In this document: one piece after another, positions 1-64,000 of the stretch
Numbering within the stretch: the first letter of the stretch is position 1
Layout of the letters: each line of letters opens with the position of its first letter
Source of the DNA: Cytophagales bacterium
GTDB lineage: Bacteria > Bacteroidota > Bacteroidia > Cytophagales > MED-G16
Direction: 5' to 3'
NCBI GenBank assembly: GCA_045568775.1
Contig: JBJLAJ010000011.1
Location: forward strand, 59,239-123,238
Length of the DNA: 64,000 nucleotides
Made by a program: the position numbers and the translations under genes
The notes under the pieces: generated by a model
The model's database searches: none
What the model saw: the letters and a program-made list of their open reading frames with translations, nothing else
What the model was told of the DNA's origin: nothing

Positions 1-446
1 TCTCCACTTGATATTTTTTCTAATGAATCTATATCTAGTAACCCAGTACATTTTATTGCAATAAAAGGAAGACCTTGTTTTCCTAAAAAATTAATGATTT
101 CTATTGAGTCTTTTTTATAATTTTCGAAACCTTGAACTGAAGACTCAGCCTCAATTGAATATTCTGGCATCGCATTAATATTATATTTTTTTAATGAATT
201 AAAGGTTTCTTTACAATCACCTATAGTTTCTCCACCACAGAAATGGTTAAAAATTGTATTTTTAATTATACCCTTTAGAGGGAGCCTTAACTTAAGTACA
301 AGAAGAAGAAATGCATTACCTATTTTTGTAAGGAAAGGGTAATCAAGAACAGAAAATAAAAAATAAGCTTTCCTTAGTTCAAAGTTTGATTTATTAGTAA
401 ACGCTAATTCTGTGTTATTAAATAAGTTTTCTATATTTTTGTCCAC
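1..446 (-). CDS. proline dehydrogenase, N-terminal part (gene continues beyond window start)
   Basis: Absent from the ORF track because there is no stop in the window. My minus-strand translation from GTG at 446..444 (in-frame TAA directly upstream) reads VDKNIENLFNNTELAFTNKSNFELRKAYFLFSVL...IFNHFCGGETIGDCKETF...YSIEAE. This resembles the N-terminus of monofunctional flavobacterial proline dehydrogenases. Confidence 0.75.
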   Translation of the reverse strand, partial: MDKNIENLFNNTELAFTNKSNFELRKAYFLFSVLDYPFLTKIGNAFLLLVLKLRLPLKGIIKNTIFNHFCGGETIGDCKETFNSLKKYNINAMPEYSIEAESSVQGFENYKKDSIEIINFLGKQGLPFIAIKCTGLLDIDSLEKISSG

Positions 447-493
447 TTACGCAATTTGTAGGATTTATTACAAAAAGCAAAAATATAATAGAA

Positions 494-1600
494 ATGACCA
501 AAAAGTTAAATATAGACCCAATTAATACATGGATAAATAACGAAAAAGATCCATTAATAATCTCAGGACCATGTAGTGCTGAAACTTATGATCAACTTTT
601 TGAAACATGCAAGCAATTAAAATCCCATGGAATAAACCTCATGAGAGCCGGTGTATGGAAACCCAGAACTAGACCAGGGACATTTGAAGGAAATGGTGAA
701 GAAGCTCTTAAATGGATATCAGATATTAAAAAAGAGTTAGATGTTCAATTTACTGTTGAGGTGGCAAATACTAACCACATAGAATTAGCATTAAAATATG
801 GTATTGATATATTGTGGATTGGAGCAAGAACTACTGTAAATCCTTTTTCAGTTCAAGAGATTGCTGATTCATTAAAAGGAACAGATACTCCAATTCTAAT
901 AAAAAACCCAATAAATCCAGACTTATCTCTTTGGATGGGAGCTTTAGAAAGAATAAACAAGGCAGGAATAAATAAGCTTGGTGCAATACACAGAGGCTTT
1001 TCTATGACTGGAAAGTCTAAGTATAGATATGTTCCTATGTGGAAAATTGCAATTGACCTAAAAAGTAATTTACCAAATCTTCCTGTCATCTGTGACCCTT
1101 CTCACATATGTGGAAATAGAGATATGATTTTTGAAACATCACAAAAAGCTTTAGATCTTGGATATGATGGTTTAATTATAGAGTCACATATTGATCCAGA
1201 TAATGCTTGGAGCGATGCAAAACAACAGATTACTCCAAAAACCTTATCCAAGATGAAAAAAGATTTGAAAGTAAAAAGTACTAAAGAAAAAGAAAAATCA
1301 TACCAGCACCTTTTAAATGAAATCCGAGAAAATATTGATGATGTAGACAAAGAAATAATTGATATTATATCAAAAAGAATTGGTCTTGTTGAAAAAATTG
1401 GTGAATTTAAAAAGGAACAAGACCTGACAACCTTTCAAGTTGATAGATGGAATGAAATATTTAAATCTAGAATTGATTGGGCAATAGAAAAAGGTTTAGA
1501 AAAAGATTTTATAGAGGATCTTTATAAAGTTATTCACCTGGGATCAATCAATGTTCAAAATAAAATTATAAATAAAAAAAAGGCTAATTTTAAAATATGA
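494..1600 (+). CDS. bifunctional 3-deoxy-7-phosphoheptulonate (DAHP) synthase / chorismate mutase
   Basis: 368 aa. DAHP synthase core (PLIISGPCSAE, MRAGVWKPRTRPGTFEG, ICDPSH) plus a C-terminal AroQ-like chorismate mutase segment (IRENIDDVDKEIIDIISKRIGLVEKIGEFK). The stop overlaps the aroB start (ATGA). Confidence 0.9.
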   Translation: MTKKLNIDPINTWINNEKDPLIISGPCSAETYDQLFETCKQLKSHGINLMRAGVWKPRTRPGTFEGNGEEALKWISDIKKELDVQFTVEVANTNHIELALKYGIDILWIGARTTVNPFSVQEIADSLKGTDTPILIKNPINPDLSLWMGALERINKAGINKLGAIHRGFSMTGKSKYRYVPMWKIAIDLKSNLPNLPVICDPSHICGNRDMIFETSQKALDLGYDGLIIESHIDPDNAWSDAKQQITPKTLSKMKKDLKVKSTKEKEKSYQHLLNEIRENIDDVDKEIIDIISKRIGLVEKIGEFKKEQDLTTFQVDRWNEIFKSRIDWAIEKGLEKDFIEDLYKVIHLGSINVQNKIINKKKANFKI

Positions 1601-2637
1601 TTCCAGATCATATTGTTATTAGTAAGATAGAAAATAATTTATCCGAGATTATAAAATCTGGAAATTATTCAAAAGTTGCCTTCCTACTTGATAAAAATAC
1701 TTTTAATCATTGTTTCACTAAATTATCTAATCATATTAATTTCAATTATGAAAAAATCATAATTGATGAAGGAGAAGAAAATAAAAACCTAGAAACTTCA
1801 AAAAAAGTTTGGGAGAAGCTAATTGATTTTAAATTTGACAGAAAATCAATTCTAATAAATTTAGGTGGAGGAGTAATTTGTGATTTAGGTGGATTTGTTG
1901 CATCAACTTTTATGAGAGGAATTCACTTCATAAATATTCCAACTACTCTTTTATCTCAGGTGGATGCAAGTGTTGGAGGGAAATTGGGGATAGATCATAA
2001 AAACTTAAAAAATATAATTGGGATATTTAAAGAGCCTAATAAAGTAATAATTGATACAGATTTCCTTAATACATTACCAGAAAGAGAACTAAAATCAGGT
2101 TATGCTGAAGTTATAAAACACTGTCTTATCAGAGATAAAAGTATGTTCGACCAAATTCAAAATAAACTATGGAAAGATAGTGACTGGGATTATATTATTA
2201 ATCACTCAATTAAAATAAAATCTGATGTAGTTAAAAAAGATTCAAAAGAGAATGGCTTAAGAAAAATATTAAATTTTGGTCATACAATTGGTCATGCTAT
2301 TGAGACAACTTACCTTAATAAATCAAATAAGTTTTATCATGGTGAAGCTATAGCTATAGGAATGATTTGTGAGTCTTATATATCAAACCATTTTAATAAA
2401 CTAAGAAATGATGATCTTGAAAAGATAACTCAATATATCAATAGTGTATTTAATTTATCAAAAGTTAAATTCTTCGACGAAATAATTAAAAATGCGTATT
2501 TTGATAAAAAAAATCTATCTCAAAACATAAGGGCGTGCATTCTTAATGATATTGGAAATTGTGAATATGATATTGAAATTAAAGAAAGTATAATAATTGA
2601 AAGTCTTGATTACTATAATCTAAAGTGTAATGGGTAG
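1597..2637 (+). CDS. aroB: 3-dehydroquinate synthase
   Basis: 346 aa. Contains GGGVICDLGGFVASTFMRGIHFINIPTTLLSQVDASVGGK and HGEAIAIGM motifs. Lies between two other shikimate genes. Confidence 0.9.
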   Translation: MIPDHIVISKIENNLSEIIKSGNYSKVAFLLDKNTFNHCFTKLSNHINFNYEKIIIDEGEENKNLETSKKVWEKLIDFKFDRKSILINLGGGVICDLGGFVASTFMRGIHFINIPTTLLSQVDASVGGKLGIDHKNLKNIIGIFKEPNKVIIDTDFLNTLPERELKSGYAEVIKHCLIRDKSMFDQIQNKLWKDSDWDYIINHSIKIKSDVVKKDSKENGLRKILNFGHTIGHAIETTYLNKSNKFYHGEAIAIGMICESYISNHFNKLRNDDLEKITQYINSVFNLSKVKFFDEIIKNAYFDKKNLSQNIRACILNDIGNCEYDIEIKESIIIESLDYYNLKCNG

Positions 2638-3856
2638 TTACACTATTAAATTTTTATCCCCTCCAAAAGATATATCTATAAAATTAAACTCCTCAAAGAG
2701 TGAAAGCAATAGACTAATAATTATAAAAGCTCTATCTAAAGAAAAAATAGAAATAAAAAACTTATCAAATGCAAATGATACTTCACTCCTTAATAATCTT
2801 ATAAATTTTAATTCAACTAATGCTTGGAATGCAGAAGACGCAGGAACAAGCATGAGATTTCTCACTTCGTATCTATCACTAACAAAAAACGGAGCATTAT
2901 TAACTGGAACAGATAGAATGAAGAAAAGACCAATTAAAATTTTAGTAGAAGCATTAAGAGAAATAGGAGCCAATATTTTATATAAAGAAGAAAAAGGGTA
3001 TCCACCAATAAATATAAAAAGAAAAATTGTTCAAAAAATTAATAATATCGATATAAGAGGAGATGTAAGTAGCCAATACATATCTTCTATACTAATGATT
3101 GCTCCAAAGCTTGAAAACGGATTAGGAATCAATATAATTAACCCCTTTTATAGTAAGTCCTATGTAAAAATGACTCTTAGTCTAATGGAAGTTTTTGGTA
3201 TCAAATATTTATTTTCTGAAAACCAAATTATAATTAAAAGTCAGGATTATAAAGGAGGCAGTTATACAGTTGAGTCAGATTGGTCTGCAGCAAGTTATTG
3301 GTATAGCATACTATCTATAAATAAAGATATAGATAAAATTAACCTAATAGGTTTAAGGAATAAGTCTTTACAAGGAGATCAAATCATAGCAAAGATAATG
3401 TCATTAATGGGTATAGTTACAGATTTTAATGATAGTGGCATTGAAATACGTAAGAATAATTCAGTATGTGACTATCTAGAATTAGATTTTAAAGATTGTC
3501 CAGATTTAGCTCAAACAGTTCTTATAGTAGCTTCATACCATAAAATAAAACTGAAGATTTATGGAGTTGAAAGCTTAAAAATAAAAGAAACTGATAGACT
3601 AACTGCAATGAAAAATGAGCTTCATAAAATTGGAGTGAGTTTTTATAAAAAAGAAAATTTTTGGATACTTGATAAAAGAAAAAAAGACTTTCCTAAGTCA
3701 GTATCCATAGACACATATAAAGACCATAGAATGGCAATGGCATTTGCACCACTTGCATCTGAAATAGACATAACAATAAATAATCCTGAAGTAGTAAAAA
3801 AATCTTACCCTATGTTCTGGGATGATATGAAAAAAGTCGGATATAGTATTACTTAA
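2630..3856 (+). CDS. aroA: 3-phosphoshikimate 1-carboxyvinyltransferase (EPSP synthase)
   Basis: 408 aa. Contains KSESNR, GTSMRF and DHRMAMAFAPLA motifs. Overlaps the aroB end by 8 nt. Confidence 0.92.
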   Translation: MGSYTIKFLSPPKDISIKLNSSKSESNRLIIIKALSKEKIEIKNLSNANDTSLLNNLINFNSTNAWNAEDAGTSMRFLTSYLSLTKNGALLTGTDRMKKRPIKILVEALREIGANILYKEEKGYPPINIKRKIVQKINNIDIRGDVSSQYISSILMIAPKLENGLGINIINPFYSKSYVKMTLSLMEVFGIKYLFSENQIIIKSQDYKGGSYTVESDWSAASYWYSILSINKDIDKINLIGLRNKSLQGDQIIAKIMSLMGIVTDFNDSGIEIRKNNSVCDYLELDFKDCPDLAQTVLIVASYHKIKLKIYGVESLKIKETDRLTAMKNELHKIGVSFYKKENFWILDKRKKDFPKSVSIDTYKDHRMAMAFAPLASEIDITINNPEVVKKSYPMFWDDMKKVGYSIT

Positions 3857-4919
3857 TATATCTGAAATCTTGTCCTTTTTTGATGGCCAATACGGATTCA
3901 TACATTAGACATATACAGCTTTCCACATCATCTTTATGGACTGTCTCAACTGTAGTATGCATGTATTTTAAAGGTAGTGATATTAGCGCAGATGCAACCC
4001 CATCATTTGAATATGCAAATGCATCAGTATCAGTTCCTGTGAATCTAGATGCCGCCATAAGCTGATGAGAAATTTTATTTTTCTTAGCCGTATCAATAAG
4101 TAACTTTAATAAATTATTCTGTACAGCAGGGCCAAAAGTTAAAGCAGGACCATCTCCTGATTTAATATCTCCACTTTTTTTCTTATCATACATTGGTGAG
4201 TTAGTATCATGAGTAACATCAGTAACTATAGCAACATCAGGGTTTATTCTTTCAGCTATCATTTGAGCTCCTCTTAATCCAATTTCTTCTTGAACAGAAT
4301 TCACAATATATAATCCAAAATCTAGTTTCTTTTTATTTTGATAAAGTCTTTTAGCAACCTCAGCAATCATAAATCCTCCCATTCTATTATCAAGAGCTCT
4401 ACCAGTATAATAATTTTTATTTAAGACCATGAGTTCATCTTCAAAAGTAATAACACACCCTACATGAATTCCTAATGCTTCAACTTCTTTTTTTGATGAA
4501 CAACCGACATCAATAAAGATATTTTTTAATGATGGGGTTTGCTCAGTCTTTGGGTCTCTAACATGAATAGCAGGCCATCCAAAAACTCCTTTAATAATAC
4601 CTTTTTCTGTTTGGATATTAACTCTTTTAGACGGCGCAATTTGGTGATCAGATCCCCCATTTCTAATTACATATATATAACCATCATCAGTAATATAATT
4701 TACAAACCATGAAATCTCATCTGCATGGGCTTCAATTACAACTTTATATTTTGATTCAGGATTTATAACTCCAACAACAGTACCATATGTGTCAGATATA
4801 TATTCATCTATATAAGGTGTAATATAGTCTAGCCAAATTCTTTGACCAGATGATTCAAAACCAGTCGGTGAATGGTTATTCAAATACTTAAATAAAAAAT
4901 CTTTACTATGTTTATCCAT
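3849..4919 (-). CDS. M42 family metallopeptidase (glutamyl aminopeptidase / FrvX-like)
   Basis: 356 aa. Contains SPTGFE, EAHADEI, DNRMGG, QEEIGLRGA and TGTDTDAF motifs typical of M42 aminopeptidases. Confidence 0.85.
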   Translation of the reverse strand: MDKHSKDFLFKYLNNHSPTGFESSGQRIWLDYITPYIDEYISDTYGTVVGVINPESKYKVVIEAHADEISWFVNYITDDGYIYVIRNGGSDHQIAPSKRVNIQTEKGIIKGVFGWPAIHVRDPKTEQTPSLKNIFIDVGCSSKKEVEALGIHVGCVITFEDELMVLNKNYYTGRALDNRMGGFMIAEVAKRLYQNKKKLDFGLYIVNSVQEEIGLRGAQMIAERINPDVAIVTDVTHDTNSPMYDKKKSGDIKSGDGPALTFGPAVQNNLLKLLIDTAKKNKISHQLMAASRFTGTDTDAFAYSNDGVASALISLPLKYMHTTVETVHKDDVESCICLMYESVLAIKKGQDFRYIK

Positions 4920-5212
4920 TATTCTTGTTTTACATAAAAAATGTCTTCAGATTCTTTTTTCATTAAGTATTCTTCCCTAGCATACTTCTCAAGAATCTCT
5001 TCATTACTTTCAAACTTTTCTTTATCTATTGTGACTTTATCAATTTCTTGAACATAAAATTCTTTTTCTGTTCTTAATTCATCTAGTTTCTGTGATAACC
5101 TAAACCTATTTAAAAAGCCATTAGAATCTATTATTATCATCCAAATAAGAAAGGAAATAAAAAAAATAAAATAAAAATTTTTTAAAAGATATCTAAACTT
5201 TTGAACAACCAT
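4919..5212 (-). CDS. septum formation initiator family protein (FtsB/DivIC-like)
   Basis: 97 aa. One N-terminal TM helix followed by a coiled coil (LSQKLDELRTEKEFYVQEIDK) and a YAREEYLMKK tail. Sits directly downstream of eno, as in many bacteria. Confidence 0.75.
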   Translation of the reverse strand: MVVQKFRYLLKNFYFIFFISFLIWMIIIDSNGFLNRFRLSQKLDELRTEKEFYVQEIDKVTIDKEKFESNEEILEKYAREEYLMKKESEDIFYVKQE

Positions 5213-5229
5213 ATTCCAAATATAAATAT

Positions 5230-6504
5230 TTATTTAGAAGGAAATTTTGCTTTATCTCCTAAATCCTCTTCAATTCTAAGAAGCTGATTATATTTTGCAA
5301 TTCTATCCGATCTCGATAAAGAACCTGTCTTAATTTGACCAACATTTAATCCAACAGCAATATCTGATATAGTGGTATCCTCTGTCTCACCAGATCGATG
5401 AGATACAACAGCAGTCCATCCTGAATCTTTAGCTAAATTTATTGCGTCAATGGTCTCTGTTAATGTTCCGATCTGATTGGGTTTAATTAGAATAGAATTA
5501 GCTCTTTTTTCTTTTATAGCTCTTTGTAAATATTTCAGATTAGTAACTAATAAGTCATCACCAACTAACTGGCACCTATCTCCGATAGAATCAGTTAATA
5601 AACCCCATCCCTCCCAATCATTTTCATCACAGCCATCCTCAATACTGTCAATAGGATAATTATCAACTAAACTTTTCAAATATTCTACTTGCTCATGAGA
5701 ATTTCTAACATCTCCTTTTTTACCCTCAAATAAACGGTAATCATATAAACCATCTTTGAAGAATTCAGAAGCAGCACAGTCCATAGCTAAAGTAATATCT
5801 TTTCCAGATATAAAACCTGCCTTCTCAATTGAATTTAATATAGTTTCAATAGCTTCCTCTGTACCTCCTAAAAAATTTGGCGCAAATCCACCTTCATCTC
5901 CAACAGCAGTACTTAAGTTTTTTTCTTTTATAATTGACTTTAAAGTATGAAATATTTCAGCTCCATACCTAAGTGCATCACTAAATGAATTTGCACCAAC
6001 TGGCCTTATCATAAACTCTTGAAAAGCAATAGGAGCATCAGAGTGCGAACCTCCATTAATTATATTCATCATAGGAACAGGCAATAAATTTGCTTTTTCA
6101 CCACCTAAATATTTATAAAGAGGCTGTTTGTTAACCTTAGATGAAAGTCGTGCACAGGCTAGAGAAACACCCAAGATGGCATTGGCACCAAGATTAGATT
6201 TATTATAGGATCCGTCAAGATCAATTAAAAGCTTATCTATTTCTTTTTGATTTTCAAAACTTTTACCAATTAACTCATTAGAAATGATATTATTAACATT
6301 ACTTACAGCTTTATTAACAGCTTTTCCTAAATATTCTTTTCCACCGTCTCTTAACTCAACAGCCTCATTCTCCCCTGTAGAGGCACCCGATGGAACAGCT
6401 GCTCTTCCCATAGTATTACACTCAGAATAAACATCAACCTCAACTGTCGGATTTCCTCGAGAATCTAAAATTTGTCTTCCGATGATTTTTGTTATTTTAT
6501 TCAC
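5230..6504 (-). CDS. eno: enolase (phosphopyruvate hydratase)
   Basis: 424 aa. Starts [19 protein letters not shown] and contains [17 protein letters not shown] and [22 protein letters not shown]. Confidence 0.98.
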
Positions 6505-7600
6505 TCTTGATCATTTTTATGAAGTCATCAAATAAATATCTTGAATCGTGAGGACCTGGTGATGATTCAGGATGGTATTGAACTGAGAACGCCTTTTTCC
6601 CCTTAACTTTTATTCCTTCCACAGTGTTATCATTAAGGTTAATGTGAGTTAATTCTAAAGTTGTTGATTTTTTTATTTCATCCATAGAAACACCAAAACC
6701 ATGATTTTGGGAGGTAACCTCAGATTTTCCGGATGACAAATTCTTAACTGGGTGATTAATTCCTCTGTGACCATTATGTAATTTATAAGTAGATACATCA
6801 CATGCTCTAGCTAAAATCTGATGTCCAAGACATATGCCAAATACTGGTTTATCTTTTTTCATAATTTCTTTTACAGTATTTACAGCATAATCCATAGAAG
6901 CTGGATCTCCTGGTCCATTAGAAATAAAATAGCCATCAGGTTTCCATTGCTGCATCTCTTCAAAAGATGTCTTAGCAGAAAAAATTTTGCATAAAACTCC
7001 CCTATCACTAAAATTTTTAAGTATAGATCTTTTACAACCAAGATCTAAAACAGCAACTTTAATATTAGATTTTTCATCTCCATATATATATTCCTTTTTA
7101 GTTGTAACATGAGAAGATAACTCTAAATTTTTCATTGGAGGAACATCATTTAAAATTGTTTGAAGTTTTTTCACCTCAAGAATCTCACTAGAAATAACTG
7201 CATTCATTGCACCTTTATCTCTTATATGTTTCACTAATTTTCTAGTATCAATATCATATATTGCTACAGTATTATTTTTTATAAAATATTCTTCTAGACT
7301 TTCATCAGAATTAGATCTACTATAAATTTCCGAATACTCATTAATTATGACTCCATTGATCTGAGGAAAATTACTTTCTTGTTCTTCTTCAATAGTCCCA
7401 TAATTTCCAATATGTGATGAGGTATTAATTATGATTTGACCGAAATATGATGGATCAGTATAAATCTCTTGATACCCAGTCATTCCTGTATTGAAACATA
7501 TTTCACCAGTAGCAATTCCAATTTTACCAAGAGATATTCCTTCGAAGATTGATCCATCTTCAAGTAATAGAACTGCCGGTTTTCTAGATTTCAATTCCAT
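6497..7600 (-). CDS. carA: carbamoyl-phosphate synthase small (glutaminase) subunit
   Basis: 367 aa. Contains [17 protein letters not shown], the GICLGHQ catalytic Cys and [12 protein letters not shown]. carB is not adjacent. Confidence 0.95.
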
Positions 7601-7619
7601 TTTTGTTTCAAAAATATAT

Positions 7620-7653
7620 AATAAAAAAGGGATTAAATAAATTTAATCCCTTT
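7620..7653 (-). terminator. rho-independent terminator after rplQ (end of the alpha operon)
   Basis: Minus strand reads AAAGGGATTAA-ATTTAT-TTAATCCCTTT followed by TTTATATATATTTTT. This is an 11-bp perfect stem plus a T-rich tail, in the 77-nt gap between rplQ and carA. Confidence 0.6.
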
Positions 7654-7677
7654 AAATTATCAATTTTAATAAAGATA

Positions 7678-8205
7678 CTATTTCGACTTTTTATCTTTTG
7701 AATCTTTAGAGTCTTTTTTAACTACTTTGTTTTCTTTTTTGGTAGTTTTAGGCTCTTCTCCAGAACCAACTTCTGCCTTAGTCTTCTTTCTTCTTCTTCT
7801 TCTAGATTTAGTGCCTTTATCACTCTCTTCTCCCCCTAACAATAAAGTATTGTAATCAACCAATTCAATTATAGACATCTCAGCATTATCTCCTAATCTA
7901 AATCCCGTTTTAATAATTCTAGTATATCCACCTGGTCTTAAAGCAATCTTTTCTGCTACCTTATTAAATAATTCATTTACTGCGTCTTTATCTTGTAAAA
8001 GAGAAAAGACAGACCTTCTGGAATGTGTTGTATCAGATTTAGATTTAGTTAACAAAGGCTCAATAAACTTTCTTAGAGCTTTAGCTTTTGCCAAAGTTGT
8101 CTCAATCTTTTTATGTAAAATCAAAGATGACGCCATATTAGAAAGCATAGACTTTCTATGTGGAGCTTTCCTACTTAAATGGTTAAATCTTTTGCCGTGT
8201 CTCAT
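7678..8205 (-). CDS. rplQ: 50S ribosomal protein L17
   Basis: Starts [21 protein letters not shown]. Has a Lys-rich C-terminal tail. Follows rpoA. Confidence 0.96.
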
Positions 8206-9188
8206 TAATCCAAATTATATTTAGCTAAATCCATACCAAAATTAAGGCCTTTGTTATCAACAAGCTCCTCAAGTTCAGTTAAAGATTTTTTTCCGAAATT
8301 TCTAAATTTCATCATATCTGATATCTCTATGCTTACAAGATCACCTAAAGTTTTAATATCAGCAGCTTTAAGACAGTTATATGCTCTAACTGATAAATCA
8401 AGATCATTTAATGAAGTTTTAAGAAGTTTTCTCATATGAAGTAATTCTTCGTCAACAACCTCTATTTCATCTGAATTATCTTCAGCAAACTCCATATCCT
8501 TATCAGAGAATAAATAGAAATGTTTAATTAGCAACTGAGCAGAACCTTTCAACGCATCTTCTGGATGAATAGAACCATCAGTTTGAATATCTAAAATCAG
8601 TTTTTCAAAATCAGTTTTTTGTTCAACTCTAGTATTTTCAATACTATACTTTACATTTATGATTGGGGTAAATACAGAATCAATAGAAATAAAGTCAACA
8701 TCAGATGAGCTAGAGTCATTTTCTTCAGATGAAACGTATCCTCTTCCCTTCTCTATTTTAAGTTCAATAGAAAATTTAACTTTTTTACTAAGTGTACATA
8801 TCTCTTGATCAGGATTAAGCACCTCATAAGAGCTTGTGCTTTTAGTAATATCTCCACCAGTGAATGTACCTTTTTTATGAAATGATACTACTACACTTTT
8901 CTCTGGATTTTCTGTTAAAGACTTAAACCTTATAGTTTTTAAGTTTAAAATTATTTCAGAAACATCTTCTACTATACCATCTATAGTTGAAAACTCATGT
9001 TGTATACCTGGAATTTTAATTCCAGTAATAGCATATCCTTCTAATGAGGATAATAATACTCTTCTTACAGCATTACCAATAGTTAGTGCGTAACCTGGTT
9101 GTAGTGGAGAGAATGTAAAAATACCGTGGAAATCATCGGCTTTTTCCATTACTATCTTATCTGGTAATTGAAATGAAAGTAGTGACAT
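8205..9188 (-). CDS. rpoA: DNA-directed RNA polymerase subunit alpha
   Basis: 327 aa. Contains [17 protein letters not shown] and the C-terminal domain sequence [22 protein letters not shown]. Confidence 0.97.
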
Positions 9189-9218
9189 AATTTTTAAAGT
9201 TTATTTATACAATATTTT

Positions 9219-9824
9219 TTATTTTGAATACAATTCAACAATTAATTGTTCATTAATATTTTCTGGAATTGATTCTCTTTCAGGATAAGTTACAAGTTTT
9301 CCAAGAAGAGATTTATCATCCCACTCTAACCACTTATACTTATTAGCAGTTTTATTAGATACACTATCAGATATTGCAACTAGAGATTTAGATCGTTCTC
9401 TTACAGCTACCATATCACCTTCTTTAAGAGTATATGAAGGTATATTTACAAGGTTTCCATTGACAGTAATATGTTTATGAACAACAAGTTGTCTAGCTGA
9501 TCGTCTTGTTGGTGCAATTCCTAATCTATAAACAACATTATCAAGCCTAGCTTCTAGTAGTTGTAATAGATTTTCACCAGTTATACCATCTTTTCTAGTT
9601 GCCTTGTCAAACATATTTCTAAATTGTTTCTCTAAAATACCATACAAGTACTTTGCTTTTTGCTTCTCAGCAAGCTGTATAGCGTATTCCGATTTTTTTC
9701 TTCTCCTCCCTCTCCCATGCTGACCTGGAGGGTGTGGTTTTTTTTCTAATGCCTTTGTATCACCAAATATGGGCTCCCCATATTTTCTTGAAATCTTAGA
9801 TTTAGGTCCAGTATATCTTGCCAT
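9219..9824 (-). CDS. rpsD: 30S ribosomal protein S4
   Basis: Starts [14 protein letters not shown] and contains [13 protein letters not shown]. Confidence 0.97.
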
Positions 9825-9835
9825 TATTTAATAAT

Positions 9836-10225
9836 TTAAACTCTTCTTCTTTTAGGTGGTCTACATCCATTATGTGGTAATGGAGTTACATCATTAATAG
9901 ACATAACATCTAAACCAGCATTTTGCATGGCTCTGATTGCAGAATCTCTTCCGGCACCAGGACCTTTAATAAAAATATCTACTTTTCTTAGACCAAGTTC
10001 AAATGCGGTTTTTACAGCATCTTCTGTAGCTATTTGAGCTGCAAATGGTGTATTCTTCTTAGAACCTCTAAAACCCATTTTACCAGCAGAAGACCATGAT
10101 ATAACCTGACCTGTTTCATTAGTAATAGAAATGATGATATTGTTAAAAGAACACTTTATATGAGCTTGTCCATTACTTTTAACAACAACAACTCTCTTTT
10201 TAGACTTATCTTTCTTCTTATTCAT
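9836..10225 (-). CDS. rpsK: 30S ribosomal protein S11
   Basis: Contains [14 protein letters not shown] and ends [16 protein letters not shown]. Confidence 0.97.
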
Positions 10226-10599
10226 TATTTAACTGCTTTCTTTTTATTTGCAACTGTTTTTCTTTTCCCTTTTCTTGTTCTAGAGTTATTTTTTGTCTTC
10301 TGACCTCTAACGGGGAGACCTCTTCTATGTCTCAAACCTCTGTAGCATCCAATATCTAATAATCTTTTGATATTTAGTCTTACTTCAGACTTAAGATCTC
10401 CTTCAGTCTTAAATTGATTAGAAATAATATTTCTAATTTTATTTGATTCATCTTCAGTCCAATCAGAAACCTTTTTCTCCAAACCGACTCCTGCCTCATT
10501 TAATATTTTTATAGCAGAGCTTCTGCCAAGACCATATATGTAGGTCAATGCAACCTCTCCTCTTTTATTATCTGGAATATCTATACCTGCAATTCTCAT
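10225..10599 (-). CDS. rpsM: 30S ribosomal protein S13
   Basis: Starts [13 protein letters not shown] and contains [18 protein letters not shown]. Confidence 0.97.
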
Positions 10600-10602
10600 A
10601 AT

Positions 10603-10719
10603 CTATCCTTGCCTCTGTTTAAATCGAGGATTTTTTTTATTAATTACATAAACCTTACCCTTCCTCCTTATGACCTTACAGTCATTACTTCTTTTCTTAA
10701 CTGATGCTTTAACTTTCAT
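10603..10719 (-). CDS. rpmJ: 50S ribosomal protein L36
   Basis: Below the ORF-track size cutoff. My translation gives [38 protein letters not shown]. It lies between infA and rpsM, as expected. Confidence 0.93.
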
Positions 10720-10720
10720 T

Positions 10721-10939
10721 TTACTTATATCTAAATGTTATTCTAGCTTTTGTTAAATCATATGGTGACATCTCAAGTTTTACCTTATCTCCAGGTAAGA
10801 GTCTGATGTAAAACATTCTCATCTTACCAGAAATATGAGCCGTCACAATATGCCCATTGTCTAATTTAACTCTAAACATTGCGTTAGACAGTGCTTCAGT
10901 CACTATACCATCTTGTTCTATTGCTTTCTGTTTAGCCAT
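10721..10939 (-). CDS. infA: translation initiation factor IF-1
   Basis: 72 aa. Starts [13 protein letters not shown] and contains [19 protein letters not shown]. Confidence 0.97.
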
Positions 10940-10941
10940 AA

Positions 10942-12246
10942 TTAAACACTTCTTCCTTTTATTTTACCTGATTTCATCATACCATCATAATGTCTCATCA
11001 GTAAATAACTTTCTATTTGCTGCAAGGTATCCAATATTACTCCGACCATAATTAGCAAAGATGTTCCACCATAAAACTGAGCAAAACTCTGGTTTACACC
11101 AAACATCATTGCAAAAGCAGGTAGTATTGCTACTACAGCTAAAAGAATAGAACCAGGAAGAGTTATCCTATCCATGACATTAGATATAAAATCCGATGTT
11201 TCAGGACCAGGTTTAATTCCCGGAATAAATCCGTTATTTCTTTTCATATCATCAGCCATTTTATTAGGATTGACTGTAATTGCGGTATAAAAAAATGTAA
11301 ACGCAATTATCAATACTGCAAAGGTTACATTATACAACCAAGACTGCATGTTTGAAAAAGAGGTTGCAATATATTGAAAAAAATCTGAATTTTCAGCAAA
11401 CTGAAGGCCAATTATAGCAGGTAAAAACATCAAAGCCTGTGCAAAAATTATAGGCATAACTCCTGAAGAATTAACCTTTAAAGGAAGATATTGTCTTTTA
11501 CCACCATAAAGGCTACTACCTACGACTTGTTTTGCGTATTGAACTGGAATTCTTCTTATTGCTTGAACAAGCATTACAGTAAACATAACTACTAAAAACA
11601 GCACTCCAATTTCTATTAAAAAGAAGAGAGCCTGGCTCATACCTCTAGATAAAGCTTCGGCAACAATACTTCCAGGGAATCTTGAGATTATACCTATCAT
11701 TATAAGCATTGAAATACCGTTTCCTATACCCTTATCAGTTATCTTTTCTCCAAGCCACATACAGAATATTGTCCCAGAGGTTAAAATCACTAAACTAGAA
11801 ATCGTAAATAAAAACTTATTTTGTACAAGAATAGCCTCTGCAGGTATAGTTCCTGATATATAAGCTGTACTTTGAAATAAACATATTACTATTGTCAAGT
11901 ACCTGGTTATTTGAGTCATTTTTTTTCTTCCGCTATCTCCCTCTTTCTGAAGTTTTTGAAAATATGGTAAAGCCACACCAAGAAGCTGTACTACAATTGA
12001 GGCGGAAATATAAGGCATTATACCTAAAGCAAAAATAGATGCATTACTAAATGCACCACCTAAGAAAGTATCTAAAAGACCAAAAATACCACCTGCACTT
12101 TGTTGTAGCTTTGAAGGATCTATTCCAGGAAGCACAACAAAAGAACCTAATCGAAAGATTATCAAAAAGAATACAGTATTGATAATTCTATCTCTTAGCT
12201 CTTCTATTGAGAAGATATTTTTTATTGTATCAATCAGTTTAATCAT
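10942..12246 (-). CDS. secY: preprotein translocase subunit SecY
   Basis: 434 aa polytopic membrane protein. Contains [12 protein letters not shown] and [10 protein letters not shown]. Sits in the spc operon position. Confidence 0.96.
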
Positions 12247-12694
12247 TAATTAATTTCTTAATTTTTCCACCTAATTTCTCAATCTCCTTAACTGCAGAAG
12301 ATGAAAAATAGTGTGAAGTAACATTGACTTTAGCTTTTAGTTTACCTCTACCAAGAACTTTAATAAGATCAGACTTTTTAGCATAACCGTTCTTAATTAA
12401 AAATTCAGGATTAATTTCTTTTACCTTAGATGCTTCACATAGAGTCTGAATAGTATCTAAGTTAATAGGTTTGGTTTCTATCCTATTTGGAGATCTAAAA
12501 CCAAACTTTGGAACTCTCCTATATAATGGCATTTGCCCACCCTCAAATCCGGCTTTTCTTGAATAACCTGATCTTGATTGAGCACCATTATGACCTCTAG
12601 TAGATGTTCCTCCTCTTCCAGAACCTTGACCTCTAGCTATCCTCTTACCTGATTTTGTTGATCCCTCTGCTGGTTTTAAAGTATGTAGTTTCAT
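12239..12694 (-). CDS. rplO: 50S ribosomal protein L15
   Basis: Starts [12 protein letters not shown] and contains GRGGTSTRGHNG and FEGGQMPLYRRVPK. Confidence 0.96.
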   Translation of the reverse strand: MKLHTLKPAEGSTKSGKRIARGQGSGRGGTSTRGHNGAQSRSGYSRKAGFEGGQMPLYRRVPKFGFRSPNRIETKPINLDTIQTLCEASKVKEINPEFLIKNGYAKKSDLIKVLGRGKLKAKVNVTSHYFSSSAVKEIEKLGGKIKKLIND

Positions 12695-12891
12695 TATTTT
12701 AATTCTTTTACTTCAATTAAATGATTTACTTTATTAATCATACCTCTCAATTGAGGTGTCATTATCTTTTCTACAGTTCTATTAATTTTACCTAAACCTA
12801 ATGCAGAAATTGTCTTCTTCTGTCTGGAAGTTTGAGATATTGTACTCTTAACTTGAGTAATAGAAACCTTTATTTTTTTTTCTTTAGCCAT
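12694..12891 (-). CDS. rpmD: 50S ribosomal protein L30
   Basis: 65 aa. Contains [26 protein letters not shown]. Lies between rpsE and rplO. Confidence 0.93.
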
Positions 12892-13387
12892 TGAATACCT
12901 TTTTTAAACTTACACCTCTCTGCTTAGCAATTGCAAGTGGATCTCGCAACCTAATTAACCCATCAAAAGTTGCTTTCACAACATTATGAGGGTTTGAAGA
13001 ACCTTTAGATTTTGCTAAAACATCTTTAATTCCAGCACTTTCCATTACAGCTCTCATAGCACCACCTGCTATTACACCAGTACCCGGTGAAGCTGGCTTC
13101 ATAAGGACAAATCCTCCACCATATTTACCAAGAATTTCATGCGGAATAGTATTCTTATATACAGGAACATTAATTAGATTTTTCTTAGCATCATCAGTTC
13201 CTTTAATTATAGCATTAGTGACTTCGTTAGCTTTACCTAATCCATAACCAACAACGCCATTTTCATTTCCAACCACTACAATAGCAGAAAAACTAAACCT
13301 TCTACCTCCCTTTACAACCTTAGCTACTCTTTGAATTGAGACAACTTTTTCCTTTAATTCTAAATCACTTGCTTTAATGTTTTTCAT
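12884..13387 (-). CDS. rpsE: 30S ribosomal protein S5
   Basis: Contains [22 protein letters not shown] and [16 protein letters not shown]. Confidence 0.97.
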
Positions 13388-13391
13388 ATTA

Positions 13392-13742
13392 TTAAAAAAT
13401 TAATCCTCCTTCTCTTGCTCCTTCAGCAAAAGATTTTATTTTACCATGATATACGTAACCTCCTCTGTCAAAAAGCACTTTTTTGATTCCTTTTTTCTTA
13501 GCTTTTTCAGCTAGTTTAACTCCTACCTCTTTTGAAGATTCTATATTGTTTTTACCAAATTTCTTTATGTCTACAGATGAACAAGAAACTAATGTACTTC
13601 CACTTAGATCATCAATAATCTGAGAGTAAATTGCTTTATTACTCTTAAATACTGAGACTCTAGGTCTTTCCTTTGTCCCTGATATTTTAGATCTAATACT
13701 CTTTCTTATTTTAAGTCTTCTTTTTTCCTTATTTATACTCAT
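13392..13742 (-). CDS. rplR: 50S ribosomal protein L18
   Basis: Contains [20 protein letters not shown] and [24 protein letters not shown]. Confidence 0.96.
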
Positions 13743-13753
13743 AATTTTAAAAT

Positions 13754-14308
13754 TTAGGCAGCAGCAGCAGTTTTACCAACTTTTCTTCTCACATATTCAC
13801 CAACGAACTTAACTCCTTTACCTTTATATGGCTCAACTGGTCTTAAAGATTTCAATTTTGCAGAAATTTGGCCAATAAGCTGTTTATCAATACCATTTAA
13901 AATAATCACAGGAGGTTTTCCTTTCTGGGTTTCAGTAGCTACTTTTAACTCTTCAGGTATCTGAAAATATATATTGTGAGAATAACCAAGGCTTAAATTT
14001 AATAAATTACCTTGATTAGAAGCCTTGTAACCTACACCAACTAATTCTAGTTTATGTTCATACCCTTCTGACACACCATTAATAGCATTATTGATTAAAG
14101 ATCTGTAAAGACCATGAAGTGACTTATGTCTTTTCTGTTCAGATGGCCTACTCACTGTCAATACGTTATCTTCGACTTTTATCTTAAAATCAGGATCAAA
14201 ATTCTGATTAAGTTCACCTTTTGGACCTTTAACATTAACGACGGAGCCATTAACATTTACTGTCACACCTTCTGGAATTGAAATTGGATTTAAACCTATT
14301 CTAGACAT
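13754..14308 (-). CDS. rplF: 50S ribosomal protein L6
   Basis: Starts MSRIGLNPISIP and contains EPYKGKGVKFVGE. Confidence 0.96.
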   Translation of the reverse strand: MSRIGLNPISIPEGVTVNVNGSVVNVKGPKGELNQNFDPDFKIKVEDNVLTVSRPSEQKRHKSLHGLYRSLINNAINGVSEGYEHKLELVGVGYKASNQGNLLNLSLGYSHNIYFQIPEELKVATETQKGKPPVIILNGIDKQLIGQISAKLKSLRPVEPYKGKGVKFVGEYVRRKVGKTAAAA

Positions 14309-14317
14309 ATCATTTAA

Positions 14318-14716
14318 TTAATAAACATAACATAAAACTTCTCCACCTATTTTTAATTTCTTAGCCTCTTTATCAGTTATAACACCTTTAGAGGTAGATA
14401 AAATTGCTATTCCAAGCCCATTAATTACCCTAGGTAAATTTTCAGAGTTGACATACTTTCTTAAACCAGGCTTGCTGACTCTTGAAATTTTCTCAATAGC
14501 TGATAGATTTGTTCTTGGATTATATTTTAGAGCAATTTTAATAGTTCCTTGTGGACCTTTATCCTCTAACTTATAATTAGTTATAAAACCCTTATCATGA
14601 AGGACCTTTGTAATTTCTTTTTTAATATTTGATGCAGGAATCTCAACAATCCTTTTATTTGCTGTTATAGCGTTTCTTATTCTTGTTAAAAAGTCTGCAA
14701 TTGTATCAGTATTCAT
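14318..14716 (-). CDS. rpsH: 30S ribosomal protein S8
   Basis: Contains DTIADFLTRIRNA and GIAILSTSKGVITDKEAKKLKIGGEVLCYVY. Confidence 0.97.
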   Translation of the reverse strand: MNTDTIADFLTRIRNAITANKRIVEIPASNIKKEITKVLHDKGFITNYKLEDKGPQGTIKIALKYNPRTNLSAIEKISRVSKPGLRKYVNSENLPRVINGLGIAILSTSKGVITDKEAKKLKIGGEVLCYVY

Positions 14717-14762
14717 ATTTTTTTTTTAAAAAGCTTGCAAATTTAATCATTTAAAGTAAAAG

Positions 14763-15032
14763 TTACCAACTAGCTTTAGTTATACCAGGTATCTTACCCT
14801 CAGAAGCCATCTTTCTAAATTCTAGTCTAGATATACCAAACTTTCTCATATAACCTTTTGGCCTACCGGATAAGCTACACCTATTATGTAGTCTAACAGA
14901 AGATGAGTTTCTTGGGAGTTTATCAAGTCCTTCCCAGTCACCTTTAGCTTTAAGCTCCGCCCTTTTGGCAGCGAGCTTTTCAACAAGCTTTCTTCTTTTT
15001 AGATCTCTAACTTTAACTGCGTTTTTTGCCAT
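14763..15032 (-). CDS. rpsN: 30S ribosomal protein S14 (long, non-Zn form)
   Basis: 89 aa. Contains [27 protein letters not shown] and ends ASW. Confidence 0.95.
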
Positions 15033-15041
15033 AATTTAAAT

Positions 15042-15593
15042 TTAATTTTTTGAGATGAAAGGCATACCAAAAGCCTTTAACAACTCATAACTTTCTTTAT
15101 CAGTATTTGAATCAATAACTATTGTGATATTCATTCCTGTTACCTTATTTATTTTATCTATACTTATCTCCGGAAAGATAATCTGCTCTTTTACTCCTAA
15201 TGTGTAGTTACCATTTCCATCAAAACCCTTATTATTTAGACCTCTGAAATCTCGTACTCTAGGAAGAGATACAGATATTAATCTATCCAAAAATTCATAC
15301 ATCATATCCCCTCTTAAAGTAACTTTTACTCCAATTGGAAGATCCTCTCTCAACTTAAAGTTTGATATGGACTTCTTAGCTTTTGTAGCTACAGCCTTCT
15401 GTCCAGTTATTAATGTAAGTTCATCAACACCAGCTTGAATTAATTTTTTATCATTCACTGCAGCACCTAATCCTTGGTTAATTGAAATCTTTTTAATCTT
15501 TGGAACCTGCATAATAGATTTATATTGAAGTTTTTCCATTAGAGCTGGAGAAATTTCATCAATATATTTTTTCTTTAATCTTGGAAATCCCAT
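15042..15593 (-). CDS. rplE: 50S ribosomal protein L5
   Basis: Contains [42 protein letters not shown] and DGNGNYTLG. Confidence 0.97.
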
Positions 15594-15595
15594 TA

Positions 15596-15910
15596 TTATA
15601 TTATTTTATTAGTTTTTTTCGATAATCTATCGATTTTACCTTCTTTGTTTCTTTTCCTGTAAATCTTTGTTGGTTTACCATCAGCAGGATCGACTAACAT
15701 GAGATTACTTATATGGATTGGTGATTCTTGTTTTTCAATACCTCCTTTTGGGTTATCAGCTGAAGGTTTTATATGTTTAGTTGAAAGATTAAGACCCTCA
15801 ACAATTGCTTTATACTTAGATGGAAATACAGTAAGAACTTTTGCAGACTTACCTTTATCATTCCCAGATAAAATATGAACTGTATCTCCTTTTTTAATAT
15901 GTATTTTCAT
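15596..15910 (-). CDS. rplX: 50S ribosomal protein L24
   Basis: Starts [21 protein letters not shown] (KOW motif). Sits in the spc operon position. Confidence 0.95.
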
Positions 15911-15920
15911 ATATATATAT

Positions 15921-16289
15921 TTATAGTACCTCAGGTGCTAGTGAAAGTATTTTCATAAAGTTTTTTTCTCTAAGCTCTCTTGCAACAGGACCAAATACCC
16001 TAGTACCTTTTAATTCATCATTTTCATTTAATAAAATTGCTGCATTATCTTCAAATCTTATATAAGAACCATCTCTTCTTCTAACTTCTTTTTTTGTTCT
16101 CACAACAACAGCCCTTGTAACTGCTCCCTTTTTGACAGAACTTGAAGGTATAGCATGTTTTACAGAGACAACAATCTTATCTCCAACTGAGGCATATCTT
16201 TTCTTTGTACCACCAAGCACTCTGATGCAAAGTACCTCCTTAGCACCACTATTATCAGCAACTTTTAATCTACTTTCTTGTTGTATCAT
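15921..16289 (-). CDS. rplN: 50S ribosomal protein L14
   Basis: Starts [27 protein letters not shown]. Confidence 0.98.
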
Positions 16290-16291
16290 AA

Positions 16292-16546
16292 CTATTTTAC
16301 TTTTTCAACTATTTTAGTTAATCTCCACCTCTTATTCTTACTTATAGGTCTAGTCTCCATTACCCTAACCAAATCACCAATATCACATTGGTTTTTTTCG
16401 TCATGAGCAGTAAGTTTTGATGATTTCTTAACAAATTTACCATAAATAGGGTGCTTAACTCTTCTCTGTACTTCAACTGTAATAGTCTTATCCATTTTAT
16501 TACTAGTAACTATTCCCTCTCTCTGTTTTCTTAAGTTTCTTTCCAT
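16292..16546 (-). CDS. rpsQ: 30S ribosomal protein S17
   Basis: Contains [30 protein letters not shown] and AHDE. Confidence 0.96.
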
Positions 16547-16550
16547 ATCA

Positions 16551-16745
16551 TTAAGCTTTTAATGCCTTATTATTTATTTCTGTTTTAATTCTTGCTACAA
16601 ATCTTCTTGCAACTTTAATTCTCATAGGATTTTCAATAGGAGTAGCTGCATGTGAGAAAATTAACTTTTCAAGATTTTCTTTCTCAACAACTAACTTCTT
16701 TTGAAGTTCTTCAACCGATAAAGCTCTTAATTCCGAATTTTTCAT
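16551..16745 (-). CDS. rpmC: 50S ribosomal protein L29
   Basis: 64 aa. Contains [14 protein letters not shown]. Lies between rplP and rpsQ. Confidence 0.93.
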
Positions 16746-16746
16746 G

Positions 16747-17166
16747 TTATTCTGCGTAATCTCTTCTAGTTACAAATTTTGTTCTAACTGGTAATTTCTG
16801 TGCAGCTAATCTCAAGGCCTCTTTAGCTTCAGCAATAGTTACACCACCAACCTCGAACATTATTGTTCCAGGTTTAACTACGGCAACCCAATACTCAGGA
16901 GCACCTTTACCCTTACCCATCCTTACCTCTGCAGGTTTTTTTGTGATTGGCTTATCAGGAAAAATTCTTATCCACACTTGACCTTCACGTTTCATTTTTC
17001 TAGTTACAGCAATTCTAGCAGCTTCTATTTGTCTTGAAGTAATCCAGCCAGCCTCTAAAGATTTTGTTCCAAAAGACCCAAAACTTATAGTATGACCTCT
17101 CTGAGCAATACCTTTTACTCGACCTTTCTGCTTTTTCCTAAATTTTGTTCTTTTTGGTTGTAACAT
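16747..17166 (-). CDS. rplP: 50S ribosomal protein L16
   Basis: Starts [11 protein letters not shown] and contains [19 protein letters not shown]. Confidence 0.98.
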
Positions 17167-17176
17167 TTTTCTTTAA

Positions 17177-17851
17177 TTAAGCTTTAAAAGTATTTTTACT
17201 TCCAACATTTAAGGATAGGCTTCTTTTCCCAACAACTTCACCCTTATATACCCATACCTTAACACCAATTTTACCGTAAATAGTCTGAGACTCACAAATT
17301 GCGTAATCAATATCAGCTCTAATTGTGTGTAATGGAGTTTGTCCCTCTTTGTATTGTTCGGATCTAGCCATCTCAGCTCCTCCAATTCTACCTGAGACTT
17401 TAACTTTAATTCCTTTAGCTCCTACTCTCATTGCAGATGCTATGGCTTGCTTCATAGCTCTTCTGTGTGATATTCTAGCTCTCAACTGCTGAGCAATTGA
17501 ATCACCAATTAGTTTTGCATCTATTTCTGGTCTCTTTATTTCAAAAATATTGATTTGGATATCTTTTCCAGTAATTTTTTTTAGCTCATTTTTAAGTTTA
17601 TCAACTTCAGAGCCTCCTTTACCAATAATAATACCAGGTCTAGCAGTATGAATGGTAATTTCTAGCATTTTCATTGTTCGCTCAATAACAACTTTAGAAA
17701 TACCACCTCTAGGTATTCTGAGACTTATATAGTTTCTTATCTTATGATCTTCAACGATTTTTTCAGAGAAATTTTTTCCTCCGAACCAGCTAGATTCCCA
17801 ACCTTTAATGATTCCTAATCTTAAACCTATTGGATTAATTTTTTGTCCCAT
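17177..17851 (-). CDS. rpsC: 30S ribosomal protein S3
   Basis: Starts [14 protein letters not shown] and contains [10 protein letters not shown] (KH domain) and [12 protein letters not shown]. Confidence 0.97.
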
Positions 17852-18209
17852 CTTTTTTATTTTGTTTATTTAAGCTATCTAATACAATTGTAACATGATT
17901 AGATCTCTTTCTAATTCTATGAGCTCTACCTTGTGGTGCAGGTCTCAATCTCTTTATCATCTTACCACCATCTACAAAAATTTCTTTGATAAATAGCTCT
18001 GCATCCTCAATTTTCTGATCTTTATTTTTTTCTTGCCAGTTAGAAATAGCAGAAAGCAATAGCTTTTCCATTCTCTTGGATGCAATTTTAGAATCAAACT
18101 TTAAAGTATTTAATGCTAAGTCAACGCCCATACCTCTGATAAGGTCAGCTATTAATCTCATTTTTCTTGTAGATGTCGGGACGTTTTTAAGTTTTGCTAT
18201 TGCCTCCAT
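17835..18209 (-). CDS. rplV: 50S ribosomal protein L22
   Basis: Contains [16 protein letters not shown] and [21 protein letters not shown]. Confidence 0.96.
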
Positions 18210-18478
18210 TATTTATTCTTTTTATTGATATGTCCCCTAAAGTTTCTAGTAGGAGAAAACTCTCCTAATTTATGGCCTACCATATTTTCAGTGACATACA
18301 CTGGAATGAACTTATTTCCATTATGGACAGCAAAAGTATGTCCAACAAAATCAGGAGATATCATAGATCTTCTTGACCATGTTTTAATAACACCTTTGTT
18401 ACCTTTGTCATTAGCATCTTCAATCTTTTTTCTAAGTCTGAAATCAATATATGGTCCTTTTTTTAATGATCTAGCCAT
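18209..18478 (-). CDS. rpsS: 30S ribosomal protein S19
   Basis: Starts [12 protein letters not shown] and contains [23 protein letters not shown]. Confidence 0.98.
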
Positions 18479-18481
18479 TTT

Positions 18482-19300
18482 CTACTTTCTTTTTTTAACA
18501 ATAAGTTTATCTGAATATTTATTTTTCTTTCTAGTCTTGAGACCCTTACTGTAAAGGCCATTTCTAGATCTAGGGTGACCTCCACTAGCTTTTCCTTCAC
18601 CACCACCCATAGGATGATCTACAGGATTCATAGCTACAGCTCTAACTCTTGGTCTTTTACCTAACCACCTATTTCTACCTGCTTTTCCTAGTCTTGTATT
18701 CATATGGTCAGAATTTGATACAGCACCGATTGTAGCTCTGCAAGTTAGGAGAACCAATCTCATTTCTCCAGATGGTAATTTTAAAGTTGCATATTTACCT
18801 TCTTTTGCAACAAGCTGTATATACGAACCCGCACTGCGTGCCATTGCAGCACCTTTCATTGGGAATAATTCTACGTTATGAATTATTGTTCCTAAAGGGA
18901 TACTTTCCAAGCTCAAACAATTTCCAACTTCAATTGGAGAAGAATTACCAGATATAACTTTATTACCTACTTTGAGACCATTTGGGGCAATAATATAACT
19001 TTTTTCACCATCAACATATGATATTAAAGCAATATTGGCCGATCTATTTGGATCGTATTCAATAGATTTTACTGAAGCTTCAATATCATCTTTGATTCTT
19101 TTGAAATCAATAAGTCTCATTTTTCTTTTATGACCTCCACCAATATTTCTAACGGTCATTTTACCACTACTATTTCTACCTCCAGATTTTTTAAGTGATT
19201 TTAAAAGTGACTTTTCCGGAGAAGTTGAAGTTATATCATCAAAAGAAGGGGCAATTCTAAATCTAAGACCTGGAGTAACTGGTTTAATTTTTTTTGACAT
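18482..19300 (-). CDS. rplB: 50S ribosomal protein L2
   Basis: 272 aa. Contains [15 protein letters not shown] and [18 protein letters not shown]-like [23 protein letters not shown]. Confidence 0.98.
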
Positions 19301-19310
19301 CTCTTAAAAT

Positions 19311-19598
19311 TTAAATTTGTGAGTAGAAATCAATGAACTCACCTTCTTTTAATTGAACAATAGCTTTTTTATATGACGGTTTTCTTCCGCTAACTATACC
19401 TGTCTTTGTAAACTTAGATGTTGATTTACCCAAGACATTTATAGTATTAACACTGACAACATTAACATCATAAGTTTTTTCGACAGCTTTTTTTACCTGA
19501 ACCTTATTAGCCTTTGTGTCAACAATAAAGGAAAACTTCCCCTTATCATTAGATGAGGTAGCCTTTTCAGTAAGAATTGGTTTTATGAGTATTGCCAT
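19311..19598 (-). CDS. rplW: 50S ribosomal protein L23
   Basis: 95 aa. Contains KPILTEKA and KKAVEKTYDVNVVSVNT. Lies between rplD and rplB. Confidence 0.95.
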   Translation of the reverse strand: MAILIKPILTEKATSSNDKGKFSFIVDTKANKVQVKKAVEKTYDVNVVSVNTINVLGKSTSKFTKTGIVSGRKPSYKKAIVQLKEGEFIDFYSQI

Positions 19599-19599
19599 T

Positions 19600-20226
19600 T
19601 TACTTTAAAATTTCATTTAATTTTTTAATAGAATCCTCTACAAATAATACACTATCAGCATTGACTATATCATAAGTGTTGATATCATCAACTTTTTTAA
19701 CAATTGCATTTTTCAAATTATTAGTGGATAACACAATATTTTTATTACTTTCAGAAGTTAAGAGTAATGATTTTTTATTTTCAATTGAAAAGTTTGAAAG
19801 AATACTAACGTAATCTTTTGTCTTTGGGGATTTTAAATCAAAATTTTCCAAGATAACAACTGACTTCTCTTTTATCTTATGAGAAAGAGCAGACTTTCTA
19901 GCTAAATCTTTTACTTTTCTGTTTATTTTATTTTTATATTCTCTAGGTTGTGGTCCAAAGATTTGACCTCCACCTTTGAATAATGGAGATTTTATACTCC
20001 CAGCTCTTGCAGTACCTGTCCCCTTTTGCTTCTTAATTTTCCTTGTAGAACCTACAATTTCAGACCTACCTTTTACCTTACTATTACCTTGTCTCTGATT
20101 AGCTAAATAACTTTTTACATCAAGATATATGGCATGATCATTTGGTTCAATAGAGAAAATTTTATCAGATAAAGTAATCTTTTTTCCACTTGTTTTCCCT
20201 GAAATTTTATTTATATCTATTTTCAT
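19600..20226 (-). CDS. rplD: 50S ribosomal protein L4
   Basis: 208 aa. Contains KQKGTGTARAGSIKSPLFKGGGQIFGPQPR. Confidence 0.96.
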   Translation of the reverse strand: MKIDINKISGKTSGKKITLSDKIFSIEPNDHAIYLDVKSYLANQRQGNSKVKGRSEIVGSTRKIKKQKGTGTARAGSIKSPLFKGGGQIFGPQPREYKNKINRKVKDLARKSALSHKIKEKSVVILENFDLKSPKTKDYVSILSNFSIENKKSLLLTSESNKNIVLSTNNLKNAIVKKVDDINTYDIVNADSVLFVEDSIKKLNEILK

Positions 20227-20233
20227 TAGTTTA

Positions 20234-20866
20234 TTAATTTGATAAAACTACATATGAGTTCTTAGATCCAGGAACAGATCCGCCAACGTAAATTAAATTT
20301 TCATTTTTATCAATCTTTAAAATCCTAAGGTTTTGCATTGTTACTTTATCACCACCTGTTCTACCAGCCATCCTCATTCCTTTAAAAACTCTAGAAGGTG
20401 TTGAACCTGCACCAATCGAACCAGGAGCTCTATTCCTGTTATGTTGACCATGTGTATTTTGACCAACACCTGAGAAATTATGTCTTTTCACTACACCTTG
20501 AAATCCTTTTCCTTTAGAAATTGAGGTGACATCAAGAAACTCATTTTCGTTAAAAACATCCGCAAGTTTTACTTCCATACCCAATTTGACCTTACTATCA
20601 AACTCTTTCCTAAAATTTCTAAACTCAACTATCTTCTTTTTAGGTTCTACATTAGAAACCGCAAAATGTCCTTTAGTAGACTTATTAACCTTACTAGACT
20701 TTAAATCATCATAAGATAACTGAATTGCCCTATACCCATCCTTGTCTCTATCTTTGATTTGAGTAACAAAACAAGGCCCTGCTTCAATTACAGTACATCC
20801 CACACTTCTACCCCTAACGTCAAAAACGTTTGTCATACCTAATTTTTTTCCTATAATTCCTGACAT
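20234..20866 (-). CDS. rplC: 50S ribosomal protein L3
   Basis: Starts MSGIIGKKLGMTNVF and contains GKGFQGVVKRHNFSG. Confidence 0.97.
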   Translation of the reverse strand: MSGIIGKKLGMTNVFDVRGRSVGCTVIEAGPCFVTQIKDRDKDGYRAIQLSYDDLKSSKVNKSTKGHFAVSNVEPKKKIVEFRNFRKEFDSKVKLGMEVKLADVFNENEFLDVTSISKGKGFQGVVKRHNFSGVGQNTHGQHNRNRAPGSIGAGSTPSRVFKGMRMAGRTGGDKVTMQNLRILKIDKNENLIYVGGSVPGSKNSYVVLSN

Positions 20867-20896
20867 TTTGTATATATTCTTTACCTAAAATGTGTG

Positions 20897-20927
20897 CAAA
20901 GATAACAATTTAAGATATCCTGTCAAA
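20897..20927 (-). promoter_or_regulatory. candidate Bacteroidetes sigma-A promoter upstream of rplC (-33 TTTG / 19 nt / -7 TATCTTTG)
   Basis: Minus strand reads TTTGacaggatatcttaaattgtTATCTTTG. The G of the -7 box lies 30 nt upstream of the rplC ATG. This matches the published Bacteroides/Flavobacterium consensus TTTG-N19-21-TAnnTTTG. Confidence 0.45.
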
Positions 20928-20972
20928 TAATAGAAAAGTTATTTTTTAATAAAAAATGGACAAATAATTCTA

Positions 20973-23900
20973 CTAATTAGACTTAATAATTTTCCTGATT
21001 TCTAGTAAGTTGTCTCCTTCGTAAATAACTAAAAAAAAGAGTCCTTTATTTATACCATTTAAAAGTATTTCTTCATAGATTTTTGATGTATATAATTTAC
21101 TCCTTTTAGCAAAAACTCTACCATTAGAATCTACTAACTTATAAGTAATAATATCATTAGTTATAAAGTCTGATTCAACAGTGATTTTTTCAGAAGTTGG
21201 GTTAGGATATATTTTTAATCTTATATCATTTTTTTCCAGACCTAATACCGTACCTTCAAACTCTTCAAATAAGATCCAATTTAAATTAAAAGGTGTTTTT
21301 TTAAAGAAAAATCTAAGTTTTCTGTTACCAGACTCCAGATGTATCTTAGGGAAGTCATTGAAAGTAACCCAATCCTGCCAGCCATTAGTAGAAGGGAAAG
21401 ATATAGTATGTAAAACTTCATAGTTAGCAGAATCAATTAGAAGTTGTAATTCAATGGTACCACCATTTGCATAGTCCTCACTCCCATCAGAAGCAACTCT
21501 ATAACTTAAGTCATAAAGACCAGTTTTTGAAACATCTACAACATAATCAACATAATCTGCTGAATCTAAATAACCAATATTCTGACCACCCCCCTCATCT
21601 TCTGTCATTTCTAATGATGTGCCAGACTGGAATATATAATCTTCAGCCTGAATATATCCAGGAATAGGTATCCCAATTGATACTGAATCATCAAAAGCAA
21701 ACCAATTTAAATTAAAAGGACCCTCTATAATCTTTAACCTAAGTTGGTGATTTCCTTCAGAAAGAGTTAATGGTTTACTTGTGCTTTCCCAACTTTGCCA
21801 CCCACTTGTTGTTGGTAAAATCATATTTTGAATAGAATTATAGTTTCCTGTCTCAGGGTCTAATAAACTTAGTTCCAGTTGTCCCCCAGACGACCAATTT
21901 GGATCAGCAGCAGATCTATATGTAACATTATAAGTGCCCGAAGAATTAACTTTAATGTAATAATCAGCATAGTCTCCGTTATCCAAACTTGCAATATTTT
22001 TTCCATCACCCTCGTCTGATGCATTCTCCAATTCCATTCCTTTTTGGAAAAAATAATGTTCAGCTTCAATTTTACCTGGGACATTATGAATATAGGATAT
22101 AGTATTTTTCACAATTTCATCCGAAAATATTTCTAGTAAATTTTCGTCTGTTGATTTAATGGAATTGCCTGAGTAAGAGATCGTAATCACATCACCTGGT
22201 TTAATTTCAACAGCTAGGTTCAAGATTATTGACCTTGGAGAAGTAGAATTTAAAACATCTATTACTTCTACTTCTTGATCATTAATAAAAACTTTAAAGC
22301 CTAATTGACCAACTGAAATAAAGTTTTTAATATTTTTATTAAAATTTATGTTAATTGAATTTTGGTTATAGGTATTAGCAGAGACATAACCTGTTTCTAT
22401 TTCTGAAATATTAGACACCTTAATAAATTCATAAAAACCTAAATTAAATGTACCTCTATTAACATGAAACACTAAACTTTCATCTCCTTCATCTATAACT
22501 AAAGAGTCTAGTTTTAGATCTACCCAATTCTCCCAAGAATCTGTCTTAGGTACATCAATCATTTTAGAAAACTGCTGACCATTTAATTTAAAATAAAAAC
22601 TGCCATCATCATCTTCAGTGGCAACTCTCACATTAACATTATATACCCCAGTTTCATCTAATTGAAAAGAATATTTCATCCATTCATCTTTTTCTATCCA
22701 GCCAACATTATAACCATTTGATTCAGAATCTTTACTTTCTTGAATATCGACATTATCATTCCTTAATGACCACCCATTATTCCAAGCAGAGAAATTGCCA
22801 CCATAATTTGCTTCTGCACCAGCATCATAATATGCTTCTCCCATGATGCCCATATCAAAATCTGAAGCATAAATTTTACCTGGGATTAAATTATTTGCAT
22901 AAGGCACTGTCAAATTTGAAAAAGGCTGCCTAAACATAGCATCAATAATATCTTTATGATAAAAACAATTTTCAATTTTAATATCTTCAGTAAGTTGATT
23001 TAGACCAGCAATAGCATCTTCTTTTGACGGAATTATATTTCCTCCATTCCAATAGTCAACTAGCATTTTATATTTGTCATTATAATTTATAGATAGTGGC
23101 GGTTGAATTGCACCAATTCTCTTTAGAGGCCACCAAGCCCAACCAATTCCATTTTCCTCAAAAACTTTTACAGCATCCCTGTACCAAAAATTTGAGTTTT
23201 CACCTGTTTCTCCTATAAAAAGAGGAACATTCAATGTATCTCTAAGTGGTAACATCCAATCTAAATACCCCTGATCTACTGGGCTCCAATATTTATGGGG
23301 ACTATAAACAAGATTATCATCCCATGGAGGTGTCAAACCAGTAAAATCATTTGCAAACCAGTTACCTTCTATAAACAAGATATGGTTATCTCCTTCAGCT
23401 CTAATTACGTTAGTTAATTGAACATATAAGTTTTTTAGTAGTACTCCACCAGGAATTTCCCAGTTTGGTTCATTAATTAAATCATATCCAGCTACCCATT
23501 GCTCATTTTTATATCTCTGTGATAATCTTTTCCATAGTTCAACAGTCTTATTTTGATTTAATTCACTCTCCCAAAGAGAAGGTTTTGTTGGATCATAATC
23601 TGAAATATCTGCATTGTACCCTTGACCTCCTGGAGCTGCATGGAGATCAATCATAAGATAAATTTCATTTTCTTTACACCAGCTAAGCAAAGAGTCTAAA
23701 AGCTTAAAGCCTACATCTAACTCTGTATAAGAACCTGGGAAAGGTTCTTCCTCTATGGGTACAGTAAATAGGTTATAATGTATTGGTGCTCTCACCAAAT
23801 TAAAACCCCAAGATTTCATCGAGTCTATATCAGTTTTAGTAACATGATTCTTTAACCAATTATTATAAAATTTTTGAGTTTCTTCATCACCAATTAACTC

Positions 23901-24128
23901 TCTGATTTTATCTTTTATTTGATATTGGGTAGAAGAAAATCCCCCTGGAGCCATCATATACCCTTCCTGGACCATCCATCCTCCTAACCCCATACCTCTT
24001 AAAATTATAGTGTCACCTTTCTCATTTATTATAGATTTTCCAGATGTATTAAGAAAGTTTTGAGAGAATGAGTAGTTTGAAAATAATAGAAGAACTACAA
24101 GAAGTTTATAAAATTTAATCATCGGCAT
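20973..24128 (-). CDS. secreted glycoside hydrolase family 5 enzyme with CBM6/35-like modules and a T9SS C-terminal sorting domain
   Basis: 1051 aa. Signal peptide (MPMIKFYKLLVVLLLFSNYSFSQ). GH5 clan-A hallmarks: GLGGWMV, DLHAAPGGQ, the LINEPN acid/base and the FIGETGE nucleophile. Three CBM6/35-like repeats (PGKIYASDFD..., PGKIEAEHYF...NLNWFAF, PGYIQAEDYI...NLNWILF). Por-type tail (LKIYPNPTSEKITVES...FFLVIYEGD). Confidence 0.88.
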   Translation of the reverse strand: MPMIKFYKLLVVLLLFSNYSFSQNFLNTSGKSIINEKGDTIILRGMGLGGWMVQEGYMMAPGGFSSTQYQIKDKIRELIGDEETQKFYNNWLKNHVTKTDIDSMKSWGFNLVRAPIHYNLFTVPIEEEPFPGSYTELDVGFKLLDSLLSWCKENEIYLMIDLHAAPGGQGYNADISDYDPTKPSLWESELNQNKTVELWKRLSQRYKNEQWVAGYDLINEPNWEIPGGVLLKNLYVQLTNVIRAEGDNHILFIEGNWFANDFTGLTPPWDDNLVYSPHKYWSPVDQGYLDWMLPLRDTLNVPLFIGETGENSNFWYRDAVKVFEENGIGWAWWPLKRIGAIQPPLSINYNDKYKMLVDYWNGGNIIPSKEDAIAGLNQLTEDIKIENCFYHKDIIDAMFRQPFSNLTVPYANNLIPGKIYASDFDMGIMGEAYYDAGAEANYGGNFSAWNNGWSLRNDNVDIQESKDSESNGYNVGWIEKDEWMKYSFQLDETGVYNVNVRVATEDDDGSFYFKLNGQQFSKMIDVPKTDSWENWVDLKLDSLVIDEGDESLVFHVNRGTFNLGFYEFIKVSNISEIETGYVSANTYNQNSININFNKNIKNFISVGQLGFKVFINDQEVEVIDVLNSTSPRSIILNLAVEIKPGDVITISYSGNSIKSTDENLLEIFSDEIVKNTISYIHNVPGKIEAEHYFFQKGMELENASDEGDGKNIASLDNGDYADYYIKVNSSGTYNVTYRSAADPNWSSGGQLELSLLDPETGNYNSIQNMILPTTSGWQSWESTSKPLTLSEGNHQLRLKIIEGPFNLNWFAFDDSVSIGIPIPGYIQAEDYIFQSGTSLEMTEDEGGGQNIGYLDSADYVDYVVDVSKTGLYDLSYRVASDGSEDYANGGTIELQLLIDSANYEVLHTISFPSTNGWQDWVTFNDFPKIHLESGNRKLRFFFKKTPFNLNWILFEEFEGTVLGLEKNDIRLKIYPNPTSEKITVESDFITNDIITYKLVDSNGRVFAKRSKLYTSKIYEEILLNGINKGLFFLVIYEGDNLLEIRKIIKSN

Positions 24129-24171
24129 TACGAAGTAATAGCACAGACCATAAAATTCAAAATTTAAAATA

Positions 24172-24477
24172 TTAAACTTTTATTTCAACATCTACTCCAC
24201 TTGGTAATTCAAGTTTCATTAAAGCATCAACTGTCTGACTGCTATTAGAATAAATATCCAATAATCTTTTGTAAGTACAGAGTTTAAATTGTTCTCTAGA
24301 CGTCTTATTGACATGAGGAGACCTCAGAACAGTAAAAATTTCTTTTCTTGTTGGTAAAGGTATTGGACCACTAACTATAGCTCCTGTCGTCTTAACTGCC
24401 TTAACAATCTTCTCAGAACTTTTGTCTACAAGATTATAGTCAAATGATTTTAATTTAATTCTGATTTTTTGTGACAT
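24172..24477 (-). CDS. rpsJ: 30S ribosomal protein S10
   Basis: Starts [13 protein letters not shown] and contains [25 protein letters not shown]. Confidence 0.98.
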
Positions 24478-24483
24478 TTTGTA

Positions 24484-26622
24484 TTAATTTATTTCTCCGT
24501 TATTTTTTTTTATTATTTCTTCAGCAATATTTTTTGGAACACTACTATAATGAGAAAAAGTCAAAGAAGCAGACGCTCTCCCAGAACTTAATGTTCTAAG
24601 ATCAGTCACATACCCAAATAGAGCAGAAAGCGGGACATCAGCCTTAATAATCTGAGAATTACCCTTCATATCCATACCTTTCATTATCCCTCTTCTTTTA
24701 TTAAGATCTCCAGTTACACCACCAGTATACTCATCCGGAGTAGTTACTTCAACAGACATAATAGGCTCCATTAAAACAGGATCAGCTTTTTTAGCAGCCT
24801 GTTTAAATGCTATACCTGCAGCAAGCTCAAAAGAAAGTGAGTCAGAATCAACATCATGAAAAGATCCATCATATAACCTTACCTTTAGAGACTGCACAGG
24901 GAAACCAGCTAGAGGACCATTATTCATTGCATTTTTAAAACCTTTTTCAACAGCAGGAATAAATTCTCTTGGAATTTTACCTCCAGTAATTTGATTTACA
25001 AATTGAAGACCATCACCCTCGGCATCCTCATCTCTAGGTCCTATCTCAAATACGATATCAGCAAACTTACCTCTACCTCCCGATTGTTTTTTATAAACCT
25101 CCTGGTGTTTAGTAGATGATAATATAGATTCTTTGTAAGCAACCTGAGGAGCACCTTGATTTATTTCAACCTTAAACTCTCTTTTAAGTCTTTCAATAAT
25201 AATCTCTAAATGGAGCTCTCCCATTCCTCTAAGAACAGTTTGACCAGTTTCCTCATCAGTATTAACTCTTAATGTAGGGTCTTCTTCAACTAGCTTACTA
25301 ACTGCCATTCCTAATTTATCAACATCAGCTTGTTGTTTAGGTTCTATGGCGTATCCAATTACAGGATCAGGGAAAGACATTGACTCTAAGACAATTTTAG
25401 ATTTTTCATCAGAGAGAGTATCTCCAGTTTTAATATCTTTAAACCCAACACCAGCACAAATATCACCCGCATTAACTGCATCAATAGGGTTTTGCTTATT
25501 TGAATGCATCTGCATAAGCCTAGAAATTCTTTCCTTTTTACCGTTTCTATTATTAAAAATATAAGATCCAGCATCAAGTTTACCAGAGTATACTCTAAAG
25601 AAGCATAGTCTTCCTACAAATGGGTCCGTTGCAATTTTAAAAGCAAGAGCAGCAAATGGCTCATCATTACTTGGTTTTCTAGATGTCTCTTCTTCATTGT
25701 CTGGGTTTGTACCTGATACTGGTGGTAAATCTAGAGGTGAAGGTAGGTATGAACATACAGCATCTAGCAAAGCCTGAACACCTTTGTTTTTAAAAGCAGA
25801 ACCACACATGACTGGAGAGAAAGACATATCAATCACAGCTTTCCTAATCGCAGCCATCATTTCTTCCTTAGTTATGGAATTAGGATCTTCAAAAAACTTT
25901 TCAAGTAAATTGTCATCATATTCAGCAACATTTTCAACTAAATTTTGTCTCCACTCATCAACTGTGTTTTTAAGATTATCTGGTATATCAACTACATTAT
26001 ATGTCATGCCCATATCATCCTCATTCCACACAATTGCTTCGTTAGTAATTAAGTCAACAACACCTTTAAAACCTTCTTCAGCGCCAATTGGAATTTGAAG
26101 AGGAACTGGTTTTGCATTTAACTTTTCCTTAATCTCTTTAACAACATTTAAAAAATCAGCACCAGCTCTATCCATTTTATTAACAAAACAAATTCTAGGT
26201 ACTTTATACTTATCAGCTTGTCTCCATACAGTTTCAGACTGAGGCTCAACACCTGAAACAGCACAAAATAATGCAACTGCACCATCAAGAACTCTAAGTG
26301 ATCTTTCTACCTCAACAGTAAAGTCAACGTGACCAGGAGTATCTATAATATTTACTCTAAAGTCACTTGTGTTATCTATAAGCTTTCCTTGTTTTGTAGG
26401 ATACTTCCAATATGTAGTAGTTGCAGCTGAAGTAATTGTAATTCCTCTTTCTTGTTCTTGCTCCATCCAGTCCATAGTTGCTGCACCATCATGAACTTCA
26501 CCAATTTTATGACTTAAACCTGTGTAATATAATATTCTTTCTGTCGTAGTAGTTTTACCGGCATCAATGTGAGCCATGATTCCGATGTTTCTAAGATAAT
26601 TTAAATCTTTAATTCCTGCCAT
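24484..26622 (-). CDS. fusA: elongation factor G
   Basis: 712 aa. Contains [33 protein letters not shown] and NKMDR. Confidence 0.98.
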
Positions 26623-26631
26623 TATATAAAA

Positions 26632-27099
26632 TTAAAACCTAAAATGAGAGAATGCCTTATTTGCCTCAGCCATTCTATGAGTGTCATCTTTCTTTTTAAC
26701 AGCACCGCCTTCGCCTTTAGATGCTGCAATAATTTCATTGGCAAGCCTTTCTACCATAGACTTTTCATTTCTACTTCTAGCATACTGAATTAACCATTTT
26801 TGACTTAAAGTTATTTTTCTATTTGGCCTTACTTCAATAGGTACTTGGAAGTTAGCACCTCCAACTCTCCTACTTTTAACCTCGACTGAAGGCATAACAT
26901 TATTGAGAGCTTTTTTCCATAATTCGAGGCCTTTTTCCTTAGTTTTATCCTCAACTATCTTTAGTGAATCATAAAAAATTGCATAAGAAACACTCTTTTT
27001 TCCGTCATGCATTAAATTATTAACAAACTGGGTAACTAAGGTATCCTTATATATAGGATCAGGTAAAAAATATCTTTTCTTAGGTTTAGATTTTCTCAT
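26632..27099 (-). CDS. rpsG: 30S ribosomal protein S7
   Basis: Starts [15 protein letters not shown] and contains [16 protein letters not shown] and [15 protein letters not shown]. Confidence 0.98.
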
Positions 27100-27102
27100 T
27101 TA

Positions 27103-27483
27103 CTATTTCTTTGCTTTTGGTCTTTTAGCACCATACTTAGATCTTCTCTGAGTTCTATCATCAACACCTCCAGTATCCAATGTACCTCTTATAACATGAT
27201 ATCTTACACCTGGTAAATCTTTCACTCTACCACCTCTTATTAATACTATAGAGTGTTCCTGCAAGTTGTGACCCTCCCCTGGAATGTAAGCATTAACTTC
27301 TTTACCATGAGATAATCTAACTCTTGCAACTTTTCTCATAGCTGAGTTTGGCTTCTTAGGCGTAGTTGTATACACTCTTGTACATACCCCCCTTTTTTGA
27401 GGACATGAGTCTAAAGCAGGAGACTTTGATTTAGACTTAAGCTTCTTTCTTCCTTTTCTTACTAATTGTTGTATCGTTGGCAT
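27103..27483 (-). CDS. rpsL: 30S ribosomal protein S12
   Basis: Starts [12 protein letters not shown] and contains [16 protein letters not shown] and [14 protein letters not shown]. Confidence 0.98.
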
Positions 27484-27503
27484 AATATTATTTAAATGCG
27501 ACG

Positions 27504-27534
27504 CAAAAATAGAAATTCATACGTCTTAAACAAA
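27504..27534 (-). promoter_or_regulatory. candidate str-operon promoter (-33 TTTG / 19 nt / -7 TATTTTTG)
   Basis: Minus strand reads TTTGtttaagacgtatgaatttcTATTTTTG, ending 20 nt upstream of the rpsL ATG. Exact match to the Bacteroidetes consensus spacing. Confidence 0.5.
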
Positions 27535-27562
27535 ATTTTTTATGTCTTTCTAACTATATAAA

Positions 27563-27868
27563 TTATTTGTTTGGTTGACTGTTAATATCTAATGGAAATT
27601 TAGGTAATTCGTTAAAATCCTTAATTTCATCATATTTTTGCTCATACTTTGAAATATTATCATTTAAAGCAATAGAAAATTTTTTTGCATGCTCAGGGGT
27701 AATAATAATTCTAGAATTTACTTTAGCCTTTGGTACCCCAGGCATAAGCTGAATAAAATCAATAACAAACTCACTACTTGAATGAGCTATCATAGCTAAA
27801 TTTGCATATTTCCCTTTAGATATTTCATCTGACAACTCGATATTTATCTGATTTTGTTTTTGATTCAT
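27563..27868 (-). CDS. DUF3467 domain-containing protein
   Basis: 101 aa. Contains [38 protein letters not shown]. The ATG overlaps the rpoC stop (4-nt overlap). From memory, a homolog follows rpoC in many Bacteroidota genomes. Confidence 0.75.
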
Positions 27869-30800
27869 TTTTTATCCTGTTTATTTTCTTCAAGCAAATC
27901 AGCATTTACAGATTCATCAATCACAACATCTTCTTTAGATTTTGTCATTAGTGCATCATACTCCCTCTCAGAACCTACAATCATATCACTATACTCTTTT
28001 AATCCTGTACCTGCAGGTATTAAATGACCCACAATTACATTTTCTTTAAGTCCTCTTAAATCATCAACTTTACCTCTGATAGAAGCTTCACTTAAAACTT
28101 TTGTAGTTTCTTGGAAAGAGGCAGCAGATATAAAGCTTTCCGTACCTAAAGATGCTCTAGTAATTCCTTGCAGAGAAGGTCTAGAAACTGCTGCATCTGC
28201 ATTTCTGACTTCAACTATTTTCTTATCCTTTCTTCTCAGAGAAGAATTTTCGTCTCTCAATTCTCTAGATGAAATTATTTGACTCTCTTTAAATGCTGAA
28301 GAATCACCAGGATTAATTACAACCTTTTTTTCAAAAATATCATCATTTACATTATTAAATACAAGTTTATCAACTTTTTCATCTTGTAAGAAGCTAGTAT
28401 CTCCTGGATCAATGATAATTACTTTTTGCATCATTTGTCTAACAATGACTTCTATGTGTTTATCATTAATTTTAACACCTTGTAATCTATAAACTTCTTG
28501 AATTTCATTAACTAAATAATCCTGAACTTCAGTTGGTCCTTTAATTGATAAAATATCAGCAGGTGTTATTGCTCCATCAGATAATGGAGAACCTGCTTTA
28601 ACATAGTCATTATCTTGAACTAAAATATGTTTTGATAATGAAACTAAATATTTTTTCTTAGTACCATCTTTAGACTCAATAAAGATTTCTCTATTCCCTC
28701 TCTTTATTCCTCCATAAGATACAACTCCATCAATTTCACTAACAACAGCAGGATTTGATGGATTTCTTGCTTCAAATAACTCGGTTACTCTAGGAAGACC
28801 TCCCGTAATATCTCTAGACTGCCCAATAATTCTTGGTATTTTTGATAAAATAGTTCCAGGATTTACAGAACTTCCCTTTTCAACTGAAAGGTGAGCTCCT
28901 ACAGGAATATTATATGCTTTTTCCCCATCCTTAGATTTAACAACTATTGCAGGGTTTTTAGTCTTATCTCTACACTCTACAATAACCTTCTCTTTGTGTC
29001 CAGTTTGCTCATCAAATTCTTCTTTGAAAGTAATACCTTCTTCAATTGATTCAAAATCAATTTTACCCTTAAGTTCAGATAAAATAACAGCATTATAAGG
29101 ATCCCAATTACATAGAATGTCTCCTTTAGTTACTTTCTGACCGTCCTTTACCTTTAAGTATGACCCATAAGGAACATTATTAGAAATAAGCGTTATACCT
29201 TTATCATTAACTAACCTAAGCTCGCCACTTCTAGCCATTACTACCTCTGCTTTGTTTCCTTCACCATCCTTTGTAGATACAGATCTAATACCATCAAAAA
29301 CAATTTTACCATCAAACTTAGCTTTAACATTTGCATCTATAGCTATATTAGATGCCGTTCCACCTACGTGGAATGTCCTCAATGTAAGCTGTGTTCCAGG
29401 CTCACCAATTGACTGAGCAGCAATTACTCCTACAGCTTCTCCAGTATTTACCATCTGACCATTAGCTAAATTTCTACCATAACATTTAGCACAAGCACCC
29501 CTTGTTGTCTCACAAGTAAGTACTGATCTTATTTCTATTTCTTCGATACTAGTCTGGTCAATAGTTTGAGCTATAGTCTCATCTATTTCTTCTCCAGATT
29601 CGATAATAAGATCATTAGAAATTGGATCGTATACATCATGTACAGTAACCCTTCCAAGTATTCTTTCTGATAATGGTTCTACTATATCTTCATTATCTTT
29701 TAATGCACTTACTGTAACACCTCTTAATGTGCCACAATCTCTCTCATTGATAATGACATCCTGAGCTACATCAACCAATCTTCTAGTCAAATAACCTGCA
29801 TCAGCAGTCTTAAGAGCAGTATCGGCTAGTCCTTTTCTTGCACCGTGTGTTGAAATAAAATACTCAATTACATCAAGACCTTCTTTGAAATTTGAAAGAA
29901 TTGGATTTTCAATAATTTCCCCAACAGATCCTGATAAATTTTTCTGTGGCTTAGCCATCAATCCTCTCATACCACCTAACTGTCTTATCTGTTCCCTTGA
30001 TCCTCTTGCTCCTGAATCCATCATCATGTAAATTGGATTAAAACCTTCATCATTATTCTCAAGTTGATTCATCAGTGTTGAAGTAAGTCTAGTATTTGAT
30101 CTAGTCCAAATATCAATAACCTGATTATATCTTTCATTATCTGTTATGAGTCCCATGTAATAATTATCCCACACAGATTTGACTTCTTTCTTAGCTGAAG
30201 CTACTAAAGATTGTTTAGCATCAGGAATTTGAATATCTCCTAATCCCATAGACAAACCACCTTCATATGCCATTTTGAAACCAAGCTCTTTGATATTATC
30301 AAGGAAATTAGCTGTTCTAGATATTCCACATATCTTATATACTGTTGAAATTATCTGTTGTAATTTCTTTTTTGTAAGTAGTTCATCAATATATCCTACT
30401 TCCTTAGGAATCAAATTATTAAATAAAACTCTTCCAGCAACAGTTTCAATCACTTTATTCTCTAAAGTTCCATCTGCTGATCTCACATCAGTTCTAATCT
30501 TAATGTATGCGTTTTTATCTAATTTATCTTCATTAAAAGCAATAATAACCTCCCTTGAACCAGAAAAAATAAGACCTTCACCTTTAAGAGGGTGGTCTTT
30601 AGTTGATTTTCTTCCTTTAGACACGTAATATAAACCTAATACCATATCCTGAGATGGAACAGTAATTGGAGCACCATTAGCAGGATTAAGTATATTGTTA
30701 GATCCTAGCATCAAAAGAGAAGCTTCAATAATTGCCTCATGACCTAAAGGAACATGAACAGCCATCTGGTCACCATCAAAGTCAGCATTGAAAGCAGTAC

Positions 30801-32199
30801 AAGCTAGGGGATGTAGCTCTATAGCTTTACCTTCAATTAATTTTGGTTGAAAGGCTTGAATTCCTAATCTATGAAGAGTAGGAGCTCTATTTAGCAAGAC
30901 AGGATGACCTACTAAAACGTTTTCTAAAATATCCCAAATTACTGGCTCTTTTTTGTCAACAAGTTTTTTTGCAGACTTAACCGTCTTAACGATACCCCTC
31001 TCGATAAGCTTTCTTATTATAAAGGGTTTAAACAATTCTGCGGCCATATCTTTTGGAAGACCACATTCATGCATTTTGAGTTTTGGTCCAACAACAATTA
31101 CAGACCTTCCAGAATAATCAACTCTTTTACCTAAAAGATTTTGTCTAAACCTACCCTGCTTTCCTTTAAGCATATCAGTTAAAGACTTTAAGGATCTATT
31201 ACCATCTGATCTGACTGCATTAATCCTCCTTGAATTATCAAATAAAGAATCTACAGCTTCTTGGAGCATTCTTTTCTCATTTCTAAGTATAACCTCAGGA
31301 GCTCTTATTTCAAGTAACCTTTTAAGTCTATTGTTTCTTATTATTACTCTTCTATATAAATCATTAAGATCTGATGTAGCAAATCTACCTCCATCTAATG
31401 GTACAAGTGGCCTTAACTCAGGTGGAATAACTGGAATCATCTTCACAATCATCCACTCAGGCTTATTATCTATATTCTCTCTAGAATCTCTGAAAGACTC
31501 AATTACCCTAAGCCTTTTAAGAGCTTCTGCTTTCCTTTGTTGAGATGTCTCATTTGCAGCTTTATACCTAAGATCAACAGATAAAGAGTCAAGATCTATT
31601 TGAGATAAAAGTTCAGCTATAGCTTCTGCACCCATCTTTGCGATGAATTTATTAGGATCATCATTTGGTAATAAATAATTATCTTTCGGAAGCGAATCTA
31701 CAATATTTAAATACTCTTCTTCAGTTAATAAATCCATCTTCTGACACCCATCTTCTTCTTTTACACCAGGATTTATAACAACATATCTCTCATAATAAAC
31801 AACTTGATTAAGTTTCTTAGCAGGAACTCCTAGCATGTATCCAATCTTATTAGGTAAAGTTCTAAAATACCAGATATGAGCAACAGGCACAACTAGCTCG
31901 ATGTGACCCATTCTCTCTCTTCTAACTTTCTTCTCTGTTACTTCAACACCACACCTATCACATATAATACCTTTATACCTTATTCTCTTGTATTTTCCAC
32001 AATGACATTCCCAATCTTTTACAGGTCCAAAAGTTCTCTCACAAAAGAGACCACCCATTTCTGGTTTAAAAGTCCTATAATTAATAGTTTCAGGAGCTGT
32101 TACTTCACCAAAAGAACTTTCAAGTATAGATTCCGGAGAAGCTAAACTTACTATGATTTTTGAGAAGTTAGTTGATTTATTGATTTTGTTAGATATCAT
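27865..32199 (-). CDS. rpoC: DNA-directed RNA polymerase subunit beta-prime
   Basis: 1444 aa. Zn-finger [23 protein letters not shown] and catalytic [12 protein letters not shown]. Confidence 0.99.
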
Positions 32200-32218
32200 A
32201 AACTGTTTATTAAAATTT

Positions 32219-35200
32219 TTATTTCATTGTAATTTCTAATGCCAAACCTCTTAGTTCATGAACCAATACATTAAATGATTCAGGAATACCTGGGGTCTGC
32301 ATATTTTCACCTTTAACAATAGCTTCATAAGCTCTTGCTCTACCTACTATATCATCAGATTTAATAGTTAATATTTCTTGGAGTACATGAGAAGCACCAA
32401 ATGCCTCTAAAGCCCAAACTTCCATTTCTCCAAAACGTTGCCCACCAAATTGAGCTTTACCTCCAAGAGGTTGTTGTGTAATTAAAGAATAAGGCCCAAT
32501 AGATCTTGAATGCATTTTGTCATCAATCAAATGACCTAACTTAAGCATATATATTACACCAACAGTAACTTGTTGGTCAAATCTTTTTCCGGTAGAACCA
32601 TCATATAGATGAGTTCGCCCAAAAGAAGGAAGTCCTGCTTTGTCAATCTCTTTACTTACCTCATCAGCAGTAGCTCCATCAAATATTGGGGTTCTATACT
32701 TTTTGTTGAGTTTTAATCCAGCCCAACCTAGTGCAGTCTCATAAAGCTGACCTATATTCATTCTAGATGGAACACCTAATGGATTAAGAACTATATCAAC
32801 AGTTGAACCATCTTCTAGGAACGGCATGTCCTCTTCTTTTACAATTCTAGCAACAACTCCTTTGTTACCATGCCTCCCTGCCATTTTATCACCAACTTTT
32901 AATTTTCTTTTCTTAGCAACATATACTTTGGCCATCTGTACTATGCCAGGCGCTAACTCATCACCAACTTCTAGTGAAAATTTTTCTTTCTTATAACCTG
33001 AAGCTAAATCATTTCTTTTTATAACATAATTTTTTACAGCCCTAGACACCGAATCATTTGTTTTTTTATCATCAGTCCAATCCTCTAGAACAACATCCTG
33101 AATAAGACTAGATTCTTCAGGAACATTTAAGCTGTTTATATCATAATATATATTCTTCTTTGGAAATAACTTATCCTCTATCATTTTTCTACTAAACTTA
33201 ACACCTGCCTTTACAAGTTGATCTCCATACTTATGACTTATCCCATTACACTTTTTGTTTTTTAACAACTTATCAAATTTAAAGATTAACTTCTCTTTAA
33301 GTTCTACAAGTGACTTTCCATAATCAGCTTTTAATAACTCAATTTGTTTCTTTGCTAATTTCTTAGATTCTTTATCTTTCTTCTGTCTAGTAAAAAGTTT
33401 AGTGTCAACCACAACTCCATTTAAAGAAGGCGGCGCTTTTAATGAAGCATCTTTAACATCACCAGCTTTATCTCCAAAGATTGCTCTTAAAAGTCTTTCC
33501 TCTGGTGTTGGATCAGTTTCACCCTTCGGAGTTATTTTACCAATTAAAATATCCCCCTCTTTAACTTTAGCTCCAACCCTAATAACTCCATTCTCATCTA
33601 AATCTTTAATTGACTCATCACTAACATTTGGAATTTCATTAGTAAACTCTTCTTCACCTCTTTTTGTATCTCTTACCTCAAGTTTAAATTCTTCAATATG
33701 TAGAGATGTGAAAACGTCTTCTTTTACAACTTTTTCAGATATTACAATTGCATCTTCAAAGTTATACCCTTTCCATGGCATAAAAGCAACTTTTAAATTT
33801 CTACCTAAAGCAAGCTCTCCGTCTTGAGTTGCGAAGCCTTCACATATAACTTGACCTTTTTTAACTTTTTCTCCTGATTTAACAGTTGGAGTTAAATTAA
33901 CACAGGTGTCTTGGTTGGTTCTCCTAAATTTTATAAGATCATATGTTTTAGAATTCTCATCAAAAGAAATTAATTTTTCATTAGCATCTAAATCATATTT
34001 TATTTCTATCTTGTTAGAATCAACATAAGAAACCGTTCCCTTACCTTCTGCGACTATTGTAGATCTAGAATCTTTAGCTACTCTGTACTCCATTCCAGTT
34101 CCTACAATCGGAGAATCTGGTCTCATTAGTGGTACTGCCTGTCTCATCATATTGGAACCCATTAATGCTCTGTTGGCATCATCGTGTTCAAGAAAAGGAA
34201 TTAGCGAAGCAGCAACTGAAACAATTTGATTAGGAGCTACATCCATATACTTTAATTCCTTGTTTTTTGCCAAAGGAAAATCTCCCTCATATCTAGCCTT
34301 AACAGTATTTTCGACAAACTCACCATTTGTTTTTAATGGTACATTAGCCTGAGCAATGTAAGATTGATCTTCTTCTTCAGCAGTTAAATAACTTATTTTA
34401 CCAGTCATATTAACTTTTCCATTAGAGACTTCCCTATAAGGAGTTTCAATGAATCCCATATTATTCACCTTAGCGTGAACACATAATGATGAAATAAGAC
34501 CAATATTTGGACCTTCTGGAGTTTCAATTGTGCACAACCTTCCGTAGTGAGTGTAATGCACATCTCGGACTTCAAAACCAGCTCTTTCTCTAGATAAACC
34601 ACCAGGCCCAAGAGCTGACATTCTTCTTTTATGAGTAATTTCAGCTAATGGATTTGTTTGATCCATGAATTGAGATAACTGATTAGTTCCAAAAAATGAA
34701 TTAATTACAGAAGTTAAAGTTCTAGCATTAATTAAATCAACAGGTTTAAAATCTTCATTATCCCTTACATTCATTCTCTCTTTTATTGTTCTAGACATTC
34801 TAGCTAATCCAACACCAAACTGAGAATAAAGCTGTTCACCTACCGTTCTAACTCTTCTGTTACTTAAATGATCTATATCATCAACAACTGTCTTTGCATT
34901 TATTAATGTTATGAGATATTTAACAATTAATATAATGTCTTCGTTAGTTAGGACTCTTACATTATAATCAGTATCAATATTTAACTTTTTATTAATTCTA
35001 TATCTACCAACTTCACCTAAATCATATCTCTTATCACTAAAGAATAAATTTTGAATAATATCTCTAGCAGTTTGTTCATCAGGAGCTTCAGTATTTCTAA
35101 GCTGTCTATATATTTCCTCTAAAGCTTCTTTTTCAGAGTTTGAGACATCTTTTTTTAATGTATTATAAATAATTGCAAATTCACCTACATTAATATCTTC

Positions 35201-36085
35201 TCTATGTATGGTAACATAAGGAGCTTCTGATTCAATTATTATATCAATATCTTCTTCTTCAAGGATGTGATCTCTATCTAAGATTAATTCATTTCTATCA
35301 ACTGAAATCACTTCTCCTGTGTCCTCATCAACAAAATCCTCAACCCAAGTCTTTAGAACCCTTGCAGCAAGCTTTCTTCCTAAGGCTTTTTTTAGAGTGG
35401 TTTTTTTAGCTTCAACTTCTTCAGATAATTTAAATATATCTAAAATATCTTTATCGGAACCAAATCCAATAGCTCTAAGTAGAGTAGTTATTGGAAACTT
35501 CTTTTTTCTATCTATATATGCATACATCACATTATTCACATCCGTAGCAAATTCAATCCAAGAACCTCTAAATGGAATAATTCTTGCAGAGTACAACGGC
35601 GTACCATTTGTGTGTTTACTTTGAGCAAAAAATACACCAGGAGATCTATGTAACTGAGATACAATGACTCTTTCTGCACCATTTATTACAAAAGATCCTT
35701 TATTAGTCATGTAAGGAATATTACCTAAAAATACTTCTTGTTCAATTGTTTCAAAATCATCATTATCTTCATCATTACAGATCAATCTTAACTTAGCTTT
35801 TAATGGGAGAGAATATGTAAGACCTCTATCTATACATTCTCCAACTGAATATTTAGGTGGATCAACAGTATAGTCAATAAATTCCAAGACAAAATTTTCT
35901 CTAGAGTCAGATATTGGGAAGTTTTCTATAAAAACCTTAAAAAGGCCTTCATTATCTCTTTTCTCAGGAGGAGTCTCAAGTTGAAAAAAGTCTTTGTATG
36001 ATTGTAATTGTACATCCAGAAAGTCTGGGTAGTCGACTGTATTTTTTAATTTAGAAAAGTCTATTCTATTAGATGATATTTTCAA
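32219..36085 (-). CDS. rpoB: DNA-directed RNA polymerase subunit beta
   Basis: 1288 aa. Contains [25 protein letters not shown] and [14 protein letters not shown]. The start is TTG at 36085..36083: an in-frame TAA lies 5 codons upstream with no ATG in between. Confidence 0.98.
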
Positions 36086-36112
36086 TTGATTATATTTTTA
36101 AGTTATAAATAT

Positions 36113-36134
36113 CCCACACACTTTTTTGTGTGGG
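36113..36134 (-). terminator. rplL-rpoB intergenic hairpin (candidate attenuator / partial terminator)
   Basis: Minus strand reads CCCACACA-aaaaag-TGTGTGGG (8-bp perfect stem, 6-nt loop) followed by ATATTTATAACTT. It lies in the 71-nt gap between rplL and rpoB, the position of the known E. coli attenuator. Confidence 0.5.
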
Positions 36135-36156
36135 AATAAAAAGTATTAAATGATAA

Positions 36157-36540
36157 TTAGCTTAATTCAACCTCAGCCCCAGCTTCTTCTAGCTGTTTTT
36201 TAGCTGACTCAGCTTCATCTTTTGGAACACCTTCCTTAATTGCTTTTGGAGCTCCATCAACCATATCTTTAGCGTCTTTTAGCCCAAGTCCAGTAATTTC
36301 TTTTACTAATTTAACTACAGCCAATTTCGATGCTCCAGCTGATTTTAACATAATATCAAAACTTGATTTTTCTTCAGCTGCTCCAGCGTCTGCTGCACCT
36401 CCTGCTGCTGCACCTGCTACTACAGTTGCTGCTGCTGCTGGTTCAATACCATATTCGTCTTTTAATATATTAGCTAATTCACTTACATCTTTAACCGAAA
36501 GGTTAACAAGATCTTTAGCTATCTTCTTAATATCTGCCAT
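36157..36540 (-). CDS. rplL: 50S ribosomal protein L7/L12
   Basis: 127 aa. Ala-rich hinge [24 protein letters not shown]. Contains [24 protein letters not shown]. Confidence 0.98.
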
Positions 36541-36571
36541 TTTAATTCAATTTAAAGTTTATACACTATTC

Positions 36572-37102
36572 TTATTTGTTCTCAAGTGCCTTAACAACAC
36601 CTGAAATTTTATTTTCAGAACTTTTAAGTAATGAAATAATATTTTTAGCTGGAGACTGAAGTAGCAATACTATATCTCCAATAATTTCTTCTTTTCCTTT
36701 CAACTTAGATAACGAATCTAAATTTTTATCTCCTAAGAAAATATCAGATTCAATTGAAGCAACCTTTAATGTAGGATGATCAGAATCTAGAGATTTTCTA
36801 AACTCTTTTAAAACCTTAGCTGGTCCGCTAGGAGTTTGATTAGCAAATAATAAACCAGAGAATCCTTTTAATGAGTCACCATTTATTATTTCAGAATAAT
36901 CTTCTTCTTGATTTTCAAGAGCTTTTTTTATAAAAGTATTCTTTACAACCTTATATTCAACATCTTGCTTGAAGCATTTTTTTCTAAAAGAATTTACCTG
37001 GTCTACGGTTAACCCAGAAGCATCAAGTAAATAGAAAATATTATTTTCTTTGAACTTTTCTGTTAAATCTTTTACTAACTCTACTTTATTTTCTTTTCTC
37101 AT
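36572..37102 (-). CDS. rplJ: 50S ribosomal protein L10
   Basis: 176 aa, lying between rplA and rplL. The L10-like N-terminus is weakly diagnostic on its own, so synteny is decisive. Confidence 0.9.
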   Translation of the reverse strand: MRKENKVELVKDLTEKFKENNIFYLLDASGLTVDQVNSFRKKCFKQDVEYKVVKNTFIKKALENQEEDYSEIINGDSLKGFSGLLFANQTPSGPAKVLKEFRKSLDSDHPTLKVASIESDIFLGDKNLDSLSKLKGKEEIIGDIVLLLQSPAKNIISLLKSSENKISGVVKALENK

Positions 37103-37103
37103 T

Positions 37104-37799
37104 TTAACTCATTAACATAGAACTATCAATCTTAATAGAAGTACTCATTGTGCTAGAAAGATTAACACTTTTAAAATAAATACCCTTCGATGAAGAAGGT
37201 TTTAATTTCATTACAGTATTTAACAACTCCATAGTATTTTCTTGAATCTTCTTTGGCTCGAATGATACTTTTGCAACTGAAGCATGAATTATACCAGCCT
37301 TGTCAACTTTAAAATCAATTTTTCCTTTTTTAACATCTTGAATAGCTTTCCCAATATCATTAGTAACTGTACCTGATTTTGGATTAGGCATTAATCCCCT
37401 TGGTCCTAACACTTTACCTAGTTTACCAAGTTTTGCCATTAGGGCTGGCATAGTTATTATTACATCAATATCTGTCCATCCTTCACCAATTTTTTTTATG
37501 TATTTATCAAGACCTACATGATCTGCACCTGCTTTTTTTGCCTCTTCTTCTTTATCTGGGGAACACAATGCTAAAACTTTAATTGTTTTTCCAGTTCCAT
37601 GAGGAAGAGTAACATTCCCTCTTACCATTTGATCAGCTTTTTTTGGATCAACTCCAAGCCTTATGTCTAGATCAATTGATGCATCAAATTTTGTTGTTGA
37701 TATGTCTTTCACAATTTTAGATGCTTCTTCCACAGTGTAATGTTTTTCCACATCATACTTGCCTTGTACCTCTTTTTTATTTTTTGTTAGTCTACCCAT
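37104..37799 (-). CDS. rplA: 50S ribosomal protein L1
   Basis: 231 aa. Contains [31 protein letters not shown] and [11 protein letters not shown]. Confidence 0.97.
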
Positions 37800-38246
37800 T
37801 TAATTTAAATTTTCTGGAAATGTTCCCTTTACTCTAACTCCCATGCTTCTAGCTGTGCCAGCTACCATTTTCATAGCAGAACCAATTTTAAAAGCATTTA
37901 AATCTTTCATTTTTGTTTCAGCAATGTCCTTTACTTGATCCCAAGAAATCGATGCAACCTTATTCAAATTTGGTTGATCAGAACCTTTCTTTTTATTGGC
38001 AGCCTGCAAAATTAATACAGCAGCAGGCGGTGTTTTAATTACGAAATCAAAAGATTTATCTTTATATATAGTTATTACAACTGGCAATACCTGTCCCTTT
38101 CTATCATCTGTTCTTGCATTGAACTGATTACAAAACTCCATAATATTTACACCCTTACTACCCAGGGCAGGACCAACAGGAGGAGCAGGATTAGCCTGAC
38201 CACCTCTCACTTGTAATTTTAAATATCCGTCTATTTGTTTTGCCAT
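37800..38246 (-). CDS. rplK: 50S ribosomal protein L11
   Basis: Contains [30 protein letters not shown]. Confidence 0.98.
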
Positions 38247-38251
38247 ATTAT

Positions 38252-38803
38252 TTAACTTGATTTTTCAACCTGATAATAATTAAGTTCTACAGGTGTATTT
38301 CTACCAAAAATTTTAACTGTAACATTCACTTTTTTTCTATCTTCAAAAACTTGAGAAATTGATCCAGTAAATCCACTAAAAGGACCGTCCATAACCTTCA
38401 CATCCTCACCAACTACAAATGGTGTCATCATAGTTTCGTCTTCACTATTAGTCTCATCAAATTTTCCAAATATTCTATTTATTTCTGCTTCTCTTAATGG
38501 AATTGGAACTCTTGAAGCACCAGAACCCGAACCAAGAAAACCTATTACACCGGGAACATTTTTAATGACATGTTGTACTTCTCCGTGAGAGAAATCTGCA
38601 GACACCAATACATATCCGGGGAAATAATTTTTTTCTTTAATTTTTTTCTTTCCGCCTCGCATCACATATACTTTTTCATATGGTATCATTACCTCAGGAA
38701 TAAATTTTTCTAGGTCATTTCTTGTTATCTCCTTCTCTAAATAAGTTTTTATTTTGTTTTCTTTTCCACTTATAGCCCTCAATACATACCAATTTAAACT
38801 CAT
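38252..38803 (-). CDS. nusG: transcription termination/antitermination factor NusG
   Basis: 183 aa. Contains [20 protein letters not shown] and the KOW motif [18 protein letters not shown]. Confidence 0.96.
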
Positions 38804-38820
38804 CTATATATTTTTATATT

Positions 38821-39012
38821 TTAAAAATTCTCGTAAAAAAGAGACATAACGTTTTCAAATCCTAAATCAATAATACCGATGAAAAGGGCAAATATTAAGG
38901 ATGCAACTAACACCAAAACAGAACTGCTTTGTAGACTGTTAATCGATGGCCAGGTAACTTTATTTACCATTTCTTGATAAGATTCAGAGATTAAAACAAT
39001 TAATTTATTCAT
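38821..39012 (-). CDS. secE: preprotein translocase subunit SecE
   Basis: The track ORF (to 39063) runs into tRNA-Trp. The internal ATG at 39012 gives a 63-aa protein, MNKLIVLISESYQEMVNKVTWPS..., with one TM helix. It is directly upstream of nusG. Confidence 0.85.
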   Translation of the reverse strand: MNKLIVLISESYQEMVNKVTWPSINSLQSSSVLVLVASLIFALFIGIIDLGFENVMSLFYENF

Positions 39013-39036
39013 ACCAAAAAAATTAAAACGGCCAAG

Positions 39037-39109
39037 CACGGGTGGAGTGACTCGAACACCCAACCAACGGTTTTGGAGACCGCTACTCTACCAATTGAGC
39101 TACACCCGT
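39037..39109 (-). tRNA. tRNA-Trp (anticodon CCA)
   Basis: Hand-folded 73-nt cloverleaf. Acceptor ACGGGTG/CACCCGT, anticodon arm GCGGT-CTCCAAA-ACCGT, T-loop TTCGAGT. No encoded CCA end. Confidence 0.9.
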
Positions 39110-39112
39110 ATA

Positions 39113-39137
39113 CTAAAATGCAGGCCAACGGCCTGCA
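39113..39137 (-). terminator. rho-independent terminator after tuf
   Basis: Minus strand reads TGCAGGCC-gtt-GGCCTGCA (GC-rich 7-8 bp stem) followed by TTTTAGTAT. It lies 73 nt downstream of the tuf stop and abuts tRNA-Trp. Confidence 0.6.
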
Positions 39138-39209
39138 AATTTAGAATAATTGTTATTATTTAACAAATAAATAAGTTAAATAATTAGTTAAAAAAAGTTT
39201 TATAAAATT

Positions 39210-40397
39210 TTAGTCTAAAATTTCTGTTACCTGACCTGCTCCAACTGTTCTTCCACCCTCTCTAATAGCAAATCTTAGTCCTTGCTCAAGAGCAACTTTA
39301 TTAATCAATTTAACTTCGATAGTTAAGTTATCTCCAGGCATTACCATCTCAACCTTATCTGGTAACATAATTTCACCAGTAACATCAGTTGTTCTCATAT
39401 AGAATTGAGGTCTATACTTATTAAAGAAAGGCGTATGTCTTCCACCCTCTTCTTTAGATAACACATAAACTTCAGCCTTAAAATGAGCATGAGGTGTTAC
39501 AGAACCTGGTTTACATATAATCATTCCTCTTTTGATATCTGTTTTCTCGATACCTCTAAGAAGAAGACCCGCATTATCACCAGCCTGACCTTTATCTAAA
39601 ATCTTTCTAAACATTTCTACTCCAGTTATAGTTGATTTTAAATCTTCAGCACCCATACCAATAATATCAACAGCATCACTAGTATTTACTATACCTCTTT
39701 CAATTCTTCCTGTTGCTACAGTACCTCTACCAGTAATAGAAAATACATCTTCAACAGGCATCAAAAAATCTTTATCAGTCTCTCTAATAGGCTCAGGAAT
39801 ATAAGAATCAACTTGATCCATTAGTTCCATGATTTTTTCAACCCATTTAGCTTCACCGTTAAGTGCTCCCAATGCAGAACCTTGAACTATAGGAATATCA
39901 TCACCAGGGAATTTATAGAAACTTAAAAGTTCTCTTATTTCCATTTCAACTAACTCCAAAAGTTCAGCATCATCAACAAGGTCTACCTTATTAATGAATA
40001 CAACTAAAGCAGGAACTCCTACCTGTCTAGCTAAAAGGATATGCTCTCTTGTCTGAGGCATTGGTCCATCAGTTCCAGCCACAACTAGGATTCCTCCATC
40101 CATCTGTGCTGCACCTGTAACCATATTTTTTACATAATCTGCGTGACCAGGACAATCAACATGAGCGTAATGTCTATTATCAGTTTGATATTCAACATGC
40201 GCAGTATTAATAGTAATACCCCTTTCTTTTTCTTCAGGAGCATTATCAATTTGTTCAAAATCTCTCTTCTCTGCTAAACCTTTATCCGCAAGGACTTTAG
40301 TAATAGCAGCTGTAAGAGTTGTTTTACCATGATCAACGTGACCTACTGTCCCAATATTTACATGGGGTTTCGATCTATCAAAGGATTCTTTTGCCAT
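39210..40397 (-). CDS. tuf: elongation factor Tu
   Basis: 395 aa. Starts [33 protein letters not shown] and contains DCPGHADY and NKVD. Confidence 0.99.
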
Positions 40398-40414
40398 AAT
40401 TTTAAAATTTAACT

Positions 40415-40445
40415 CAAATTTAACTTATTTATATAATAATACAAT
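40415..40445 (-). promoter_or_regulatory. candidate tuf promoter (-7 TAAATTTG with partial -33 ATTG, 19-nt spacer)
   Basis: Minus strand reads ATTGtattattatataaataagtTAAATTTG, ending 17 nt upstream of the tuf ATG. The -33 element matches only TTG. Confidence 0.35.
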
Positions 40446-40462
40446 TTTTAACATTTTTTTCG

Positions 40463-40534
<72 letters not shown>

Positions 40535-40539
40535 ATAAG

Positions 40540-40612
40540 AGCGGGCGAAGAGATTCGAACCCTCGACCTACAGCTTGGAAGGCTGTCGCTCTACCAACTG
40601 AGCTACGCCCGC
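40540..40612 (-). tRNA. tRNA-Gly (anticodon TCC)
   Basis: Hand-folded 73 nt. Acceptor GCGGGCG/CGCCCGC, anticodon arm ACAGC-CTTCCAA-GCTGT, T-loop TTCGAAT. Confidence 0.92.
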
Positions 40613-40630
40613 TTATTTATTGTAAAAAAG

Positions 40631-40713
40631 TGGGGGGAGCAGGATTCGAACCTGCGAAGACATAAGTCAACAGATTTACAGTCTGCCCCAGTTGGCCGCT
40701 TTGGTATCCCCCC
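40631..40713 (-). tRNA. tRNA-Tyr (anticodon GTA), class II with long variable arm
   Basis: Hand-folded 83 nt. Acceptor GGGGGGA/TCCCCCC, anticodon arm GCAGA-CTGTAAA-TCTGT, 14-nt variable arm, T-arm GCAGG-TTCGAAT-CCTGC. Confidence 0.9.
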
Positions 40714-40758
40714 ATACTTAAAATTTACAATATTTTGCCTATTAAGCTCAAAGGTCAG

Positions 40759-40789
40759 CAAAATTATATTCTTTTTTATTTATTACAAA
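40759..40789 (-). promoter_or_regulatory. candidate promoter of the tRNA-Tyr/Gly/Thr-tuf unit (-33 TTTG / 19 nt / -7 TAATTTTG)
   Basis: Minus strand reads TTTGtaataaataaaaaagaataTAATTTTG, ending 45 nt upstream of the tRNA-Tyr 5' end. Exact consensus and spacing. Confidence 0.5.
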
Positions 40790-40877
40790 TTTTTGAATAC
40801 AAATTAAATTTTTAAAAAATTACTTATTGAAGTAGATAAAAATTCATTATTTAATATTTACATTTATAATTAACAAA

Positions 40878-41582
40878 ATGAAATACAAAAGAATACTCTT
40901 AAAGTTAAGCGGCGAGGCGTTGATGGGTGAGAAAAATTATGGTATTGACTCTTCTCTTTTAGAAAAATACTCCCAACAAATTAAAAATATTCATGATAAA
41001 GGAATTGAAATTGCCATAGTAATAGGAGGAGGAAATATTTACAGAGGCATTGAATCAGAAAAATCTGGAATTAATAGAGTTCAGGGAGATTATATGGGAA
41101 TGCTTGCCACATTAATGAATAGTATGGCATTACAAAGTCACCTAGAAAAGTTAGAATGTGATACCAGACTAATGTCAGGTTTTAATATAGATCAAGTGTG
41201 CGAACCATTTATAAGGAGAAGAGCTATAAGACATTTAGAAAAAGGAAGAATCGTAATTTTTGGAGCTGGACTAGGCAAACCTTATTTTACCACTGATTCT
41301 ACTGCTAGCCTTAGAGCTGTAGAAATTGAAGCCAACATCGTACTTAAAGGAACTAGGGTTGATGGAGTATATGACTCTGATCCTGAAAAGGTTAAAGACG
41401 CTGTAAAATTTAATGAAATATCATTTGATGAAGCTTACGAAAGAAATCTTAAAATTATGGACATGACTGCATTTACTTTATGTAAAGAAAATAATTTACC
41501 TATTATAGTATTTGATATGAATAAACCAGGAAACTTGATTAAGTTGGTAGAAGGAAAAAACATTGGGACTTTAATTTATTAA
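40878..41582 (+). CDS. pyrH: UMP kinase
   Basis: 234 aa. Starts KRILLKLSGEAL and contains VIGGGNIYRG and IVIFGAGLGKPYFTTDSTASLRA. Confidence 0.96.
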   Translation: MKYKRILLKLSGEALMGEKNYGIDSSLLEKYSQQIKNIHDKGIEIAIVIGGGNIYRGIESEKSGINRVQGDYMGMLATLMNSMALQSHLEKLECDTRLMSGFNIDQVCEPFIRRRAIRHLEKGRIVIFGAGLGKPYFTTDSTASLRAVEIEANIVLKGTRVDGVYDSDPEKVKDAVKFNEISFDEAYERNLKIMDMTAFTLCKENNLPIIVFDMNKPGNLIKLVEGKNIGTLIY

Positions 41583-41586
41583 AATA

Positions 41587-42147
41587 ATGGAAGAAATAGA
41601 TTTAATTTTAGAAGACACCAAAGAGAGGATGGATAAATCCATTCAATTTTTAATTACAGAATTAAAAAAAATTAGAGCTGGAAAAGCTACACCAAGTATG
41701 CTTGATGGAATTATGGTAGAGTACTATGGTGTGCCAACGCCTCTTCTACAAGTTGCTTCAATAACAACGCCAGATAGCAGGACTCTTTTTATTAAACCCT
41801 GGGAAAAAACAATAATTCAAGACATTGAAAAATCAATTGTCAATAGTGATTTGGGTCTGAACCCACAAAATGATGGAGAGAATGTTATAATTAATATACC
41901 ACCTCTGACAGAAGAGAGAAGATTAGTTCTAGTTAAACAAATAAAAAGTGAAGGTGAGAAAGGCAAGATAAGCATAAGGTCAGTCAGAAAAGAATCTAAT
42001 GAACTTGTAAAAAAATTATCCAATGAAGGCGTCTCAGAAGATGCAATTAGCAACGGAGAAAATGACATTCAGAAAATAACCGATGTTAAAATCAATAAAA
42101 TAGATGATATTATAAAGTCCAAAGAGGTAGAGATAACTACTATTTAG
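41587..42147 (+). CDS. frr: ribosome recycling factor
   Basis: 186 aa. Contains IRAGKATPSMLDGIMVEYYG and PPLTEERR. Follows pyrH. Confidence 0.96.
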   Translation: MEEIDLILEDTKERMDKSIQFLITELKKIRAGKATPSMLDGIMVEYYGVPTPLLQVASITTPDSRTLFIKPWEKTIIQDIEKSIVNSDLGLNPQNDGENVIINIPPLTEERRLVLVKQIKSEGEKGKISIRSVRKESNELVKKLSNEGVSEDAISNGENDIQKITDVKINKIDDIIKSKEVEITTI

Positions 42148-42688
42148 AGTAATAATTTTTTTTTGAAATTTCTTTCATAACATTTATTGGCACTAGACAA
42201 GATATATCTTCTTTTCTAGCAATTTTTTCTCTTACCATAGATGATGAAATATTAAATAATCTTCCTGAAAAATAATTTTTATTTTTTGATTTAGATTTTC
42301 TAGGGTACACTAAAATTTCATAGTTATCTAATATATAATTACTTTCTTTCCATTTACTTAAATTTTTATAATTATCCTCACCCATTATAATTATAAATTT
42401 ATCATCGGGATAACTCTTAGATATTTTAATTAAAGTTTGATACGTGTAATTAGGTGTTTTCATATCAAACTCAATAGTTGAGACAGTGATTTCTTTTTCA
42501 GATATTAAAGCTGATTTCATTAGCTCATTTCTATCTTCTTTACTTAACACTTCTTCCTTATCTGGACTTTTTGGTGATAGGACCATCCAAATATGATCAA
42601 TATCTGATTGTTTTAAAACCTCTCTTGCAATGCCTATATGACCATTGTGTATCGGGTTAAAAGATCCAAAAAATAAACCAATTTTCAT
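42140..42688 (-). CDS. nadD: nicotinate-nucleotide adenylyltransferase
   Basis: 182 aa. Starts MKIGLFFGSFNPIHNGHIGIA and contains ISSSMVRE. Confidence 0.9.
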   Translation of the reverse strand: MKIGLFFGSFNPIHNGHIGIAREVLKQSDIDHIWMVLSPKSPDKEEVLSKEDRNELMKSALISEKEITVSTIEFDMKTPNYTYQTLIKISKSYPDDKFIIIMGEDNYKNLSKWKESNYILDNYEILVYPRKSKSKNKNYFSGRLFNISSSMVREKIARKEDISCLVPINVMKEISKKNYYSK

Positions 42689-43248
42689 GCGGATATAAAT
42701 TTGATAACTACATCTAAAATATCTTTACACGCCTTTTTAATATCGCTATTCATAATAATTACATCAAATCTATCTTTTTGAGATATTTCTACTTTTGCTT
42801 TTTCAAGCCTTTCTTTAATTTTATTTTCTGAGTCTGTCCCCCTTTTATTAAGTCTTGACTTTAAATCTTTTGAACTCGGAACATCTATAAAAATTGACAA
42901 AGAATCTCTTCCAAAATATTCTTTTAAATTTAACCCACCTACTACATCAACATCAAATACTATATTTTTATCATTATCTAACAACCTTTTTATTTCATTT
43001 TTTAGTGTTCCCTTAAAGTCATCACTATAAACTTGTTCCCATTCAATAAAGTCACCATTTTTTATATGATTATTAAATTTATCTTTTGAGATAAAATAAT
43101 AATTAATACCATGAATTTCATTTTTTCTAATTTTTCGAGTTGTAGAAGACACAGAAAATGATAAAGATTTTATATTTTCAATCAGATAAGAGGCAAGTGT
43201 AGATTTCCCAGATCCAGATGGTGCAGAAAGTATTATATATTTTGACAT
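42685..43248 (-). CDS. gmk: guanylate kinase
   Basis: 187 aa. P-loop SAPSGSGKST. Contains SSTTRKIRKNEIHGINYYF. Confidence 0.93.
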   Translation of the reverse strand: MSKYIILSAPSGSGKSTLASYLIENIKSLSFSVSSTTRKIRKNEIHGINYYFISKDKFNNHIKNGDFIEWEQVYSDDFKGTLKNEIKRLLDNDKNIVFDVDVVGGLNLKEYFGRDSLSIFIDVPSSKDLKSRLNKRGTDSENKIKERLEKAKVEISQKDRFDVIIMNSDIKKACKDILDVVIKFISA

Positions 43249-43285
43249 ACTTAAAATTAGTTTCTTTTAGTATAATTTGAAATAA

Positions 43286-44029
43286 TTATATTAATAACTC
43301 AATACTACCAAACTCAAAATCTTTAATTTTATCATTAACCATAAGCGAAATCTTGCCATCATCTTTTACATCAACAATTTTACCTAAAAATCTTTTATTT
43401 AAAGATTTATAGTTTAGGAGTTCATTATAACCATATAATTTTTCCTTATACGATATTTTTTTTGCAGTATTTATTTCAAAATATTCCTTATTGAAGCTTG
43501 ATTTAAATAAACTTAAAATCTTACTCCTATCCATTTTTTTATTCACTTCTTTAAAAACTGAAGTGGCATTTATATCCCCAAAATGATTTTGATTAATATT
43601 AATACCAACTCCTATAACTGACCTTTTTATTTTCTTTTTAAAAATCTGACTCTCGATTAGAATACCACATATTTTTTTCTTATTGATATATATATCATTT
43701 GGCCATTTTATTTTGATATTACTAAGACCAATTTTTTTTAAAACATTATAAATTGATAATGAAGTTATGATATGAAGTAAAAATTGATCAGATAATTTTA
43801 TTTCAGGAAATAGAACAAAAGAGAAAAGAAGATTTTTCCCTCTTTTAGATTCCCATGAATTGTTTCTTTGGCCCTTACCTTTTGTTTGAAAATCAGCACG
43901 AACCATTGAGCCTTCTTTTATCTTATTTTTTAATAATAATTGTATTAAAAAGTCATTTGTTGAGAGACATTCTGTCACATAAACATTAGTTTTGTCTTCA
44001 AATAGATTTTTGGCAGGTTTTTTGCTCAT
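43286..44029 (-). CDS. birA: biotin--[acetyl-CoA-carboxylase] ligase (no DNA-binding domain)
   Basis: 247 aa. Contains QTKGKGQRNNSWES, KWPNDIYINKKKICGILIE and GVGININ. Confidence 0.88.
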   Translation of the reverse strand: MSKKPAKNLFEDKTNVYVTECLSTNDFLIQLLLKNKIKEGSMVRADFQTKGKGQRNNSWESKRGKNLLFSFVLFPEIKLSDQFLLHIITSLSIYNVLKKIGLSNIKIKWPNDIYINKKKICGILIESQIFKKKIKRSVIGVGININQNHFGDINATSVFKEVNKKMDRSKILSLFKSSFNKEYFEINTAKKISYKEKLYGYNELLNYKSLNKRFLGKIVDVKDDGKISLMVNDKIKDFEFGSIELLI

Positions 44030-44057
44030 ATAATTATATAATATTTAGCAATATATA

Positions 44058-44432
44058 TTGAAATTAAATCAAAATATAAATTCAAGTAGACTTAGCTCTT
44101 ACATCGCCGATTGTATGGAAAACAAAAAGGCAGAGGATATAAGAATAATTGATTTAAAAAAAATTAAAAACTCAGTTACTGATTATTTCGTTTTAGCTAC
44201 GGGTAACTCTAACACACATGTTGATTCAATTGCAGATGGAATTGAAGCTGATGTTTATAAAAAATACAAAGAGAGACCTTGGAAAAAAGAAGGTAAAGTT
44301 AATAGTGAATGGGTGCTAATTGATTTTGTAAATGTTGTTGCTCATGTATTTGATGAGGAGAAAAGAAATTTATATAACTTAGAAACATTATGGGGAGATG
44401 GAATAATTAAAGATTTTAAATCAAAAAAATGA
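44058..44432 (+). CDS. rsfS: ribosome silencing factor RsfS
   Basis: 124 aa with a TTG start. Contains [29 protein letters not shown] and [15 protein letters not shown]. Confidence 0.9.
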
Positions 44433-46423
44433 AAAAAAATTCTAATAATAAACTAATTAATAACAACTTCAATAACCAGATATGGGTTGTATTTTTAATT
44501 TCTATATTCATCTATCTTTCTTTTAGTTTTTTTTCCACAAATCCTATCACTATCGATTATAATCGATTCCAAAAAATGATTAGGAGCCATGATATATCAA
44601 AAATAGTAGTAATAAAAAATCAAGAAATAATTGAAATATCATTAAAAGAAGAAGCTCTACTTAATTCAGCTTATAAAGATGAGTTAGAGTCTTCTAGTTT
44701 ACTTAATAATACATATGGCCCTCATTATAGGCTTGAAGTTTCATCAATAGAATCTTTTGAAAAAAGATATGATGACCTAATTAGTTCACTTGGAAAAGAA
44801 AATACATATGAAATAGAATATTTAACCGAAAAAAGAACAGACATATATTCTTTTTTACAGACTTGGGGTTTTACAATATTAATTCTAATTGGTTTTTGGT
44901 TCTTACTAAGAAGGATGTCTACAGGAGGAGGCCCAGGAGGTCAAATTTTTAATATTAGTAAGTCAAAAGCTTCGTTATTTGATAAAGAAAGTAAAATAAA
45001 ATTATCTTTTAAAGATGTAGCAGGATTAGACGAGGCTAAGGAAGAAGTTAAAGAAATAGTAGAATTCTTAAAAAATCCTAAAAAATTTACAAAATTAGGT
45101 GGGAAAATTCCTAAGGGAGCTATACTTGTTGGATCACCAGGCACTGGAAAAACACTATTAGCTAAAGCCGTTGCAGGTGAAGCACATGTTCCTTTTTATT
45201 CCTTATCTGGATCTGATTTTGTTGAAATGTTTGTTGGTGTTGGTGCTGCTAGAGTAAGAGACTTATTTAAAAAAGCAAAAGAAAAAGCTCCTTGTATTGT
45301 GTTTATTGATGAAATTGATGCAATAGGTAGAAGCAGAGGAAGAGGCCAAATGCCAGGTTCAAATGACGAAAGAGAAAATACACTTAACTCATTATTAGTT
45401 GAGATGGATGGATTTTCAACTGACTCTGGAGTTATTATTTTAGCTGCGACAAATAGGCCAGATGTTTTAGATTCCGCATTACTTAGACCTGGAAGATTTG
45501 ACAGACAAATTTCAATAGATAAACCTGACCTCAAGGGAAGAGAAGAAATTTTTAAAGTTCATGTGAGACCTTTAAAATTAAATACTGATGTAAATGTTAA
45601 GAATTTAGCAGCTCAGACTCCGGGATTCGCTGGAGCAGAAATTGCAAATGTATGTAATGAATCTGCATTAATTGCTGCAAGAAAGGATAAAACATCTATA
45701 GAAATGTCAGATTTTCAAGACGCAATTGATAGAGTTATTGGTGGCCTAGAAAAGAAAAATAAAATTATATCACCAGAAGAAAAGAAAATAGTTGCATACC
45801 ATGAGGCTGGCCATGCTGTAGCAGGTTGGTATCTAGAACACGCTGACCCATTAGTGAAAGTTAGTATTGTACCAAGAGGAATAGCTGCTCTTGGTTATGC
45901 TCAATACCTTCCTAAAGAACAATATCTCTATCAAACCGACCAGTTATTAGACGATATGTGTATGGCACTAGGAGGAAGGGCAGCTGAAGAAATAGTTTTT
46001 GGTAAGATATCCACTGGAGCATTAAGTGACTTGGAAAGAATAACTAAATTGGCATACAGTATTGTTTCCGTTTATGGAATGAATAAAAATATAGGTAACA
46101 TTTCATTTTTTGATTCTAAACAGTCTGACTATAATTTTACTAAACCATACTCTGATTCTACAGCTGAAAAGATTGATTCTGAAGTCAAAAGAATTGTTGA
46201 CAACGCATACGAAAGAACAAAGAATTTACTATTAGAGAAGAAAGAGCAGTTAGAGAAAATAGCAAAAAAACTTCTTGAAAAAGAAATCTTATTTCAAAAT
46301 GATCTTGAGGAACTCATTGGTAAAAGACCATTTAAAAGTACTTTAGAAATAGAGAAAGAAGTTGATAATAATGATATTAAAGGAAATGAAACTGATCAAC
46401 CTTCAATTAAAGAAGAAGAATAA
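44429..46423 (+). CDS. ftsH: ATP-dependent zinc metalloprotease FtsH
   Basis: 664 aa. Walker [14 protein letters not shown], Walker [31 protein letters not shown], Zn site HEAGHAV. Confidence 0.98.
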
Positions 46424-47141
46424 AGCATATTTTGCTGGTGACTTTCATCTAGGAAGACCTAATAAAGAATCATCATCTAATAGAGAAAAAAAAATAATTT
46501 CCTGGTTAAATAATATTAGTAAAGACGCTCAAGAAGTTTTTCTGATGGGAGATGTTTTTGATTTTTGGTTTGAATATAGAAATGTCATCCCTAAAGAGAA
46601 TTTAAGATTTCTTTCTACTATTTCTAGATTAATAGATCAAGGAGTTAATTTTCATTATTTTTTAGGTAATCGTGATATGTGGGTTCTGAACTACTTTCAA
46701 GAACTTGGAATAAAAGTGTACGATAAACCTCAAAAATTTCTTTTAAATAAAAAAAACATTCTTGTAGGCCATGGTGATGGAATAGGGAAAGGTGATTTAG
46801 GCTTTAAATTTCTAAAGTTAATTTTTAAAAATAAAATCTGTCAATTTTTATTCAGATGGATTCACCCTGACATTGGAATACCTCTCGGAAAATTTCTCTC
46901 AGGTTCAAAAAAAATGATGAATATTTCAGAAAACGCAAAACAAAATGATAAAAGAATTATAGATTATTGCATAAAATATAGAAAAGAAAATAACATTGAT
47001 GTCTTTGTTTTTGGTCATAGTCATGTCAGAACTAAGAAAAAACTATCTGAAGGTTGTTATTATTTTAATTGTGGAGAATGGATGACAGGTTCGCCTTACC
47101 TTGAATCTGATGGAAAAAATTTTGAACTGAAGTCGAGCTAA
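46386..47141 (+). CDS. lpxH: UDP-2,3-diacylglucosamine diphosphatase
   Basis: Metallophosphoesterase motifs [25 protein letters not shown] and GHSH. The track starts at TTG 46362. I prefer ATG 46386 (ATG 46371 is also possible). All candidates overlap the ftsH end, so the start is uncertain. Confidence 0.8.
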
Positions 47142-48118
47142 CCTATAGATTTTAAAAGTTCATTTCTTTGTTTCTCCCTCAATTCTATCTCAGCTAAATT
47201 ATTATTAGACATTATAAGTGATTTAAGTTCCTCATTTAGATCTTTAAAATTATTTAATTGATTAGGAGTAAATGAGATGTCTAATTTTGAAATATTATTT
47301 TCCAGATCATAACCTAGTTTAGTTAAAATATTGTTATTGATTGACTCAAAAATTAACAGTTCCTTTTCGCTCAATTCTTTTTTGAACTTTTCTTTATTAT
47401 TCCTAATTAACGGCTTTGATAAATTCTCCCATAATCCACCAGAATCTGAAGCTTTCTTAGATTCATTAGATAAATAAAAGTTTAAAAAATCTTTATTATA
47501 CTTAATATCATACTTTATACAAAGATTATTTAGAACCATAGCTGGATCTTCAAGTAAGTCCTCATACTTCACAGAAAAAAAATTTTCAATAGGTGTATTT
47601 TTTTTAATATTATCACAAATAACCTGATCAGAATACCATTTTTTTGCAAGAAAATATATGTGCTTATCACCAATTGGAGCTTTTTTAAAAGAAGAAGCAA
47701 CATCTCTCCCGTCTCTATATATATATATATAAATAGGATTCAAATTTTGAAATTCTTTGATATTATAGAACTTAAAGTTTTGGAGACTTTTACAGCACCA
47801 AAAAGTGGGATTATTATATGTATATATTGCCCTAAATATTTCAAAAAGGTTCCTGTTCTCAATAGAGCTTAAGATTCTTTCAGGAGTTGGTAAATCGCTC
47901 CATTTAATTGGATTATTTTTGATCCATATCAACATATCATCAATCAATCTTTGTGTGTTTTTCCTATTATCTAGATTATTGTATTTATCTATCAAAGGAT
48001 AAAATGTATTAAGTAAATGGGGAGGATGAGGAGCAAAAACATTTTCAAACTCATTTAGCATCAATCTAAACAAATTAGATCCAGATCTTTGAGTTCCAAT
48101 TATTTGAAAAAATTTCAT
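47138..48118 (-). CDS. sulfotransferase family protein (PAPS-type fold)
   Basis: 326 aa with no signal peptide. 5'-PSB-like loop IIGTQRSGSNL and 3'-PB-like YRDGRDVASSF. Its stop overlaps the convergent lpxH stop (CTAA). Confidence 0.8.
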   Translation of the reverse strand: MKFFQIIGTQRSGSNLFRLMLNEFENVFAPHPPHLLNTFYPLIDKYNNLDNRKNTQRLIDDMLIWIKNNPIKWSDLPTPERILSSIENRNLFEIFRAIYTYNNPTFWCCKSLQNFKFYNIKEFQNLNPIYIYIYRDGRDVASSFKKAPIGDKHIYFLAKKWYSDQVICDNIKKNTPIENFFSVKYEDLLEDPAMVLNNLCIKYDIKYNKDFLNFYLSNESKKASDSGGLWENLSKPLIRNNKEKFKKELSEKELLIFESINNNILTKLGYDLENNISKLDISFTPNQLNNFKDLNEELKSLIMSNNNLAEIELREKQRNELLKSIG

Positions 48119-48121
48119 TGA

Positions 48122-49291
48122 TTATATTTCTAAAAAGTATCCTAAGAGTCCAAAAGTTAAAATTAAAAACAATGGGTGGATTTTAGTTTTATTTAAAATA
48201 ATAAAAGAAAATATACATATAGAAATACTTAAAACATTAAAAGATTCTAATTGTTTAAACATAATTATATAACCAGAATAATATATTAATCCTATTATAC
48301 CAATTTTAAACCCTTTAATAATGAGTTTCACAGTATTATTTTTTTTCACGAAGTAATACACCCTAGAAAAAAAAATAATTACAACAGAAGAGGGCAAGAA
48401 TATAGAAAGTGTTGAAATAAAAGCTCCTGTTATTCCATTAATCTTATATCCGATAAAAGTTGCTGTTATTAAAATAGGGCCTGGAGTTATTTGACCCATA
48501 GCGATAGAGTCAATAAATTCTCTTTTTGTAAGCCATCCAATTTGTTCAACAATAATTTTATCGAGATAGGGTATAAACACATATCCTCCCCCAAATAATG
48601 TGAGAGAGATATTAGCAAAAACTTTTGAAAGATTAAAATTAAGGGAATTAATAGGTGCATTATTCAAAAAAACAAATAGTAGAATCATAATTAATGAAGC
48701 AATAACAATTCCCTTTATCCTTATAAATGCTTTCTTGGGGTTAGTAATTTTTTTTATTTTATCTCCATTATAAAGTAAGTTAAGACCACCGCATATCAGC
48801 AATGGCAAAATGATTGAAATATAGCCTTTTATTAATGAGGTCAGAGCAAAACTTAAGATTACAAGTAGAAGTGAAAATATTTTGTCTTTTGAGTCTTTAT
48901 AAAACCCAAATCCAACAGAAAAAATAACTGCTGAAACAACAGGCATTACTCCATCAAAGAATGATGAGAAACCAGGAATATTTCTAGAGTTTAGATATAG
49001 ATGTGAAAATATCACCATTATAATAAATGAAGGAAGTAAAACTCCAATAAATGATATAACAGCTCCTTTCCATCCTCTAATTAGAAACCCAATATAAGAC
49101 GCAACATTTATAGCCATTGGGCCAGGCAGAAAACTTGCCATTGTAATTGCATCTAATATTTTTTTTTTGCTTAAAATTTTTTTTCTGACAGAGAACTCAT
49201 GTTGAATCATAGCTATCAACATCATATAACCACCGAAAGATATTGTCCCTGTTTTTAAAAAAGTAAAGAATAATTTAAAATAACTCATCAA
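48122..49291 (-). CDS. chrA: CHR-family (chromate ion transporter-like) membrane protein
   Basis: 389 aa, duplicated-domain polytopic protein. Contains FLKTGTISFGGYMMLIAMIQHE and, in the second half, SLTLFGGGYVFIPYLDKIIVEQ...GQITPGPI. Confidence 0.8.
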   Translation of the reverse strand: MMSYFKLFFTFLKTGTISFGGYMMLIAMIQHEFSVRKKILSKKKILDAITMASFLPGPMAINVASYIGFLIRGWKGAVISFIGVLLPSFIIMVIFSHLYLNSRNIPGFSSFFDGVMPVVSAVIFSVGFGFYKDSKDKIFSLLLVILSFALTSLIKGYISIILPLLICGGLNLLYNGDKIKKITNPKKAFIRIKGIVIASLIMILLFVFLNNAPINSLNFNLSKVFANISLTLFGGGYVFIPYLDKIIVEQIGWLTKREFIDSIAMGQITPGPILITATFIGYKINGITGAFISTLSIFLPSSVVIIFFSRVYYFVKKNNTVKLIIKGFKIGIIGLIYYSGYIIMFKQLESFNVLSISICIFSFIILNKTKIHPLFLILTFGLLGYFLEI

Positions 49292-49329
49292 AATCTTTTT
49301 GAAGCTCTAAACAATACCTAGAATTAAAT

Positions 49330-50643
49330 TTACAATAACTTTTTATTGTCAATATAATATACTCTATAAAATGAATGATCACTTGATAAATTCCATAAAA
49401 TTTTTCCTGAAATATCAGATATTATTGTTTTATTATTTACTGAACTTGAAAAAAGATAATTTTCATCATCAATTAAGTAAACACTACCCTGCTTGAAAGT
49501 AAATAAGTTATCTGGAAGGAACACACTCTTTTCATGATTAAATTTTTTATTTATCTCATCTAAAGAGAAAACAAGAGCTCGTGATGACTTCCTATATTCT
49601 GACGACCCATTATCAAAGAGCATATATTGACTTTTGTTAACCTTATGTATTGCATGTTGTTGATAGAAAACATCTTTATTATCTAAATTAAAATCACCTC
49701 CTTTTCCTAGTCTCCACATTACATCTCCACTAATAGAATTAATTTTCCAAATTTGATCAAAATTTCTAAATGAAATAAGATAATTCCCATCAGAATCTAT
49801 ATCAATTCCATTTCCATGACTCCAATCATCACGGATTAAATATTGTTCTCTATCCGGTTCTATATGATCAAAAATATTCCATCTCCATATTTTCTCGCCA
49901 TTTTCATCATATACAACAATCCCATCACCCATTAAGGAATCAATTCCATTTTTATAATAATTATAGTATTCATATGTAAGGCCAACAAAATATGATTTTT
50001 TGTTTTCACTAAATTTTAAAATATCATGGTGAAAACTATGTGAGTTAGAAATTTTTGAAAATAATGTGTCACCTTCAAAGCTTACTTCATTAATAATATT
50101 TCTCTTTGATAAGGAAATATAAGTGTTTTTTAATCCTATATTAAATGGTCTAGATAAGACTGAATCACTAATACTATACCATACAATTTCGCCATCATCA
50201 TCCATCATAAACTGAATACCAGGATCTTCTTGAGTTCTAAACAAAAGAAAACCATCAAAAGAAAATGAAGAGTCTTTTACTAAATCAAAAGAAGGAAAAA
50301 CATTTGGTAGACTTCTTGTCTTAAATGAATATAAAATAGAAGAATTAATATTTTCTGATTTTGAAAATTCATTTATTTTAAACAAATAATTGGATGATGG
50401 TTTTAGATAAGGTAATACTATATCAAAAGAATCTCCCTGATAAGTCAAAGAGGAAATAACCTCATTTTGATCTAACCAATATGAGATGTTTGTTGATGTA
50501 TTAAAATCTGTTTTAAAGTTCACATGATATTTTGAATGATTGTAACCTGGTAAATCAACTGAGACCTGACTGAAATTATTTTTTTTAGAGCAAGATATTA
50601 CTAGAAATAAAATAAGAAATGAATAGTTTTTAGAAATCATCAT
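49330..50643 (-). CDS. arylsulfotransferase (ASST) family lipoprotein
   Basis: 437 aa. Lipobox LFLVISC-SKKNN. N-terminal beta-sandwich followed by propeller-type repeats. Contains the ASST-like stretch DWSHGNGIDIDSDGNYLISFRNFDQIWKINSISGDVMWRLG...QQHAIHKV...MLFDNGS. Confidence 0.7.
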   Translation of the reverse strand: MMISKNYSFLILFLVISCSKKNNFSQVSVDLPGYNHSKYHVNFKTDFNTSTNISYWLDQNEVISSLTYQGDSFDIVLPYLKPSSNYLFKINEFSKSENINSSILYSFKTRSLPNVFPSFDLVKDSSFSFDGFLLFRTQEDPGIQFMMDDDGEIVWYSISDSVLSRPFNIGLKNTYISLSKRNIINEVSFEGDTLFSKISNSHSFHHDILKFSENKKSYFVGLTYEYYNYYKNGIDSLMGDGIVVYDENGEKIWRWNIFDHIEPDREQYLIRDDWSHGNGIDIDSDGNYLISFRNFDQIWKINSISGDVMWRLGKGGDFNLDNKDVFYQQHAIHKVNKSQYMLFDNGSSEYRKSSRALVFSLDEINKKFNHEKSVFLPDNLFTFKQGSVYLIDDENYLFSSSVNNKTIISDISGKILWNLSSDHSFYRVYYIDNKKLL

Positions 50644-51910
50644 TTAAAATAATTTTAGTAGATCTTGCTGAGCCATCTTCAAAATGGATCAAAAGTAAAT
50701 GAATACCAACAGCTAAATTATTAAGTTTTAATATAATTTTTTTATGGTTATCATTAATATTCTTAGAAAAAATAATTTCACCTGATAAATTAAAGAATTC
50801 TATTCTATCAATATTTTTAGAAGTTTCGTTTAGTACAATTAAATTTCTATTTGGAGGTAAGGGATTAGGGTACACAGATACTATATTATCTATAAATTCA
50901 TTTCCTGCTACAATACTTTTCTCTTCAAATAAAAGTTGCCCCTTTGCAAAAGCGTCTTCACCTATATTCTTACCCATTATTCTGCCAGGGATATCATCGA
51001 TATAAGGATGAATTCCTCCCCAAATACGAGAAAGAGAACATTGATCAGCAGCATCTCTGTATGTTGCCCACTGTAATTTCATATCAACAGAGGGTCCTTT
51101 TTCAAAGACAAGAAAATTATTTTTAGGGATGATAAATTCTCCAATTCCACCTGGAAAGAATTCATTTCCAGTTAATTTTTCTAATATTATTGCAGCTGCA
51201 CTAGAGTATGTTGAATGCCCTGAAATATATCCTGCAAATGGAGGAGTAACAAAACTTGGTCTTTGATATGGCCACCAATTTTCTGCAAGTATCCACCCAA
51301 CTCCTTTCTCGACATCAGTAGAATCAGCTTCATTAAATCCTTTCCAAGTGAATAATTTAACTTTTCCTAAATTCTTATTATTATCTCCAACTAGAGGGTC
51401 ATTGATTGAAACCATTTCTATATATCCATCAATTAAAGGGAACCCATTTGGGCTGTAATTTGTTGAATCTTTATAAGTAGACTGCCCATTTTCAGATAAA
51501 TATCTGATAACAGAAATTGGCCTAGCATAATCATAATATCCTTTTGATCCCCACGCAGAAATTGCAGCATCATGCATAGCTCCACCCATTAAAAAATAAG
51601 ATTTTATATCCCAATCAAGTCTATCTAACTCTTGTCCTGTTCCCTTAAATTTTCTTATTAGATCATCATCATCATTTACTTCATTTAATATTACAAACCA
51701 ATGTCCAGGAGGTGTCTCGGAATCAGGTCCATCAGCCCAGAATTCAGCAAGAACTCTTGTGTAATCACCCCTTGGCACAATTTGTTCTGTGTATTTCTGG
51801 TTATTAAAGGGATTTATCTCATGTCCAAGACCTATATCTCCACCATCAAAATAATTATATAGATTATGATAGTCTAAAAAATCATTAGGGTAAGAAGTTA
51901 GAGTTTCCAA
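50630..51910 (-). CDS. vanadium-haloperoxidase-like PAP2 domain with T9SS C-terminal sorting domain (3' portion of a split gene)
   Basis: 426 aa, opening at a TTG with no signal peptide. Contains AEFWADGPDSETPPGHW and a complete PAP2 triad: K-x6-RP (KGYYDYARP), SGH (YISGHSTYS) and SR-x5-H-x3-D (SRIWGGIHPYIDD). Tail VSVYPNPLPPNRNL...LLLIHFEDG. Its N-terminal domain half lies in the upstream ORF. Confidence 0.8.
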   Translation of the reverse strand: METLTSYPNDFLDYHNLYNYFDGGDIGLGHEINPFNNQKYTEQIVPRGDYTRVLAEFWADGPDSETPPGHWFVILNEVNDDDDLIRKFKGTGQELDRLDWDIKSYFLMGGAMHDAAISAWGSKGYYDYARPISVIRYLSENGQSTYKDSTNYSPNGFPLIDGYIEMVSINDPLVGDNNKNLGKVKLFTWKGFNEADSTDVEKGVGWILAENWWPYQRPSFVTPPFAGYISGHSTYSSAAAIILEKLTGNEFFPGGIGEFIIPKNNFLVFEKGPSVDMKLQWATYRDAADQCSLSRIWGGIHPYIDDIPGRIMGKNIGEDAFAKGQLLFEEKSIVAGNEFIDNIVSVYPNPLPPNRNLIVLNETSKNIDRIEFFNLSGEIIFSKNINDNHKKIILKLNNLAVGIHLLLIHFEDGSARSTKIILNDDF

Positions 51911-54701
51911 TCGAATTAGGAGATATATCTAGAAGAACCCCGTCAGACCTATCAAGATGAGCCCCCCAAACTGACACCATAGAAAATGAATTTTTAAATA
52001 AGGAATCTAATTTACCTTGATTTAAGGTGTCAAGAAGAGGCGGTGGCCCAGGATCATGATAAATTTTATAGATATTATCATCTCTCAACTTAATAACTAA
52101 GTCTTCTTCTTTGAGAGCAAAAGGGGTCACGTTTCCCCATTCTGGGGAAATAAATTCAGGAATCCCCTCAATTAAGTTTCCTGACTGATCAATAAAATTT
52201 GAAATCTTTAGTGGTTGCCATCTATTAGGATCTATAATGTCAGGGTTACCATAAGTATCTAAATCAAGTGGCGGATTAAGCGGTGAATAATAGTTACTCG
52301 AGTAATCATTTACCTCATTTGAATTATCAAGAAATCCATAATCTGAATATATTTTATTTAAATAATTCCCTATAGATCTTGGGTCACCTGACAAATAATC
52401 TAACTTATCATAATTGATATCATAATCTAATGTTATCATGAGTGAGTCTACTCTTTTATAAGTATCAATTATACCAACTGATTTTTTAAATCTGTGTCTT
52501 ATGAAATTATATGAAGCATAAGAAATGATTTTTTCTATATATTCATCATCATGAACATATGTAGGGTATTCGAAAGGATAGTTAGTTTCATTAATAGTTT
52601 TATCGAGTAAAAAAGGAGTTATATTTTTATTATTAATTAATTTTTCCTTGATAACAAATGCATCATACATTACTGAAGAAAGGTGAAACAAGTTTCTAGC
52701 ATGAATAGGTGGTCTTGCTAAATCATCCCTAATTGCTTGTAATAACACTTCCATCCATTTTCTCGCAATAGACTGACTAGTAAAGTCACTGTTTCCTGAA
52801 TTTTTAAGTAGATTTTTAATCTCAAATGTTTTAGTTAAGTGACATCCTTTTTCATCTCTTACAGTGATTGAGTGTGTACCTGAACTTATATTAGAAAATA
52901 TAAATTTATTTTTAAAGTATGTTCCTCCGTCTAATGATAAATAATAATCATTATCTAAGTTGATGTTATTTATCTGAATTGAGCTAGTGTGCTGGTTCGT
53001 AATATCTTTGACAATAACATCAAAATCTGGGGGAGATGTTTTTTCAATTATTATAGTATCAGAAGAGAACATAGCACCGTATTCATCATAAACATTAACA
53101 AAATAATTTCCACCTTGACTAATACTTATATTTTGAGTTGTATCTCCTGTAGACCATTGGTATCTATGATAGTAACCAGTCTCTAAGGATAACAGACTTC
53201 CATCACAAAAAGAATCACTAACTGAATATATCTTTGGAATTAAAGAAGTAGAGCCCTCGTTTATAGTGATCAATCTATTTCCTTCTATTTGATAAAAAGC
53301 ATCAATCTCTCCAGATGGCCAATACACTTTTAAACTATCAACTGTTTGGCTGTTGCCAAGACCAATAAATAAAGTATTAGAGTTCTGTGAAAGGTAACCC
53401 TCTGTAGAAAATTTACCGCGTGTTATAGTTTTATCTTCAACATAAATAACTACCCTTGATCCATACGCATCACTATTTGAGTTGAAACCAACTAAATTAA
53501 CTTTTAGCCAGTTATTAGTTCCAGAGTAAATATTTTTAAAAAGGAAGGAATTAAAAGGCTCCATGTTTAATACTACAATATCAGGATAACCATCATTATT
53601 TATGTCTCCTACTGCATTCCCATAACTAGATACAGTATCAGAATCTAAGCCTACTGAAATATTTTGCTCAAAATATTTTCCAAAAATATTTGAATAATAC
53701 GCACTAGAATTCACATTAGACCCAACAAGAGACCCACTTACATAAAGGTCCTCATACCCATCTAAATCAAAATCTTCAAACTGAGCTCCCCATCCCTCAG
53801 CATTAAAAGGGACTCCTTTTTCATCAGCACGTTCTGTAAAAGTAAGATCTTGATTATTTACAAATAACTTATTTCCTTCTTCTAAATTTGTAGAATAGAT
53901 ATCAAAAAAAGAATCATTATTAAAGTCTCCTACCGTCACTGACATAGCATCCATCTTAACACCAGTATTAGACTGAGTACTTATATTTGAAAAAGTAGAA
54001 TCTAAATTATTGTAGTAAAGGGAGTTCCCAGAAGACTTATCATTAGCAATGTAAAGATCTTGGACATTATTATTATCTATATCTATAAAAGTAGCACAGA
54101 AAGGTAACTTGTTAATCTCTGAAATAGATGAAATGTTAGTTATATCAATAAAAGATTTTCCTTCATGGTTTAAGTATAAACTTACAGTATTATTTATACT
54201 ATCTCCTGACCTGTATGTCTGCAATAAATCTAGGTATCCATCATTATTAATATCAGACCATGAGGAACCAAAAGAGTTTGAAACAGAATCTGGTAAATTA
54301 ACAGAAGACGTTATATCAATAAAATTAAGAAATCCATTGTTCTCATAAAGTTTATTTTTACCACTAAATGAAGAAACATACAAGTCTTTATCAAAATCAT
54401 TATCAAAATCAATCCAAAGTACTTGCTTTATTTGATAAGGAAAGTCAATGCCAAAAGACAAAGGATATAATTTGTCTCCATTATTTTTTAAAAAAAGTAT
54501 GGAAGTATTTCCATTCGTCGGTATTGTTATATCATCTAACCCGTCTAGATCAAAGTCAACAAAACTTACACCAGCACCTGAAACTCCTTGAAGATATGAA
54601 TGATTGAAATCAAGAGATGAAGATATCTCATTGAAATATAGTTGTGAGAATAATGGGTATTTAGTAGCGAGTAAAATAAAAAAAATAAGATATTTTTTCA
54701 T
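51885..54701 (-). CDS. FG-GAP/VCBS repeat + ASPIC/UnbV (CRTAC1-like) protein carrying the N-terminal half of the haloperoxidase-like domain (5' portion of a split gene)
   Basis: The track starts at TTG 54719, but ATG 54701 gives the signal peptide MKKYLIFFILLATKYPLFSQ. Repeated FDLDGLDD / INNDGYLD / FNNDSFFD / INNDGYPD FG-GAP calcium loops. UnbV motif GSRVVIYVED...GYLSQNSNTLFIGLG...VYWPSG. Ig-like modules. Then ARKWMEVLLQAIRDDLARPPIHARNLFH...NRWQPL...ISPEWGNVTPF. Confidence 0.8.
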   Translation of the reverse strand: MKKYLIFFILLATKYPLFSQLYFNEISSSLDFNHSYLQGVSGAGVSFVDFDLDGLDDITIPTNGNTSILFLKNNGDKLYPLSFGIDFPYQIKQVLWIDFDNDFDKDLYVSSFSGKNKLYENNGFLNFIDITSSVNLPDSVSNSFGSSWSDINNDGYLDLLQTYRSGDSINNTVSLYLNHEGKSFIDITNISSISEINKLPFCATFIDIDNNNVQDLYIANDKSSGNSLYYNNLDSTFSNISTQSNTGVKMDAMSVTVGDFNNDSFFDIYSTNLEEGNKLFVNNQDLTFTERADEKGVPFNAEGWGAQFEDFDLDGYEDLYVSGSLVGSNVNSSAYYSNIFGKYFEQNISVGLDSDTVSSYGNAVGDINNDGYPDIVVLNMEPFNSFLFKNIYSGTNNWLKVNLVGFNSNSDAYGSRVVIYVEDKTITRGKFSTEGYLSQNSNTLFIGLGNSQTVDSLKVYWPSGEIDAFYQIEGNRLITINEGSTSLIPKIYSVSDSFCDGSLLSLETGYYHRYQWSTGDTTQNISISQGGNYFVNVYDEYGAMFSSDTIIIEKTSPPDFDVIVKDITNQHTSSIQINNINLDNDYYLSLDGGTYFKNKFIFSNISSGTHSITVRDEKGCHLTKTFEIKNLLKNSGNSDFTSQSIARKWMEVLLQAIRDDLARPPIHARNLFHLSSVMYDAFVIKEKLINNKNITPFLLDKTINETNYPFEYPTYVHDDEYIEKIISYASYNFIRHRFKKSVGIIDTYKRVDSLMITLDYDINYDKLDYLSGDPRSIGNYLNKIYSDYGFLDNSNEVNDYSSNYYSPLNPPLDLDTYGNPDIIDPNRWQPLKISNFIDQSGNLIEGIPEFISPEWGNVTPFALKEEDLVIKLRDDNIYKIYHDPGPPPLLDTLNQGKLDSLFKNSFSMVSVWGAHLDRSDGVLLDISPNSIGNSNFLP

Positions 54702-54710
54702 CACTCTAAA

Positions 54711-54748
54711 AATAAACAAAAAAAAAGGTAACGACTTACGCCGTTACC
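54711..54748 (-). terminator. rho-independent terminator after the SusCD-lipoprotein operon
   Basis: Minus strand reads GGTAACG-gcgtaagt-CGTTACC followed by TTTTTTTTGTTTATTTTT. It lies 38 nt after the lipoprotein stop, and the T-tract ends about 10 nt before the next ATG (54701). Confidence 0.65.
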
Positions 54749-54785
54749 CTTTTAAATCATATATGTAAATATATGTAGTACCTAG

Positions 54786-55718
54786 TTAGTTCAAGTCAGG
54801 CCAATTCTGTCCATCATTTCTGGTAAGTACAGAAACGGCACCTTCACCATAGTCATTAGTCCAATCAATAGTTAGCGCATTACCTGTTGAGCTAACATCA
54901 TGAAATGTATAAACTTCTGACCATCTAGAAGCACCTACTGGTGATAAAATACCACAAGCATCTTGTACTTTAAGTGTTCCACCTGGATTAGTTGAACCGG
55001 CTCCGTAACAAGCTAAATAGATTCCCCAGTCAAACTGACCAGCAGGCTCTATATATAAGTTGTCACCACCAGATTTAACCCAAGAACCAGAGTAGTTTGA
55101 AGTTGCAGTACAACCCCATCCACCTTGGCCAACACTTACTGCGTCCCAACTTGACTCAAGGTCAGAAGGACACACGACAGAAACGTTAAGTCTATATAAT
55201 GCACCAAATGCATTAGAAGACTGTAAGTTTGGTCCTGTATTGTTATAATCGTAAGTAGTACCATCAGACTTAGTTATAGTAAACCAAAATCTGAAGTAGT
55301 TACCGCCATCAATACCAGTAATATCTTTCCCTACTGCTGCCATAGTAGCAGAAAAAGTTAAACTGATGTCATTACTAAGGTATCCATCAGCATTCTTTAC
55401 GAATTCTGACGAAGATATAGTTCTGAATTGAGTTCTGGCAACACTATTAGCGCCACCACCGATAACGTCCACATATTCTACATCAATATCAAACTCAGTG
55501 ATATTTCCACCCTGAGCTTCATCATAATATTCTACATGCATGTCAATTGAAGAACCAGCTACATCGAAGTAATTGAATTTACCAGTCTGTGACATCTTTC
55601 TAGCGTATGCACCATATTGCATTTCTGGAAAAAGTTCAACCGGTAAAACAGGATCACCACATGATATAGCAGTTGTCATTGCTATGAATGCTACGAATAA
55701 CTTTTTTAAATTTTTCAT
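54786..55718 (-). CDS. hypothetical surface lipoprotein in the SusE/F position of the locus
   Basis: 310 aa. Lipobox MTTAISC-GDPV. The C-terminal half carries 5 further Cys (CPSD, WGCTA, LACYGAG, DACG). I recognise no family. Lies 18 nt downstream of susD. Confidence 0.6.
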   Translation of the reverse strand: MKNLKKLFVAFIAMTTAISCGDPVLPVELFPEMQYGAYARKMSQTGKFNYFDVAGSSIDMHVEYYDEAQGGNITEFDIDVEYVDVIGGGANSVARTQFRTISSSEFVKNADGYLSNDISLTFSATMAAVGKDITGIDGGNYFRFWFTITKSDGTTYDYNNTGPNLQSSNAFGALYRLNVSVVCPSDLESSWDAVSVGQGGWGCTATSNYSGSWVKSGGDNLYIEPAGQFDWGIYLACYGAGSTNPGGTLKVQDACGILSPVGASRWSEVYTFHDVSSTGNALTIDWTNDYGEGAVSVLTRNDGQNWPDLN

Positions 55719-55736
55719 AATTGTTTTAATTTAAAA

Positions 55737-57464
55737 TTAGTTTAATGCACCAGCTCTATCCCAGAAAACTTTCTCACCAAGATCTGTTCTAACAGGAGCG
55801 TTTTTGTTCAAGTTAGAGAAATCTGATGGATACGGGAACAACCTTGGAAAAGTACCAGCGTCAGGAGTCTTCATAGGACCCTGCATCTCAGTTGGATGAC
55901 CAGTTCTTCTCATAGCATTGTACAATTCGACACCGTTAGAGAATGAAGCGAGCCTATGCTCTTTAACAATGATATTCATCTTTGCTTCATTATCAGATGC
56001 GGCATCATACGCACTCAATACATAATTGACATAAGCGTCAATACTTCTTTGTTCAGGAATTGCACCAATTCCGTCACCATTGAAGTCACCAACTTCACCC
56101 CATCCTGCAGAGTAACTCATTACAGAACCAATAGAAGTTGTTAACGCTGTTTCTAACATATCTCTAGCATTTTCACCAGATAAACCATCAAGAGCAGCTT
56201 CAGCTCTCATGAAGTATACGTTAGCAGACATAAGGATCGGAGCGTGTCCGTCTCCTCCGCCTCCATCAACACCACCATGTTGAGTATGAGAAATCCCACT
56301 ACCAAATGTATTAGTTGCAGCATCACCGTCATCATAAGCACCAGCAGCTGGATAAATCCCTCTGTGTGTTCTTTTCTGACCATCTGGAGGAGTACCATCG
56401 TTATTACCGTGGTCTCTTCCCCAGTAACCTTTCGCATTAGCAGCATCAATAGTTGTTGTACTACTTCCTGCACAGAAAGGCCATGTTACTGTAACACCAT
56501 ATGCATTTGTGTAAGGATTGTCATACCATACTGGTCTAGTATCAGGTATCACACAATCAATTGTAAATAAATCTTCACCTACAATATTCAAATCTTGTCT
56601 TTTGTAATAGTATCTAAGTCTTGGATCAGGAATACCCTTTTCTTCCATTAACTCCCACATGTAGTAGTTAGATTGATATGGACCAGAATATGATTCATAC
56701 GATCCACCATACCATGGGTGTCTAGAGTCTGGGTTTTGTCTATTACTTCCGTATTTAAACACCCAATCTTCAGATTTATCGTCTATTACACCAGCAGCTA
56801 AAGCAGCAGCAATTTTACCAGCATCACCTCTGTTTAGAGCAGCTCTAAACTTAAGAGTATTTGCTAAAGTTATCCACTTTGCTTTATCACTACCATAGTA
56901 GATGTCCACAGTTGGAGCACCAATGGCAGTTTTGTTAAGATCTGCAATTGCTTCGTCATATAATCCCTCAACAGCTGTGTATACAGATTCTGCATCATCA
57001 ACTACAGGACTAAGATTAGCAGTTCCTTGCCATGCTTCACTATAAGGAATAGCACCGTGCTTGTCAACAAGCATTTGAAGAGCATATCCTTTTAAGATTT
57101 TACCAGCACCTACGTGAATCCAAGATTCAGCAGCAGTACCAGATTCAATCATCGCGTCGATGTCAGGAACAAGTCCAGAATAAACAGTATTCCAAGATCC
57201 ATTAAAACTTGAAGATAGATAAGCGTTGTCATAGGTTTCACCCCACGTCATACACGCAACTCTAGCTACTTGGAGCATTGGAGTTTGATTTCCGTACCAC
57301 CATCCAGCAAAACTTGTCTGAACAGCATTCCAGTATAAATCAAGACCTGCATTCTCAACAGTCACAGCATTCGGGTTATTTAACTGATCTAATTCAGTTA
57401 TTTCACACGAGTAGCCAACAAACATGAAGGCAACAATCAAGTATAATTTGTTTAATTTTTTCAT
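55737..57464 (-). CDS. susD: SusD/RagB family nutrient-binding outer-membrane lipoprotein
   Basis: 575 aa. Lipobox FVGYSC-EITELD with an acidic post-Cys segment. Helical SusD-like N-terminal region (WNAVQTSFAGWW...). Lies 19 nt downstream of susC. Confidence 0.85.
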   Translation of the reverse strand: MKKLNKLYLIVAFMFVGYSCEITELDQLNNPNAVTVENAGLDLYWNAVQTSFAGWWYGNQTPMLQVARVACMTWGETYDNAYLSSSFNGSWNTVYSGLVPDIDAMIESGTAAESWIHVGAGKILKGYALQMLVDKHGAIPYSEAWQGTANLSPVVDDAESVYTAVEGLYDEAIADLNKTAIGAPTVDIYYGSDKAKWITLANTLKFRAALNRGDAGKIAAALAAGVIDDKSEDWVFKYGSNRQNPDSRHPWYGGSYESYSGPYQSNYYMWELMEEKGIPDPRLRYYYKRQDLNIVGEDLFTIDCVIPDTRPVWYDNPYTNAYGVTVTWPFCAGSSTTTIDAANAKGYWGRDHGNNDGTPPDGQKRTHRGIYPAAGAYDDGDAATNTFGSGISHTQHGGVDGGGGDGHAPILMSANVYFMRAEAALDGLSGENARDMLETALTTSIGSVMSYSAGWGEVGDFNGDGIGAIPEQRSIDAYVNYVLSAYDAASDNEAKMNIIVKEHRLASFSNGVELYNAMRRTGHPTEMQGPMKTPDAGTFPRLFPYPSDFSNLNKNAPVRTDLGEKVFWDRAGALN

Positions 57465-57483
57465 TATATATAAAATTTAAAAA

Positions 57484-60400
57484 TTAGAAAGTTAAACTTA
57501 AAGTAGCTCCCCACTTCTTAGCAGTAGGACCAGTCATCTCATCCCATCCTCTAGCATTAGAACCAGCACCGTAACTTATAACCTCAGGGTCAAAATTTGA
57601 TCCTGCAGGGAAGTTCCATGCATAATGCCAGATGTTCTGAGCAGACATAGTTAAACTAGCACTTCCAAAAGGAGTTCCACTAAGGAACGACTTAGGCGCA
57701 ACTAAAGAAAGAGAAACCTCTCTTATTCTCATTACAGAAGCATCATACATTGAGTTTTCATCATAGAATACACCAGTATTTGGCCAGTAGTGAGCGTTTG
57801 CAGTAGTTTGCTTAACGTTAGGAGATCCGTCATTTGTCAGACCTTTTGTAACGATTGGAACAAACCTATCAAAACCTGTTTCCTCAAGGATACCTCTACC
57901 AAGTAGAGTAGAACTAGTAGTAGAGAATACATCTCCACCTACAGAAGAATCGAACTGAACTCTTGCTGTTACCCACTTATATGTTAACGTATTAGTAACA
58001 CCATAAACATAGTCAGGGTTTGGATCACCAATTACACCATAACCAAGTTGCTGATATCCACCATTTGAGTTAACAATAGGAGTATAGTTTAATCTATCAT
58101 CCCAGTTAACCTGTAAATGATCAGTTCCGTCAAGGCTACCATAGTCTCTCTTGATTACATCACCTTCCATTATACCATAAGGTAGTCCTGGGATAGCGAT
58201 ATTACCTCTACCAGTATATCCACCAACATAAATTTTATCAACTCCATCAGCAATAGATAGTACCTCACTTCTCAATATTGAGAACTGTCCAGCTATTTCC
58301 CAAGTAAAGTCTCTCGACTGAACAGGAATTACTGAAACGATAGCTTCTATCCCTTTGTTATTGATAGATGCTGAGTTAACAGTTGATGATGTATAACCAG
58401 TAGATGCATCAAGATCTAAGTCTATAATAAGATCTTCTGAATCTTTAGTAAATAACGACAAGTCTAAACCAACTTTATTTTGAAAGAATTTACCTTCAAT
58501 ACCGAACTCAAGCTCCTTATGAATCTCAGGAGTTAAATCAGGGTTAGCAAAGAAATTACTTACAGCATTTGAATTTAACAACGCACCACCTGAAGTTTGG
58601 AAAATCTTAGTATATGTATTAAGTGATCCTCTCGTAGAATATGGAGGAGGATAACCTGCAGACGTTCCGAAACCAAATCTAACTTTCAAGAAGTTAAGGT
58701 TTTGATTGCTAATAGACAATGCTTCTAAAGGTAAAATAGATACTGATACAGATGGGTATAGGAATGATCTGTTTGCTTCTTCTAAAGTAGAAGTCCAGTC
58801 ATTTCTAGCAGATGCTGATAAGAATCCCCAGTCTCTATAACCAAGAGTAAGGTTAGCATATGCACCATAAGTATTTTCTCTTAATACGTAAGTATTTGCA
58901 TTAGTCACTGTAAAGTTTTGATGATCGAAGAAGTTATATATAAACATATCAGAACTAGTTATCTGAGATAATTCATAATTTCTAGACTGTAAGTTTCCAC
59001 CTACTAAGAAATCAAAATCAAGATCTTCAGATAATTCTACTGATCCGTTTAAGTTTACAACTTGATCATAATTTATATTATTTCTATTGGACGTAGCATA
59101 ATGGCCAAGAACAGCATAGCCTTGAACTCCATTCTTATTAATCATGTAGTTGTTTAGCATATTAGTTCTATCAAGACCTAGTCTATACGTCAGATTTAAA
59201 AAGTCAGCTATCTCATAACTTAAAGTAATGTTACCGATAAATCTGTTAACATCATCTCTATCCTTAGTGTTATGTAGAGTCCATAAAGGATGTTGCATCC
59301 CGTTATTACCTCTATAATAAACACTACCATGAGTATCTGGTCTTTCGTATTCCATTCCAAATAAGTTCCAACTTCTAGGAGTATACATAACATTACCAAA
59401 TAATGATACATTGGTAGCGTTTGAGTTTCTACTCGGGTTTACAGGTGGCTTATTACTTTGTGATTCAATATAATTGAATGAAGCATTAATTTTTAAACCG
59501 TTTGCAAGCTGAGTATTAGCCCCTAACGAGAAATTATGTTTTCTATAATCGTTGAATGGAACATATCCGTTGTCTTTAGTCCAACCATAATTAGCTTTTA
59601 TTGATGATGAACCAACTTGAGCGTTGACACCAATAGAAGTATTTTGTTGAGAACCGTCGACAAAGAAATTCTGTAAATTGTCATATGCCTGGTATTTCCA
59701 TCTAGCACCTACGTACTGAGGGAATACACCATTCCATATGGCTCTGTCATAAGGGTGCTTAATAGTACCATCAGTCAAACCGTTTCTGTTAGGTTGGTCA
59801 AATGGAGCTCCCCAGTTACTAAATGCAGCTGCGGCTCTATTTTGCCATCCGTTACCATACTGATCTTGATCATCTGGTACACTAGCTACCTGATTCACAA
59901 AATATGATTGACTAAATGTTACTTCTAATCCTTTATTAGCATTAGACCCACCAATTTGGCCAGTCTTTGTTGTAATAAGGATCACACCATTTCTACCAGC
60001 TTCACCGTAAAGTACGGTTGCAGCAAGTCCCTTAAGCACACTAATTTCCGCTACGTTGTTTGGATCAAGATCTAAGAATCTACTAGAAGCAGTAGCACCA
60101 CCACCAGTAAAACCTCTATCCCTATAAGTTGATGCATCAATTGGCACACCATCTAAAACGAATAAAGGCTGATTAGAACCTGAAATTGAGGTATATCCCC
60201 TAATAATAATATTAGTTCCAGTTCCAGTGACACCACTTTGCGATGTGATATCAACACCAGGAACTTTACCTCTCAACAACCTAGCTATGTCTGCTTCGGG
60301 TCTAGCTTCAAGCTGTTCACCACCAACAGAAGTCACCGCATATCCTAATGCAGCTTTTTCTTTGGTGATACCCAATGCAGTTACAACAACCTCTTGAAGT

Positions 60401-60696
60401 TCTTCAACATCAGAGCTCATAACTACATCCACCACTGATCTAGAGCCAATTGCAATTTCTTGCGACGCTAAACCAATAAATGAAAATACTAAGGTACTTC
60501 CGTCACTAGGAACATCTAGTGAATAGGAACCGTTGACATCTGTAGTAGTACCAACAGTTGTACCTTGAAGGATAACGTTAACACCAGGAAGACCACTTCC
60601 GTCTTCATCAGATGATACCGTACCCGAGATAGTTCTGTCTTGAGCCCAAACATTTGAAGCCAAAAACAAGAAACTAACTAGTATAAATCTAAACAT
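57484..60696 (-). CDS. susC: SusC/RagA family TonB-linked outer-membrane transporter
   Basis: 1070 aa. Signal peptide. Carboxypeptidase-regulatory-like domain (ISGTVSSDEDGSGLPGVNVILQGTTVGTTTDVNGSYSL). Plug region (VVVTALGITKEKAALGYAV, NIIIRGYTSISGSNQPLFVLDGVPI). Ends in aromatic LSLTF. No N-terminal STN signalling domain. Confidence 0.93.
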   Translation of the reverse strand: MFRFILVSFLFLASNVWAQDRTISGTVSSDEDGSGLPGVNVILQGTTVGTTTDVNGSYSLDVPSDGSTLVFSFIGLASQEIAIGSRSVVDVVMSSDVEELQEVVVTALGITKEKAALGYAVTSVGGEQLEARPEADIARLLRGKVPGVDITSQSGVTGTGTNIIIRGYTSISGSNQPLFVLDGVPIDASTYRDRGFTGGGATASSRFLDLDPNNVAEISVLKGLAATVLYGEAGRNGVILITTKTGQIGGSNANKGLEVTFSQSYFVNQVASVPDDQDQYGNGWQNRAAAAFSNWGAPFDQPNRNGLTDGTIKHPYDRAIWNGVFPQYVGARWKYQAYDNLQNFFVDGSQQNTSIGVNAQVGSSSIKANYGWTKDNGYVPFNDYRKHNFSLGANTQLANGLKINASFNYIESQSNKPPVNPSRNSNATNVSLFGNVMYTPRSWNLFGMEYERPDTHGSVYYRGNNGMQHPLWTLHNTKDRDDVNRFIGNITLSYEIADFLNLTYRLGLDRTNMLNNYMINKNGVQGYAVLGHYATSNRNNINYDQVVNLNGSVELSEDLDFDFLVGGNLQSRNYELSQITSSDMFIYNFFDHQNFTVTNANTYVLRENTYGAYANLTLGYRDWGFLSASARNDWTSTLEEANRSFLYPSVSVSILPLEALSISNQNLNFLKVRFGFGTSAGYPPPYSTRGSLNTYTKIFQTSGGALLNSNAVSNFFANPDLTPEIHKELEFGIEGKFFQNKVGLDLSLFTKDSEDLIIDLDLDASTGYTSSTVNSASINNKGIEAIVSVIPVQSRDFTWEIAGQFSILRSEVLSIADGVDKIYVGGYTGRGNIAIPGLPYGIMEGDVIKRDYGSLDGTDHLQVNWDDRLNYTPIVNSNGGYQQLGYGVIGDPNPDYVYGVTNTLTYKWVTARVQFDSSVGGDVFSTTSSTLLGRGILEETGFDRFVPIVTKGLTNDGSPNVKQTTANAHYWPNTGVFYDENSMYDASVMRIREVSLSLVAPKSFLSGTPFGSASLTMSAQNIWHYAWNFPAGSNFDPEVISYGAGSNARGWDEMTGPTAKKWGATLSLTF

Positions 60697-60890
60697 AGTT
60701 TAATTTTAATTTAATTAATAATTGTTTAACAATAATATCCCGCGATTTTGAACATTTTTCACCAAAAAAGGAGAAAAAAGCCTAAAACACAGTCACGCCT
60801 CCCTACCCAAAATCTTCATTTAGAGCAAGGAAACTAATATTTTAAGGTTTTTTAACAAAAAACCCGATAGCTATTTTAACAATTATTAGA

Positions 60891-60920
60891 GAGAAATCAA
60901 TGACATTTCTCGTTTTTTTT
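60891..60920. terminator. hairpin flanked by A8/T8 tracts downstream of the OmpA-family gene (possible bidirectional terminator)
   Basis: Plus strand reads GAGAAAT-caatgac-ATTTCTC followed by gTTTTTTTT. On the minus (gene) strand the same stem is preceded by A8 and followed by only a weakly T-rich tail, so function for the minus-strand gene is uncertain. Confidence 0.35.
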
Positions 60921-60962
60921 ATGAATTATTTAACTGTCAATTAACATAGATTTAGCCTGAAA

Positions 60963-62768
60963 TTATTGAATATTTATTTTATCAATAATGTTAAACTCAA
61001 TTCTTCTGTTCTTATCGCCTTCATAATTTCTTTCAATAGGCTGTGAACTTCCATAACCCCTGAATGACAAATTATTTAAATTATCACCTTTGTTTACCAA
61101 ATAATCATAGACAGATTTAGCTCTATTTTTAGACAACAAATTATTATAATCATCAGATCCTATTTTATCAGTATGACCAGATATTTCAATTTTCAGATGT
61201 TTGTTGTCCCTTAGCCATATATATATAATATCTAAATATTTTTTTGAGTCTTTGTTTAACCTATAACTATCAAAGTCAAAATAAATTTTTTCAAGAATAA
61301 ATTTTTCTTCAATCTTCTGCATGTATATAATGTTAGAATCATTTTTAATTTCTATCACTTTTGGGAAGTAACCTAATGACTCAACTAATACCATAGAATT
61401 ATTATATTTTGACTCAATATAATTTTCATCATGAATGATTGGAGTTTTAGTTGTATCATCAACAATATATAATTCACTATTAATAACTTTCATGTCAGAA
61501 GTATCAATAGTTATAAATGAGATATCCTTTGCTTCTTGATGATTAAGTTTTGCAGAACCAATAAATATTTGACTTTTATTAAACTGATTTAATTTATCTT
61601 CTTGAGTTAATAGAAAAGTATTATCATGAATTGAAATAGATGTCTCGTCTAAATAAGAGTTGACAGAAGGACCAACATTATTCGGCCTTGATTTATCATC
61701 GAGTATATCCAAATTATAAAATATGTCGTATCCACCATATGAATCAGATCCATTCGAAGCGAAATATAAAATATTATCATACATATATGGAGATATGTCT
61801 TCATTTGGTGAATTAATATTACGGAGATTTTTAGCCTGACCCCACTCCTCATTATCTAATTTATTACTATAGTATATATCTCTTCCTCCCACACCACCTG
61901 GTCTATTAGATACGAAGAACAGCATGTCATCATACATGAAAGGCTGAGAGTCCCAGAACTGCGAATTGATTTTATCATTAAATTTTTGAGGAGTTGACCA
62001 ACTACCGTTAATGCTTTTTGAGTAATAGATATCACATGAGTTCTTCTTGAAATCCATTACACAATAAGTGAAAACTAAAAACTCTCCATCTTTTGAAAGA
62101 GAAACAGTCCCTTCATTATTTTCCGAATTTAAAAATTCAAAAGGCAACACATTTGAAACTTTATTGTTCTGATACTTTACCGTATAAATATTCTCATCGT
62201 CAAATAGCCTATCTCCCTTCCTTACAGTAAAATATATTGTATTTGATCTATTATCATAAAATGGCGAGTACTGATAATGGAAATAATTAAGGGTATCTCT
62301 CGCTGAAAATTCTATTACCGGATAAATATTCGATAAAAAGTTAAATTGTAAATTATCCATAATTCTAGAATAGTCAATAAATCTCAGTGTATCTGATATA
62401 CTTTTAAGTAAGTCACGTGATTTAGTTAGATTCCCCTTCAAAAAATTATACTCTGACAGATTAAAACACACTTCATCAAAATATTTAGAACATTCTGTGT
62501 CTAAATATTTATTAAAATACTCTTCGAATTTTTTAAAATTCTGAATCTTTTTATACGATAACCCTATTTTATATAATGAGGGACAATATCCGGAATTTAA
62601 CTTTAATGATTTATTAAAAAAATCAATAGCCTTACTAAATTCCCCAATCCCCAACATTTTATTGCCTTCATCATAAAACTTCTCATATTTTTTTAACTTC
62701 TGGGAATATATAAGATTAGTATTAAGAAAAAATAAAAGAAAGAATTTTAAAAATATATTATTGAACAT
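60963..62768 (-). CDS. OmpA family protein with TPR and TolB-like (PD40) beta-propeller regions
   Basis: 601 aa. Signal peptide, TPR-like N-terminus and WD40/PD40-like repeats (RPGGVGGRDIYYS, DSYGGYDIFY). C-terminal OmpA-like domain (IEISGHTDKIGSDDYNNLLSKNRAKSV...GYGSSQPI). Confidence 0.85.
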   Translation of the reverse strand: MFNNIFLKFFLLFFLNTNLIYSQKLKKYEKFYDEGNKMLGIGEFSKAIDFFNKSLKLNSGYCPSLYKIGLSYKKIQNFKKFEEYFNKYLDTECSKYFDEVCFNLSEYNFLKGNLTKSRDLLKSISDTLRFIDYSRIMDNLQFNFLSNIYPVIEFSARDTLNYFHYQYSPFYDNRSNTIYFTVRKGDRLFDDENIYTVKYQNNKVSNVLPFEFLNSENNEGTVSLSKDGEFLVFTYCVMDFKKNSCDIYYSKSINGSWSTPQKFNDKINSQFWDSQPFMYDDMLFFVSNRPGGVGGRDIYYSNKLDNEEWGQAKNLRNINSPNEDISPYMYDNILYFASNGSDSYGGYDIFYNLDILDDKSRPNNVGPSVNSYLDETSISIHDNTFLLTQEDKLNQFNKSQIFIGSAKLNHQEAKDISFITIDTSDMKVINSELYIVDDTTKTPIIHDENYIESKYNNSMVLVESLGYFPKVIEIKNDSNIIYMQKIEEKFILEKIYFDFDSYRLNKDSKKYLDIIYIWLRDNKHLKIEISGHTDKIGSDDYNNLLSKNRAKSVYDYLVNKGDNLNNLSFRGYGSSQPIERNYEGDKNRRIEFNIIDKINIQ

Positions 62769-63375
62769 TAAGATACTTATGAGTCTGAACAGAAATCCTC
62801 CATTTTGGGTTTGATTTAATGTAATCTAAAATTAAAGGACTAATTAATTCTTCTTTTGACCATTCCGGCTGCATTATCAGTTCAGTTTTTTGGCTAACCT
62901 TCTTAGAAAGTTCTTCTGCCCATTTGAAATCTGATCGATTATAAATAATTACTTTTAACTCGTCTGAAATAGAAAAAAAATCTTCTAAAGGTTCCTTAAA
63001 CTTTTTTGGAGAAAAGCATATCCAATCATAATCTCCTTTAAGAGAATGAGTGCCAGAAGTCTCAATATGAACCTTTTTATCATTATCTTTTAGTGTTTTA
63101 GTTAAAATAGTCAAGTCATGCATTAGAGGCTCTCCGCCAGTAATAACCACTATGTCCGCACACGATTTAGACACCTTTTTAACTATATCATCTATATGCA
63201 TATATTGATCTTTTGATATCTCCCATGATTCTTTGACATCACACCAGTGACAATTCACGTCACATCCTGATAATCTGATGAAATACGCGGGTTTACCTGA
63301 GTGAAAACCTTCACCCTGTATACTGTAAAAGGATTCCATAACTGGGAGTATATAATTAGATTTTAAACTTGTCAC
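62758..63375 (-). CDS. queE: 7-carboxy-7-deazaguanine synthase (radical SAM)
   Basis: 205 aa. Contains LPVMESFYSIQGEG and the cluster motif CDVNCHWCD. Confidence 0.9.
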   Translation of the reverse strand: MTSLKSNYILPVMESFYSIQGEGFHSGKPAYFIRLSGCDVNCHWCDVKESWEISKDQYMHIDDIVKKVSKSCADIVVITGGEPLMHDLTILTKTLKDNDKKVHIETSGTHSLKGDYDWICFSPKKFKEPLEDFFSISDELKVIIYNRSDFKWAEELSKKVSQKTELIMQPEWSKEELISPLILDYIKSNPKWRISVQTHKYLNVQ

Positions 63376-64000
63376 AATATACTTTTAAGGTGTTCTGAAG
63401 AAGGGAAACAATGGTCATTGGCCCAACTCCACCAGGAACAGGAGTAATCAAATTTGCTTTCTTATATATACTATCAAAATCAACATCTCCTACTATTTTA
63501 AAGCCTGATCTTTTTGAAGAATCTTTAACTCTTGATATACCTACATCAATGATTGAGACTCCATCTTTAACCATATCTTCTGTTACCAAGTTTGGGATAC
63601 CTACTGCTGAAATAATTAAGTCTGCGTCAATAGTAATTGACTTTAAATCTTTAGTCTTACTATTACACACAGTGACAGTAACATCCTCTCTCTGCACAAG
63701 CATCTGAGCTATTGCACCACCAACATTTCTACTTGAACCAATTACTACACATTTTTTAGATTCAACATCAATAGAGTATCTTTTAATTAAGGTCATAACA
63801 CCAAGACCTGTAGCTGGTAATAACTTCTTGTTTTTTGAAGTTATACTGCCAATATTATCATTTGTAAAACCATCTACATCTTTTGAAGAATCAATATTCT
63901 CAATAACTTTTTGAATACTAATATTTTCAGGAAGAGGTAATTGCACTATAAAACCATCAACATCATTGTCTTTATTAAGTTTTTTAATTAATTCAGTCAA
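63356..64000 (-). CDS. folD: bifunctional methylenetetrahydrofolate dehydrogenase/cyclohydrolase, C-terminal ~214 aa (gene continues beyond window end)
   Basis: Contains VDGFIVQLPLP, KDVDGF, VVIGSSRNVGGAIAQML and TPVPGGVGPMT. The apparent TTG start at 64000 is a window-edge artefact. Confidence 0.93.
   Translation of the reverse strand: MTELIKKLNKDNDVDGFIVQLPLPENISIQKVIENIDSSKDVDGFTNDNIGSITSKNKKLLPATGLGVMTLIKRYSIDVESKKCVVIGSSRNVGGAIAQMLVQREDVTVTVCNSKTKDLKSITIDADLIISAVGIPNLVTEDMVKDGVSIIDVGISRVKDSSKRSGFKIVGDVDFDSIYKKANLITPVPGGVGPMTIVSLLQNTLKVYCDKFKI

Follow-up and report, generated by a model that had tools for sequence, protein, structure and literature searches.

In a marine Cytophagales bacterium, the gene for a predicted secreted glycanase lies between the ribosomal protein genes rpsJ and rplC. 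The reading that we favor, with a probability of roughly 0.75, is that a single old insertion at a transcription-unit boundary was inherited vertically and lost repeatedly, and that the gene is expressed by a mixture of its own promoter and read-through. The locus was analysed within a window, here meaning the whole stretch of 64,000 nucleotides. The reading is built on the anatomy of the locus, synteny, phylogenetic distribution, a decay series, promoter conservation and selection, while the substrate, the actual transcripts and the reason for retention are what we infer. A literature search found no description of a glycanase between rpsJ and rplC. The locus is an evolutionary curiosity, unusual in its position yet explicable, and does not amount to a system of a new kind.

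On the minus strand, the open reading frame map and the sequence give the order rpsJ (24172-24477), a 43-nt spacer (24129-24171), a 1051-residue reading frame (20973-24128), a 106-nt spacer (20867-20972) and rplC (20234-20866). These coordinates agree exactly with those given by a sequence-only reading of the window, which had also described the domains and the location of the gene between rpsJ and rplC correctly. On the same strand, rpsJ is the last gene of a str-type unit (24172-27483) that also holds rpsL (27103-27483), rpsG (26632-27099) and fusA (24484-26622), an order common to all related loci. The gene rplC heads the following rplC-rplD-rplW-rplB... unit. Pfam bears out the identities of EF-G, S10 and L3 (Ribosomal_L3).

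The glycanase was assigned from Pfam, NCBIfam and PDB sequence matches, and all of its parts are encoded on the minus strand. A predicted signal peptide (residues 1-22, 24063-24128; hydrophobic N-terminus MPMIKFYKLLVVLLLFSNYSFSQ) precedes a GH5 catalytic domain (residues 86-335, 23124-23873), which scores 104.6 bits against Cellulase PF00150 (cut-off 23.5) and carries the catalytic residues E220 and E307. Three CBM6 modules follow at approximately residues 407-568 (22425-22910), 684-815 (21684-22079) and 825-955 (21264-21656); CBM_6 PF03422 scores 196 bits over three stretches, overlapping CBM_35_2, and CBM6 chains from the PDB align to approximately residues 407-503, 685-815 and 825-955. The C-terminus is a type-A sorting domain of the type IX secretion system (T9SS) (residues 973-1048, 20985-21212), recognized by Por_Secre_tail PF18962 (29.9 bits, cut-off 27) and by TIGR04183 (28.3 bits, cut-off 23). 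With both a signal peptide and a type-A sorting domain, the protein is a predicted T9SS cargo. A second protein with such a C-terminal domain is encoded elsewhere in the window.

Every residue expected of clan GH-A is present, namely the acid/base glutamate within the NEP motif, the nucleophile glutamate and the R/H/H/Y/W positions. The corresponding R113, H117, N219-E220 (LINEPN), H278, Y280, E307 (GETGE) and W333 are invariant among 19 homologues of 39-88% identity. GH5 chains in the PDB match the glycanase with a best value of 3e-36, and its sequence neighbours there include beta-1,3-glucosidases and exo-beta-1,3-glucanases; a literature search on one of them, AaBglC, found nothing. An exact look-up of the window's glycanase returned no identical entry, and more than 6000 homologues are found at E<1e-10. 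The glycanase is an ordinary enzyme, representing neither a new protein family nor a new mechanism.

Proteins identical to the S10, L3 and EF-G of the window carry the NCBI names 'Cytophagales bacterium', 'Flammeovirgaceae bacterium' and 'Rhodothermaeota bacterium MED-G19', and the nearest genomes by L3, among the matches listed, are Cytophagales. These names and neighbours place the host in a low-GC marine Cytophagales lineage, MED-G19-like, and not in the Flavobacteriales, as had been supposed. The lineage is abundant and uncultured. It is found widely in ocean metagenomes, with the identical S10 protein present in 796 indexed blocks of the collection, so the way in which it uses one of its few secreted glycanases is relevant to carbon turnover in the sea.

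The arrangement itself is real. All 29 independent contigs whose GH5 protein is at least 61% identical share it, among them NCBI MAGs (GCA_965661035.1, GCA_902510625.1) and TARA, JGI and several ENA assemblies. Wherever the identical S10 protein occurs, the glycanase accompanies it (10/10 places, comprising the nine loci L001-L009 and one place without DNA), and it occupies the same site in L090, with 61% GH5 identity. Among metagenome loci, S10 lies upstream in 18/18 cases with GH5 identity of at least 65% and in 0/62 cases with identity of 54% or below. That a glycanase fragment was misjoined between rpsJ and rplC during assembly or binning draws only on the prior that such an order is unusual, and we regard it as vanishingly improbable: different projects and assemblers have yielded the same junctions at least 29 times, in independent contigs; protein identity among the orthologues has fallen to 61-98% (77-99% at the nucleotide level among insert-bearing loci); and relatives retain remnants of the gene at precisely this site. 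Recurrence, orthologue divergence and site-matched remnants together rule out a chimera.

As to origin, we propose that a gene for a T9SS-secreted GH5 enzyme with three CBM6 modules would have entered the rpsJ-rplC spacer in the ancestor shared by a MED-G19-like clade of planktonic marine Cytophagales with low GC content, at a point upstream of a pre-existing rplC promoter. Such a position would leave ribosomal-protein expression downstream undisturbed and make the site permissive. The gene would afterwards have been inherited vertically in many species under purifying selection. Its closest homologues outside the clade are at most about 50% identical and belong to other Bacteroidota, where they stand in non-ribosomal contexts, which argues that the gene came from elsewhere at some point. 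The same homologues could be taken to favor a recent arrival by horizontal transfer, carried by a mobile element with the ribosomal locus as its target. We consider this explanation very improbable: the locus lacks an integrase, a transposase, a tRNA and flanking repeats, whether direct or inverted; the glycanase gene cannot be told from its neighbours by composition or GC3; and orthologue divergence tracks that of the ribosomal proteins with saturated dS. With integrase or transposase, flanking repeats and compositional deviation all absent, a mobile element or genomic island was rejected as a description of the locus.

GC content stays between 0.27 and 0.35 throughout, with no break at the glycanase, whose reading frame has a GC3 of 0.207 against 0.19-0.20 in its neighbours. 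The search for flanking repeats gave nothing meaningful: its matches were short and due to chance, or reflected the internal similarity expected of the CBM6 modules. The earlier description of an old, compositionally ameliorated insertion free of repeats therefore holds. Among loci, dS is 0.8-1.9 (saturated), and dN/dS is 0.09-0.24 for GH5 vs 0.02-0.04 for EF-G; judged by substitution patterns, the glycanase gene is under purifying selection, and its divergence follows that of the ribosomal proteins.

The insertion had also been called fixed, which it is not. A pseudogene occupies the site in L100 and L101; there the spacer is 836 nt long, can be aligned with codons ~22-60 and ~900-1046 of the gene in L090, and contains a frameshift and a stop codon. 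In L010 and L102 only the last 20 codons persist, together with the same 3' flank, and in L094 and L095 the glycanase is absent and only the promoter is left. A bootstrapped neighbour-joining tree, built from just four linked ribosomal proteins (L3+L4+L23+L2), places L094/L095 as sister to the intact L004 and L010/L100 as sister to the intact L090, each with 100% bootstrap, and places L098, which lacks the insert, outside. By this distribution, the glycanase is dispensable, with no fewer than two losses, one in steps and one clean. The locus shows in clear natural form, at one defined site, how a gene is gained, long retained and then lost step by step.

The 106-nt spacer downstream of the glycanase contains a perfect Bacteroidetes promoter, TTTG-N19-TATCTTTG, which the sequence-only reading had missed. 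Located by exact pattern match at 20897-20927 on the minus strand, it reads TTTGACA...N19...TATCTTTG and is followed by an invariant GCACACATTTT; the downstream ~80 nt of the spacer represent the pre-existing rplC promoter region. Across 15 lineages with saturated synonymous sites, among them insert-free relatives and the outgroup L097, 19 consecutive columns of the promoter are invariant, and the spacer block is nearly invariant whether the relative carries an intact gene, a pseudogene, a remnant or no insert. Eight exact TTG-N17-22-TAnnTTTG sites occur on the minus strand of the window, six of them in spacers directly upstream of genes, where they precede tRNA, tuf, secE-nusG, rpsL, rplC and rpsH. 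The rpsL site (27504-27534, TTTG-N19-TATTTTTG, again an exact match on the minus strand) starts the rpsL-rpsG-fusA-rpsJ unit.

In other Cytophagales, the rpsJ-rplC spacer is 180-266 nt long and contains a terminator, made of a GC hairpin and a T-tract, and then a promoter, with the same TTG-N19-TAnnTTTG element approximately 62 nt before rplC; the terminator hairpin of L012 has a folding energy of -26 kcal/mol (z = -3.7). This terminator-then-promoter spacer, together with the rplC promoter of the window, places the glycanase gene between two transcription units. The gene had been placed inside the S10 operon, a placement that finds little support, as rplC has its own canonical promoter, invariant also in relatives that lost the insert or never carried it. 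As far as sequence can tell, the rpsJ-rplC junction in Cytophagales is a promoter-bearing transcription-unit boundary and not the interior of an operon.

The classical E. coli-type arrangement (rpsL-rpsG-fusA-tufA, then the S10 leader and rpsJ-rplC...) and the present locus share their gene families, their overall order and the presence of a transcription-unit boundary in this neighbourhood. In contrast to the E. coli type, Bacteroidota have rpsJ joined to the fusA side, and in Cytophagales the boundary of terminator and promoter falls between rpsJ and rplC instead of before rpsJ. An Rfam search around the rplC leader (E<=1) detected no S10-leader-like RNA, and the 106-nt spacer is without an Rfam match. 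Over the whole window, Rfam at gathering threshold returns four tRNAs and nothing else.

How the glycanase is transcribed turns on the 43-nt spacer. The sequence-only reading was literally correct that this spacer has no TAnnTTTG box, and its best match, AAATTTTG (24158-24165, minus strand), is one mismatch away. A TTG at 24186-24188 on the same strand, within rpsJ codons, lies at the -33 position with 20-nt spacing to this -7-like box. The mismatch falls at a position normally important for activity. Orthologous spacers keep the layout stop-N-TTTTGA-N12-15-TGTGCATTTACTTCGTR-ATG, and those of L109, L140 and L118 contain perfect TAnnTTTG boxes; a stretch of this kind would contain a promoter site with no more than one mismatch by chance with a probability of ~0.055. 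In L090, the intact locus that has diverged furthest, the rpsJ-GH5 spacer is different, 90 nt long and without a clear box. An AU-rich hairpin across the rpsJ stop codon (-15 kcal/mol, z = -2.2) could equally account for the conservation of the spacer. As an rpsJ terminator, this hairpin was set aside, being weak, lacking a clean U-tract and inseparable from the promoter explanation. No GC-rich or intrinsic terminator was found after rpsJ in this clade, which makes read-through from the rpsL promoter plausible. A scan for sigma-70-type promoters and terminators was uninformative (46 promoter-like sites vs 41 expected, and one spurious terminator).

The gene is thus preceded by a near-consensus box, follows rpsJ with no intervening terminator and is separated from rplC by a canonical, invariant promoter. 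Two putative sources of transcription emerge, a weak promoter with its -7 box just after the rpsJ stop codon and its -33 TTG in the last rpsJ codons, and read-through from the rpsL promoter. Most likely, to the extent that such motifs can indicate it, the glycanase is transcribed from both.

The sequence-only reading had instead suggested that one long str/S10 transcript includes the glycanase as an internal cistron, which would have no promoter of its own, be transcribed by read-through from rpsL and tie secretion of the enzyme to the growth-rate-controlled translation genes. The 43-nt spacer is indeed short, and this clade lacks the strong intrinsic terminator that other Cytophagales have after rpsJ; no strict TAnnTTTG match occurs in the window's spacer, and all 29 loci keep the same strand and tight spacing. 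We nevertheless find this account doubtful. The invariant canonical rplC promoter is older than the insertion, so the downstream genes do not rely on one long transcript. The glycanase is also preceded, at a conserved position, by a -7 box close to consensus whose -33 TTG has the correct spacing, and three orthologous spacers have this box in perfect form. The codon usage of the glycanase leans toward that of non-ribosomal genes on a very weak gradient, the contrast between translation genes and other genes (scores within +/-0.05) being too weak to indicate expression level. Repeated loss argues against tight functional integration, and coupling to growth rate is speculation. Slightly less probable again is a narrower proposal for these streamlined planktonic cells, in which the glycanase would have lost its substrate-responsive control, be expressed mainly by read-through from rpsL-fusA-rpsJ and be exported constitutively in proportion to translational capacity. 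Were it true, such 'operon hitch-hiking' would control an extracellular beta-glucan-degrading enzyme without a dedicated regulator.

Our guess at the substrate, by analogy, is a beta-glucan of the laminarin type. It derives from the gene context of P0104, a distant homologue (42% identity) located in a polysaccharide utilization locus (PUL) with SusC, SusD and GH30, and from the PUL type described by Krueger et al. (2019, PMC6794258). In that work, 'CBM6-containing GH5_46 + GH30_1' is a putative laminarin PUL type, according to its authors without experimental verification, and GH5_46-type enzymes of marine Bacteroidota occur in putative laminarin or beta-glucan PULs with GH30_1 and/or GH16 (PMC6794258). 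The context of P0104 agrees with this type. The CBM6-GH5 enzymes of marine Bacteroidota and the window glycanase alike have an N-terminal GH5 domain, several CBM6 modules and a T9SS sorting domain, and the likeness to GH5_46 consists of this architecture and the P0104 context. Unlike the PUL-borne enzymes, the window glycanase is an orphan, with no adjacent SusC/SusD, GH16, GH30 or regulator. Both of its neighbours are ribosomal protein genes, and the nearest SusC/SusD pair (55737-60696) is ~31 kb away.

By the yardstick that the sequence-only reading itself had set, non-ribosomal genes at this junction in many unrelated Bacteroidota would make the position unremarkable, and such genes do occur there. 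In an L3-based scan of genome contigs from a non-random sample of Bacteroidota from which the window's own species is absent, unrelated genes part rpsJ from rplC (by >1 kb or >7 kb) in 22 of the 75 assessable loci among the matches listed. The interrupted junctions are found in Chryseobacterium/Kaistella, Pedobacter/Pelobium, Bernardetiaceae and a Flammeovirgaceae MAG. The junction is a recurrent insertion point across Bacteroidota, which is useful knowledge where ribosomal clusters serve as synteny anchors or binning markers. These interruptions follow the same junction and strand logic as the present one, with rplC after the inserted genes. Their cargo is unrelated to that of the window, includes no glycoside hydrolase and reflects independent events in other families: a GLPGLI-family protein in Kaistella, a low-affinity iron permease in Chryseobacterium (up to 5.8 kb and four genes), and TauE, DUF1634 and a 211-residue protein in Pedobacter.

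On the minus strand of the window, rpoC and a DUF3467 gene are followed by rpsL (27103-27483), rpsG (26632-27099), fusA (24484-26622) and rpsJ (24172-24477), then by a 43-nt spacer, a 1051-aa glycanase ORF (20973-24128), a 106-nt spacer, rplC (20234-20866), and rplD with the remaining cluster. The ORF list and the sequence match exactly the coordinates that a sequence-only reading had assigned to rpsJ and both spacers. The domain content proposed in that reading is likewise borne out: the protein begins with a typical signal peptide and contains, by Pfam, a GH5 catalytic domain (104.6 bits), three CBM6 modules (196 bits summed) overlapped by CBM_35_2, and a Por_Secre_tail, with the T9SS type-A sorting domain confirmed by NCBIfam. 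Across an alignment of 19 homologues the hallmark residues of clan GH-A are unvarying, including the acid/base E220 of the NEP motif and the nucleophile E307 of GETGE; with these residues and domains all in place, the gene is intact and appears catalytically competent. In three metagenome or genome loci (L003, L006 and L008) and many database entries (e.g., P0015-P0038), the called start is an internal Met, yielding 1006 aa and losing the signal peptide; an in-frame upstream ATG exists that gives ~1050 aa with signal peptide.

An exact look-up of the S10 protein returned 10 places from unrelated projects (two NCBI assemblies, TARA, JGI and several ENA assemblies), and all 10 carry a GH5-CBM6-Por gene of 1006-1050 aa between rpsJ and rplC. 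The nine of these compared as DNA (L001-L009) share 77-99% nucleotide identity with the window over 16.3 kb, indicating that several species are represented. L090, the most divergent intact locus, holds an orthologue 61% identical at the same position. In a metagenome scan with the glycanase, S10 lies immediately upstream in 18 of 18 loci of at least 65% identity, with L3 downstream wherever the contig extends that far; at 54% identity or below, neither S10 nor L3 adjoins the gene (62 of 62 loci). Mis-assembly, a concern raised with the original reading, is excluded by the recurrence of the arrangement in unrelated projects' assemblies and by the divergent orthologue in L090. Identical S10, L3 and EF-G proteins are labeled at NCBI as 'Cytophagales bacterium', 'Flammeovirgaceae bacterium' and 'Rhodothermaeota bacterium MED-G19', and Cytophagales are the nearest genomes by L3 among the matches listed; the earlier assumption of Flavobacteriales was wrong. 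MED-G16/18/19 were described as a novel group of low GC content (about 30%) in the Mediterranean photic zone (bioRxiv 10.1101/134635). At L007:5386-7993 (JGI 3300046163, contig Ga0494222_1177), S10 and L3 are 100% and 91% identical to those of the window, S7 and EF-G only 50% and 60%; either this lineage exchanged its rpsG-fusA for a distant copy, or the part of the contig upstream of rpsJ is chimeric.

The rpsJ-rplC junction was surveyed across Bacteroidota with L3 as query, in a biased sample of the best 80 genome loci listed, 75 of them assessable. The gap is below 600 nt in 53 of the 75 and 1.4-5.8 kb in five, and rpsJ is absent within 7 kb upstream of rplC in 17. Bacteroidales gaps measure 24-47 nt, in agreement with the earlier statement that rpsJ directly abuts rplC in Bacteroides, and those of Flavobacteriaceae mostly 100-300 nt. 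The intervening genes are mutually unrelated: a GLPGLI-family protein in Kaistella, a low-affinity iron permease in Chryseobacterium, and TauE plus DUF1634 in Pedobacter; elsewhere a DeoR regulator, a DUF3078 protein, an outer-membrane beta-barrel protein or RecO lies directly upstream of rplC. Insertion of unrelated genes at this junction recurs in the phylum; biased as the sample is, this is an outcome that the original reading had itself named as refuting it. Earlier catalogues (Coenye and Vandamme 2005, for one) reportedly cover variants in the make-up of ribosomal clusters, among them rpsJ detached or other genes interspersed. The present case stands apart by carrying a large secreted glycanase (no glycoside hydrolase occurs among the other Bacteroidota junction cargos examined), by the gene's long retention in an abundant planktonic clade, and by a well-preserved deletion series.

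Separately, the rpsJ-rplC spacers of at least 15 Flavobacteriaceae genomes share a conserved element absent from the window (L039:6881-6970, L044:6815-6910, L059:6892-6985, L062, L066, L072, L074-L079, L083). ACAUGUCC comes first, then a short stem in which tandem G-A is frequent; GGAAAAACGG and some 15 nt rich in A lead to a hairpin, 6 of whose 10 pairs show compensatory changes, and a U-tract follows. No Rfam family matches the element at the gathering threshold, and its appearance is that of a ribosomal-protein leader or attenuator before rplC, as yet undescribed.

Searching the whole window for the Bacteroidetes promoter pattern TTTG-N17-23-TAnnTTTG gave five sites, among them minus-strand matches upstream of rpsL (27504-27534) and within the 106 nt that precede rplC (20897-20927). 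When only TTG is required at -33, the minus strand holds eight exact sites, six of which fall in spacers directly upstream of the tRNA-Tyr/Gly/Thr cluster (40759-40766), tuf (40415-40422), tRNA-Trp/secE-nusG (39136-39143), rpsL, rplC, and, between rpsN and rpsH in the spc region, rpsH (14738-14745). This placement argues that the pattern marks genuine promoters in this genome, and the predicted sites suggest that the long translation-gene supercluster is divided into several promoter-led units. The rplC promoter block (TTATTTGA...AAATTGTTATCTTTGCACACATTTT) is unchanged in 15 lineages with saturated synonymous sites, including relatives with a pseudogene, a 20-codon remnant or no insert, and the outgroup L097. 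Other Cytophagales have a 180-266-nt spacer with a strong hairpin and T-tract directly after rpsJ (-26 kcal/mol, z = -3.7 in the Cytophagales locus L012) and, downstream of it, a TTG-N19-TAnnTTTG promoter about 62 nt before rplC. A promoter shared with insert-free relatives and other Cytophagales is evidently older than the insertion, the glycanase gene having landed upstream of it. The description of a gene wedged inside the S10 operon is accordingly misleading: judged by the predicted promoters, the gene sits at an operon boundary, between the rpsL-...-rpsJ unit and an rplC-led unit.

No GC-rich terminator was found after rpsJ in the window's clade, which makes read-through from the rpsL promoter plausible. 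Most orthologues also keep a common spacer layout: stop codon, a few nt, TTTTGA, 12-15 nt, TGTGCATTTACTTCGTR, ATG. The 8-mer ending at the G of TTTTGA is a perfect TAnnTTTG in L109/L140 (TATTTTTG) and L118 (TAATTTTG); in the window, as in several other loci, it has one mismatch (AAATTTTG, 24158-24165), consistent with the earlier report of no such box. A -33 TTG lies 20 nt upstream, within the conserved last rpsJ codons, and a one-mismatch site has a chance of about 0.055 in a stretch of that size in this genome. Alternatively, the conservation may be due to an AU-rich hairpin across the rpsJ stop codon (-15 kcal/mol, z = -2.2). In L090 the spacer differs and measures 90 nt, and codon usage is without power here as a sign of expression level. 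We judge that a weak promoter of its own and read-through would both contribute; the growth-rate coupling first proposed is hypothetical, and constitutive, ribosome-coupled expression through operon hitch-hiking seems unlikely.

Base composition is even over the region, with a glycanase GC3 of 0.207 equal to that of its neighbors, and a search around the gene showed neither flanking repeats nor an integrase or tRNA, upholding the claims of no composition break and no repeats. Pairwise dN/dS of the glycanase is 0.09-0.24 at dS 0.8-1.9 (dN/dS of EF-G, 0.02-0.04; of L3, 0.03-0.11), pointing to long-lasting purifying selection. The limits of the insertion were mapped by look-up of three S10 variants from the same 90% cluster. 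The rpsJ-rplC spacing is only 98-100 nt in L094-L096 and 124-127 nt in L097-L099. The 836-nt spacer of L100/L101 matches codons ~22-60 and ~900-1046 of the L090 gene and contains a frameshift and an in-frame stop, the marks of a pseudogene with a ~2.5-kb internal deletion. What survives in L102 and in the Cytophagales MAG L010 is the final 20 codons alone (FLIILEGDRLLEVRKIIIDK*), with the same 3' flank and promoter behind them. A neighbor-joining tree (L3+L4+L23+L2, 786 columns, 100 bootstraps) places intact L004 as sister of L094/95 (100%) within a clade of intact loci (92%), intact L090 as sister of L010/L100/L101 (100%), and insert-free L098 outside all others (100%). The most parsimonious history is a single insertion and, after it, two or more independent losses, of which one is caught at two stages. 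Of the 'old, fixed insertion' first proposed, the age stands, but fixation does not.

The nearest solved structures by sequence are GH5 enzymes, among them the putative beta-xylosidase 9ku5 (3e-36), the glucan 1,3-beta-glucosidase 8z2w, CelC and the Candida exo-beta-1,3-glucanases, and the CBM modules match CBM6 domains associated with cellulase, xylanase and laminarinase. The GH5-CBM6-T9SS architecture recurs in more than 6000 homologues, and the protein belongs to a very common class of marine Bacteroidota CAZymes. Of two homologues whose genomic context was examined, one (46% identical) adjoins a Y_Y_Y-type regulator; the other (42%, from a Flavobacteriaceae MAG) lies inside a SusC/SusD/SGBP-like/GH30 locus corresponding to the 'CBM6-containing GH5_46 with GH30_1 and/or GH16' PUL type, for which laminarin or other beta-glucans are a proposed, experimentally unverified target (Krueger et al. 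2019, PMC6794258). Because this context fits that PUL type, we infer that the glycanase is a putative secreted or surface-attached beta-glucanase. The window's glycanase is an orphan gene; the closest SusC/SusD pair lies at 55737-60696. That pair (57484-60696 and 55737-57464) heads a minus-strand run (47138-60696). Next come a 310-aa protein that Pfam does not match, an FG-GAP/ASPIC protein of 944 aa and, at 50630-51910, a T9SS-CTD protein whose VCPO-like match is weak; genes for an arylsulfotransferase, a chromate-transporter-family member and a sulfotransferase come after these. The run may be a locus for glycans or sulfated substrates and has no link to the GH5 gene.

Follow-up and report, generated by a model that had tools for sequence, protein, structure and literature searches.

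A SusCD-linked cassette of Bacteroidota with two sulfotransferases and a CHR-family transporter, and its possible role in sulfotransfer over two compartments

The window (the entire stretch of 64,000 nucleotides analyzed here) comes from a marine, Marinoscillum-like bacterium of the Cytophagales; the nearest genomes are MAGs from the same order (uncultured Marinoscillum sp., Flammeovirgaceae). Its minus strand carries eight co-oriented ORFs at 47138-60696, the first encoding SusC and the last a Sulfotransfer_3 (ST3) protein (Table 1). A previous sequence-only reading had placed the same ORFs on this strand at these coordinates, with overlaps or gaps of 3-84 nt, in agreement with the measured spacing: 19 nt between SusC and SusD, 18 nt between SusD and a further lipoprotein, about 84 nt between this lipoprotein and the FG-GAP gene, a frameshift overlap of the FG-GAP and VCPO-like ORFs, a 14-nt overlap of the VCPO-like ORF with the gene of the aryl-sulfate sulfotransferase (ASST), about 38 nt between ASST and CHR, and 3 nt from the CHR stop codon to the ST3 start. 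The profile searches that it had proposed (Pfam, NCBIfam) were run and back each of its family assignments, including the two whose failure it had named as fatal, with the ASST and VCPO_2nd matches both above cut-offs. In keeping with its description of this copy as free of CAZymes and regulators, the searches detect no glycoside hydrolase, sulfatase, peptidase or regulator within 47138-60696; no riboswitch was found at the locus and no PAPS-cycle genes near it.

Table 1. Genes, motifs and hairpin of the locus by position in the window
Feature	Position	Strand	Evidence
SusC/RagA-type TonB-dependent transporter, 1070 aa	57484-60696	-	TIGR04056 518 bits (cut-off 368)
SusD-like lipoprotein, 575 aa	55737-57464	-	PF12771 6e-37; PF12741 3e-26
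Lipoprotein, 310 aa, lipobox AISC-GD	54786-55718	-	lipobox
Hairpin, 14-bp stem then T-run	54722-54753	-	terminator prediction and folding
Secreted protein gene, about 1356 aa, split	50630-54701	-	Pfam matches and intact L001 copy
FG-GAP/ASPIC ORF	51885-54719	-	FG-GAP_3 9e-28; UnbV_ASPIC 1e-15
VCPO-like/T9SS ORF	50630-51910	-	VCPO_2nd 31 bits (cut-off 27); Por_Secre_tail 28.6 bits (cut-off 27)
K-x6-RP motif	51518-51544	-	sequence reading
SGH motif	51215-51223	-	sequence reading
SR-x5-H-x3-D motif	50996-51031	-	sequence reading
ASST-family lipoprotein, 437 aa	49330-50643	-	PF05935 1e-26, 94.3 bits (cut-off 24.2); PF14269 3e-15, 57 bits (cut-off 27)
CHR-family inner-membrane anion transporter, two-domain, 388-389 aa	48122-49291	-	PF02417 2e-77 in two stretches; TIGR00937 222 bits (cut-off 171.7)
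PAPS-type cytoplasmic sulfotransferase (ST3), 326 aa, no signal peptide	47138-48118	-	PF13469 (Sulfotransfer_3) 8e-16
ST3 5'-PSB motif GTQRSGSN	48074-48097	-	sequence reading
ST3 3'-PB motif YRDGRDVASS	47690-47719	-	sequence reading

Profile searches identify CarbopepD_reg_2 and Plug domains in the SusC protein and no STN domain. This protein is 94-96% identical to its counterparts in the related loci L003, L004 and L007, and 68% identical to those of L013-15; the raised GC content of its gene is confined to codon positions 1 and 2. After the SusD lipobox, GYSC, comes E-I-T-E-L-D, similar to a surface-export signal. Thus, the adjacent SusC and SusD genes typical of a PUL are in place, whereas linked CAZymes and a linked regulator (HTCS, SusR, or ECF/anti-sigma together with an STN-containing SusC) are absent from the window locus. 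The 310-aa lipoprotein has no Pfam or NCBIfam match above threshold, and its single-sequence AlphaFold2 model (pLDDT 41) is too poor for use. Its homologues, with 24-95% identity, hold the equivalent position in L003-L016 and L022-L029. The protein is restricted to the Cytophagales versions of the locus and presumably serves for binding at the cell surface. The outer-membrane genes are followed by a hairpin that is the strongest among 14 terminator-like sites (shuffled sequences are expected to give 6.0 +/- 2.6) and lies at the terminator previously called at 54711-54748. The spacer that contains it has a fold energy of -24.7 kcal/mol, and the TAnnTTTG promoter motif is absent from the approximately 20 nt between the T-run and the next ATG.

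The two ORFs downstream of the hairpin are parts of one gene, as suspected previously, interrupted by one inserted nucleotide near 51903 (GGAAACTCTAAC in the window vs GGAAATCTAAC in L001). The L001 gene is uninterrupted and encodes 1356 aa, the one-base gap opposite the insertion is also seen in L003, L004 and L007, and near-identical metagenome contigs carry an intact gene. The encoded protein consists of a signal peptide, an FG-GAP/ASPIC (CRTAC1-like) propeller, a vanadium-haloperoxidase (VHPO)-like two-bundle domain and a T9SS C-terminal sorting domain (PF18962, 28.6 bits, cut-off 27; TIGR04183, 32.9 bits, cut-off 23); that is, a DUF6851-VCPO_2nd-T9SS architecture is fused here to the propeller. 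The K-x6-RP, SGH and SR-x5-H-x3-D motifs are conserved over 24 homologues, and the PDB sequence matches are CRTAC1 and four vanadium haloperoxidases. A model of P0221, a homologue with 56% identity (pLDDT 68), finds only VHPOs among its top 10 PDB fold matches (E from 5e-10 to 4e-6), and this proxy evidence suggests that the window domain has a two-helical-bundle VHPO fold. Bacterial VHPOs (NapH1, NapH3, Zobellia VIPO) share these motifs and this fold, but they are only 12-15% identical to the window domain and differ from it in lacking the propeller-fused DUF6851, VCPO_2nd and T9SS arrangement and the frameshift.

In the ASST, the residues after the lipobox LVISC are S-K-K-N-N and include no acidic ones, and the protein therefore probably faces the periplasm; across the cassettes, ASSTs carry lipoprotein or secretion signals and no acidic export motifs, and SusDs do carry such motifs. 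A profile alignment to Escherichia coli AssT (3ELQ), a member of the same Pfam family with remote similarity (profile E 1.6e-6), matches H436, the catalytic sulfo-histidine (N in entry 4p04), to H330 of the window protein, H356/N358 to H276/N278, H252 to H205 and R374 to R293. All 37 homologues keep H330 and H205, and at least 90% of them keep H276; R293 is invariant within the closer homologue set. The nearest solved structure is 9kf4, ‘Sulfotransferase’ (2e-29). This enzyme is predicted to catalyze PAPS-independent sulfuryl transfer from aryl sulfates. A lipoprotein signal is also found in BvASST from Bacteroides/Phocaeicola vulgatus (PMC12809581). Unlike periplasmic ASSTs, the window protein has no DsbL/DsbI partner, and for the ASSTs that have been studied there is no report of a fixed genomic association with SusCD, CHR and an enzyme of the PAPS type.

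The CHR protein is 92-97% identical to those of L003, L004 and L007, and it scores 119 and 118 bits against the ChrA/ChrB equivalog models, below the cut-off of 250. Its homologue lies directly upstream of the sulfotransferase in every locus that has one, with the exception of L032, where it is 10 kb away; the genomic context points to a sulfur-related substrate. In ST3, GTQRSGSN and YRDGRDV..S are invariant (n=19 homologues), and the nearest solved structures are the PAPS-dependent CurM ST (4e-16), OLS ST (1e-13) and TPST1/2. PAPS is the predicted donor, with indirect support from the APS kinase and the CysQ-like gene encoded directly downstream of the ST3 homologues in L037 and L040.

Analysis of the genomic contexts shows that ASST, CHR and ST3 occur together in 25 of the 28 informative GTDB-species loci of Cytophagales, and SusC is encoded upstream in all Cytophagales loci with sufficient upstream DNA, down to 31% SusC identity. 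The neighborhood survey proposed in the sequence-only reading, which had Flavobacteriales in mind, thus recovers the order SusC-SusD-ASST-CHR-sulfotransferase in 25/28 species of the Cytophagales, the order to which the nearest genomes belong; the cassette does occur in Flavobacteriales too. The flanking housekeeping genes FolD-QueE-OmpA are likewise syntenic within Cytophagales, and the conservation there is therefore partly plain vertical inheritance; SusCD (94-96% identity) evolves much more slowly than ASST and ST3 (70-86%). Beyond Cytophagales, the core order recurs in four to at least five lineages with different flanking genes and SusD families. The independent contexts include SSF-NagA-SusCD-ASST-CHR-ST3-GH20-MFS-NagB in Formosa sediminum; HTCS-SusCD-ASST-CHR-ST3-GH20-CysQ-like-APS kinase in Abyssalbus ytuae; ECF-FecR-SusC(STN)-SusD-ASST-ST3-DUF5107-GH123_N-M1, then CHR, in Prolixibacteraceae; SusCD-ASST-CHR-ST3-GH123_N in two metagenome lineages; and, in Reichenbachiella, the cassette followed by GH63-like and GH2 genes. 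Regulators (HTCS or ECF/anti-sigma) are present in L032, L033 and L037, and no sulfatase is found in any annotated neighborhood. Given the exo-glycosidases, NagA/NagB and classical PUL regulators in these cassettes, free phenols are no more likely to be the substrate than a glycan or glycoconjugate, contrary to the earlier proposal of small molecules rather than glycans. The two halves of the cassette also come apart: L039 and L040 have CHR-ST3 pairs with no ASST nearby (in L040, the pair adjoins GH89, with no SusCD nearby either), and L018, L022, L024 and L033 have SusCD-ASST without CHR-ST3.

The junction hairpin is present in all 11 loci that were folded (the window, L003, L007, L012, L013, L015, L023, L032, L034, L036 and L037), that is, in every lineage folded, and is therefore a design feature, an intrinsic terminator or attenuator that separates the outer-membrane genes from the downstream genes. 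Such an element would keep SusCD expression high and the enzymes at a lower, read-through level.

In the searchable literature, we found no description of the SusC-SusD-ASST-CHR-sulfotransferase combination, so that the label of an undescribed system stands, but three known systems resemble parts of it. Canonical PULs share the SusC/SusD pair followed by a surface lipoprotein, the exported-enzyme genes downstream and, in relatives of the cassette, HTCS or ECF/anti-sigma regulators and glycoside hydrolases; they differ in that the invariant enzymes of the cassette are two sulfotransferases, accompanied by the CHR transporter, and not CAZymes. The Streptomyces caprazamycin cluster (Cpz8, the Cpz6 pyrone carrier and Cpz4) likewise combines a PAPS-dependent sulfotransferase with a PAPS-independent ASST-family enzyme: Cpz8 sulfates a triketide pyrone and Cpz4 hands the sulfate on (PMC6731281). 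The cassette, in contrast, has no carrier-forming type III PKS and belongs to an uptake or catabolic context rather than antibiotic biosynthesis, and the link between its two enzymes is inferred; neither the window locus nor any of the annotated relatives contains a dedicated-carrier gene comparable to the Cpz6 PKS. The cholesterol-sulfotransferase cluster BT_0411-BT_0416 of Bacteroides thetaiotaomicron also pairs a cytoplasmic PAPS-dependent sulfotransferase with an anion transporter (PMC9417993), and its APS kinase and PAP phosphatase-like genes have counterparts in L037 and L040. It differs from the cassette in that the transporter of the latter is CHR, ASST and SusCD are added, ATP sulfurylase genes are missing and, in the window, PAPS-cycle genes are missing altogether.

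The block is thus a pared-down form, from Cytophagales, of a PUL-type cassette that is conserved in Bacteroidota. For its function, judging from gene context, we tentatively favor a two-compartment sulfotransfer mechanism, at somewhat less than an even chance. The likeliest function, which we infer from these comparisons, would be sulfotransfer over two compartments coupled to TonB-dependent uptake. Through SusCD and the surface lipoprotein, a substrate that is a glycoconjugate or carries a phenol would enter the periplasm; the cytoplasmic ST3 would sulfate a small acceptor with PAPS; CHR would carry the sulfated anion across the inner membrane; and the membrane-anchored periplasmic ASST, unable to use PAPS, would hand the sulfuryl group to the imported substrate or exchange it with that substrate. 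Overall, this would be a two-step sulfation similar to that by Cpz8 and Cpz4 but divided by the inner membrane, and since the ASST of the cassette is an exported lipoprotein, a membrane transporter such as CHR would have to connect the two steps. The biochemically shown direction of transport in the CHR family is efflux, with ChrA pumping a sulfate analogue out of the cell (PMC2751784). The natural donors and the role of bacterial ASSTs, among which a lipoprotein from a Bacteroides species has been characterized, are stated to be unknown (PMC13426309, PMC12809581). The most specific form of the scheme, a trans-envelope sulfuryl relay in which PAPS-derived sulfate is loaded on a small carrier, exported by CHR and transferred by the periplasmic ASST to the SusCD-imported substrate, is possible but doubtful. 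Given that each half of the cassette occurs without the other, the relay is not obligatory for either, and the two-compartment scheme leaves unaccounted for the outlay of PAPS by a catabolic, substrate-induced locus.

The same genes could work without a relay, with CHR importing sulfate for PAPS synthesis, ST3 sulfating the imported sugar or aglycone in the cytoplasm, and ASST separately swapping sulfate between imported aryl sulfates and phenols in the periplasm; we regard this as rather unlikely, although it has precedents. Known clusters already combine a sulfotransferase with PAPS genes and a transporter, and a role as sulfate importer was ‘envisioned’ for BT_0412 (PMC9417993); CHR, ST3, the CysQ-like gene and APS kinase form a run in L037 and L040, CHR-ST3 pairs lacking ASST exist, and chromate is a sulfate analogue (PMC2751784). 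However, import runs against the efflux demonstrated for ChrA (PMC2751784), and the regular position of ASST between SusD and CHR would be left without an explanation. Furthermore, every locus links CHR with ST3, whereas just 2 of about 10 annotated loci link it with PAPS genes. Sulfate is abundant in seawater, where a dedicated importer would be less needed.

The pathway originally suggested for the window, in which phenolic, halogenated or sulfated algal exudates are oxidized or halogenated outside the cell by the secreted haloperoxidase and the products conjugated by the sulfotransferases, appears improbable; it might serve detoxification, with the sulfated products leaving through CHR. It agrees with the intact VHPO motifs, with sequence and fold matches to vanadium haloperoxidases only, with the overlap of the VHPO-like gene with the ASST start, with phenols being ASST substrates (PMC13426309, PMC12809581) and with the lack of a glycosidase in the window locus, but it makes the haloperoxidase-type enzyme an integral step, which the comparisons do not support. 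The VCPO-like part belongs to a very large and usually stand-alone T9SS family, with at least 8000 such members about 730 aa in length, one homologue being located amid housekeeping genes; the domain is missing from most cassettes (including L013-15, L023, L025, L029, L032 and L034-37), and those of other lineages carry glycosidases and GlcNAc catabolic genes. In the window, moreover, the gene is not intact, and because of the frameshift its C-terminal half has no signal peptide. The motifs do not distinguish a haloperoxidase from a PAP2-type phosphatase, and the domain could be a phosphatase. The haloperoxidase-like domain is a lineage-specific accessory, frameshifted in the window genome, and the FG-GAP/ASPIC part is an accessory that recurs in Cytophagales. 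Finally, it is very improbable that the block consists of two unrelated units, namely a constitutive SusCD-lipoprotein transporter that the terminator closes off and an independent VHPO-like/ASST/CHR/sulfotransferase operon kept adjacent by conserved core-genome order, as the strong terminator, the equally syntenic FolD-QueE-OmpA flanks and the slower evolution of SusCD might suggest, given that SusCD-ASST-CHR-ST3 are adjacent in other lineages where flanking genes and SusD families differ, that those lineages have a hairpin at the same junction, and that the spacer of about 20 nt between the T-run and the next start codon has no promoter motif.

If the sulfuryl relay across the envelope is true, exported bacterial aryl-sulfotransferases would gain their first physiological donor pathway, and the relay would give CHR transporters a role beyond chromate resistance, of which we know no demonstration. 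It would also define a PUL in which sulfation, not hydrolysis, is the invariant chemistry. The cassette offers a testable way into the natural role of bacterial aryl-sulfotransferases.

The genes for SusC, SusD, an aryl-sulfate sulfotransferase (ASST), a chromate-type anion transporter (CHR) and a PAPS-type Sulfotransfer_3 protein (ST3) can be regarded with high confidence as one functionally linked unit, hereinafter the cassette. The observations behind this view are the gene families themselves, the conserved catalytic and cofactor-binding residues, the predicted compartments and the tight packing of the ASST, CHR and ST3 genes; furthermore, the cassette recurs alongside substrate-sensing regulators, exo-glycosidases and PAPS-cycle genes. 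All eight co-oriented ORFs that the sequence-only reading described at 47138-60696 are found, with intergenic spacing that ranges from a 14-nt overlap to ~84 nt. Pfam and NCBIfam profile searches, which that reading proposed as a check, uphold each of its family assignments; the motifs it cited are all located in the window sequence, and none of the glycosidases, sulfatases, peptidases and regulators that it reported missing is found within 47138-60696.

Genes of the window locus, with the source of each assignment
Gene product	Coordinates	Strand	Source
SusC	57484-60696	-	Pfam/NCBIfam
SusD-like lipoprotein	55737-57464	-	Pfam/NCBIfam
310-aa lipoprotein	54786-55718	-	ORF
FG-GAP/ASPIC ORF	51885-54719	-	Pfam/NCBIfam
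VCPO-like ORF with T9SS sorting domain	50630-51910	-	Pfam/NCBIfam
ASST-family lipoprotein	49330-50643	-	Pfam/NCBIfam
CHR transporter	48122-49291	-	Pfam/NCBIfam
Sulfotransfer_3 protein	47138-48118	-	Pfam/NCBIfam

A profile search detects no STN domain in the window SusC, an Rfam scan of 46-64 kb yields no match at E <= 1, and a single-sequence AlphaFold2 model of the 310-aa lipoprotein (pLDDT 41) is too poor for use. The locus is flanked by housekeeping genes, namely those for an OmpA/TPR protein and ORFs matching QueE and FolD homologues upstream, and an LpxH-like phosphoesterase and FtsH downstream; judging from ORF sizes, the rest of the window mostly looks like a ribosomal-protein and rpoBC region. 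The only CAZyme seen across the window, a 1051-aa secreted protein (20973-24128, minus strand) with a GH5 cellulase domain, three CBM6 stretches, a CBM35 and a T9SS sorting domain, lies within this apparent ribosomal-protein, EF-G and rpoBC region, an odd location for such an enzyme. A run of shikimate pathway genes (494-3856, plus strand), encoding a DAHP synthase/chorismate mutase fusion, dehydroquinate synthase and EPSP synthase, has no apparent connection to the cassette. The genes for SusC, SusD and the lipoprotein (54786-60696) have a GC content of 0.37-0.40 vs ~0.27-0.30 in their neighbors. This excess is confined to codon positions 1 and 2 (GC3 is 0.24-0.26 vs 0.17-0.22) and hence reflects a Gly/Ala-rich composition; on these grounds, and given the same arrangement in relatives, acquisition of SusCD by horizontal transfer is rejected.

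With an alignment of 16 closer ASST sequences as the query, a scan that took a single genome for each GTDB species returned 29 loci, nearly all from MAGs labelled uncultured Marinoscillum sp., Flammeovirgaceae, Cyclobacteriaceae or Reichenbachiella. These carriers belong to Cytophagales rather than to Flavobacteriales, the host lineage suggested by the sequence-only reading. The neighborhood survey which that reading called for, performed by tblastn of the window proteins against all loci, finds ASST, CHR and ST3 together in 25 of the 28 informative loci (the exceptions are L018, L022 and L024). The full order SusC-SusD-lipoprotein-[FG-GAP/VCPO]-ASST-CHR-ST3 is present in the close relatives L003 (the best match to the window, with protein identity of 86-97%), L004 and L007 and, as far as the contigs extend, in L005, L006, L008 and L012. 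The FG-GAP/VCPO gene is absent from L013-15 (SusC identity 68%) and from L023, L025 and L029 (~44%), where the order is SusC-SusD-lipoprotein-ASST-CHR-ST3; L019-21 encode two ASST copies, a separate FG-GAP gene and a separate VCPO-like gene on the opposite strand; and FG-GAP/ASPIC lipoproteins of ~1100 aa occupy varying positions in L023, L026 and L028. In the Cyclobacteriaceae-type cassette of L025, a second sulfotransferase gene (12600-13298; Sulfotransfer_4, 2e-61) lies directly 3' of ST3. Several contigs (L001, L005, L006, L008 and L012) break inside or shortly past the SusCD-lipoprotein block, and L001, a near-identical metagenome contig, begins 57 nt ahead of the FG-GAP gene; these are likely assembly breaks caused by near-identical SusCD genes of co-occurring species.

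Between the window and L003, L004 and L007, identity of SusC, SusD and CHR is 92-97%, on par with FtsH, and that of ASST and ST3 drops fast and in parallel (86/86, 77/76 and 70/70%, respectively), which could reflect either co-evolution on a common ligand or comparably weak constraint. Since FolD-QueE-OmpA upstream of the cassette is also syntenic in many Cytophagales loci, conservation within this order is in part plain vertical inheritance. This caveat is removed by 11 sampled neighborhoods of distant ASST and ST3 homologs outside Cytophagales (a sample with precomputed Pfam annotation rather than a census), among which the cassette recurs in full or in part.

Gene order at cassette loci of other bacteria and metagenome contigs
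Locus	Source	Order
L036	Formosa sediminum	SSF-NagA-SusC-SusD-ASST-CHR-ST3-GH20-MFS-NagB/PIG-L
L037	Abyssalbus ytuae	HTCS (divergent)-SusC-SusD-ASST-CHR-ST3-GH20-Inositol_P (CysQ-like)-APS kinase
L032	Prolixibacteraceae	ECF sigma-FecR-SusC(STN)-SusD-ASST-ST3-DUF5107-GH123_N-M1 peptidase-CHR
L034/35	Metagenome	SusC-SusD-ASST-CHR-ST3-GH123_N
L042-45	Metagenome	SusC-SusD-ASST-CHR-ST3-GH123_N-DUF5107
L028	Reichenbachiella	cassette, then GH63-like, GH2, kinase

Partial versions include ECF-FecR-SusC-SusD-ASST without CHR or ST3 in Sphingobacterium, CHR-ST3-ASST without SusCD in a Bacteroidetes MAG, CHR-ST3 only in L039, and GH89-CHR-ST3-CysQ-like-APS kinase in L040, indicating that the linkage is tightest between CHR and ST3, followed by ASST and then by SusCD. 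No sulfatase gene is found in any tabulated or partial cassette neighborhood. The GH20, GH123_N, GH89 and NagA/NagB partners hint at a substrate that is an N-acetylhexosamine-bearing glycoconjugate; in the window lineage, such enzymes have been lost or were never present. DUF5107/TPR proteins of ~1000 aa adjoin the cassette or the CHR-ST3 pair in three separate lineages (L032, L040 and L042); an M1 peptidase accompanies them in L032 and L040, and a 'GH123_N' protein does so in L032 and L042. In the Sphingobacterium locus (L033, 11500-14086), SusC-SusD-ASST is followed by homologs of the window QueE (57% identity) and OmpA/TPR protein (30%), the genes for which lie upstream of SusC in the window as well as in other Cytophagales; this proximity reflects either an ancient location or a functional tie of the OmpA/TPR/PD40 protein.

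The terminator noted in the sequence-only reading is indeed present, as a 14-bp stem with a T-run at 54753-54722, and is the strongest among 14 terminator-like sites (vs 6.0 expected in shuffles). That reading allowed that it might be the border of two unrelated units. However, the spacer 3' of the last outer-membrane gene contains a strong hairpin (-18 to -36 kcal/mol), in most cases followed by a T-run, in 11 of 11 folded loci, which come from Cytophagales, Formosa, Abyssalbus, Prolixibacteraceae and one metagenome lineage; the hairpin is part of the cassette. The Bacteroidota promoter motif TAnnTTTG is found neither upstream of the window SusC nor after the hairpin. Given that the T-run is separated from the next ATG by only ~20 nt, with no promoter-like motif, the downstream genes are most simply expressed through read-through, which would mean high levels of SusCD and lower levels of the enzymes.

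The FG-GAP/ASPIC and VCPO-like ORFs, suspected in the sequence-only reading to be one gene, are a single gene, as an unbroken 1356-aa version (FG-GAP, UnbV_ASPIC, VCPO_2nd and Por_Secre_tail domains) is present on a metagenome contig encoding an identical ASST. In a DNA alignment, the window reads GGAAACTCTAAC at 51897-51908, with an extra C near 51903, and L001 reads GGAAATCTAAC; L003, L004 and L007 show the same one-base gap. The extra base may be an error of sequencing or may mark a strain-specific pseudogene; should the frameshift be real, the C-terminal half, devoid of a signal peptide, would be unable to reach the T9SS. The C-terminal ORF has matches to more than 7900 database proteins, which are mostly of ~730 aa with DUF6851, VCPO_2nd and T9SS domains and 53-57% identity. 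The family spans Cytophagales, Flavobacteriales and Chitinophagales, and one homolog stands alone amid housekeeping genes; this domain is not cassette-specific. For a model of P0221, a 56%-identical homolog (pLDDT 68), the top ten PDB matches are all vanadium haloperoxidases, in agreement with the sequence search, so that the predicted fold and the metal/phosphate-binding residues are haloperoxidase-like; a PAP2-type phosphatase rather than a haloperoxidase is possible.

A profile of 37 ASST homologs aligned to E. coli AssT (3ELQ) maps H436, the catalytic sulfo-histidine, to H330 of the window protein, within FYQQHAIH (the position is N in entry 4p04), H356/N358 to H276/N278, H252 to H205 and R374 to R293; among the homologs, these positions vary little or not at all. 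The closest solved relative, 9kf4 (2e-29), is annotated merely as 'Sulfotransferase', and a literature search found no paper on 9KF4 or 9KF6. In Bacteroidota lipoproteins, acidic residues after the cysteine are a signal for surface export. Acidic runs are present in the SusDs, but the ASSTs have lipoprotein or secretion signals with no acidic residues past the cysteine, so that ASST is predicted to face the periplasm and SusD the cell surface. ST3 lacks a signal peptide and has invariant GTQRSGSN and YRDGRDV..S motifs; among solved structures, it is closest to the PAPS-dependent CurM and OLS sulfotransferases and to tyrosylprotein sulfotransferases. CHR scores above the TIGR00937 cut-off but below the ChrA/ChrB equivalogs.

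The most likely function, by inference, is sulfotransfer divided over two compartments and coupled to SusCD import: cytoplasmic ST3 would consume PAPS, CHR would move a sulfur oxyanion or a sulfate ester across the inner membrane, and periplasmic ASST, which is unable to use PAPS, would pass sulfate to or from the SusCD-imported substrate. A trans-envelope sulfuryl relay, with ST3 feeding ASST, has a precedent in caprazamycin sulfation by Cpz8/Cpz4, where a PAPS enzyme supplies an ASST-type enzyme via a small carrier (PMC6731281), and the CHR family has a demonstrated activity in ChrA, namely efflux of a sulfate analogue (PMC2751784). In the main rival explanation, CHR would be a sulfate importer for PAPS synthesis, by analogy with the transporter proposed for this role in BT_0411-0416 of B. 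thetaiotaomicron (PMC9417993). The CHR-ST3 pairs lacking ASST fit such an importer, or 'sulfate and export', better than an obligatory relay, which leads us to treat the relay as a tentative scheme that is less likely than not. Two other candidates are dismissed: reversal of ST3 to salvage sulfate as PAPS, because the APS kinase and CysQ-like genes beside two ST3 homologs (L037 and L040) point to PAPS consumption, and a role of CHR in chromate resistance, because its linkage with the sulfotransferase is constant.

Nothing retrieved by literature searches on combinations of ASST, SusC/SusD, chromate transporter, GH20, PUL and sulfotransferase describes the cassette, and we rate the locus as a PUL-type system, with sulfotransfer as its constant chemistry, that is apparently undescribed in the searchable literature. 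According to a 2026 review (PMC13426309), it is still unknown which donors and acceptors bacterial PAPS-independent aryl-sulfotransferases use in nature and what they do in the cell, and a 2025 study on a lipoprotein ASST from Bacteroides describes the co-occurrence of ASST with PAPS-type enzymes as unexplained (PMC12809581). The fixed linkage of ASST genes to those for a SusCD importer, an anion transporter and a PAPS-type sulfotransferase provides a concrete hypothesis on the role of ASST, for the testing of which cultured carriers exist, among them Formosa sediminum, with the locus at 3.33-3.35 Mb of CP041637, and Abyssalbus ytuae, with the locus at 2.32-2.34 Mb of CP094358. The cassette also hints that CHR transporters have a function related to sulfur, and broadens the PUL concept to loci where sulfotransfer, not hydrolysis, is the constant chemistry. 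In a streamlined lineage of open-ocean Cytophagales, the window copy is part of the core genome, and conservation of SusCD there at the level of FtsH suggests an important uptake route in constitutive use.

Follow-up and report, generated by a model that had tools for sequence, protein, structure and literature searches.

Which activity is exported by a gene that joins a CRTAC1-like FG-GAP propeller to a helical domain with the catalytic motifs of both vanadium haloperoxidases and PAP2 phosphatases is the question raised by this locus. The window analysed, by which we mean the whole stretch of 64,000 nucleotides, comes from the metagenome-assembled genome (MAG) of an uncultured marine Bacteroidota, labelled Cytophagales at NCBI and not a flavobacterium. 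The fusion gene occupies positions 50630-54701 of the minus strand, on which all features given here with coordinates lie. Our best reading, held at roughly even confidence, is that its product would be a surface-exposed vanadium haloperoxidase (VHPO), which releases hypohalous acid and is targeted by a binding propeller.

The gene comprises 1356 codons and a stop codon plus one extra base, which results in two overlapping open reading frames (ORFs) at 51885-54719 (944 aa) and 50630-51910 (426 aa), both of them with domains reported below. Joined from the ATG at 54701, the two frames give 1356 aa, the same length as intact relatives such as P0001 (98 % identical), in agreement with the single gene of about 1355 aa that a sequence-only reading had proposed across the frame break. 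Alignment to a metagenome contig with the gene intact (L001, 98.8 % identical) places the break at a single-base insertion, a T on the coding strand at window position ~51902, where the minus strand reads GGAAAC[T]CTAAC against GGAAAC-CTAAC in the contig; this falls within the catalytic module, past codon ~933. Since the insertion interrupts the gene, the window copy is either mis-assembled or inactive. Occasional indel errors do occur in MAG consensus sequences and offer an alternative to a real insertion, which would leave the strain without functional enzyme and with only a truncated propeller protein, devoid of catalytic residues and of the T9SS tail. Such a dead gene, to which we give somewhat less than an even chance, also has against it that at least ten further proteins of its 90 % cluster are intact at 1356 aa, and that the two halves are otherwise undamaged, being free of further stops and 98-99 % identical to the intact version. 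In its favour, the extra base lies outside any homopolymer, the downstream half has a public protein record of its own (MFL3002006.1, 100 % identical to the ORF at 50630-51910), and rpoB, rpoC, fusA and SusC, the other long genes of the window, are all intact, indicating that indels do not abound in the assembly.

The joined protein consists of a signal peptide, an FG-GAP propeller with a UnbV/ASPIC domain, two beta-sandwich modules, a 629-aa two-bundle domain and a type A T9SS tail, and profiles together with AF2 models thus bear out the order first proposed (signal peptide, FG-GAP, UnbV, two Ig-like modules, V-HPO-like domain and Por tail). A probable Sec signal peptide, MKKYLIFFILLATKYPLFSQ (54642-54701), was read from the sequence, and the model has an N-terminal helix at aa 2-12. 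The seven-bladed beta-propeller that follows (aa ~21-395; 53517-54641) is matched by Pfam FG-GAP_3 in five stretches (E 9e-28) and modelled with a pLDDT of 89.3. Its calcium loops, of the form Dx[DN]x[DN]xxx[DE], occur at aa 49, 98, 150, 207, 259, 310 and 366, so that the FG-GAP calcium-loop repeats noticed earlier stand, while their count rises from about six to seven. Next comes the UnbV/ASPIC domain (aa ~412-478; 53268-53468; Pfam PF07593, UnbV_ASPIC, E 1.1e-15). The CRTAC1 likeness of the N-terminal half is supported both by sequence, with a profile match to 9etn (E 1.2e-29), and by fold, since the best match of the propeller model is this same crystal structure of murine CRTAC1 (E 4e-27; rmsd 3.4 Å, 522 alignment columns). 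All fold matches of the propeller are binding proteins, namely CRTAC1, integrin alpha, a Psathyrella lectin and Vibrio Bap1. We know of no ligand for any CRTAC1-family propeller, a point against the reading preferred below.

Two small beta-sandwich (Ig-like) modules (aa ~490-630; 52812-53234) were delimited from the strand pattern of the model (pLDDT ~90); no Pfam family matched them, and PKD_6 (Pfam) matches distant homologs at the same position. At the C-terminus, the T9SS type A sorting domain (aa ~1275-1356; 50633-50878) scores above the cutoffs of both PF18962 (Por_Secre_tail, 28.6 bits, cutoff 27) and TIGR04183 (32.9 bits, cutoff 23). Homologs also bear this tail, those of Gammaproteobacteria being tail-less.

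Between the Ig-like modules and the tail lies the catalytic module (aa 634-1262; 50915-52802), modelled as two helical bundles with beta-rich insertions (AF2 pLDDT 88.7, pTM 0.92). Foldseek matched this model to NapH1 (3w36), NapH3 (8cxl), XhnO11 (9l8x), ZgVIPO (4usz/4cit) and CiVCPO (1vnc), with E from 2e-17 to 4e-10, over the whole length of the VHPO chains (target TM-score 0.71-0.75 with bacterial targets, 0.52-0.56 with CiVCPO). VHPOs were likewise the sole matches of the module in a PDB sequence search, and Pfam VCPO_2nd scored 31 bits (cutoff 27). The motifs quoted in the sequence-only reading, ARKWMEVLLQAIRDDLARPPIHARNLFH, AEFWADGPDSETPPGHW and the KX6RP / SGH / SRX5HX3D triad, are all found, and the whole two-bundle fold in the model agrees with the V-HPO-like domain then suggested. 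Motif 1, W1050-x2-K1053-x6-R1060-P (WGSKGYYDYARP; 51521-51553), was aligned with HMMER to ZgVIPO, XhnO11 and esVHPO and is invariant in 40 homologs; motif 2, F1155-x4-S1160-G1161-H1162 (FAGYISGH; 51215-51238), and motif 3, R1225-x5-H1231-x3-D1235 (RIWGGIHPYID; 50996-51028), come from alignment to VHPOs and the same 40 homologs. Conservation of the vanadate ligands, proposed as the check on a plain PAP2 phosphatase, is complete: K1053, R1060, S1160-G1161-H1162, R1225 and H1231, with the adjoining Trp/Phe pair, are unchanged in 40/40 homologs. In module numbering, the residues invariant down to ~50 % identity are W417, K420, R427, P428, F522, S527, G528, H529, R592 and H598, and in the alignment they coincide with the three ZgVIPO motifs. 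The invariant Trp and Phe are, in ZgVIPO and CiVCPO, the residues that we take to line the halide pocket. H1231 corresponds to the histidine that binds vanadate, the motif-3 residue known as covalent vanadate ligand (PMC13198595; H496 of esVHPO in 10.1101/2025.10.24.684477). Motif 2 retains a His, like CiVCPO and ZgVIPO, at a position that is Ser in the selective NapH1/esVHPO type (PMC13198595; 10.1101/2025.10.24.684477).

Upstream of the fusion lie SusC (57484-60696), SusD (55737-57464) and a 310-aa lipoprotein without family (54786-55718), a block (54786-60696) that is arranged likewise in the relatives L002, L003 and L084. Downstream, an arylsulfotransferase (ASST; 49330-50643), overlapping the fusion's stop by 14 nt, is followed by a ChrA-family transporter (48122-49291) and a Sulfotransfer_3 gene (47138-48118), a block (47138-50643) repeated in L084 and L085. 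The whole order, from SusC to the sulfotransferase, is kept in loci of relatives at 61-69 % identity. The neighbours of a 44 % homolog are a SusCD pair and another ASST, which has a T9SS tail, and in Winogradskyella-type genomes the fusion gene sits among housekeeping genes. The SusCD link is not general to the fusion but holds in the window's lineage and a few other loci. The fusion is therefore of little help for understanding the CRTAC1-like proteins associated with SusCD at large.

The architecture itself, first thought unusual, turned out to recur in dozens of Bacteroidota genera and in Gammaproteobacteria. The module was found in at least 591 species genomes. Among the best 80 species loci, about 35 hold the same fusion as a single ORF, contrary to the possibility that orthologs are always separate genes, and in 8 further loci the immediate neighbour, encoded on the same strand, is an unfused CRTAC1-like gene, located either before or after the module gene. 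Of 10 large representatives with multiple domains, 7 have FG-GAP repeats ahead of the module; such proteins additionally bear CBM_4_9, NPCBM, F5/8-type-C and PKD domains. On the basis of the shared ORF, the co-occurrence with FG-GAP and the adjacency, propeller and VHPO-fold module are functionally coupled. The fusion is common among marine bacteria. We found no paper on these proteins, which are apparently unstudied, and no source that names them as haloperoxidases.

In the reading that we prefer, a product of ~150 kDa would be exported by Sec and then T9SS, probably to end up at the cell surface or close to it. The 629-aa module would most likely be a vanadate-dependent haloperoxidase, and one of the 'non-selective' kind, in which H1231 binds vanadate, K1053, R1060, S1160, G1161 and R1225 keep it in place, and H1162 aids the uptake of H2O2; iodide, bromide or chloride would be converted to hypohalous acid, which is then released. 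The calcium-binding propeller and UnbV would form a non-catalytic binding module, separated by the Ig-like spacers, that would keep the enzyme in contact with a polymer, a particle or the surface of a cell, so that the short-lived oxidant acts locally. In the window's lineage, the SusC/SusD locus with its arylsulfotransferase and sulfotransferase fits both modification and uptake of organic matter that is phenolic or sulfated.

Marine Bacteroidota commonly have phosphatases at their surface, and the main rival is a secreted phosphoesterase with PAP2-type chemistry, in which H1231 would form a phospho-histidine with H1162 as the acid and organic phosphorus would yield its phosphate at the cell surface, while the propeller binds the polymer and SusCD takes up the products. 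The conserved residues serve both halide oxidation and phosphate ester hydrolysis, and sequence and fold cannot prove the former; this identity with the PAP2 residues counts against a haloperoxidase. The full signature is invariant, including the Asp at +4 (D1235), homolog P0038 has a weak sub-threshold PAP2 match, and an apo-chloroperoxidase dephosphorylation reaction has been deposited (entry title of PDB 3bb0). We nevertheless consider a phosphoesterase unlikely, given that the two-bundle VHPO fold spans the whole module whereas acid phosphatases fit one bundle (~108 residues aligned, E ~1), that Pfam PAP2 is absent or below threshold, that the presumed halide-pocket Trp and Phe are invariant, and that no phosphate-regulon gene was found near the fusion in the window.

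Other observations also count against a haloperoxidase: the module is only 13-17 % identical to any characterised VHPO and longer by roughly 150-200 residues, some carriers, judged by their record titles, are apparently non-marine, the window copy is frame-shifted, and the loci examined showed neither a family-wide conserved neighbour, SusCD and ASST links being lineage-specific, nor an H2O2-generating partner, whether as fused domain or conserved neighbour. So does NapH3, a VHPO fold with non-halogenating chemistry (title of PDB 8cxl). As it is among the best structural matches, the module might instead catalyse a halide-independent, vanadate-dependent peroxidation or a NapH3-like non-redox rearrangement, acting on one particular substrate bound to the propeller. 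Members from different phyla remain at least 50 % identical along 620 aa, a degree of conservation that is uncommon among VHPOs, which otherwise diverge strongly. It points to a defined substrate or partner, and the large beta-rich insertions of the AF2 model could form a substrate pocket. This we regard as quite improbable, as the motif-2 His and the Trp/Phe pair are kept as in enzymes releasing hypohalous acid (HOX), no biosynthetic gene cluster was found around the module loci, and the protein is exported, in contrast to the characterised selective enzymes of natural-product pathways (10.1101/2025.10.24.684477).

Among known systems, Zobellia galactanivorans VIPO1 (4CIT / 4USZ) shares with the module a marine Bacteroidota origin, the two-bundle fold (target TM-score 0.73-0.74) and all three motifs, including W-x2-K-x6-RP, PPF-x-x-Y-x-SGH with its His, and SR-x-x-GGIH, with identity limited to 16 %. 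At ~450 aa, VIPO1 stands alone, without propeller or T9SS tail; the window module exceeds it by ~200 residues and has beta-rich insertions as well as an extra invariant AEFWADGPDSETPPGHW block. The best matches, both in fold (E 2e-17 to 6e-15) and in PDB sequence, belong to a group made up of the selective bacterial VHPOs NapH1 (3W36), esVHPO (9PTR) and XhnO11 (9L8X) and the non-halogenating NapH3 (8CXL). Its members hold vanadate with the same K, R, S, R and H as the window protein but differ in the motif-2 Ser (alignment; 10.1101/2025.10.24.684477; PMC13198595), in a Lys-Ser dyad with HOX kept inside for natural-product or quinolone modification, and in lacking a propeller fusion. Curvularia inaequalis VCPO (1VNC; fold match E 2e-11), a fungal, stand-alone enzyme with 13-14 % identity, has the same residue set probed by mutagenesis, at R360, H404 and H496 (PDB mutant entries) and at K353 and R490 (Hemrika 1999, quoted by PMC10427571). 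The PAP2 acid phosphatases of Escherichia blattae (1EOI) and Shigella (PhoN, 8YC1) present the same three catalytic motifs in the active-site bundle, although they are single-bundle proteins of ~220 aa. Finally, CRTAC1 / ASPIC (9ETN) resembles the N-terminal half in its FG-GAP calcium loops and UnbV_ASPIC domain, while the window protein has no EGF-like domain; numerous bacterial 'CRTAC1 family' paralogs (~800-1100 aa) have the same propeller, UnbV and T9SS tail, and what sets the window protein apart from all of them is the 629-aa enzyme module placed between spacers and tail.

The fusion gene lies on the minus strand at 50630..54701, and this span, already proposed in the sequence-only reading, is confirmed by its start codon (ATG at 54701, opening 1356 codons) and by the joined frames. 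In the window the gene is split into two minus-strand ORFs, which overlap in different frames: an upstream one of 944 aa (51885..54719), with FG-GAP_3 and UnbV_ASPIC, and a downstream one of 426 aa (50630..51910), with VCPO_2nd and a T9SS type A sorting domain, which is 100 % identical to the NCBI entry MFL3002006.1 ([quoted passage not shown]). Once joined, they match single-ORF proteins of 1353-1357 aa from end to end with 56-98 % identity, in agreement with the earlier proposal of one gene and not two. That the halves are separate genes is ruled out, as the downstream ORF begins at a TTG within the catalytic module, with neither a signal peptide nor the first helical bundle.

DNA alignment with the metagenome contig L001, which is 98.8 % identical to the window, reveals a sole difference in length, one extra coding-strand T (GGAAAC[T]CTAAC, window ~51902) that lies outside any homopolymer. 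At least 10 other proteins of the same 90 % cluster have the full, unbroken 1356 aa, and the other long genes of the window (rpoB, rpoC, fusA and SusC) are unbroken, so the frame break comes either from a rare error in the consensus or from inactivation in this strain. A programmed frameshift is ruled out, since L001 and all orthologs lack the extra base and keep a continuous frame. Within 51880..51910, the upstream zero frame ends in CCC_TAA, where a +1 slip of tRNA-Pro would restore the downstream frame and give a product of normal length with four residues changed (SNFL instead of LTSY). Given that near-identical relatives do without the extra base, this slip site is probably coincidental.

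The encoded protein keeps the parts and the order that had been read from the sequence, as both Pfam and the structural models now corroborate. Its upstream ORF matches FG-GAP_3 (E 9e-28) and shows seven Dx[DN]x[DN]xxx[DE] calcium loops across aa ~21-395, spaced by roughly 50 residues, followed by UnbV_ASPIC (PF07593; 57.7 bits against a cutoff of 23.4, E 1e-15). The AF2 model of the first 640 aa (pLDDT 89.3, pTM 0.87) finds its closest fold in murine CRTAC1 (9etn_A, E 4e-27, target TM-score 0.73, rmsd 3.4 A), which is also matched by sequence with a profile of 40 homologs (E 1.2e-29). The proposed CRTAC1-like nature of the N-terminal half is thus upheld by Pfam, profile and fold. The next fold matches are integrin alpha subunits, the Psathyrella velutina lectin and Vibrio cholerae Bap1; every match named for this half is a propeller that serves in binding or adhesion, not in catalysis. 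As modelled, this calcium propeller resembles binding proteins only, and we know of no CRTAC1-family propeller with a known ligand. Animal CRTAC1 has a C-terminal EGF-like domain, whereas the window protein matches no EGF family in Pfam and carries instead two small beta-sandwich (Ig-like) modules and the enzyme module. The Ig-like modules (aa ~490-630, minus strand) are seen in the model; no Pfam family matches that region in the window protein, and distant homologs have PKD_6 matches there.

The catalytic module (aa 634-1262, minus strand) is recognised from its AF2 model, its Foldseek matches and the Pfam family VCPO_2nd. The model (pLDDT 88.7, pTM 0.92) retrieves 29 top matches in the PDB, down to E 1.3e-2, and every one of them is a chain of the vanadium-dependent haloperoxidase (VHPO) family, with E 2e-17 to 4e-10 for NapH1, NapH3, XhnO11, the Zobellia iodoperoxidase (ZgVIPO) and the Curvularia chloroperoxidase (CiVCPO). 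Target TM-scores of 0.71-0.75 for the bacterial chains NapH1, NapH3, XhnO11 and ZgVIPO indicate that the entire two-bundle enzyme is covered. PDB matches by sequence, using HMMER and a profile, are likewise VHPOs only, and Pfam assigns VCPO_2nd to the window protein with 31 bits (cutoff 27). DUF6851, which corresponds to the first bundle, is absent from the Pfam matches of the window protein but present in its homologs P0038 (Polaribacter) and P0047. Identity to characterised VHPO enzymes is only 13-17 %.

Three motifs fall in register with ZgVIPO in the HMMER alignment: W1050-x2-K1053-x6-R1060-P, P-P-F1155-x4-S1160-G1161-H1162 and S-R1225-x5-H1231. None of these residues varies among 40 homologs, which extend to ~50 % identity, and the block AEFWADGPDSETPPGHW is equally constant. 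W1050 and F1155 align with ZgVIPO counterparts, and presumably line the halide pocket as do W350/F397 in CiVCPO and W321/F353 in ZgVIPO, the latter pair being placed with the help of the alignment. In motif 3, H1231 (RIWGGIH) aligns with the GGIH/GGVH of ZgVIPO, XhnO11 and esVHPO. This histidine is the covalent vanadate ligand (CiVCPO H496) and the other residues form the oxyanion cage (PMC13198595; 10.1101/2025.10.24.684477), whose positions correspond here to K1053, R1060, S1160, G1161 and R1225. The sequence-only reading had named loss of the vanadate ligands as the sign of a plain phosphatase; the ligands are all retained. Models and alignments together show a complete predicted VHPO-fold domain with an intact and strongly conserved active site.

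Motif 2 also bears on the type of haloperoxidase. H1162 is the counterpart of the acid-base H404 of CiVCPO, a position occupied by Ser in XhnO11 and esVHPO, and the selective NapH1/esVHPO class, with this Ser, depends on a Lys-Ser dyad (PMC13198595; 10.1101/2025.10.24.684477). The module thus has the motif 2 His of CiVCPO and ZgVIPO, whereas the NapH1/esVHPO class has Ser, and with its His retained it would group with the type that releases hypohalous acid.

Whether such a fold implies halide oxidation is a different matter, for which we consider the chances to be about even. The same residues also define PAP2 phosphatases: the motifs KX6RP, (P)SGH and SRX5HX3D are all present (KGYYDYARP, ISGH and SRIWGGIHPYID), including the Asp at +4 from the histidine (D1235), so that sequence alone does not separate the two chemistries. 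However, an enzyme with PAP2 phosphatase chemistry seems rather unlikely, because the VHPO fold extends over the entire domain and the Trp/Phe pair is invariant, which shifts the balance towards a VHPO. Moreover, the module has no match to Pfam PAP2 (PF01569) at E <= 1, the homolog P0038 reaches 11.7 bits against a cutoff of 27.2, and PAP2 acid phosphatases, which are single bundles of about 200-250 aa, align in Foldseek (E about 1) over just ~108 residues out of 629. Some other activity on the VHPO fold appears less probable still. No H2O2-generating oxidase was found fused or adjacent to the module, among either the neighbouring ORFs of the loci or the multi-domain representatives.

The architecture had been described as unusual, which proves to be mistaken, since it is widespread and visible in databases. 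A pattern scan over one genome per species found the catalytic module encoded in at least 591 species genomes, among them Flavobacteriaceae, Saprospiraceae, Cyclobacteriaceae, Rhodothermales, Balneolaceae, Verrucomicrobia and several gammaproteobacterial groups; the 80 best loci were kept, and their modules share 51-56 % identity with the query module. When 1.84 billion representatives were searched exhaustively with HMMER, 670 clusters (50 % identity) passed E <= 1e-30 and 1937 passed E <= 1e-10. About 35 of the 80 best loci carry propeller and module in one ORF, either of ~1340 aa with a T9SS tail (Bacteroidota) or of ~1240 aa without it (Gammaproteobacteria), and ~35 more carry stand-alone modules of ~730 aa. 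In 8 of the best 80, a CRTAC1-like gene of 540-820 aa directly adjoins an unfused module on the same strand, up- or downstream, at a distance of -3 to 518 nt. Among large multi-domain representatives, 7 of 10 have FG-GAP repeats N-terminal to the module, and their companions are CBM_4_9, NPCBM, F5/8-type-C, PKD, dockerin or Fib_succ_major; the carbohydrate-binding ones point to polymer surfaces as the site of action. Propeller and module are therefore recurrently coupled, physically or genomically, and their fusion in many lineages, together with adjacency in either order elsewhere, is a classic sign of joint function. The names that NCBI gives to these proteins go no further than “FG-GAP-like repeat-containing”, “T9SS type A sorting domain-containing” or “DUF6851 domain-containing”. 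A literature search found no publications on the fusion architecture or on the DUF6851/PF21167/PF22778 families; the architecture appears functionally unstudied.

In a rough NJ tree, the Bacteroidota fusions cluster at the base, separate from the stand-alone forms, and the gammaproteobacterial fusions make up a second clade amid the latter. The position of this second clade suggests either horizontal transfer or a second fusion event, and the star-like shape of the tree does not separate one origin from two. Eight gammaproteobacterial MAG loci (L013, L018, L020, L023, L029, L032, L050 and L063) hold the propeller-module fusion without a T9SS tail, and several of these MAGs are seemingly sponge-associated, judging from isolate names. 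Another common architecture, found in the homologs P0249, P0260 and ~20 more of ~1300 aa, consists of an N-terminal VHPO-like module, a partner domain of ~600 residues with no Pfam match and a T9SS tail. The homologs P0121-P0126 (853 aa) and P0025-P0027 (977 aa) have modules 76-77 % identical to that of the window and miss most or all of the propeller; P0126 carries the NCBI label of a Cytophagales MAG protein. All these homologs may result from truncated gene calls or be natural variants, devoid of the propeller, in a closely related lineage.

The fusion is a multi-domain protein and probably exported. Its C-terminus (aa ~1275-1356) is a T9SS type A sorting domain (PF18962, 28.6 against 27; TIGR04183, 32.9 against 23), and its first 20 aa, MKKYLIFFILLATKYPLFSQ, look like a Sec signal peptide. 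Within the 64-kb window, an OmpA/TPR protein (60963..62768) scores 153 bits with the PorE model, whose cutoff is 600. This protein of 601 aa, upstream of SusC, is similar to outer-membrane proteins of the CHU_0125/PorE type, although well under the NCBIfam cutoffs, and it occupies the same position in the relatives L002 and L084.

Around the fusion, the minus-strand order is SusC (57484..60696; TIGR04056, 518 bits), SusD (55737..57464; family match), a lipoprotein of 310 aa (54786..55718; signal ...AISCGD), the fusion itself and, 3′ of it, a block (47138..50643) of an arylsulfotransferase (ASST), a ChrA-family transporter and Sulfotransfer_3. The lipoprotein has no Pfam or NCBIfam family above threshold, with a sub-threshold match to DUF4903 only, and, judging by its place between SusD and the fusion, it could be a surface binding protein similar to SusE/F; it is conserved in relatives with 60-86 % identity. 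The ASST has a lipoprotein-type signal and overlaps the fusion stop by 14 nt. Gene order is identical in relatives whose fusion proteins are 61 % and 69 % identical, a 65 % relative misses both ASST and sulfotransferase, and a 44 % homolog adjoins a non-orthologous T9SS-tailed ASST and another SusCD pair. The ORFs scanned from 46362 to 62768 contain no match to a glycoside hydrolase or lyase family. SusC and SusD have a clearly higher G+C content than the fusion, the ASST and the downstream genes (0.37-0.44 against 0.24-0.35; 54750..57000 against 50250..54500), which may be due to strong expression, through codon usage, or to a different history.

How far this neighbourhood informs on function depends on its recurrence. 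ORF clustering over 84 loci found no universally conserved neighbour; the top clusters reach 13 loci at most, and the ones sampled consist of housekeeping genes from syntenic Winogradskyella-type genomes, where the module is flanked by such genes. Of the 80 best distant loci, only 6 have SusC at a distance of up to 10 kb (L033, L054, L064, L065, L067 and L078), and none of these is fused. The association with SusCD is thus real in the window's lineage, where the pair adjoins on the strand of the fusion, but not general, and the fusion does not serve, as had been hoped, as a clue to SusCD-associated CRTAC1-like proteins at large. The ASST is similarly rejected as a general partner, being found in the window's lineage only, plus the non-orthologous case. 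For that lineage, the SusCD and ASST neighbours suggest that the enzyme acts on organic matter of phenolic or sulfated nature, and the ASST-ChrA-Sulfotransfer_3 set may be a cluster for handling sulfated or halogenated phenolics. The ChrA-family gene (48122..49291; TIGR00937, 222 bits) is directly 3′ of the fusion in L002 and L003 too. By analogy, since vanadate is a tetrahedral oxyanion like chromate, it is conceivable that its product supplies the cofactor; a dedicated vanadate transporter is, however, unsupported, given that the adjacency is confined to the window's lineage.

In the mechanism that we propose, vanadate would be bound at H1231, and H2O2 and halide would yield hypohalous acid, released close to the target held by the propeller; SusCD may import the resulting products or fragments in the window's lineage. 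A bolder, and quite doubtful, extension is that propeller and DUF6851/VCPO_2nd module constitute an obligate two-part extracellular oxidative system, widespread among marine Bacteroidota and sponge- or particle-associated Gammaproteobacteria, in which the propeller would dock on a polymer or cell surface and the vanadium enzyme would make hypohalous acid there, to halogenate or degrade refractory phenolic or sulfated organic matter for SusCD uptake, or else as a contact weapon. If true, this would provide the first clue to function for the CRTAC1/ASPIC family and reveal a large overlooked bacterial source of marine reactive halogens and organohalogens. Halide oxidation by itself, if true, would mean a common surface machinery for HOBr/HOI in heterotrophic marine bacteria, with a bearing on marine iodine and bromine cycling, the bromination of dissolved organic matter and algal-bacterial warfare, and for the enigmatic CRTAC1 family the fusion would imply a role that can be tested, that of a targeting module. 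To our knowledge, characterised bacterial VHPOs are few, small and stand-alone; in contrast, the module described here defines a distinct, highly conserved and probably exported clade inside the VHPO superfamily, habitually tied, and repeatedly fused, to a CRTAC1-like propeller.

Follow-up and report, generated by a model that had tools for sequence, protein, structure and literature searches.

A private single-nucleotide insertion, rather than programmed +1 frameshifting, very probably splits a predicted haloperoxidase-like gene at a CCC-TAA stop

Introduction

The +1 frameshift of prfB takes place at CUU UGA C, where a P-site codon able to re-pair stands before an in-frame stop of the weak, RF2-specific UGA-C type and an SD-like element lies upstream, and both the frame break and the heptamer are conserved across phyla. 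In Flavobacterium johnsoniae, the prfB frameshift reaches only about 7% (PMC10798248). Slippage of tRNA-Pro on CC[C/U]-[C/U] sequences (m1G37/EF-P) is a translation error with a rate of at most about 1%, in most cases far below that, and not an expression mechanism (PMC4519876). Compensatory frameshifting of 'savior' or problem indels is known from cases that are backed by experiment and for which a selective reason can be given (Atkins et al. 2016, PMC5009743). Frameshifted genes that occur as singletons, with both halves matching intact homologues, have been classed as sequencing errors or indel mutations (PMC3711429).

Here we analysed a frame break within a 64-kb stretch of DNA (the window), for which the initial annotation had offered a recent one-nucleotide indel, an assembly error or programmed +1 frameshifting at CCC-TAA-T. 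Single-frame relatives that lack one base support the first two options, and the break is almost certainly a private one-nucleotide insertion and not programmed recoding.

Results

The frame break in the window

Re-reading of the window sequence confirmed a frame break on the minus strand and bore out every earlier statement about the letters themselves, namely the stop of the upstream frame, the +1 position of the downstream frame, the overlap at 51888-51928, the TTG start and the homopolymer-free overlap. The features of the break are as follows.

51885..54719, minus strand: upstream ORF, 944 aa from TTG 54719 (Pfam and translation)
50630..51928, minus strand: downstream reading frame (+1), which opens after TAG 51931..51929
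51888..51928, minus strand: zone of 41 nt open in both frames, within which any frame switch must fall, as the extra base described below does
51885..51890, minus strand: shifty-stop candidate CCC TAA, an out-of-frame reading of the in-frame TAC CCT AAT (Tyr-Pro-Asn)

The 944-aa upstream ORF ends with the codons AAC TTC TTA CCC TAA, and the TAA (51887..51885) is directly followed by a second stop, TGA 51884..51882. The earliest start codon of the downstream frame is TTG 51910, and a signal peptide of its own is absent from this frame. The longest homopolymer within the overlap is 3 nt.

Position of the extra nucleotide

Pairwise blastn and MAFFT alignments with relatives placed the frame change at a single nucleotide, and removal of this nucleotide restores one gene.

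51902..51903, minus strand: single extra nucleotide between the Asn and Leu codons of IGN/LTSYP
50630..54701, minus strand: restored single gene, 1356 aa after removal of one base at 51902/51903, collinear with full-length orthologues

A protein-guided metagenome scan recovered three independent contigs of the same species, L084 (99.2% nucleotide identity over 4.4 kb), L085 (98.7%, 6.8 kb) and L164 (99.80%, 11.4 kb), all of which are single-frame at the junction; in each comparison, exactly one nucleotide accounts for the disrupted frame of the window. At this site, the window has AAC-T-CTA, while L084 and L085 read AAC CTA and L164 reads AAT CTA; in the wider context, GGAAAC-T-CTAACT in the window stands against GGAAAC-CTAACT or GGAAAT-CTAACT in the relatives. 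The extra base is T51902 relative to L084 and L085, or equivalently C51903 relative to L164, against which it forms the only gap in 11,428 aligned nucleotides. With the base removed, the sequence becomes IGNLTSYPNDFLDY, identical to that of L084, L085, L164 and L004, and the restored junction IGN-LTSYP-NDFLDY matches the relatives exactly. The initial annotation had predicted a SNFLP-NDFLDY junction produced by a slip at CCC-TAA; this prediction is wrong, since the frame switches at the extra base, 14-15 nt upstream of the TAA stop, and after that base the upstream ORF consists of five out-of-frame codons (S N F L P) followed by the stop.

Continuity of the gene in relatives

More distant orthologues are likewise uninterrupted. 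L004 (94% amino acid identity), L005 (87%) and L006 (83%) carry continuous ORFs of 1368-1371 codons from stop to stop, L007 and L001-L003 (70%) are in one frame across the junction, and L086-L090 and about 8000 database proteins are single-frame at the same point, so that no orthologue examined, from 99.8% nucleotide identity down to 50% amino acid identity, has a frame break. At the family level, the conserved Pro is preceded by L in 34, Y in 25 and F in 24 of 85 equal-length homologues, and this mixture means that SNFLP (frame A) and LTSYP (frame B) are not cleanly separable there; at the level of sequence, the junction is decided only by close relatives and DNA alignment.

The closest homologues on record include proteins of 853 and 977 aa (P0001-P0009), which suggested repeated breakage of the gene in this clade. 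This suggestion was rejected, as the short calls are consequences of gene calling and trace to a 100-N scaffold gap in L002, a one-nucleotide insertion in the pilon-polished L001, and the contig L003, in which the match to the gene is missing from the first ~290 nt. The L001 insertion is outside any homopolymer, lies at a Pro wobble position and is missing from L002 and L003.

Searches for the window allele elsewhere gave no match. An exact-pattern scan of JGI metagenomes with ATTGGAAACT N{0,1} TAACTTCTTACCCTAATGATTTT returned 0 matches, a pattern covering the window allele and the L004-type allele (AAC TTA), the same-species intact alleles being AAC CTA and AAT CTA. Exact look-ups of the two truncated products (426 aa and 938 aa) likewise found no record. 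In this limited sample of sequences, the insertion allele was thus not seen in independent assemblies of the same population.

Domains of the restored protein

The upstream ORF contains Pfam domains FG-GAP_3, FG-GAP and UnbV_ASPIC, together with FG-GAP/VCBS repeats and the first ~300 aa of a haloperoxidase-like module, while the downstream ORF contains VCPO_2nd and the T9SS Por_Secre_tail. Its translation shows the PAP2 motifs K-x6-RP (KGYYDYARP), SGHS and SRIWGGIHPYIDD (SR-x5-H-x3-D). The true start of the upstream ORF is likely ATG 54701, which gives a signal-peptide-like N-terminus (MKKYLIFF...); the equivalent ATG is the start of the intact L164 gene, predicted as a single protein of 1356 aa that contains every domain. 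Restoring the C-terminal module adds no Pfam domain, and none of the models extends across the junction; DUF6851 (PF21167) is below the Pfam threshold in the window protein but is precomputed for homologues of 50% identity. About 8000 homologues are collinear across the junction at 96-100% query coverage, indicating that one conserved module of ~720 aa is truly split, so the earlier view of one domain divided between two ORFs holds even though no Pfam model bridges them. Domains, collinearity and motifs identify the restored protein as a T9SS-secreted predicted enzyme of the FG-GAP/ASPIC plus DUF6851/VCPO-like (PAP2 superfamily) kind.

The CCC-TAA context

Directly 5' of the stop stands a codon, CCC, that could re-pair as CCU in the +1 frame from the P site, and the downstream +1 ORF is intact; these two features are what would speak for programmed, evolutionarily maintained +1 frameshifting that tunes the amount of full-length enzyme. 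Comparison with orthologues revealed that the same site is read in frame as TAC CCT AAT, TAT CCT AGT, TAC CCT AGT, TAT CCT GAT or TAC CCA GAA, with the nucleotides of the shift site varying both synonymously and nonsynonymously among codons for Tyr-Pro-Asn/Ser/Asp/Glu. The CCC-TAA stop therefore appears because the authentic codons at this place are TAC CCT AAT, and LTSYP, upstream of it, is already read in the downstream frame. No SD-like stretch or other stimulator was found upstream of CCC-TAA, in GGAAACTCTAACTTCTTA, and CCCTAAT is not enriched, with 6 occurrences in the window against 10 expected. The initial annotation had named orthologue alignment as one check of a programmed shift; the orthologues are uninterrupted and keep no slippery stop, and this comparison refutes programmed +1 frameshifting, which we regard as the least credible of the readings considered.

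Simulation of one-nucleotide insertions in the window's long ORFs placed the first stop of the shifted frame after a median of 4 codons, compared with 5 here. The last sense codon before that stop was CCC in 0.55% of the simulated cases and any of CCC/TTT/CTT/GGG/AAA in about 13%, so the CCC-TAA context exceeds chance only mildly.

Decay and local assembly quality

The gene differs from that of L164 by 5 substitutions in 3,956 nt. Downstream of the break, both of the window-private changes are synonymous (2, against 0 nonsynonymous; a count of low power), and no further stops or indels were found there; the private substitutions, in 11 codons, are too few for a branch-specific dN/dS test of relaxed constraint. 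A long-standing pseudogene was rejected on the lack of added stops, indels and nonsynonymous private changes, in keeping with the earlier remark that the downstream part is free of long-term decay. No other indel was found relative to L164/L165 over about 11.4 kb, and no other gene in the window is split; a candidate second broken gene at 46424-47137 proved to be a complete gene of 259 aa on the opposite strand.

Origin of the extra base

The extra base adjoins a polymorphic Asn wobble position, which is AAC in L084/L085, AAT in L164 and AAC+T in the window, so that the 'CT' of the window consists of both population alleles (C and T) in tandem. The chance that a random insertion would mimic this arrangement is about 0.7% or less. 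The tandem alleles suggest that the gene of the organism is probably intact, and their place on a strain-variable wobble points to a consensus artefact. The leading explanation, to which we give about even odds, is an artefact: consensus building or polishing would have gone wrong at a site where two strain alleles present together differ in the Asn wobble base (C or T). Under this reading, the organism would have an ordinary single-frame gene for a secreted protein of ~1356 aa with FG-GAP/ASPIC repeats, a DUF6851/vanadium-haloperoxidase-like PAP2 module and a T9SS tail, and the window sequence would carry one nucleotide too many at 51902/51903. A ribosome on the sequence as written would read five wrong codons and then meet the first out-of-frame stop, with nothing programmed about it.

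Several side observations touch on an artefact. For it, the L001 insertion described above offers a precedent, within the same gene family, of a non-homopolymer insertion at a wobble site. Against it, the region is otherwise clean, with no other indel in ~11.4 kb and no other split gene in 64 kb, and the site lies outside any homopolymer. Platform indel errors fall mostly in homopolymers. De Bruijn-graph assemblers cannot make k-mers absent from the reads, and an artefact would thus have to come from recurrent read errors or from consensus calling or polishing. The coincidence of alleles could also result from a real insertion, such as that of a C into an AAT-CTA ancestor.

A real, very recent, strain-private insertion that inactivated the gene is a serious possibility, which we hold at somewhat below even. 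The non-homopolymeric site, in an indel-free and well-assembled region, fits such a nascent pseudogene, as does the small distance to L164, which would make the lesion young and accord with the lack of decay; frameshift pseudogenes are also common and mostly singletons (PMC3711429). The 938/944-aa product would then keep the signal peptide but end before the T9SS sorting domain and the catalytic motifs of PAP2, the downstream part would be left without an export signal, and any +1 slips at CCC-UAA would amount to no more than translational error. This reading has to accept that the insertion hit a strain-variable site and left both alleles in tandem, with the low probability given above if the two events were independent, and that the allele is in no other assembly found, three same-species contigs being intact.

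A real insertion could also be partly compensated by a +1 slip of peptidyl-tRNA-Pro at CCC-UAA-U, yielding little full-length enzyme with LTSYP replaced by SNFLP, which we regard as very unlikely. CC[C/U]-[C/U] is slip-prone, and in E. coli slippage can reach about 1% where its position is most favourable, but non-programmed +1 rates are typically below 0.003% (PMC4519876), and even the true prfB site reaches only about 7% in F. johnsoniae, one of the Bacteroidia (PMC10798248). Rescue of indels by compensatory frameshifting has been recognised as a category of its own (PMC5009743). The pause is prolonged by a stop in the A site, and Leu-Pro is common at the fourth and fifth junction columns across the wider family, so the substituted peptide might be tolerated; the site, however, has no stimulator, its UAA-U stop is backed by the tandem TGA, and the allele is seen in this sequence alone. 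In E. coli, termination at UAA-U is strong. In a variant of this idea, the insertion would be ancestral to the window and L164, and L164 would have reverted by deleting the neighbouring C, giving AAC>AAT, which would account for the adjacency of the SNP and the indel. The fuller version, in which a natural, newly arisen extra base is real, a trickle of full-length enzyme is made by adventitious slippage in a Bacteroidota lineage with ribosomes that ignore SD sequences, and L164 is perhaps a second-site revertant, is a shade less probable still.

Discussion

The locus carries little biological weight, and its practical value lies in annotation: the two ORFs are best merged into one gene flagged provisionally as frameshifted, and the locus is best kept off lists of recoding candidates. 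The case is also an instance of a common pitfall. Where a genome is AT-rich, any one-nucleotide insertion leads to an out-of-frame stop within a few codons, the codon before such a stop sometimes looks 'slippery', and only close relatives reveal the true place of the frame change. In population-derived assemblies, an extra base that falls on a wobble position variable among strains is a helpful sign of a consensus error.

Among known systems, prfB resembles this locus in the +1 shift needed and in the re-pairing P-site codon before an in-frame stop. It differs in its conservation, as no orthologue here has a break; in its stop, which here is UAA-U followed by a tandem UGA; and in its SD-like element and autoregulatory logic, both of which the window site lacks. 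The slippage of tRNA-Pro shares the CCC-U context (PMC4519876), though as an error of translation. Compensatory frameshifting (PMC5009743) shares an indel shortly upstream of a potentially slippery site, but the indel here is a putative one. The closest likeness is to the GeneTack singletons (PMC3711429), which also occur in one sequence only, have both halves matching one uninterrupted homologue, and show no conserved motif in the 'frameshift box' between the bounding stops; the present case is peculiar only in the location of its extra base, at a wobble position that differs among strains.

Frame break and domain layout

Analysis of the minus strand bore out the initial annotation's sequence description of the break, with the ORF ends, the +1 frame and the TTG start all present in the window (G+C, 31.8%). 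The split gene is arranged as follows.

54719..51885, minus strand: upstream ORF, 944 aa, ending ...AAC TTC TTA CCC TAA with TGA directly after; Pfam domains FG-GAP_3, FG-GAP and UnbV_ASPIC
51928 to 50630, minus strand: downstream (+1) frame, bounded by TAG at 51931..51929, first start codon TTG at 51910; Pfam domains VCPO_2nd and the T9SS sorting domain Por_Secre_tail

The PAP2/haloperoxidase motifs KGYYDYARP, SGHS and SRIWGGIHPYIDD, read directly from the translation, are all located downstream of the break.

A single extra nucleotide breaks the frame

Four same-species contigs were compared with the window. A protein-guided metagenome scan gave L084 (99.2% nucleotide identity over 4.4 kb) and L085 (98.7% over 6.8 kb), while exact look-up of the neighbouring arylsulfotransferase reached L164 (99.80% over 11,428 nt) and L165 (99.66% over 5.6 kb, gap-free). 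In L164, the gene is called as one 1356-aa protein with all domains present. Comparison of the window with L084, L085 and L164 revealed that a single extra nucleotide is the sole frame-disrupting difference, giving an allele that reads GGAAACTCTAAC (containing ACTCTA); all remaining gaps relative to L084 and L085 fall in one in-frame patch of the adjacent gene (net length difference, 3 nt).

Alleles at the extra base
Window: GGAAAC-T-CTAACTTCTTACCCTAAT, frame broken
L084, L085: GGAAAC-CTAACT..., codons AAC CTA
L164: GGAAAT-CTAACT..., codons AAT CTA

Deleting the extra base in silico yields ...DISPNSIGN-LTSYP-NDFLDYHNLY..., the same peptide as in L084, L085, L164 and the reference-genome locus L004, which places the frame change at 51902/51903, 14-15 nt ahead of the stop. 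The five residues S-N-F-L-P are out-of-frame translation, and CCC-TAA is what the shifted frame makes of the genuine codons TAC CCT AAT (Tyr-Pro-Asn). The junction proposed earlier, ...SNFLP-NDF formed by a slip at CCC, disagrees with the peptide of the relatives, LTSYP-NDF.

The in-frame patch (window 55091-55101, minus strand) is hypervariable and lies inside the 310-aa gene at 54786..55718. It combines a one-codon indel with clustered substitutions (TATSNYSGSW in the window versus TATYDSYAGSW in L084/L085), and the gene is otherwise ~99% identical.

Orthologues read through the junction in one frame

The haloperoxidase-like module, joined over the break into one protein query, retrieved ~8000 proteins at E<1e-10; of the 120 that were listed, most span 96-100% of the fused query in one chain. 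The best database proteins, with 70% identity and from the syntenic locus, read uninterrupted through ...DISPNSIGNLESYPENILEF.... A 267-aa junction query matched one 801-nt segment in each of four reference genomes.

Reference-genome loci and amino acid identity
L004: uncultured 'Marinoscillum sp.' MAG, 94%
L005: MAG, 87%
L006: Flammeovirgaceae MAG, 83%
L007: MAG, 70%

A single stop-to-stop ORF of 1368-1371 codons covers the complete gene in L004, L005, L006 and L085. The counterparts of the Tyr-Pro-Asn codons in other relatives are TAT CCT AGT, TAC CCT AGT, TAT CCT GAT and TAC CCA GAA, and no conserved shift site was found at the CCC-TAA position across the relatives compared. Programmed +1 frameshifting at CCC-TAA, one of three possibilities given in the initial annotation, is contradicted by this alignment: the relatives are single-frame, CCC-TAA is not kept as a shift site, and the frame changes elsewhere. 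We regard genuine programmed frameshifting as extremely improbable.

The syntenic locus

The 70%-identity proteins come from a locus ordered SusC, SusD, a 309-aa protein, the orthologue of the split gene, an arylsulfotransferase, a chromate-transporter-like protein and a sulfotransferase. The same order is found in the window at 43330-60700 (minus strand), with L001, L002 and L164 syntenic, and is conserved down to 70% amino acid identity.

57484-60699, minus strand: SusC-like
55737-57464, minus strand: SusD-like
54786-55718, minus strand: 310-aa protein
50630-54701, minus strand: the split gene (FG-GAP/haloperoxidase-like T9SS protein)
49330-50643, minus strand: arylsulfotransferase
48122-49291, minus strand: chromate-transporter-family protein
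47138-48118, minus strand: sulfotransferase

The locus is putatively PUL-like, with a predicted haloperoxidase-like secreted enzyme paired with two sulfotransferases. In the 70%-identity species, the orthologue is also split in public data, at another position and from technical causes. The 1.5-Mb contig L001 carries a 1-nt insertion at ~5630-5640 (TTTCC-A-TCATCG vs TTTCCTCATCG); in L002 (5785-5795), a 100-N scaffold gap starts at the same spot; and in L003, where 540-550 corresponds to that site, the first ~290 nt are unmatched to the gene. The closest database proteins, P0001-P0009, are therefore 853 or 977 aa instead of ~1360 aa.

How readily the shifty-stop context arises by chance

We simulated a 1-nt insertion at every codon of the window's long ORFs. 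The distance to the first shifted-frame stop had a median of 4 codons and a mean of 5.6 (5 in the actual case). CCC was the final sense codon in 0.55% of cases, and any of CCC/TTT/CTT/GGG/AAA in ~13%. The window contains CCCTAAT 6 times, where ~10 would be expected. No SD-like stretch was found in the sequence 5' of CCC-TAA, and the stop is TAA-T with TGA as backup. UAA-U is a strong termination context in E. coli. Even the genuine prfB site gives only ~7% frameshifting in Flavobacterium johnsoniae (PMC10798248), and CC[C/U]-[C/U] slippage reaches ~1% at best, with typical non-programmed +1 errors <0.003% (PMC4519876). Slippage at CCC-TAA, if it occurred, would give the junction peptide ...DISPNSIGNSNFLPNDFLDYHNLY... 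as opposed to the termination product.

Origin of the extra base

The extra base adjoins a site at which the same-species contigs differ, L084/L085 having C and L164 having T; in the window the two stand one after the other, C first. The chance of a random insertion placing both alleles in tandem is ~0.7% or less, and this arrangement counts for an artefact, to which we assign about an even chance. Four further observations point the same way: the insertion allele was not seen in any other assembly searched (metagenome pattern scan and truncated-product look-ups); the downstream 1.25 kb contains no stops, indels or private nonsynonymous changes; the pilon-polished L001 has a comparable 1-nt insertion, likewise outside any homopolymer, at a Pro wobble position of the orthologous gene, absent from L002 and L003; and the GeneTack study assigned singleton frameshifts to errors or indel mutations when intact homologues validated them (PMC3711429).

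A real, recent and private insertion is a serious competitor, put at somewhat below an even chance. In its favour, the site is not a homopolymer, no further indel separates the window from L164/L165 in ~11.4 kb, the 64-kb window has no second split gene, and de Bruijn assemblers are unable to invent k-mers. The apparent ribosomal-protein (S10/spc/alpha) operon, fusA/rpsG/rpsL and rpoB/rpoC, recognized by ORF sizes and order at ~9200-20900 and 27865-36097, are all uninterrupted, which speaks indirectly against a general tendency of the assembly to indels. The synonymous AAC>AAT of L164 (about 2855) sits exactly beside the window's extra T at 51903. As an alternative to an artefact, this change may have been left behind when a base was inserted and its neighbour was later lost in compensation in the L164 lineage; a real insertion with such a revertant history, or with meaningful compensatory slippage, is very improbable.

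Consequences and comparison with known recoding sites

If the lesion is real, the domain layout suggests an upstream product that retains the signal peptide but has neither the T9SS sorting domain nor any of the PAP2 motifs, and a downstream part without an export signal, so that the gene would be null except for error-level slippage. It is best to annotate the two ORFs as a single gene with a frameshift (54701..50630, minus strand), subject to reads at 51895-51910.

The sole likeness to a prfB-type shifty stop is a re-pairable P-site codon before the stop. Unlike in programmed recoding, neither the break nor the shift-site nucleotides are conserved, stimulators are absent, and the shift site does not coincide with the true frame change. 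With its split at 51902/51903, the gene belongs among the ordinary singleton frameshifted genes.
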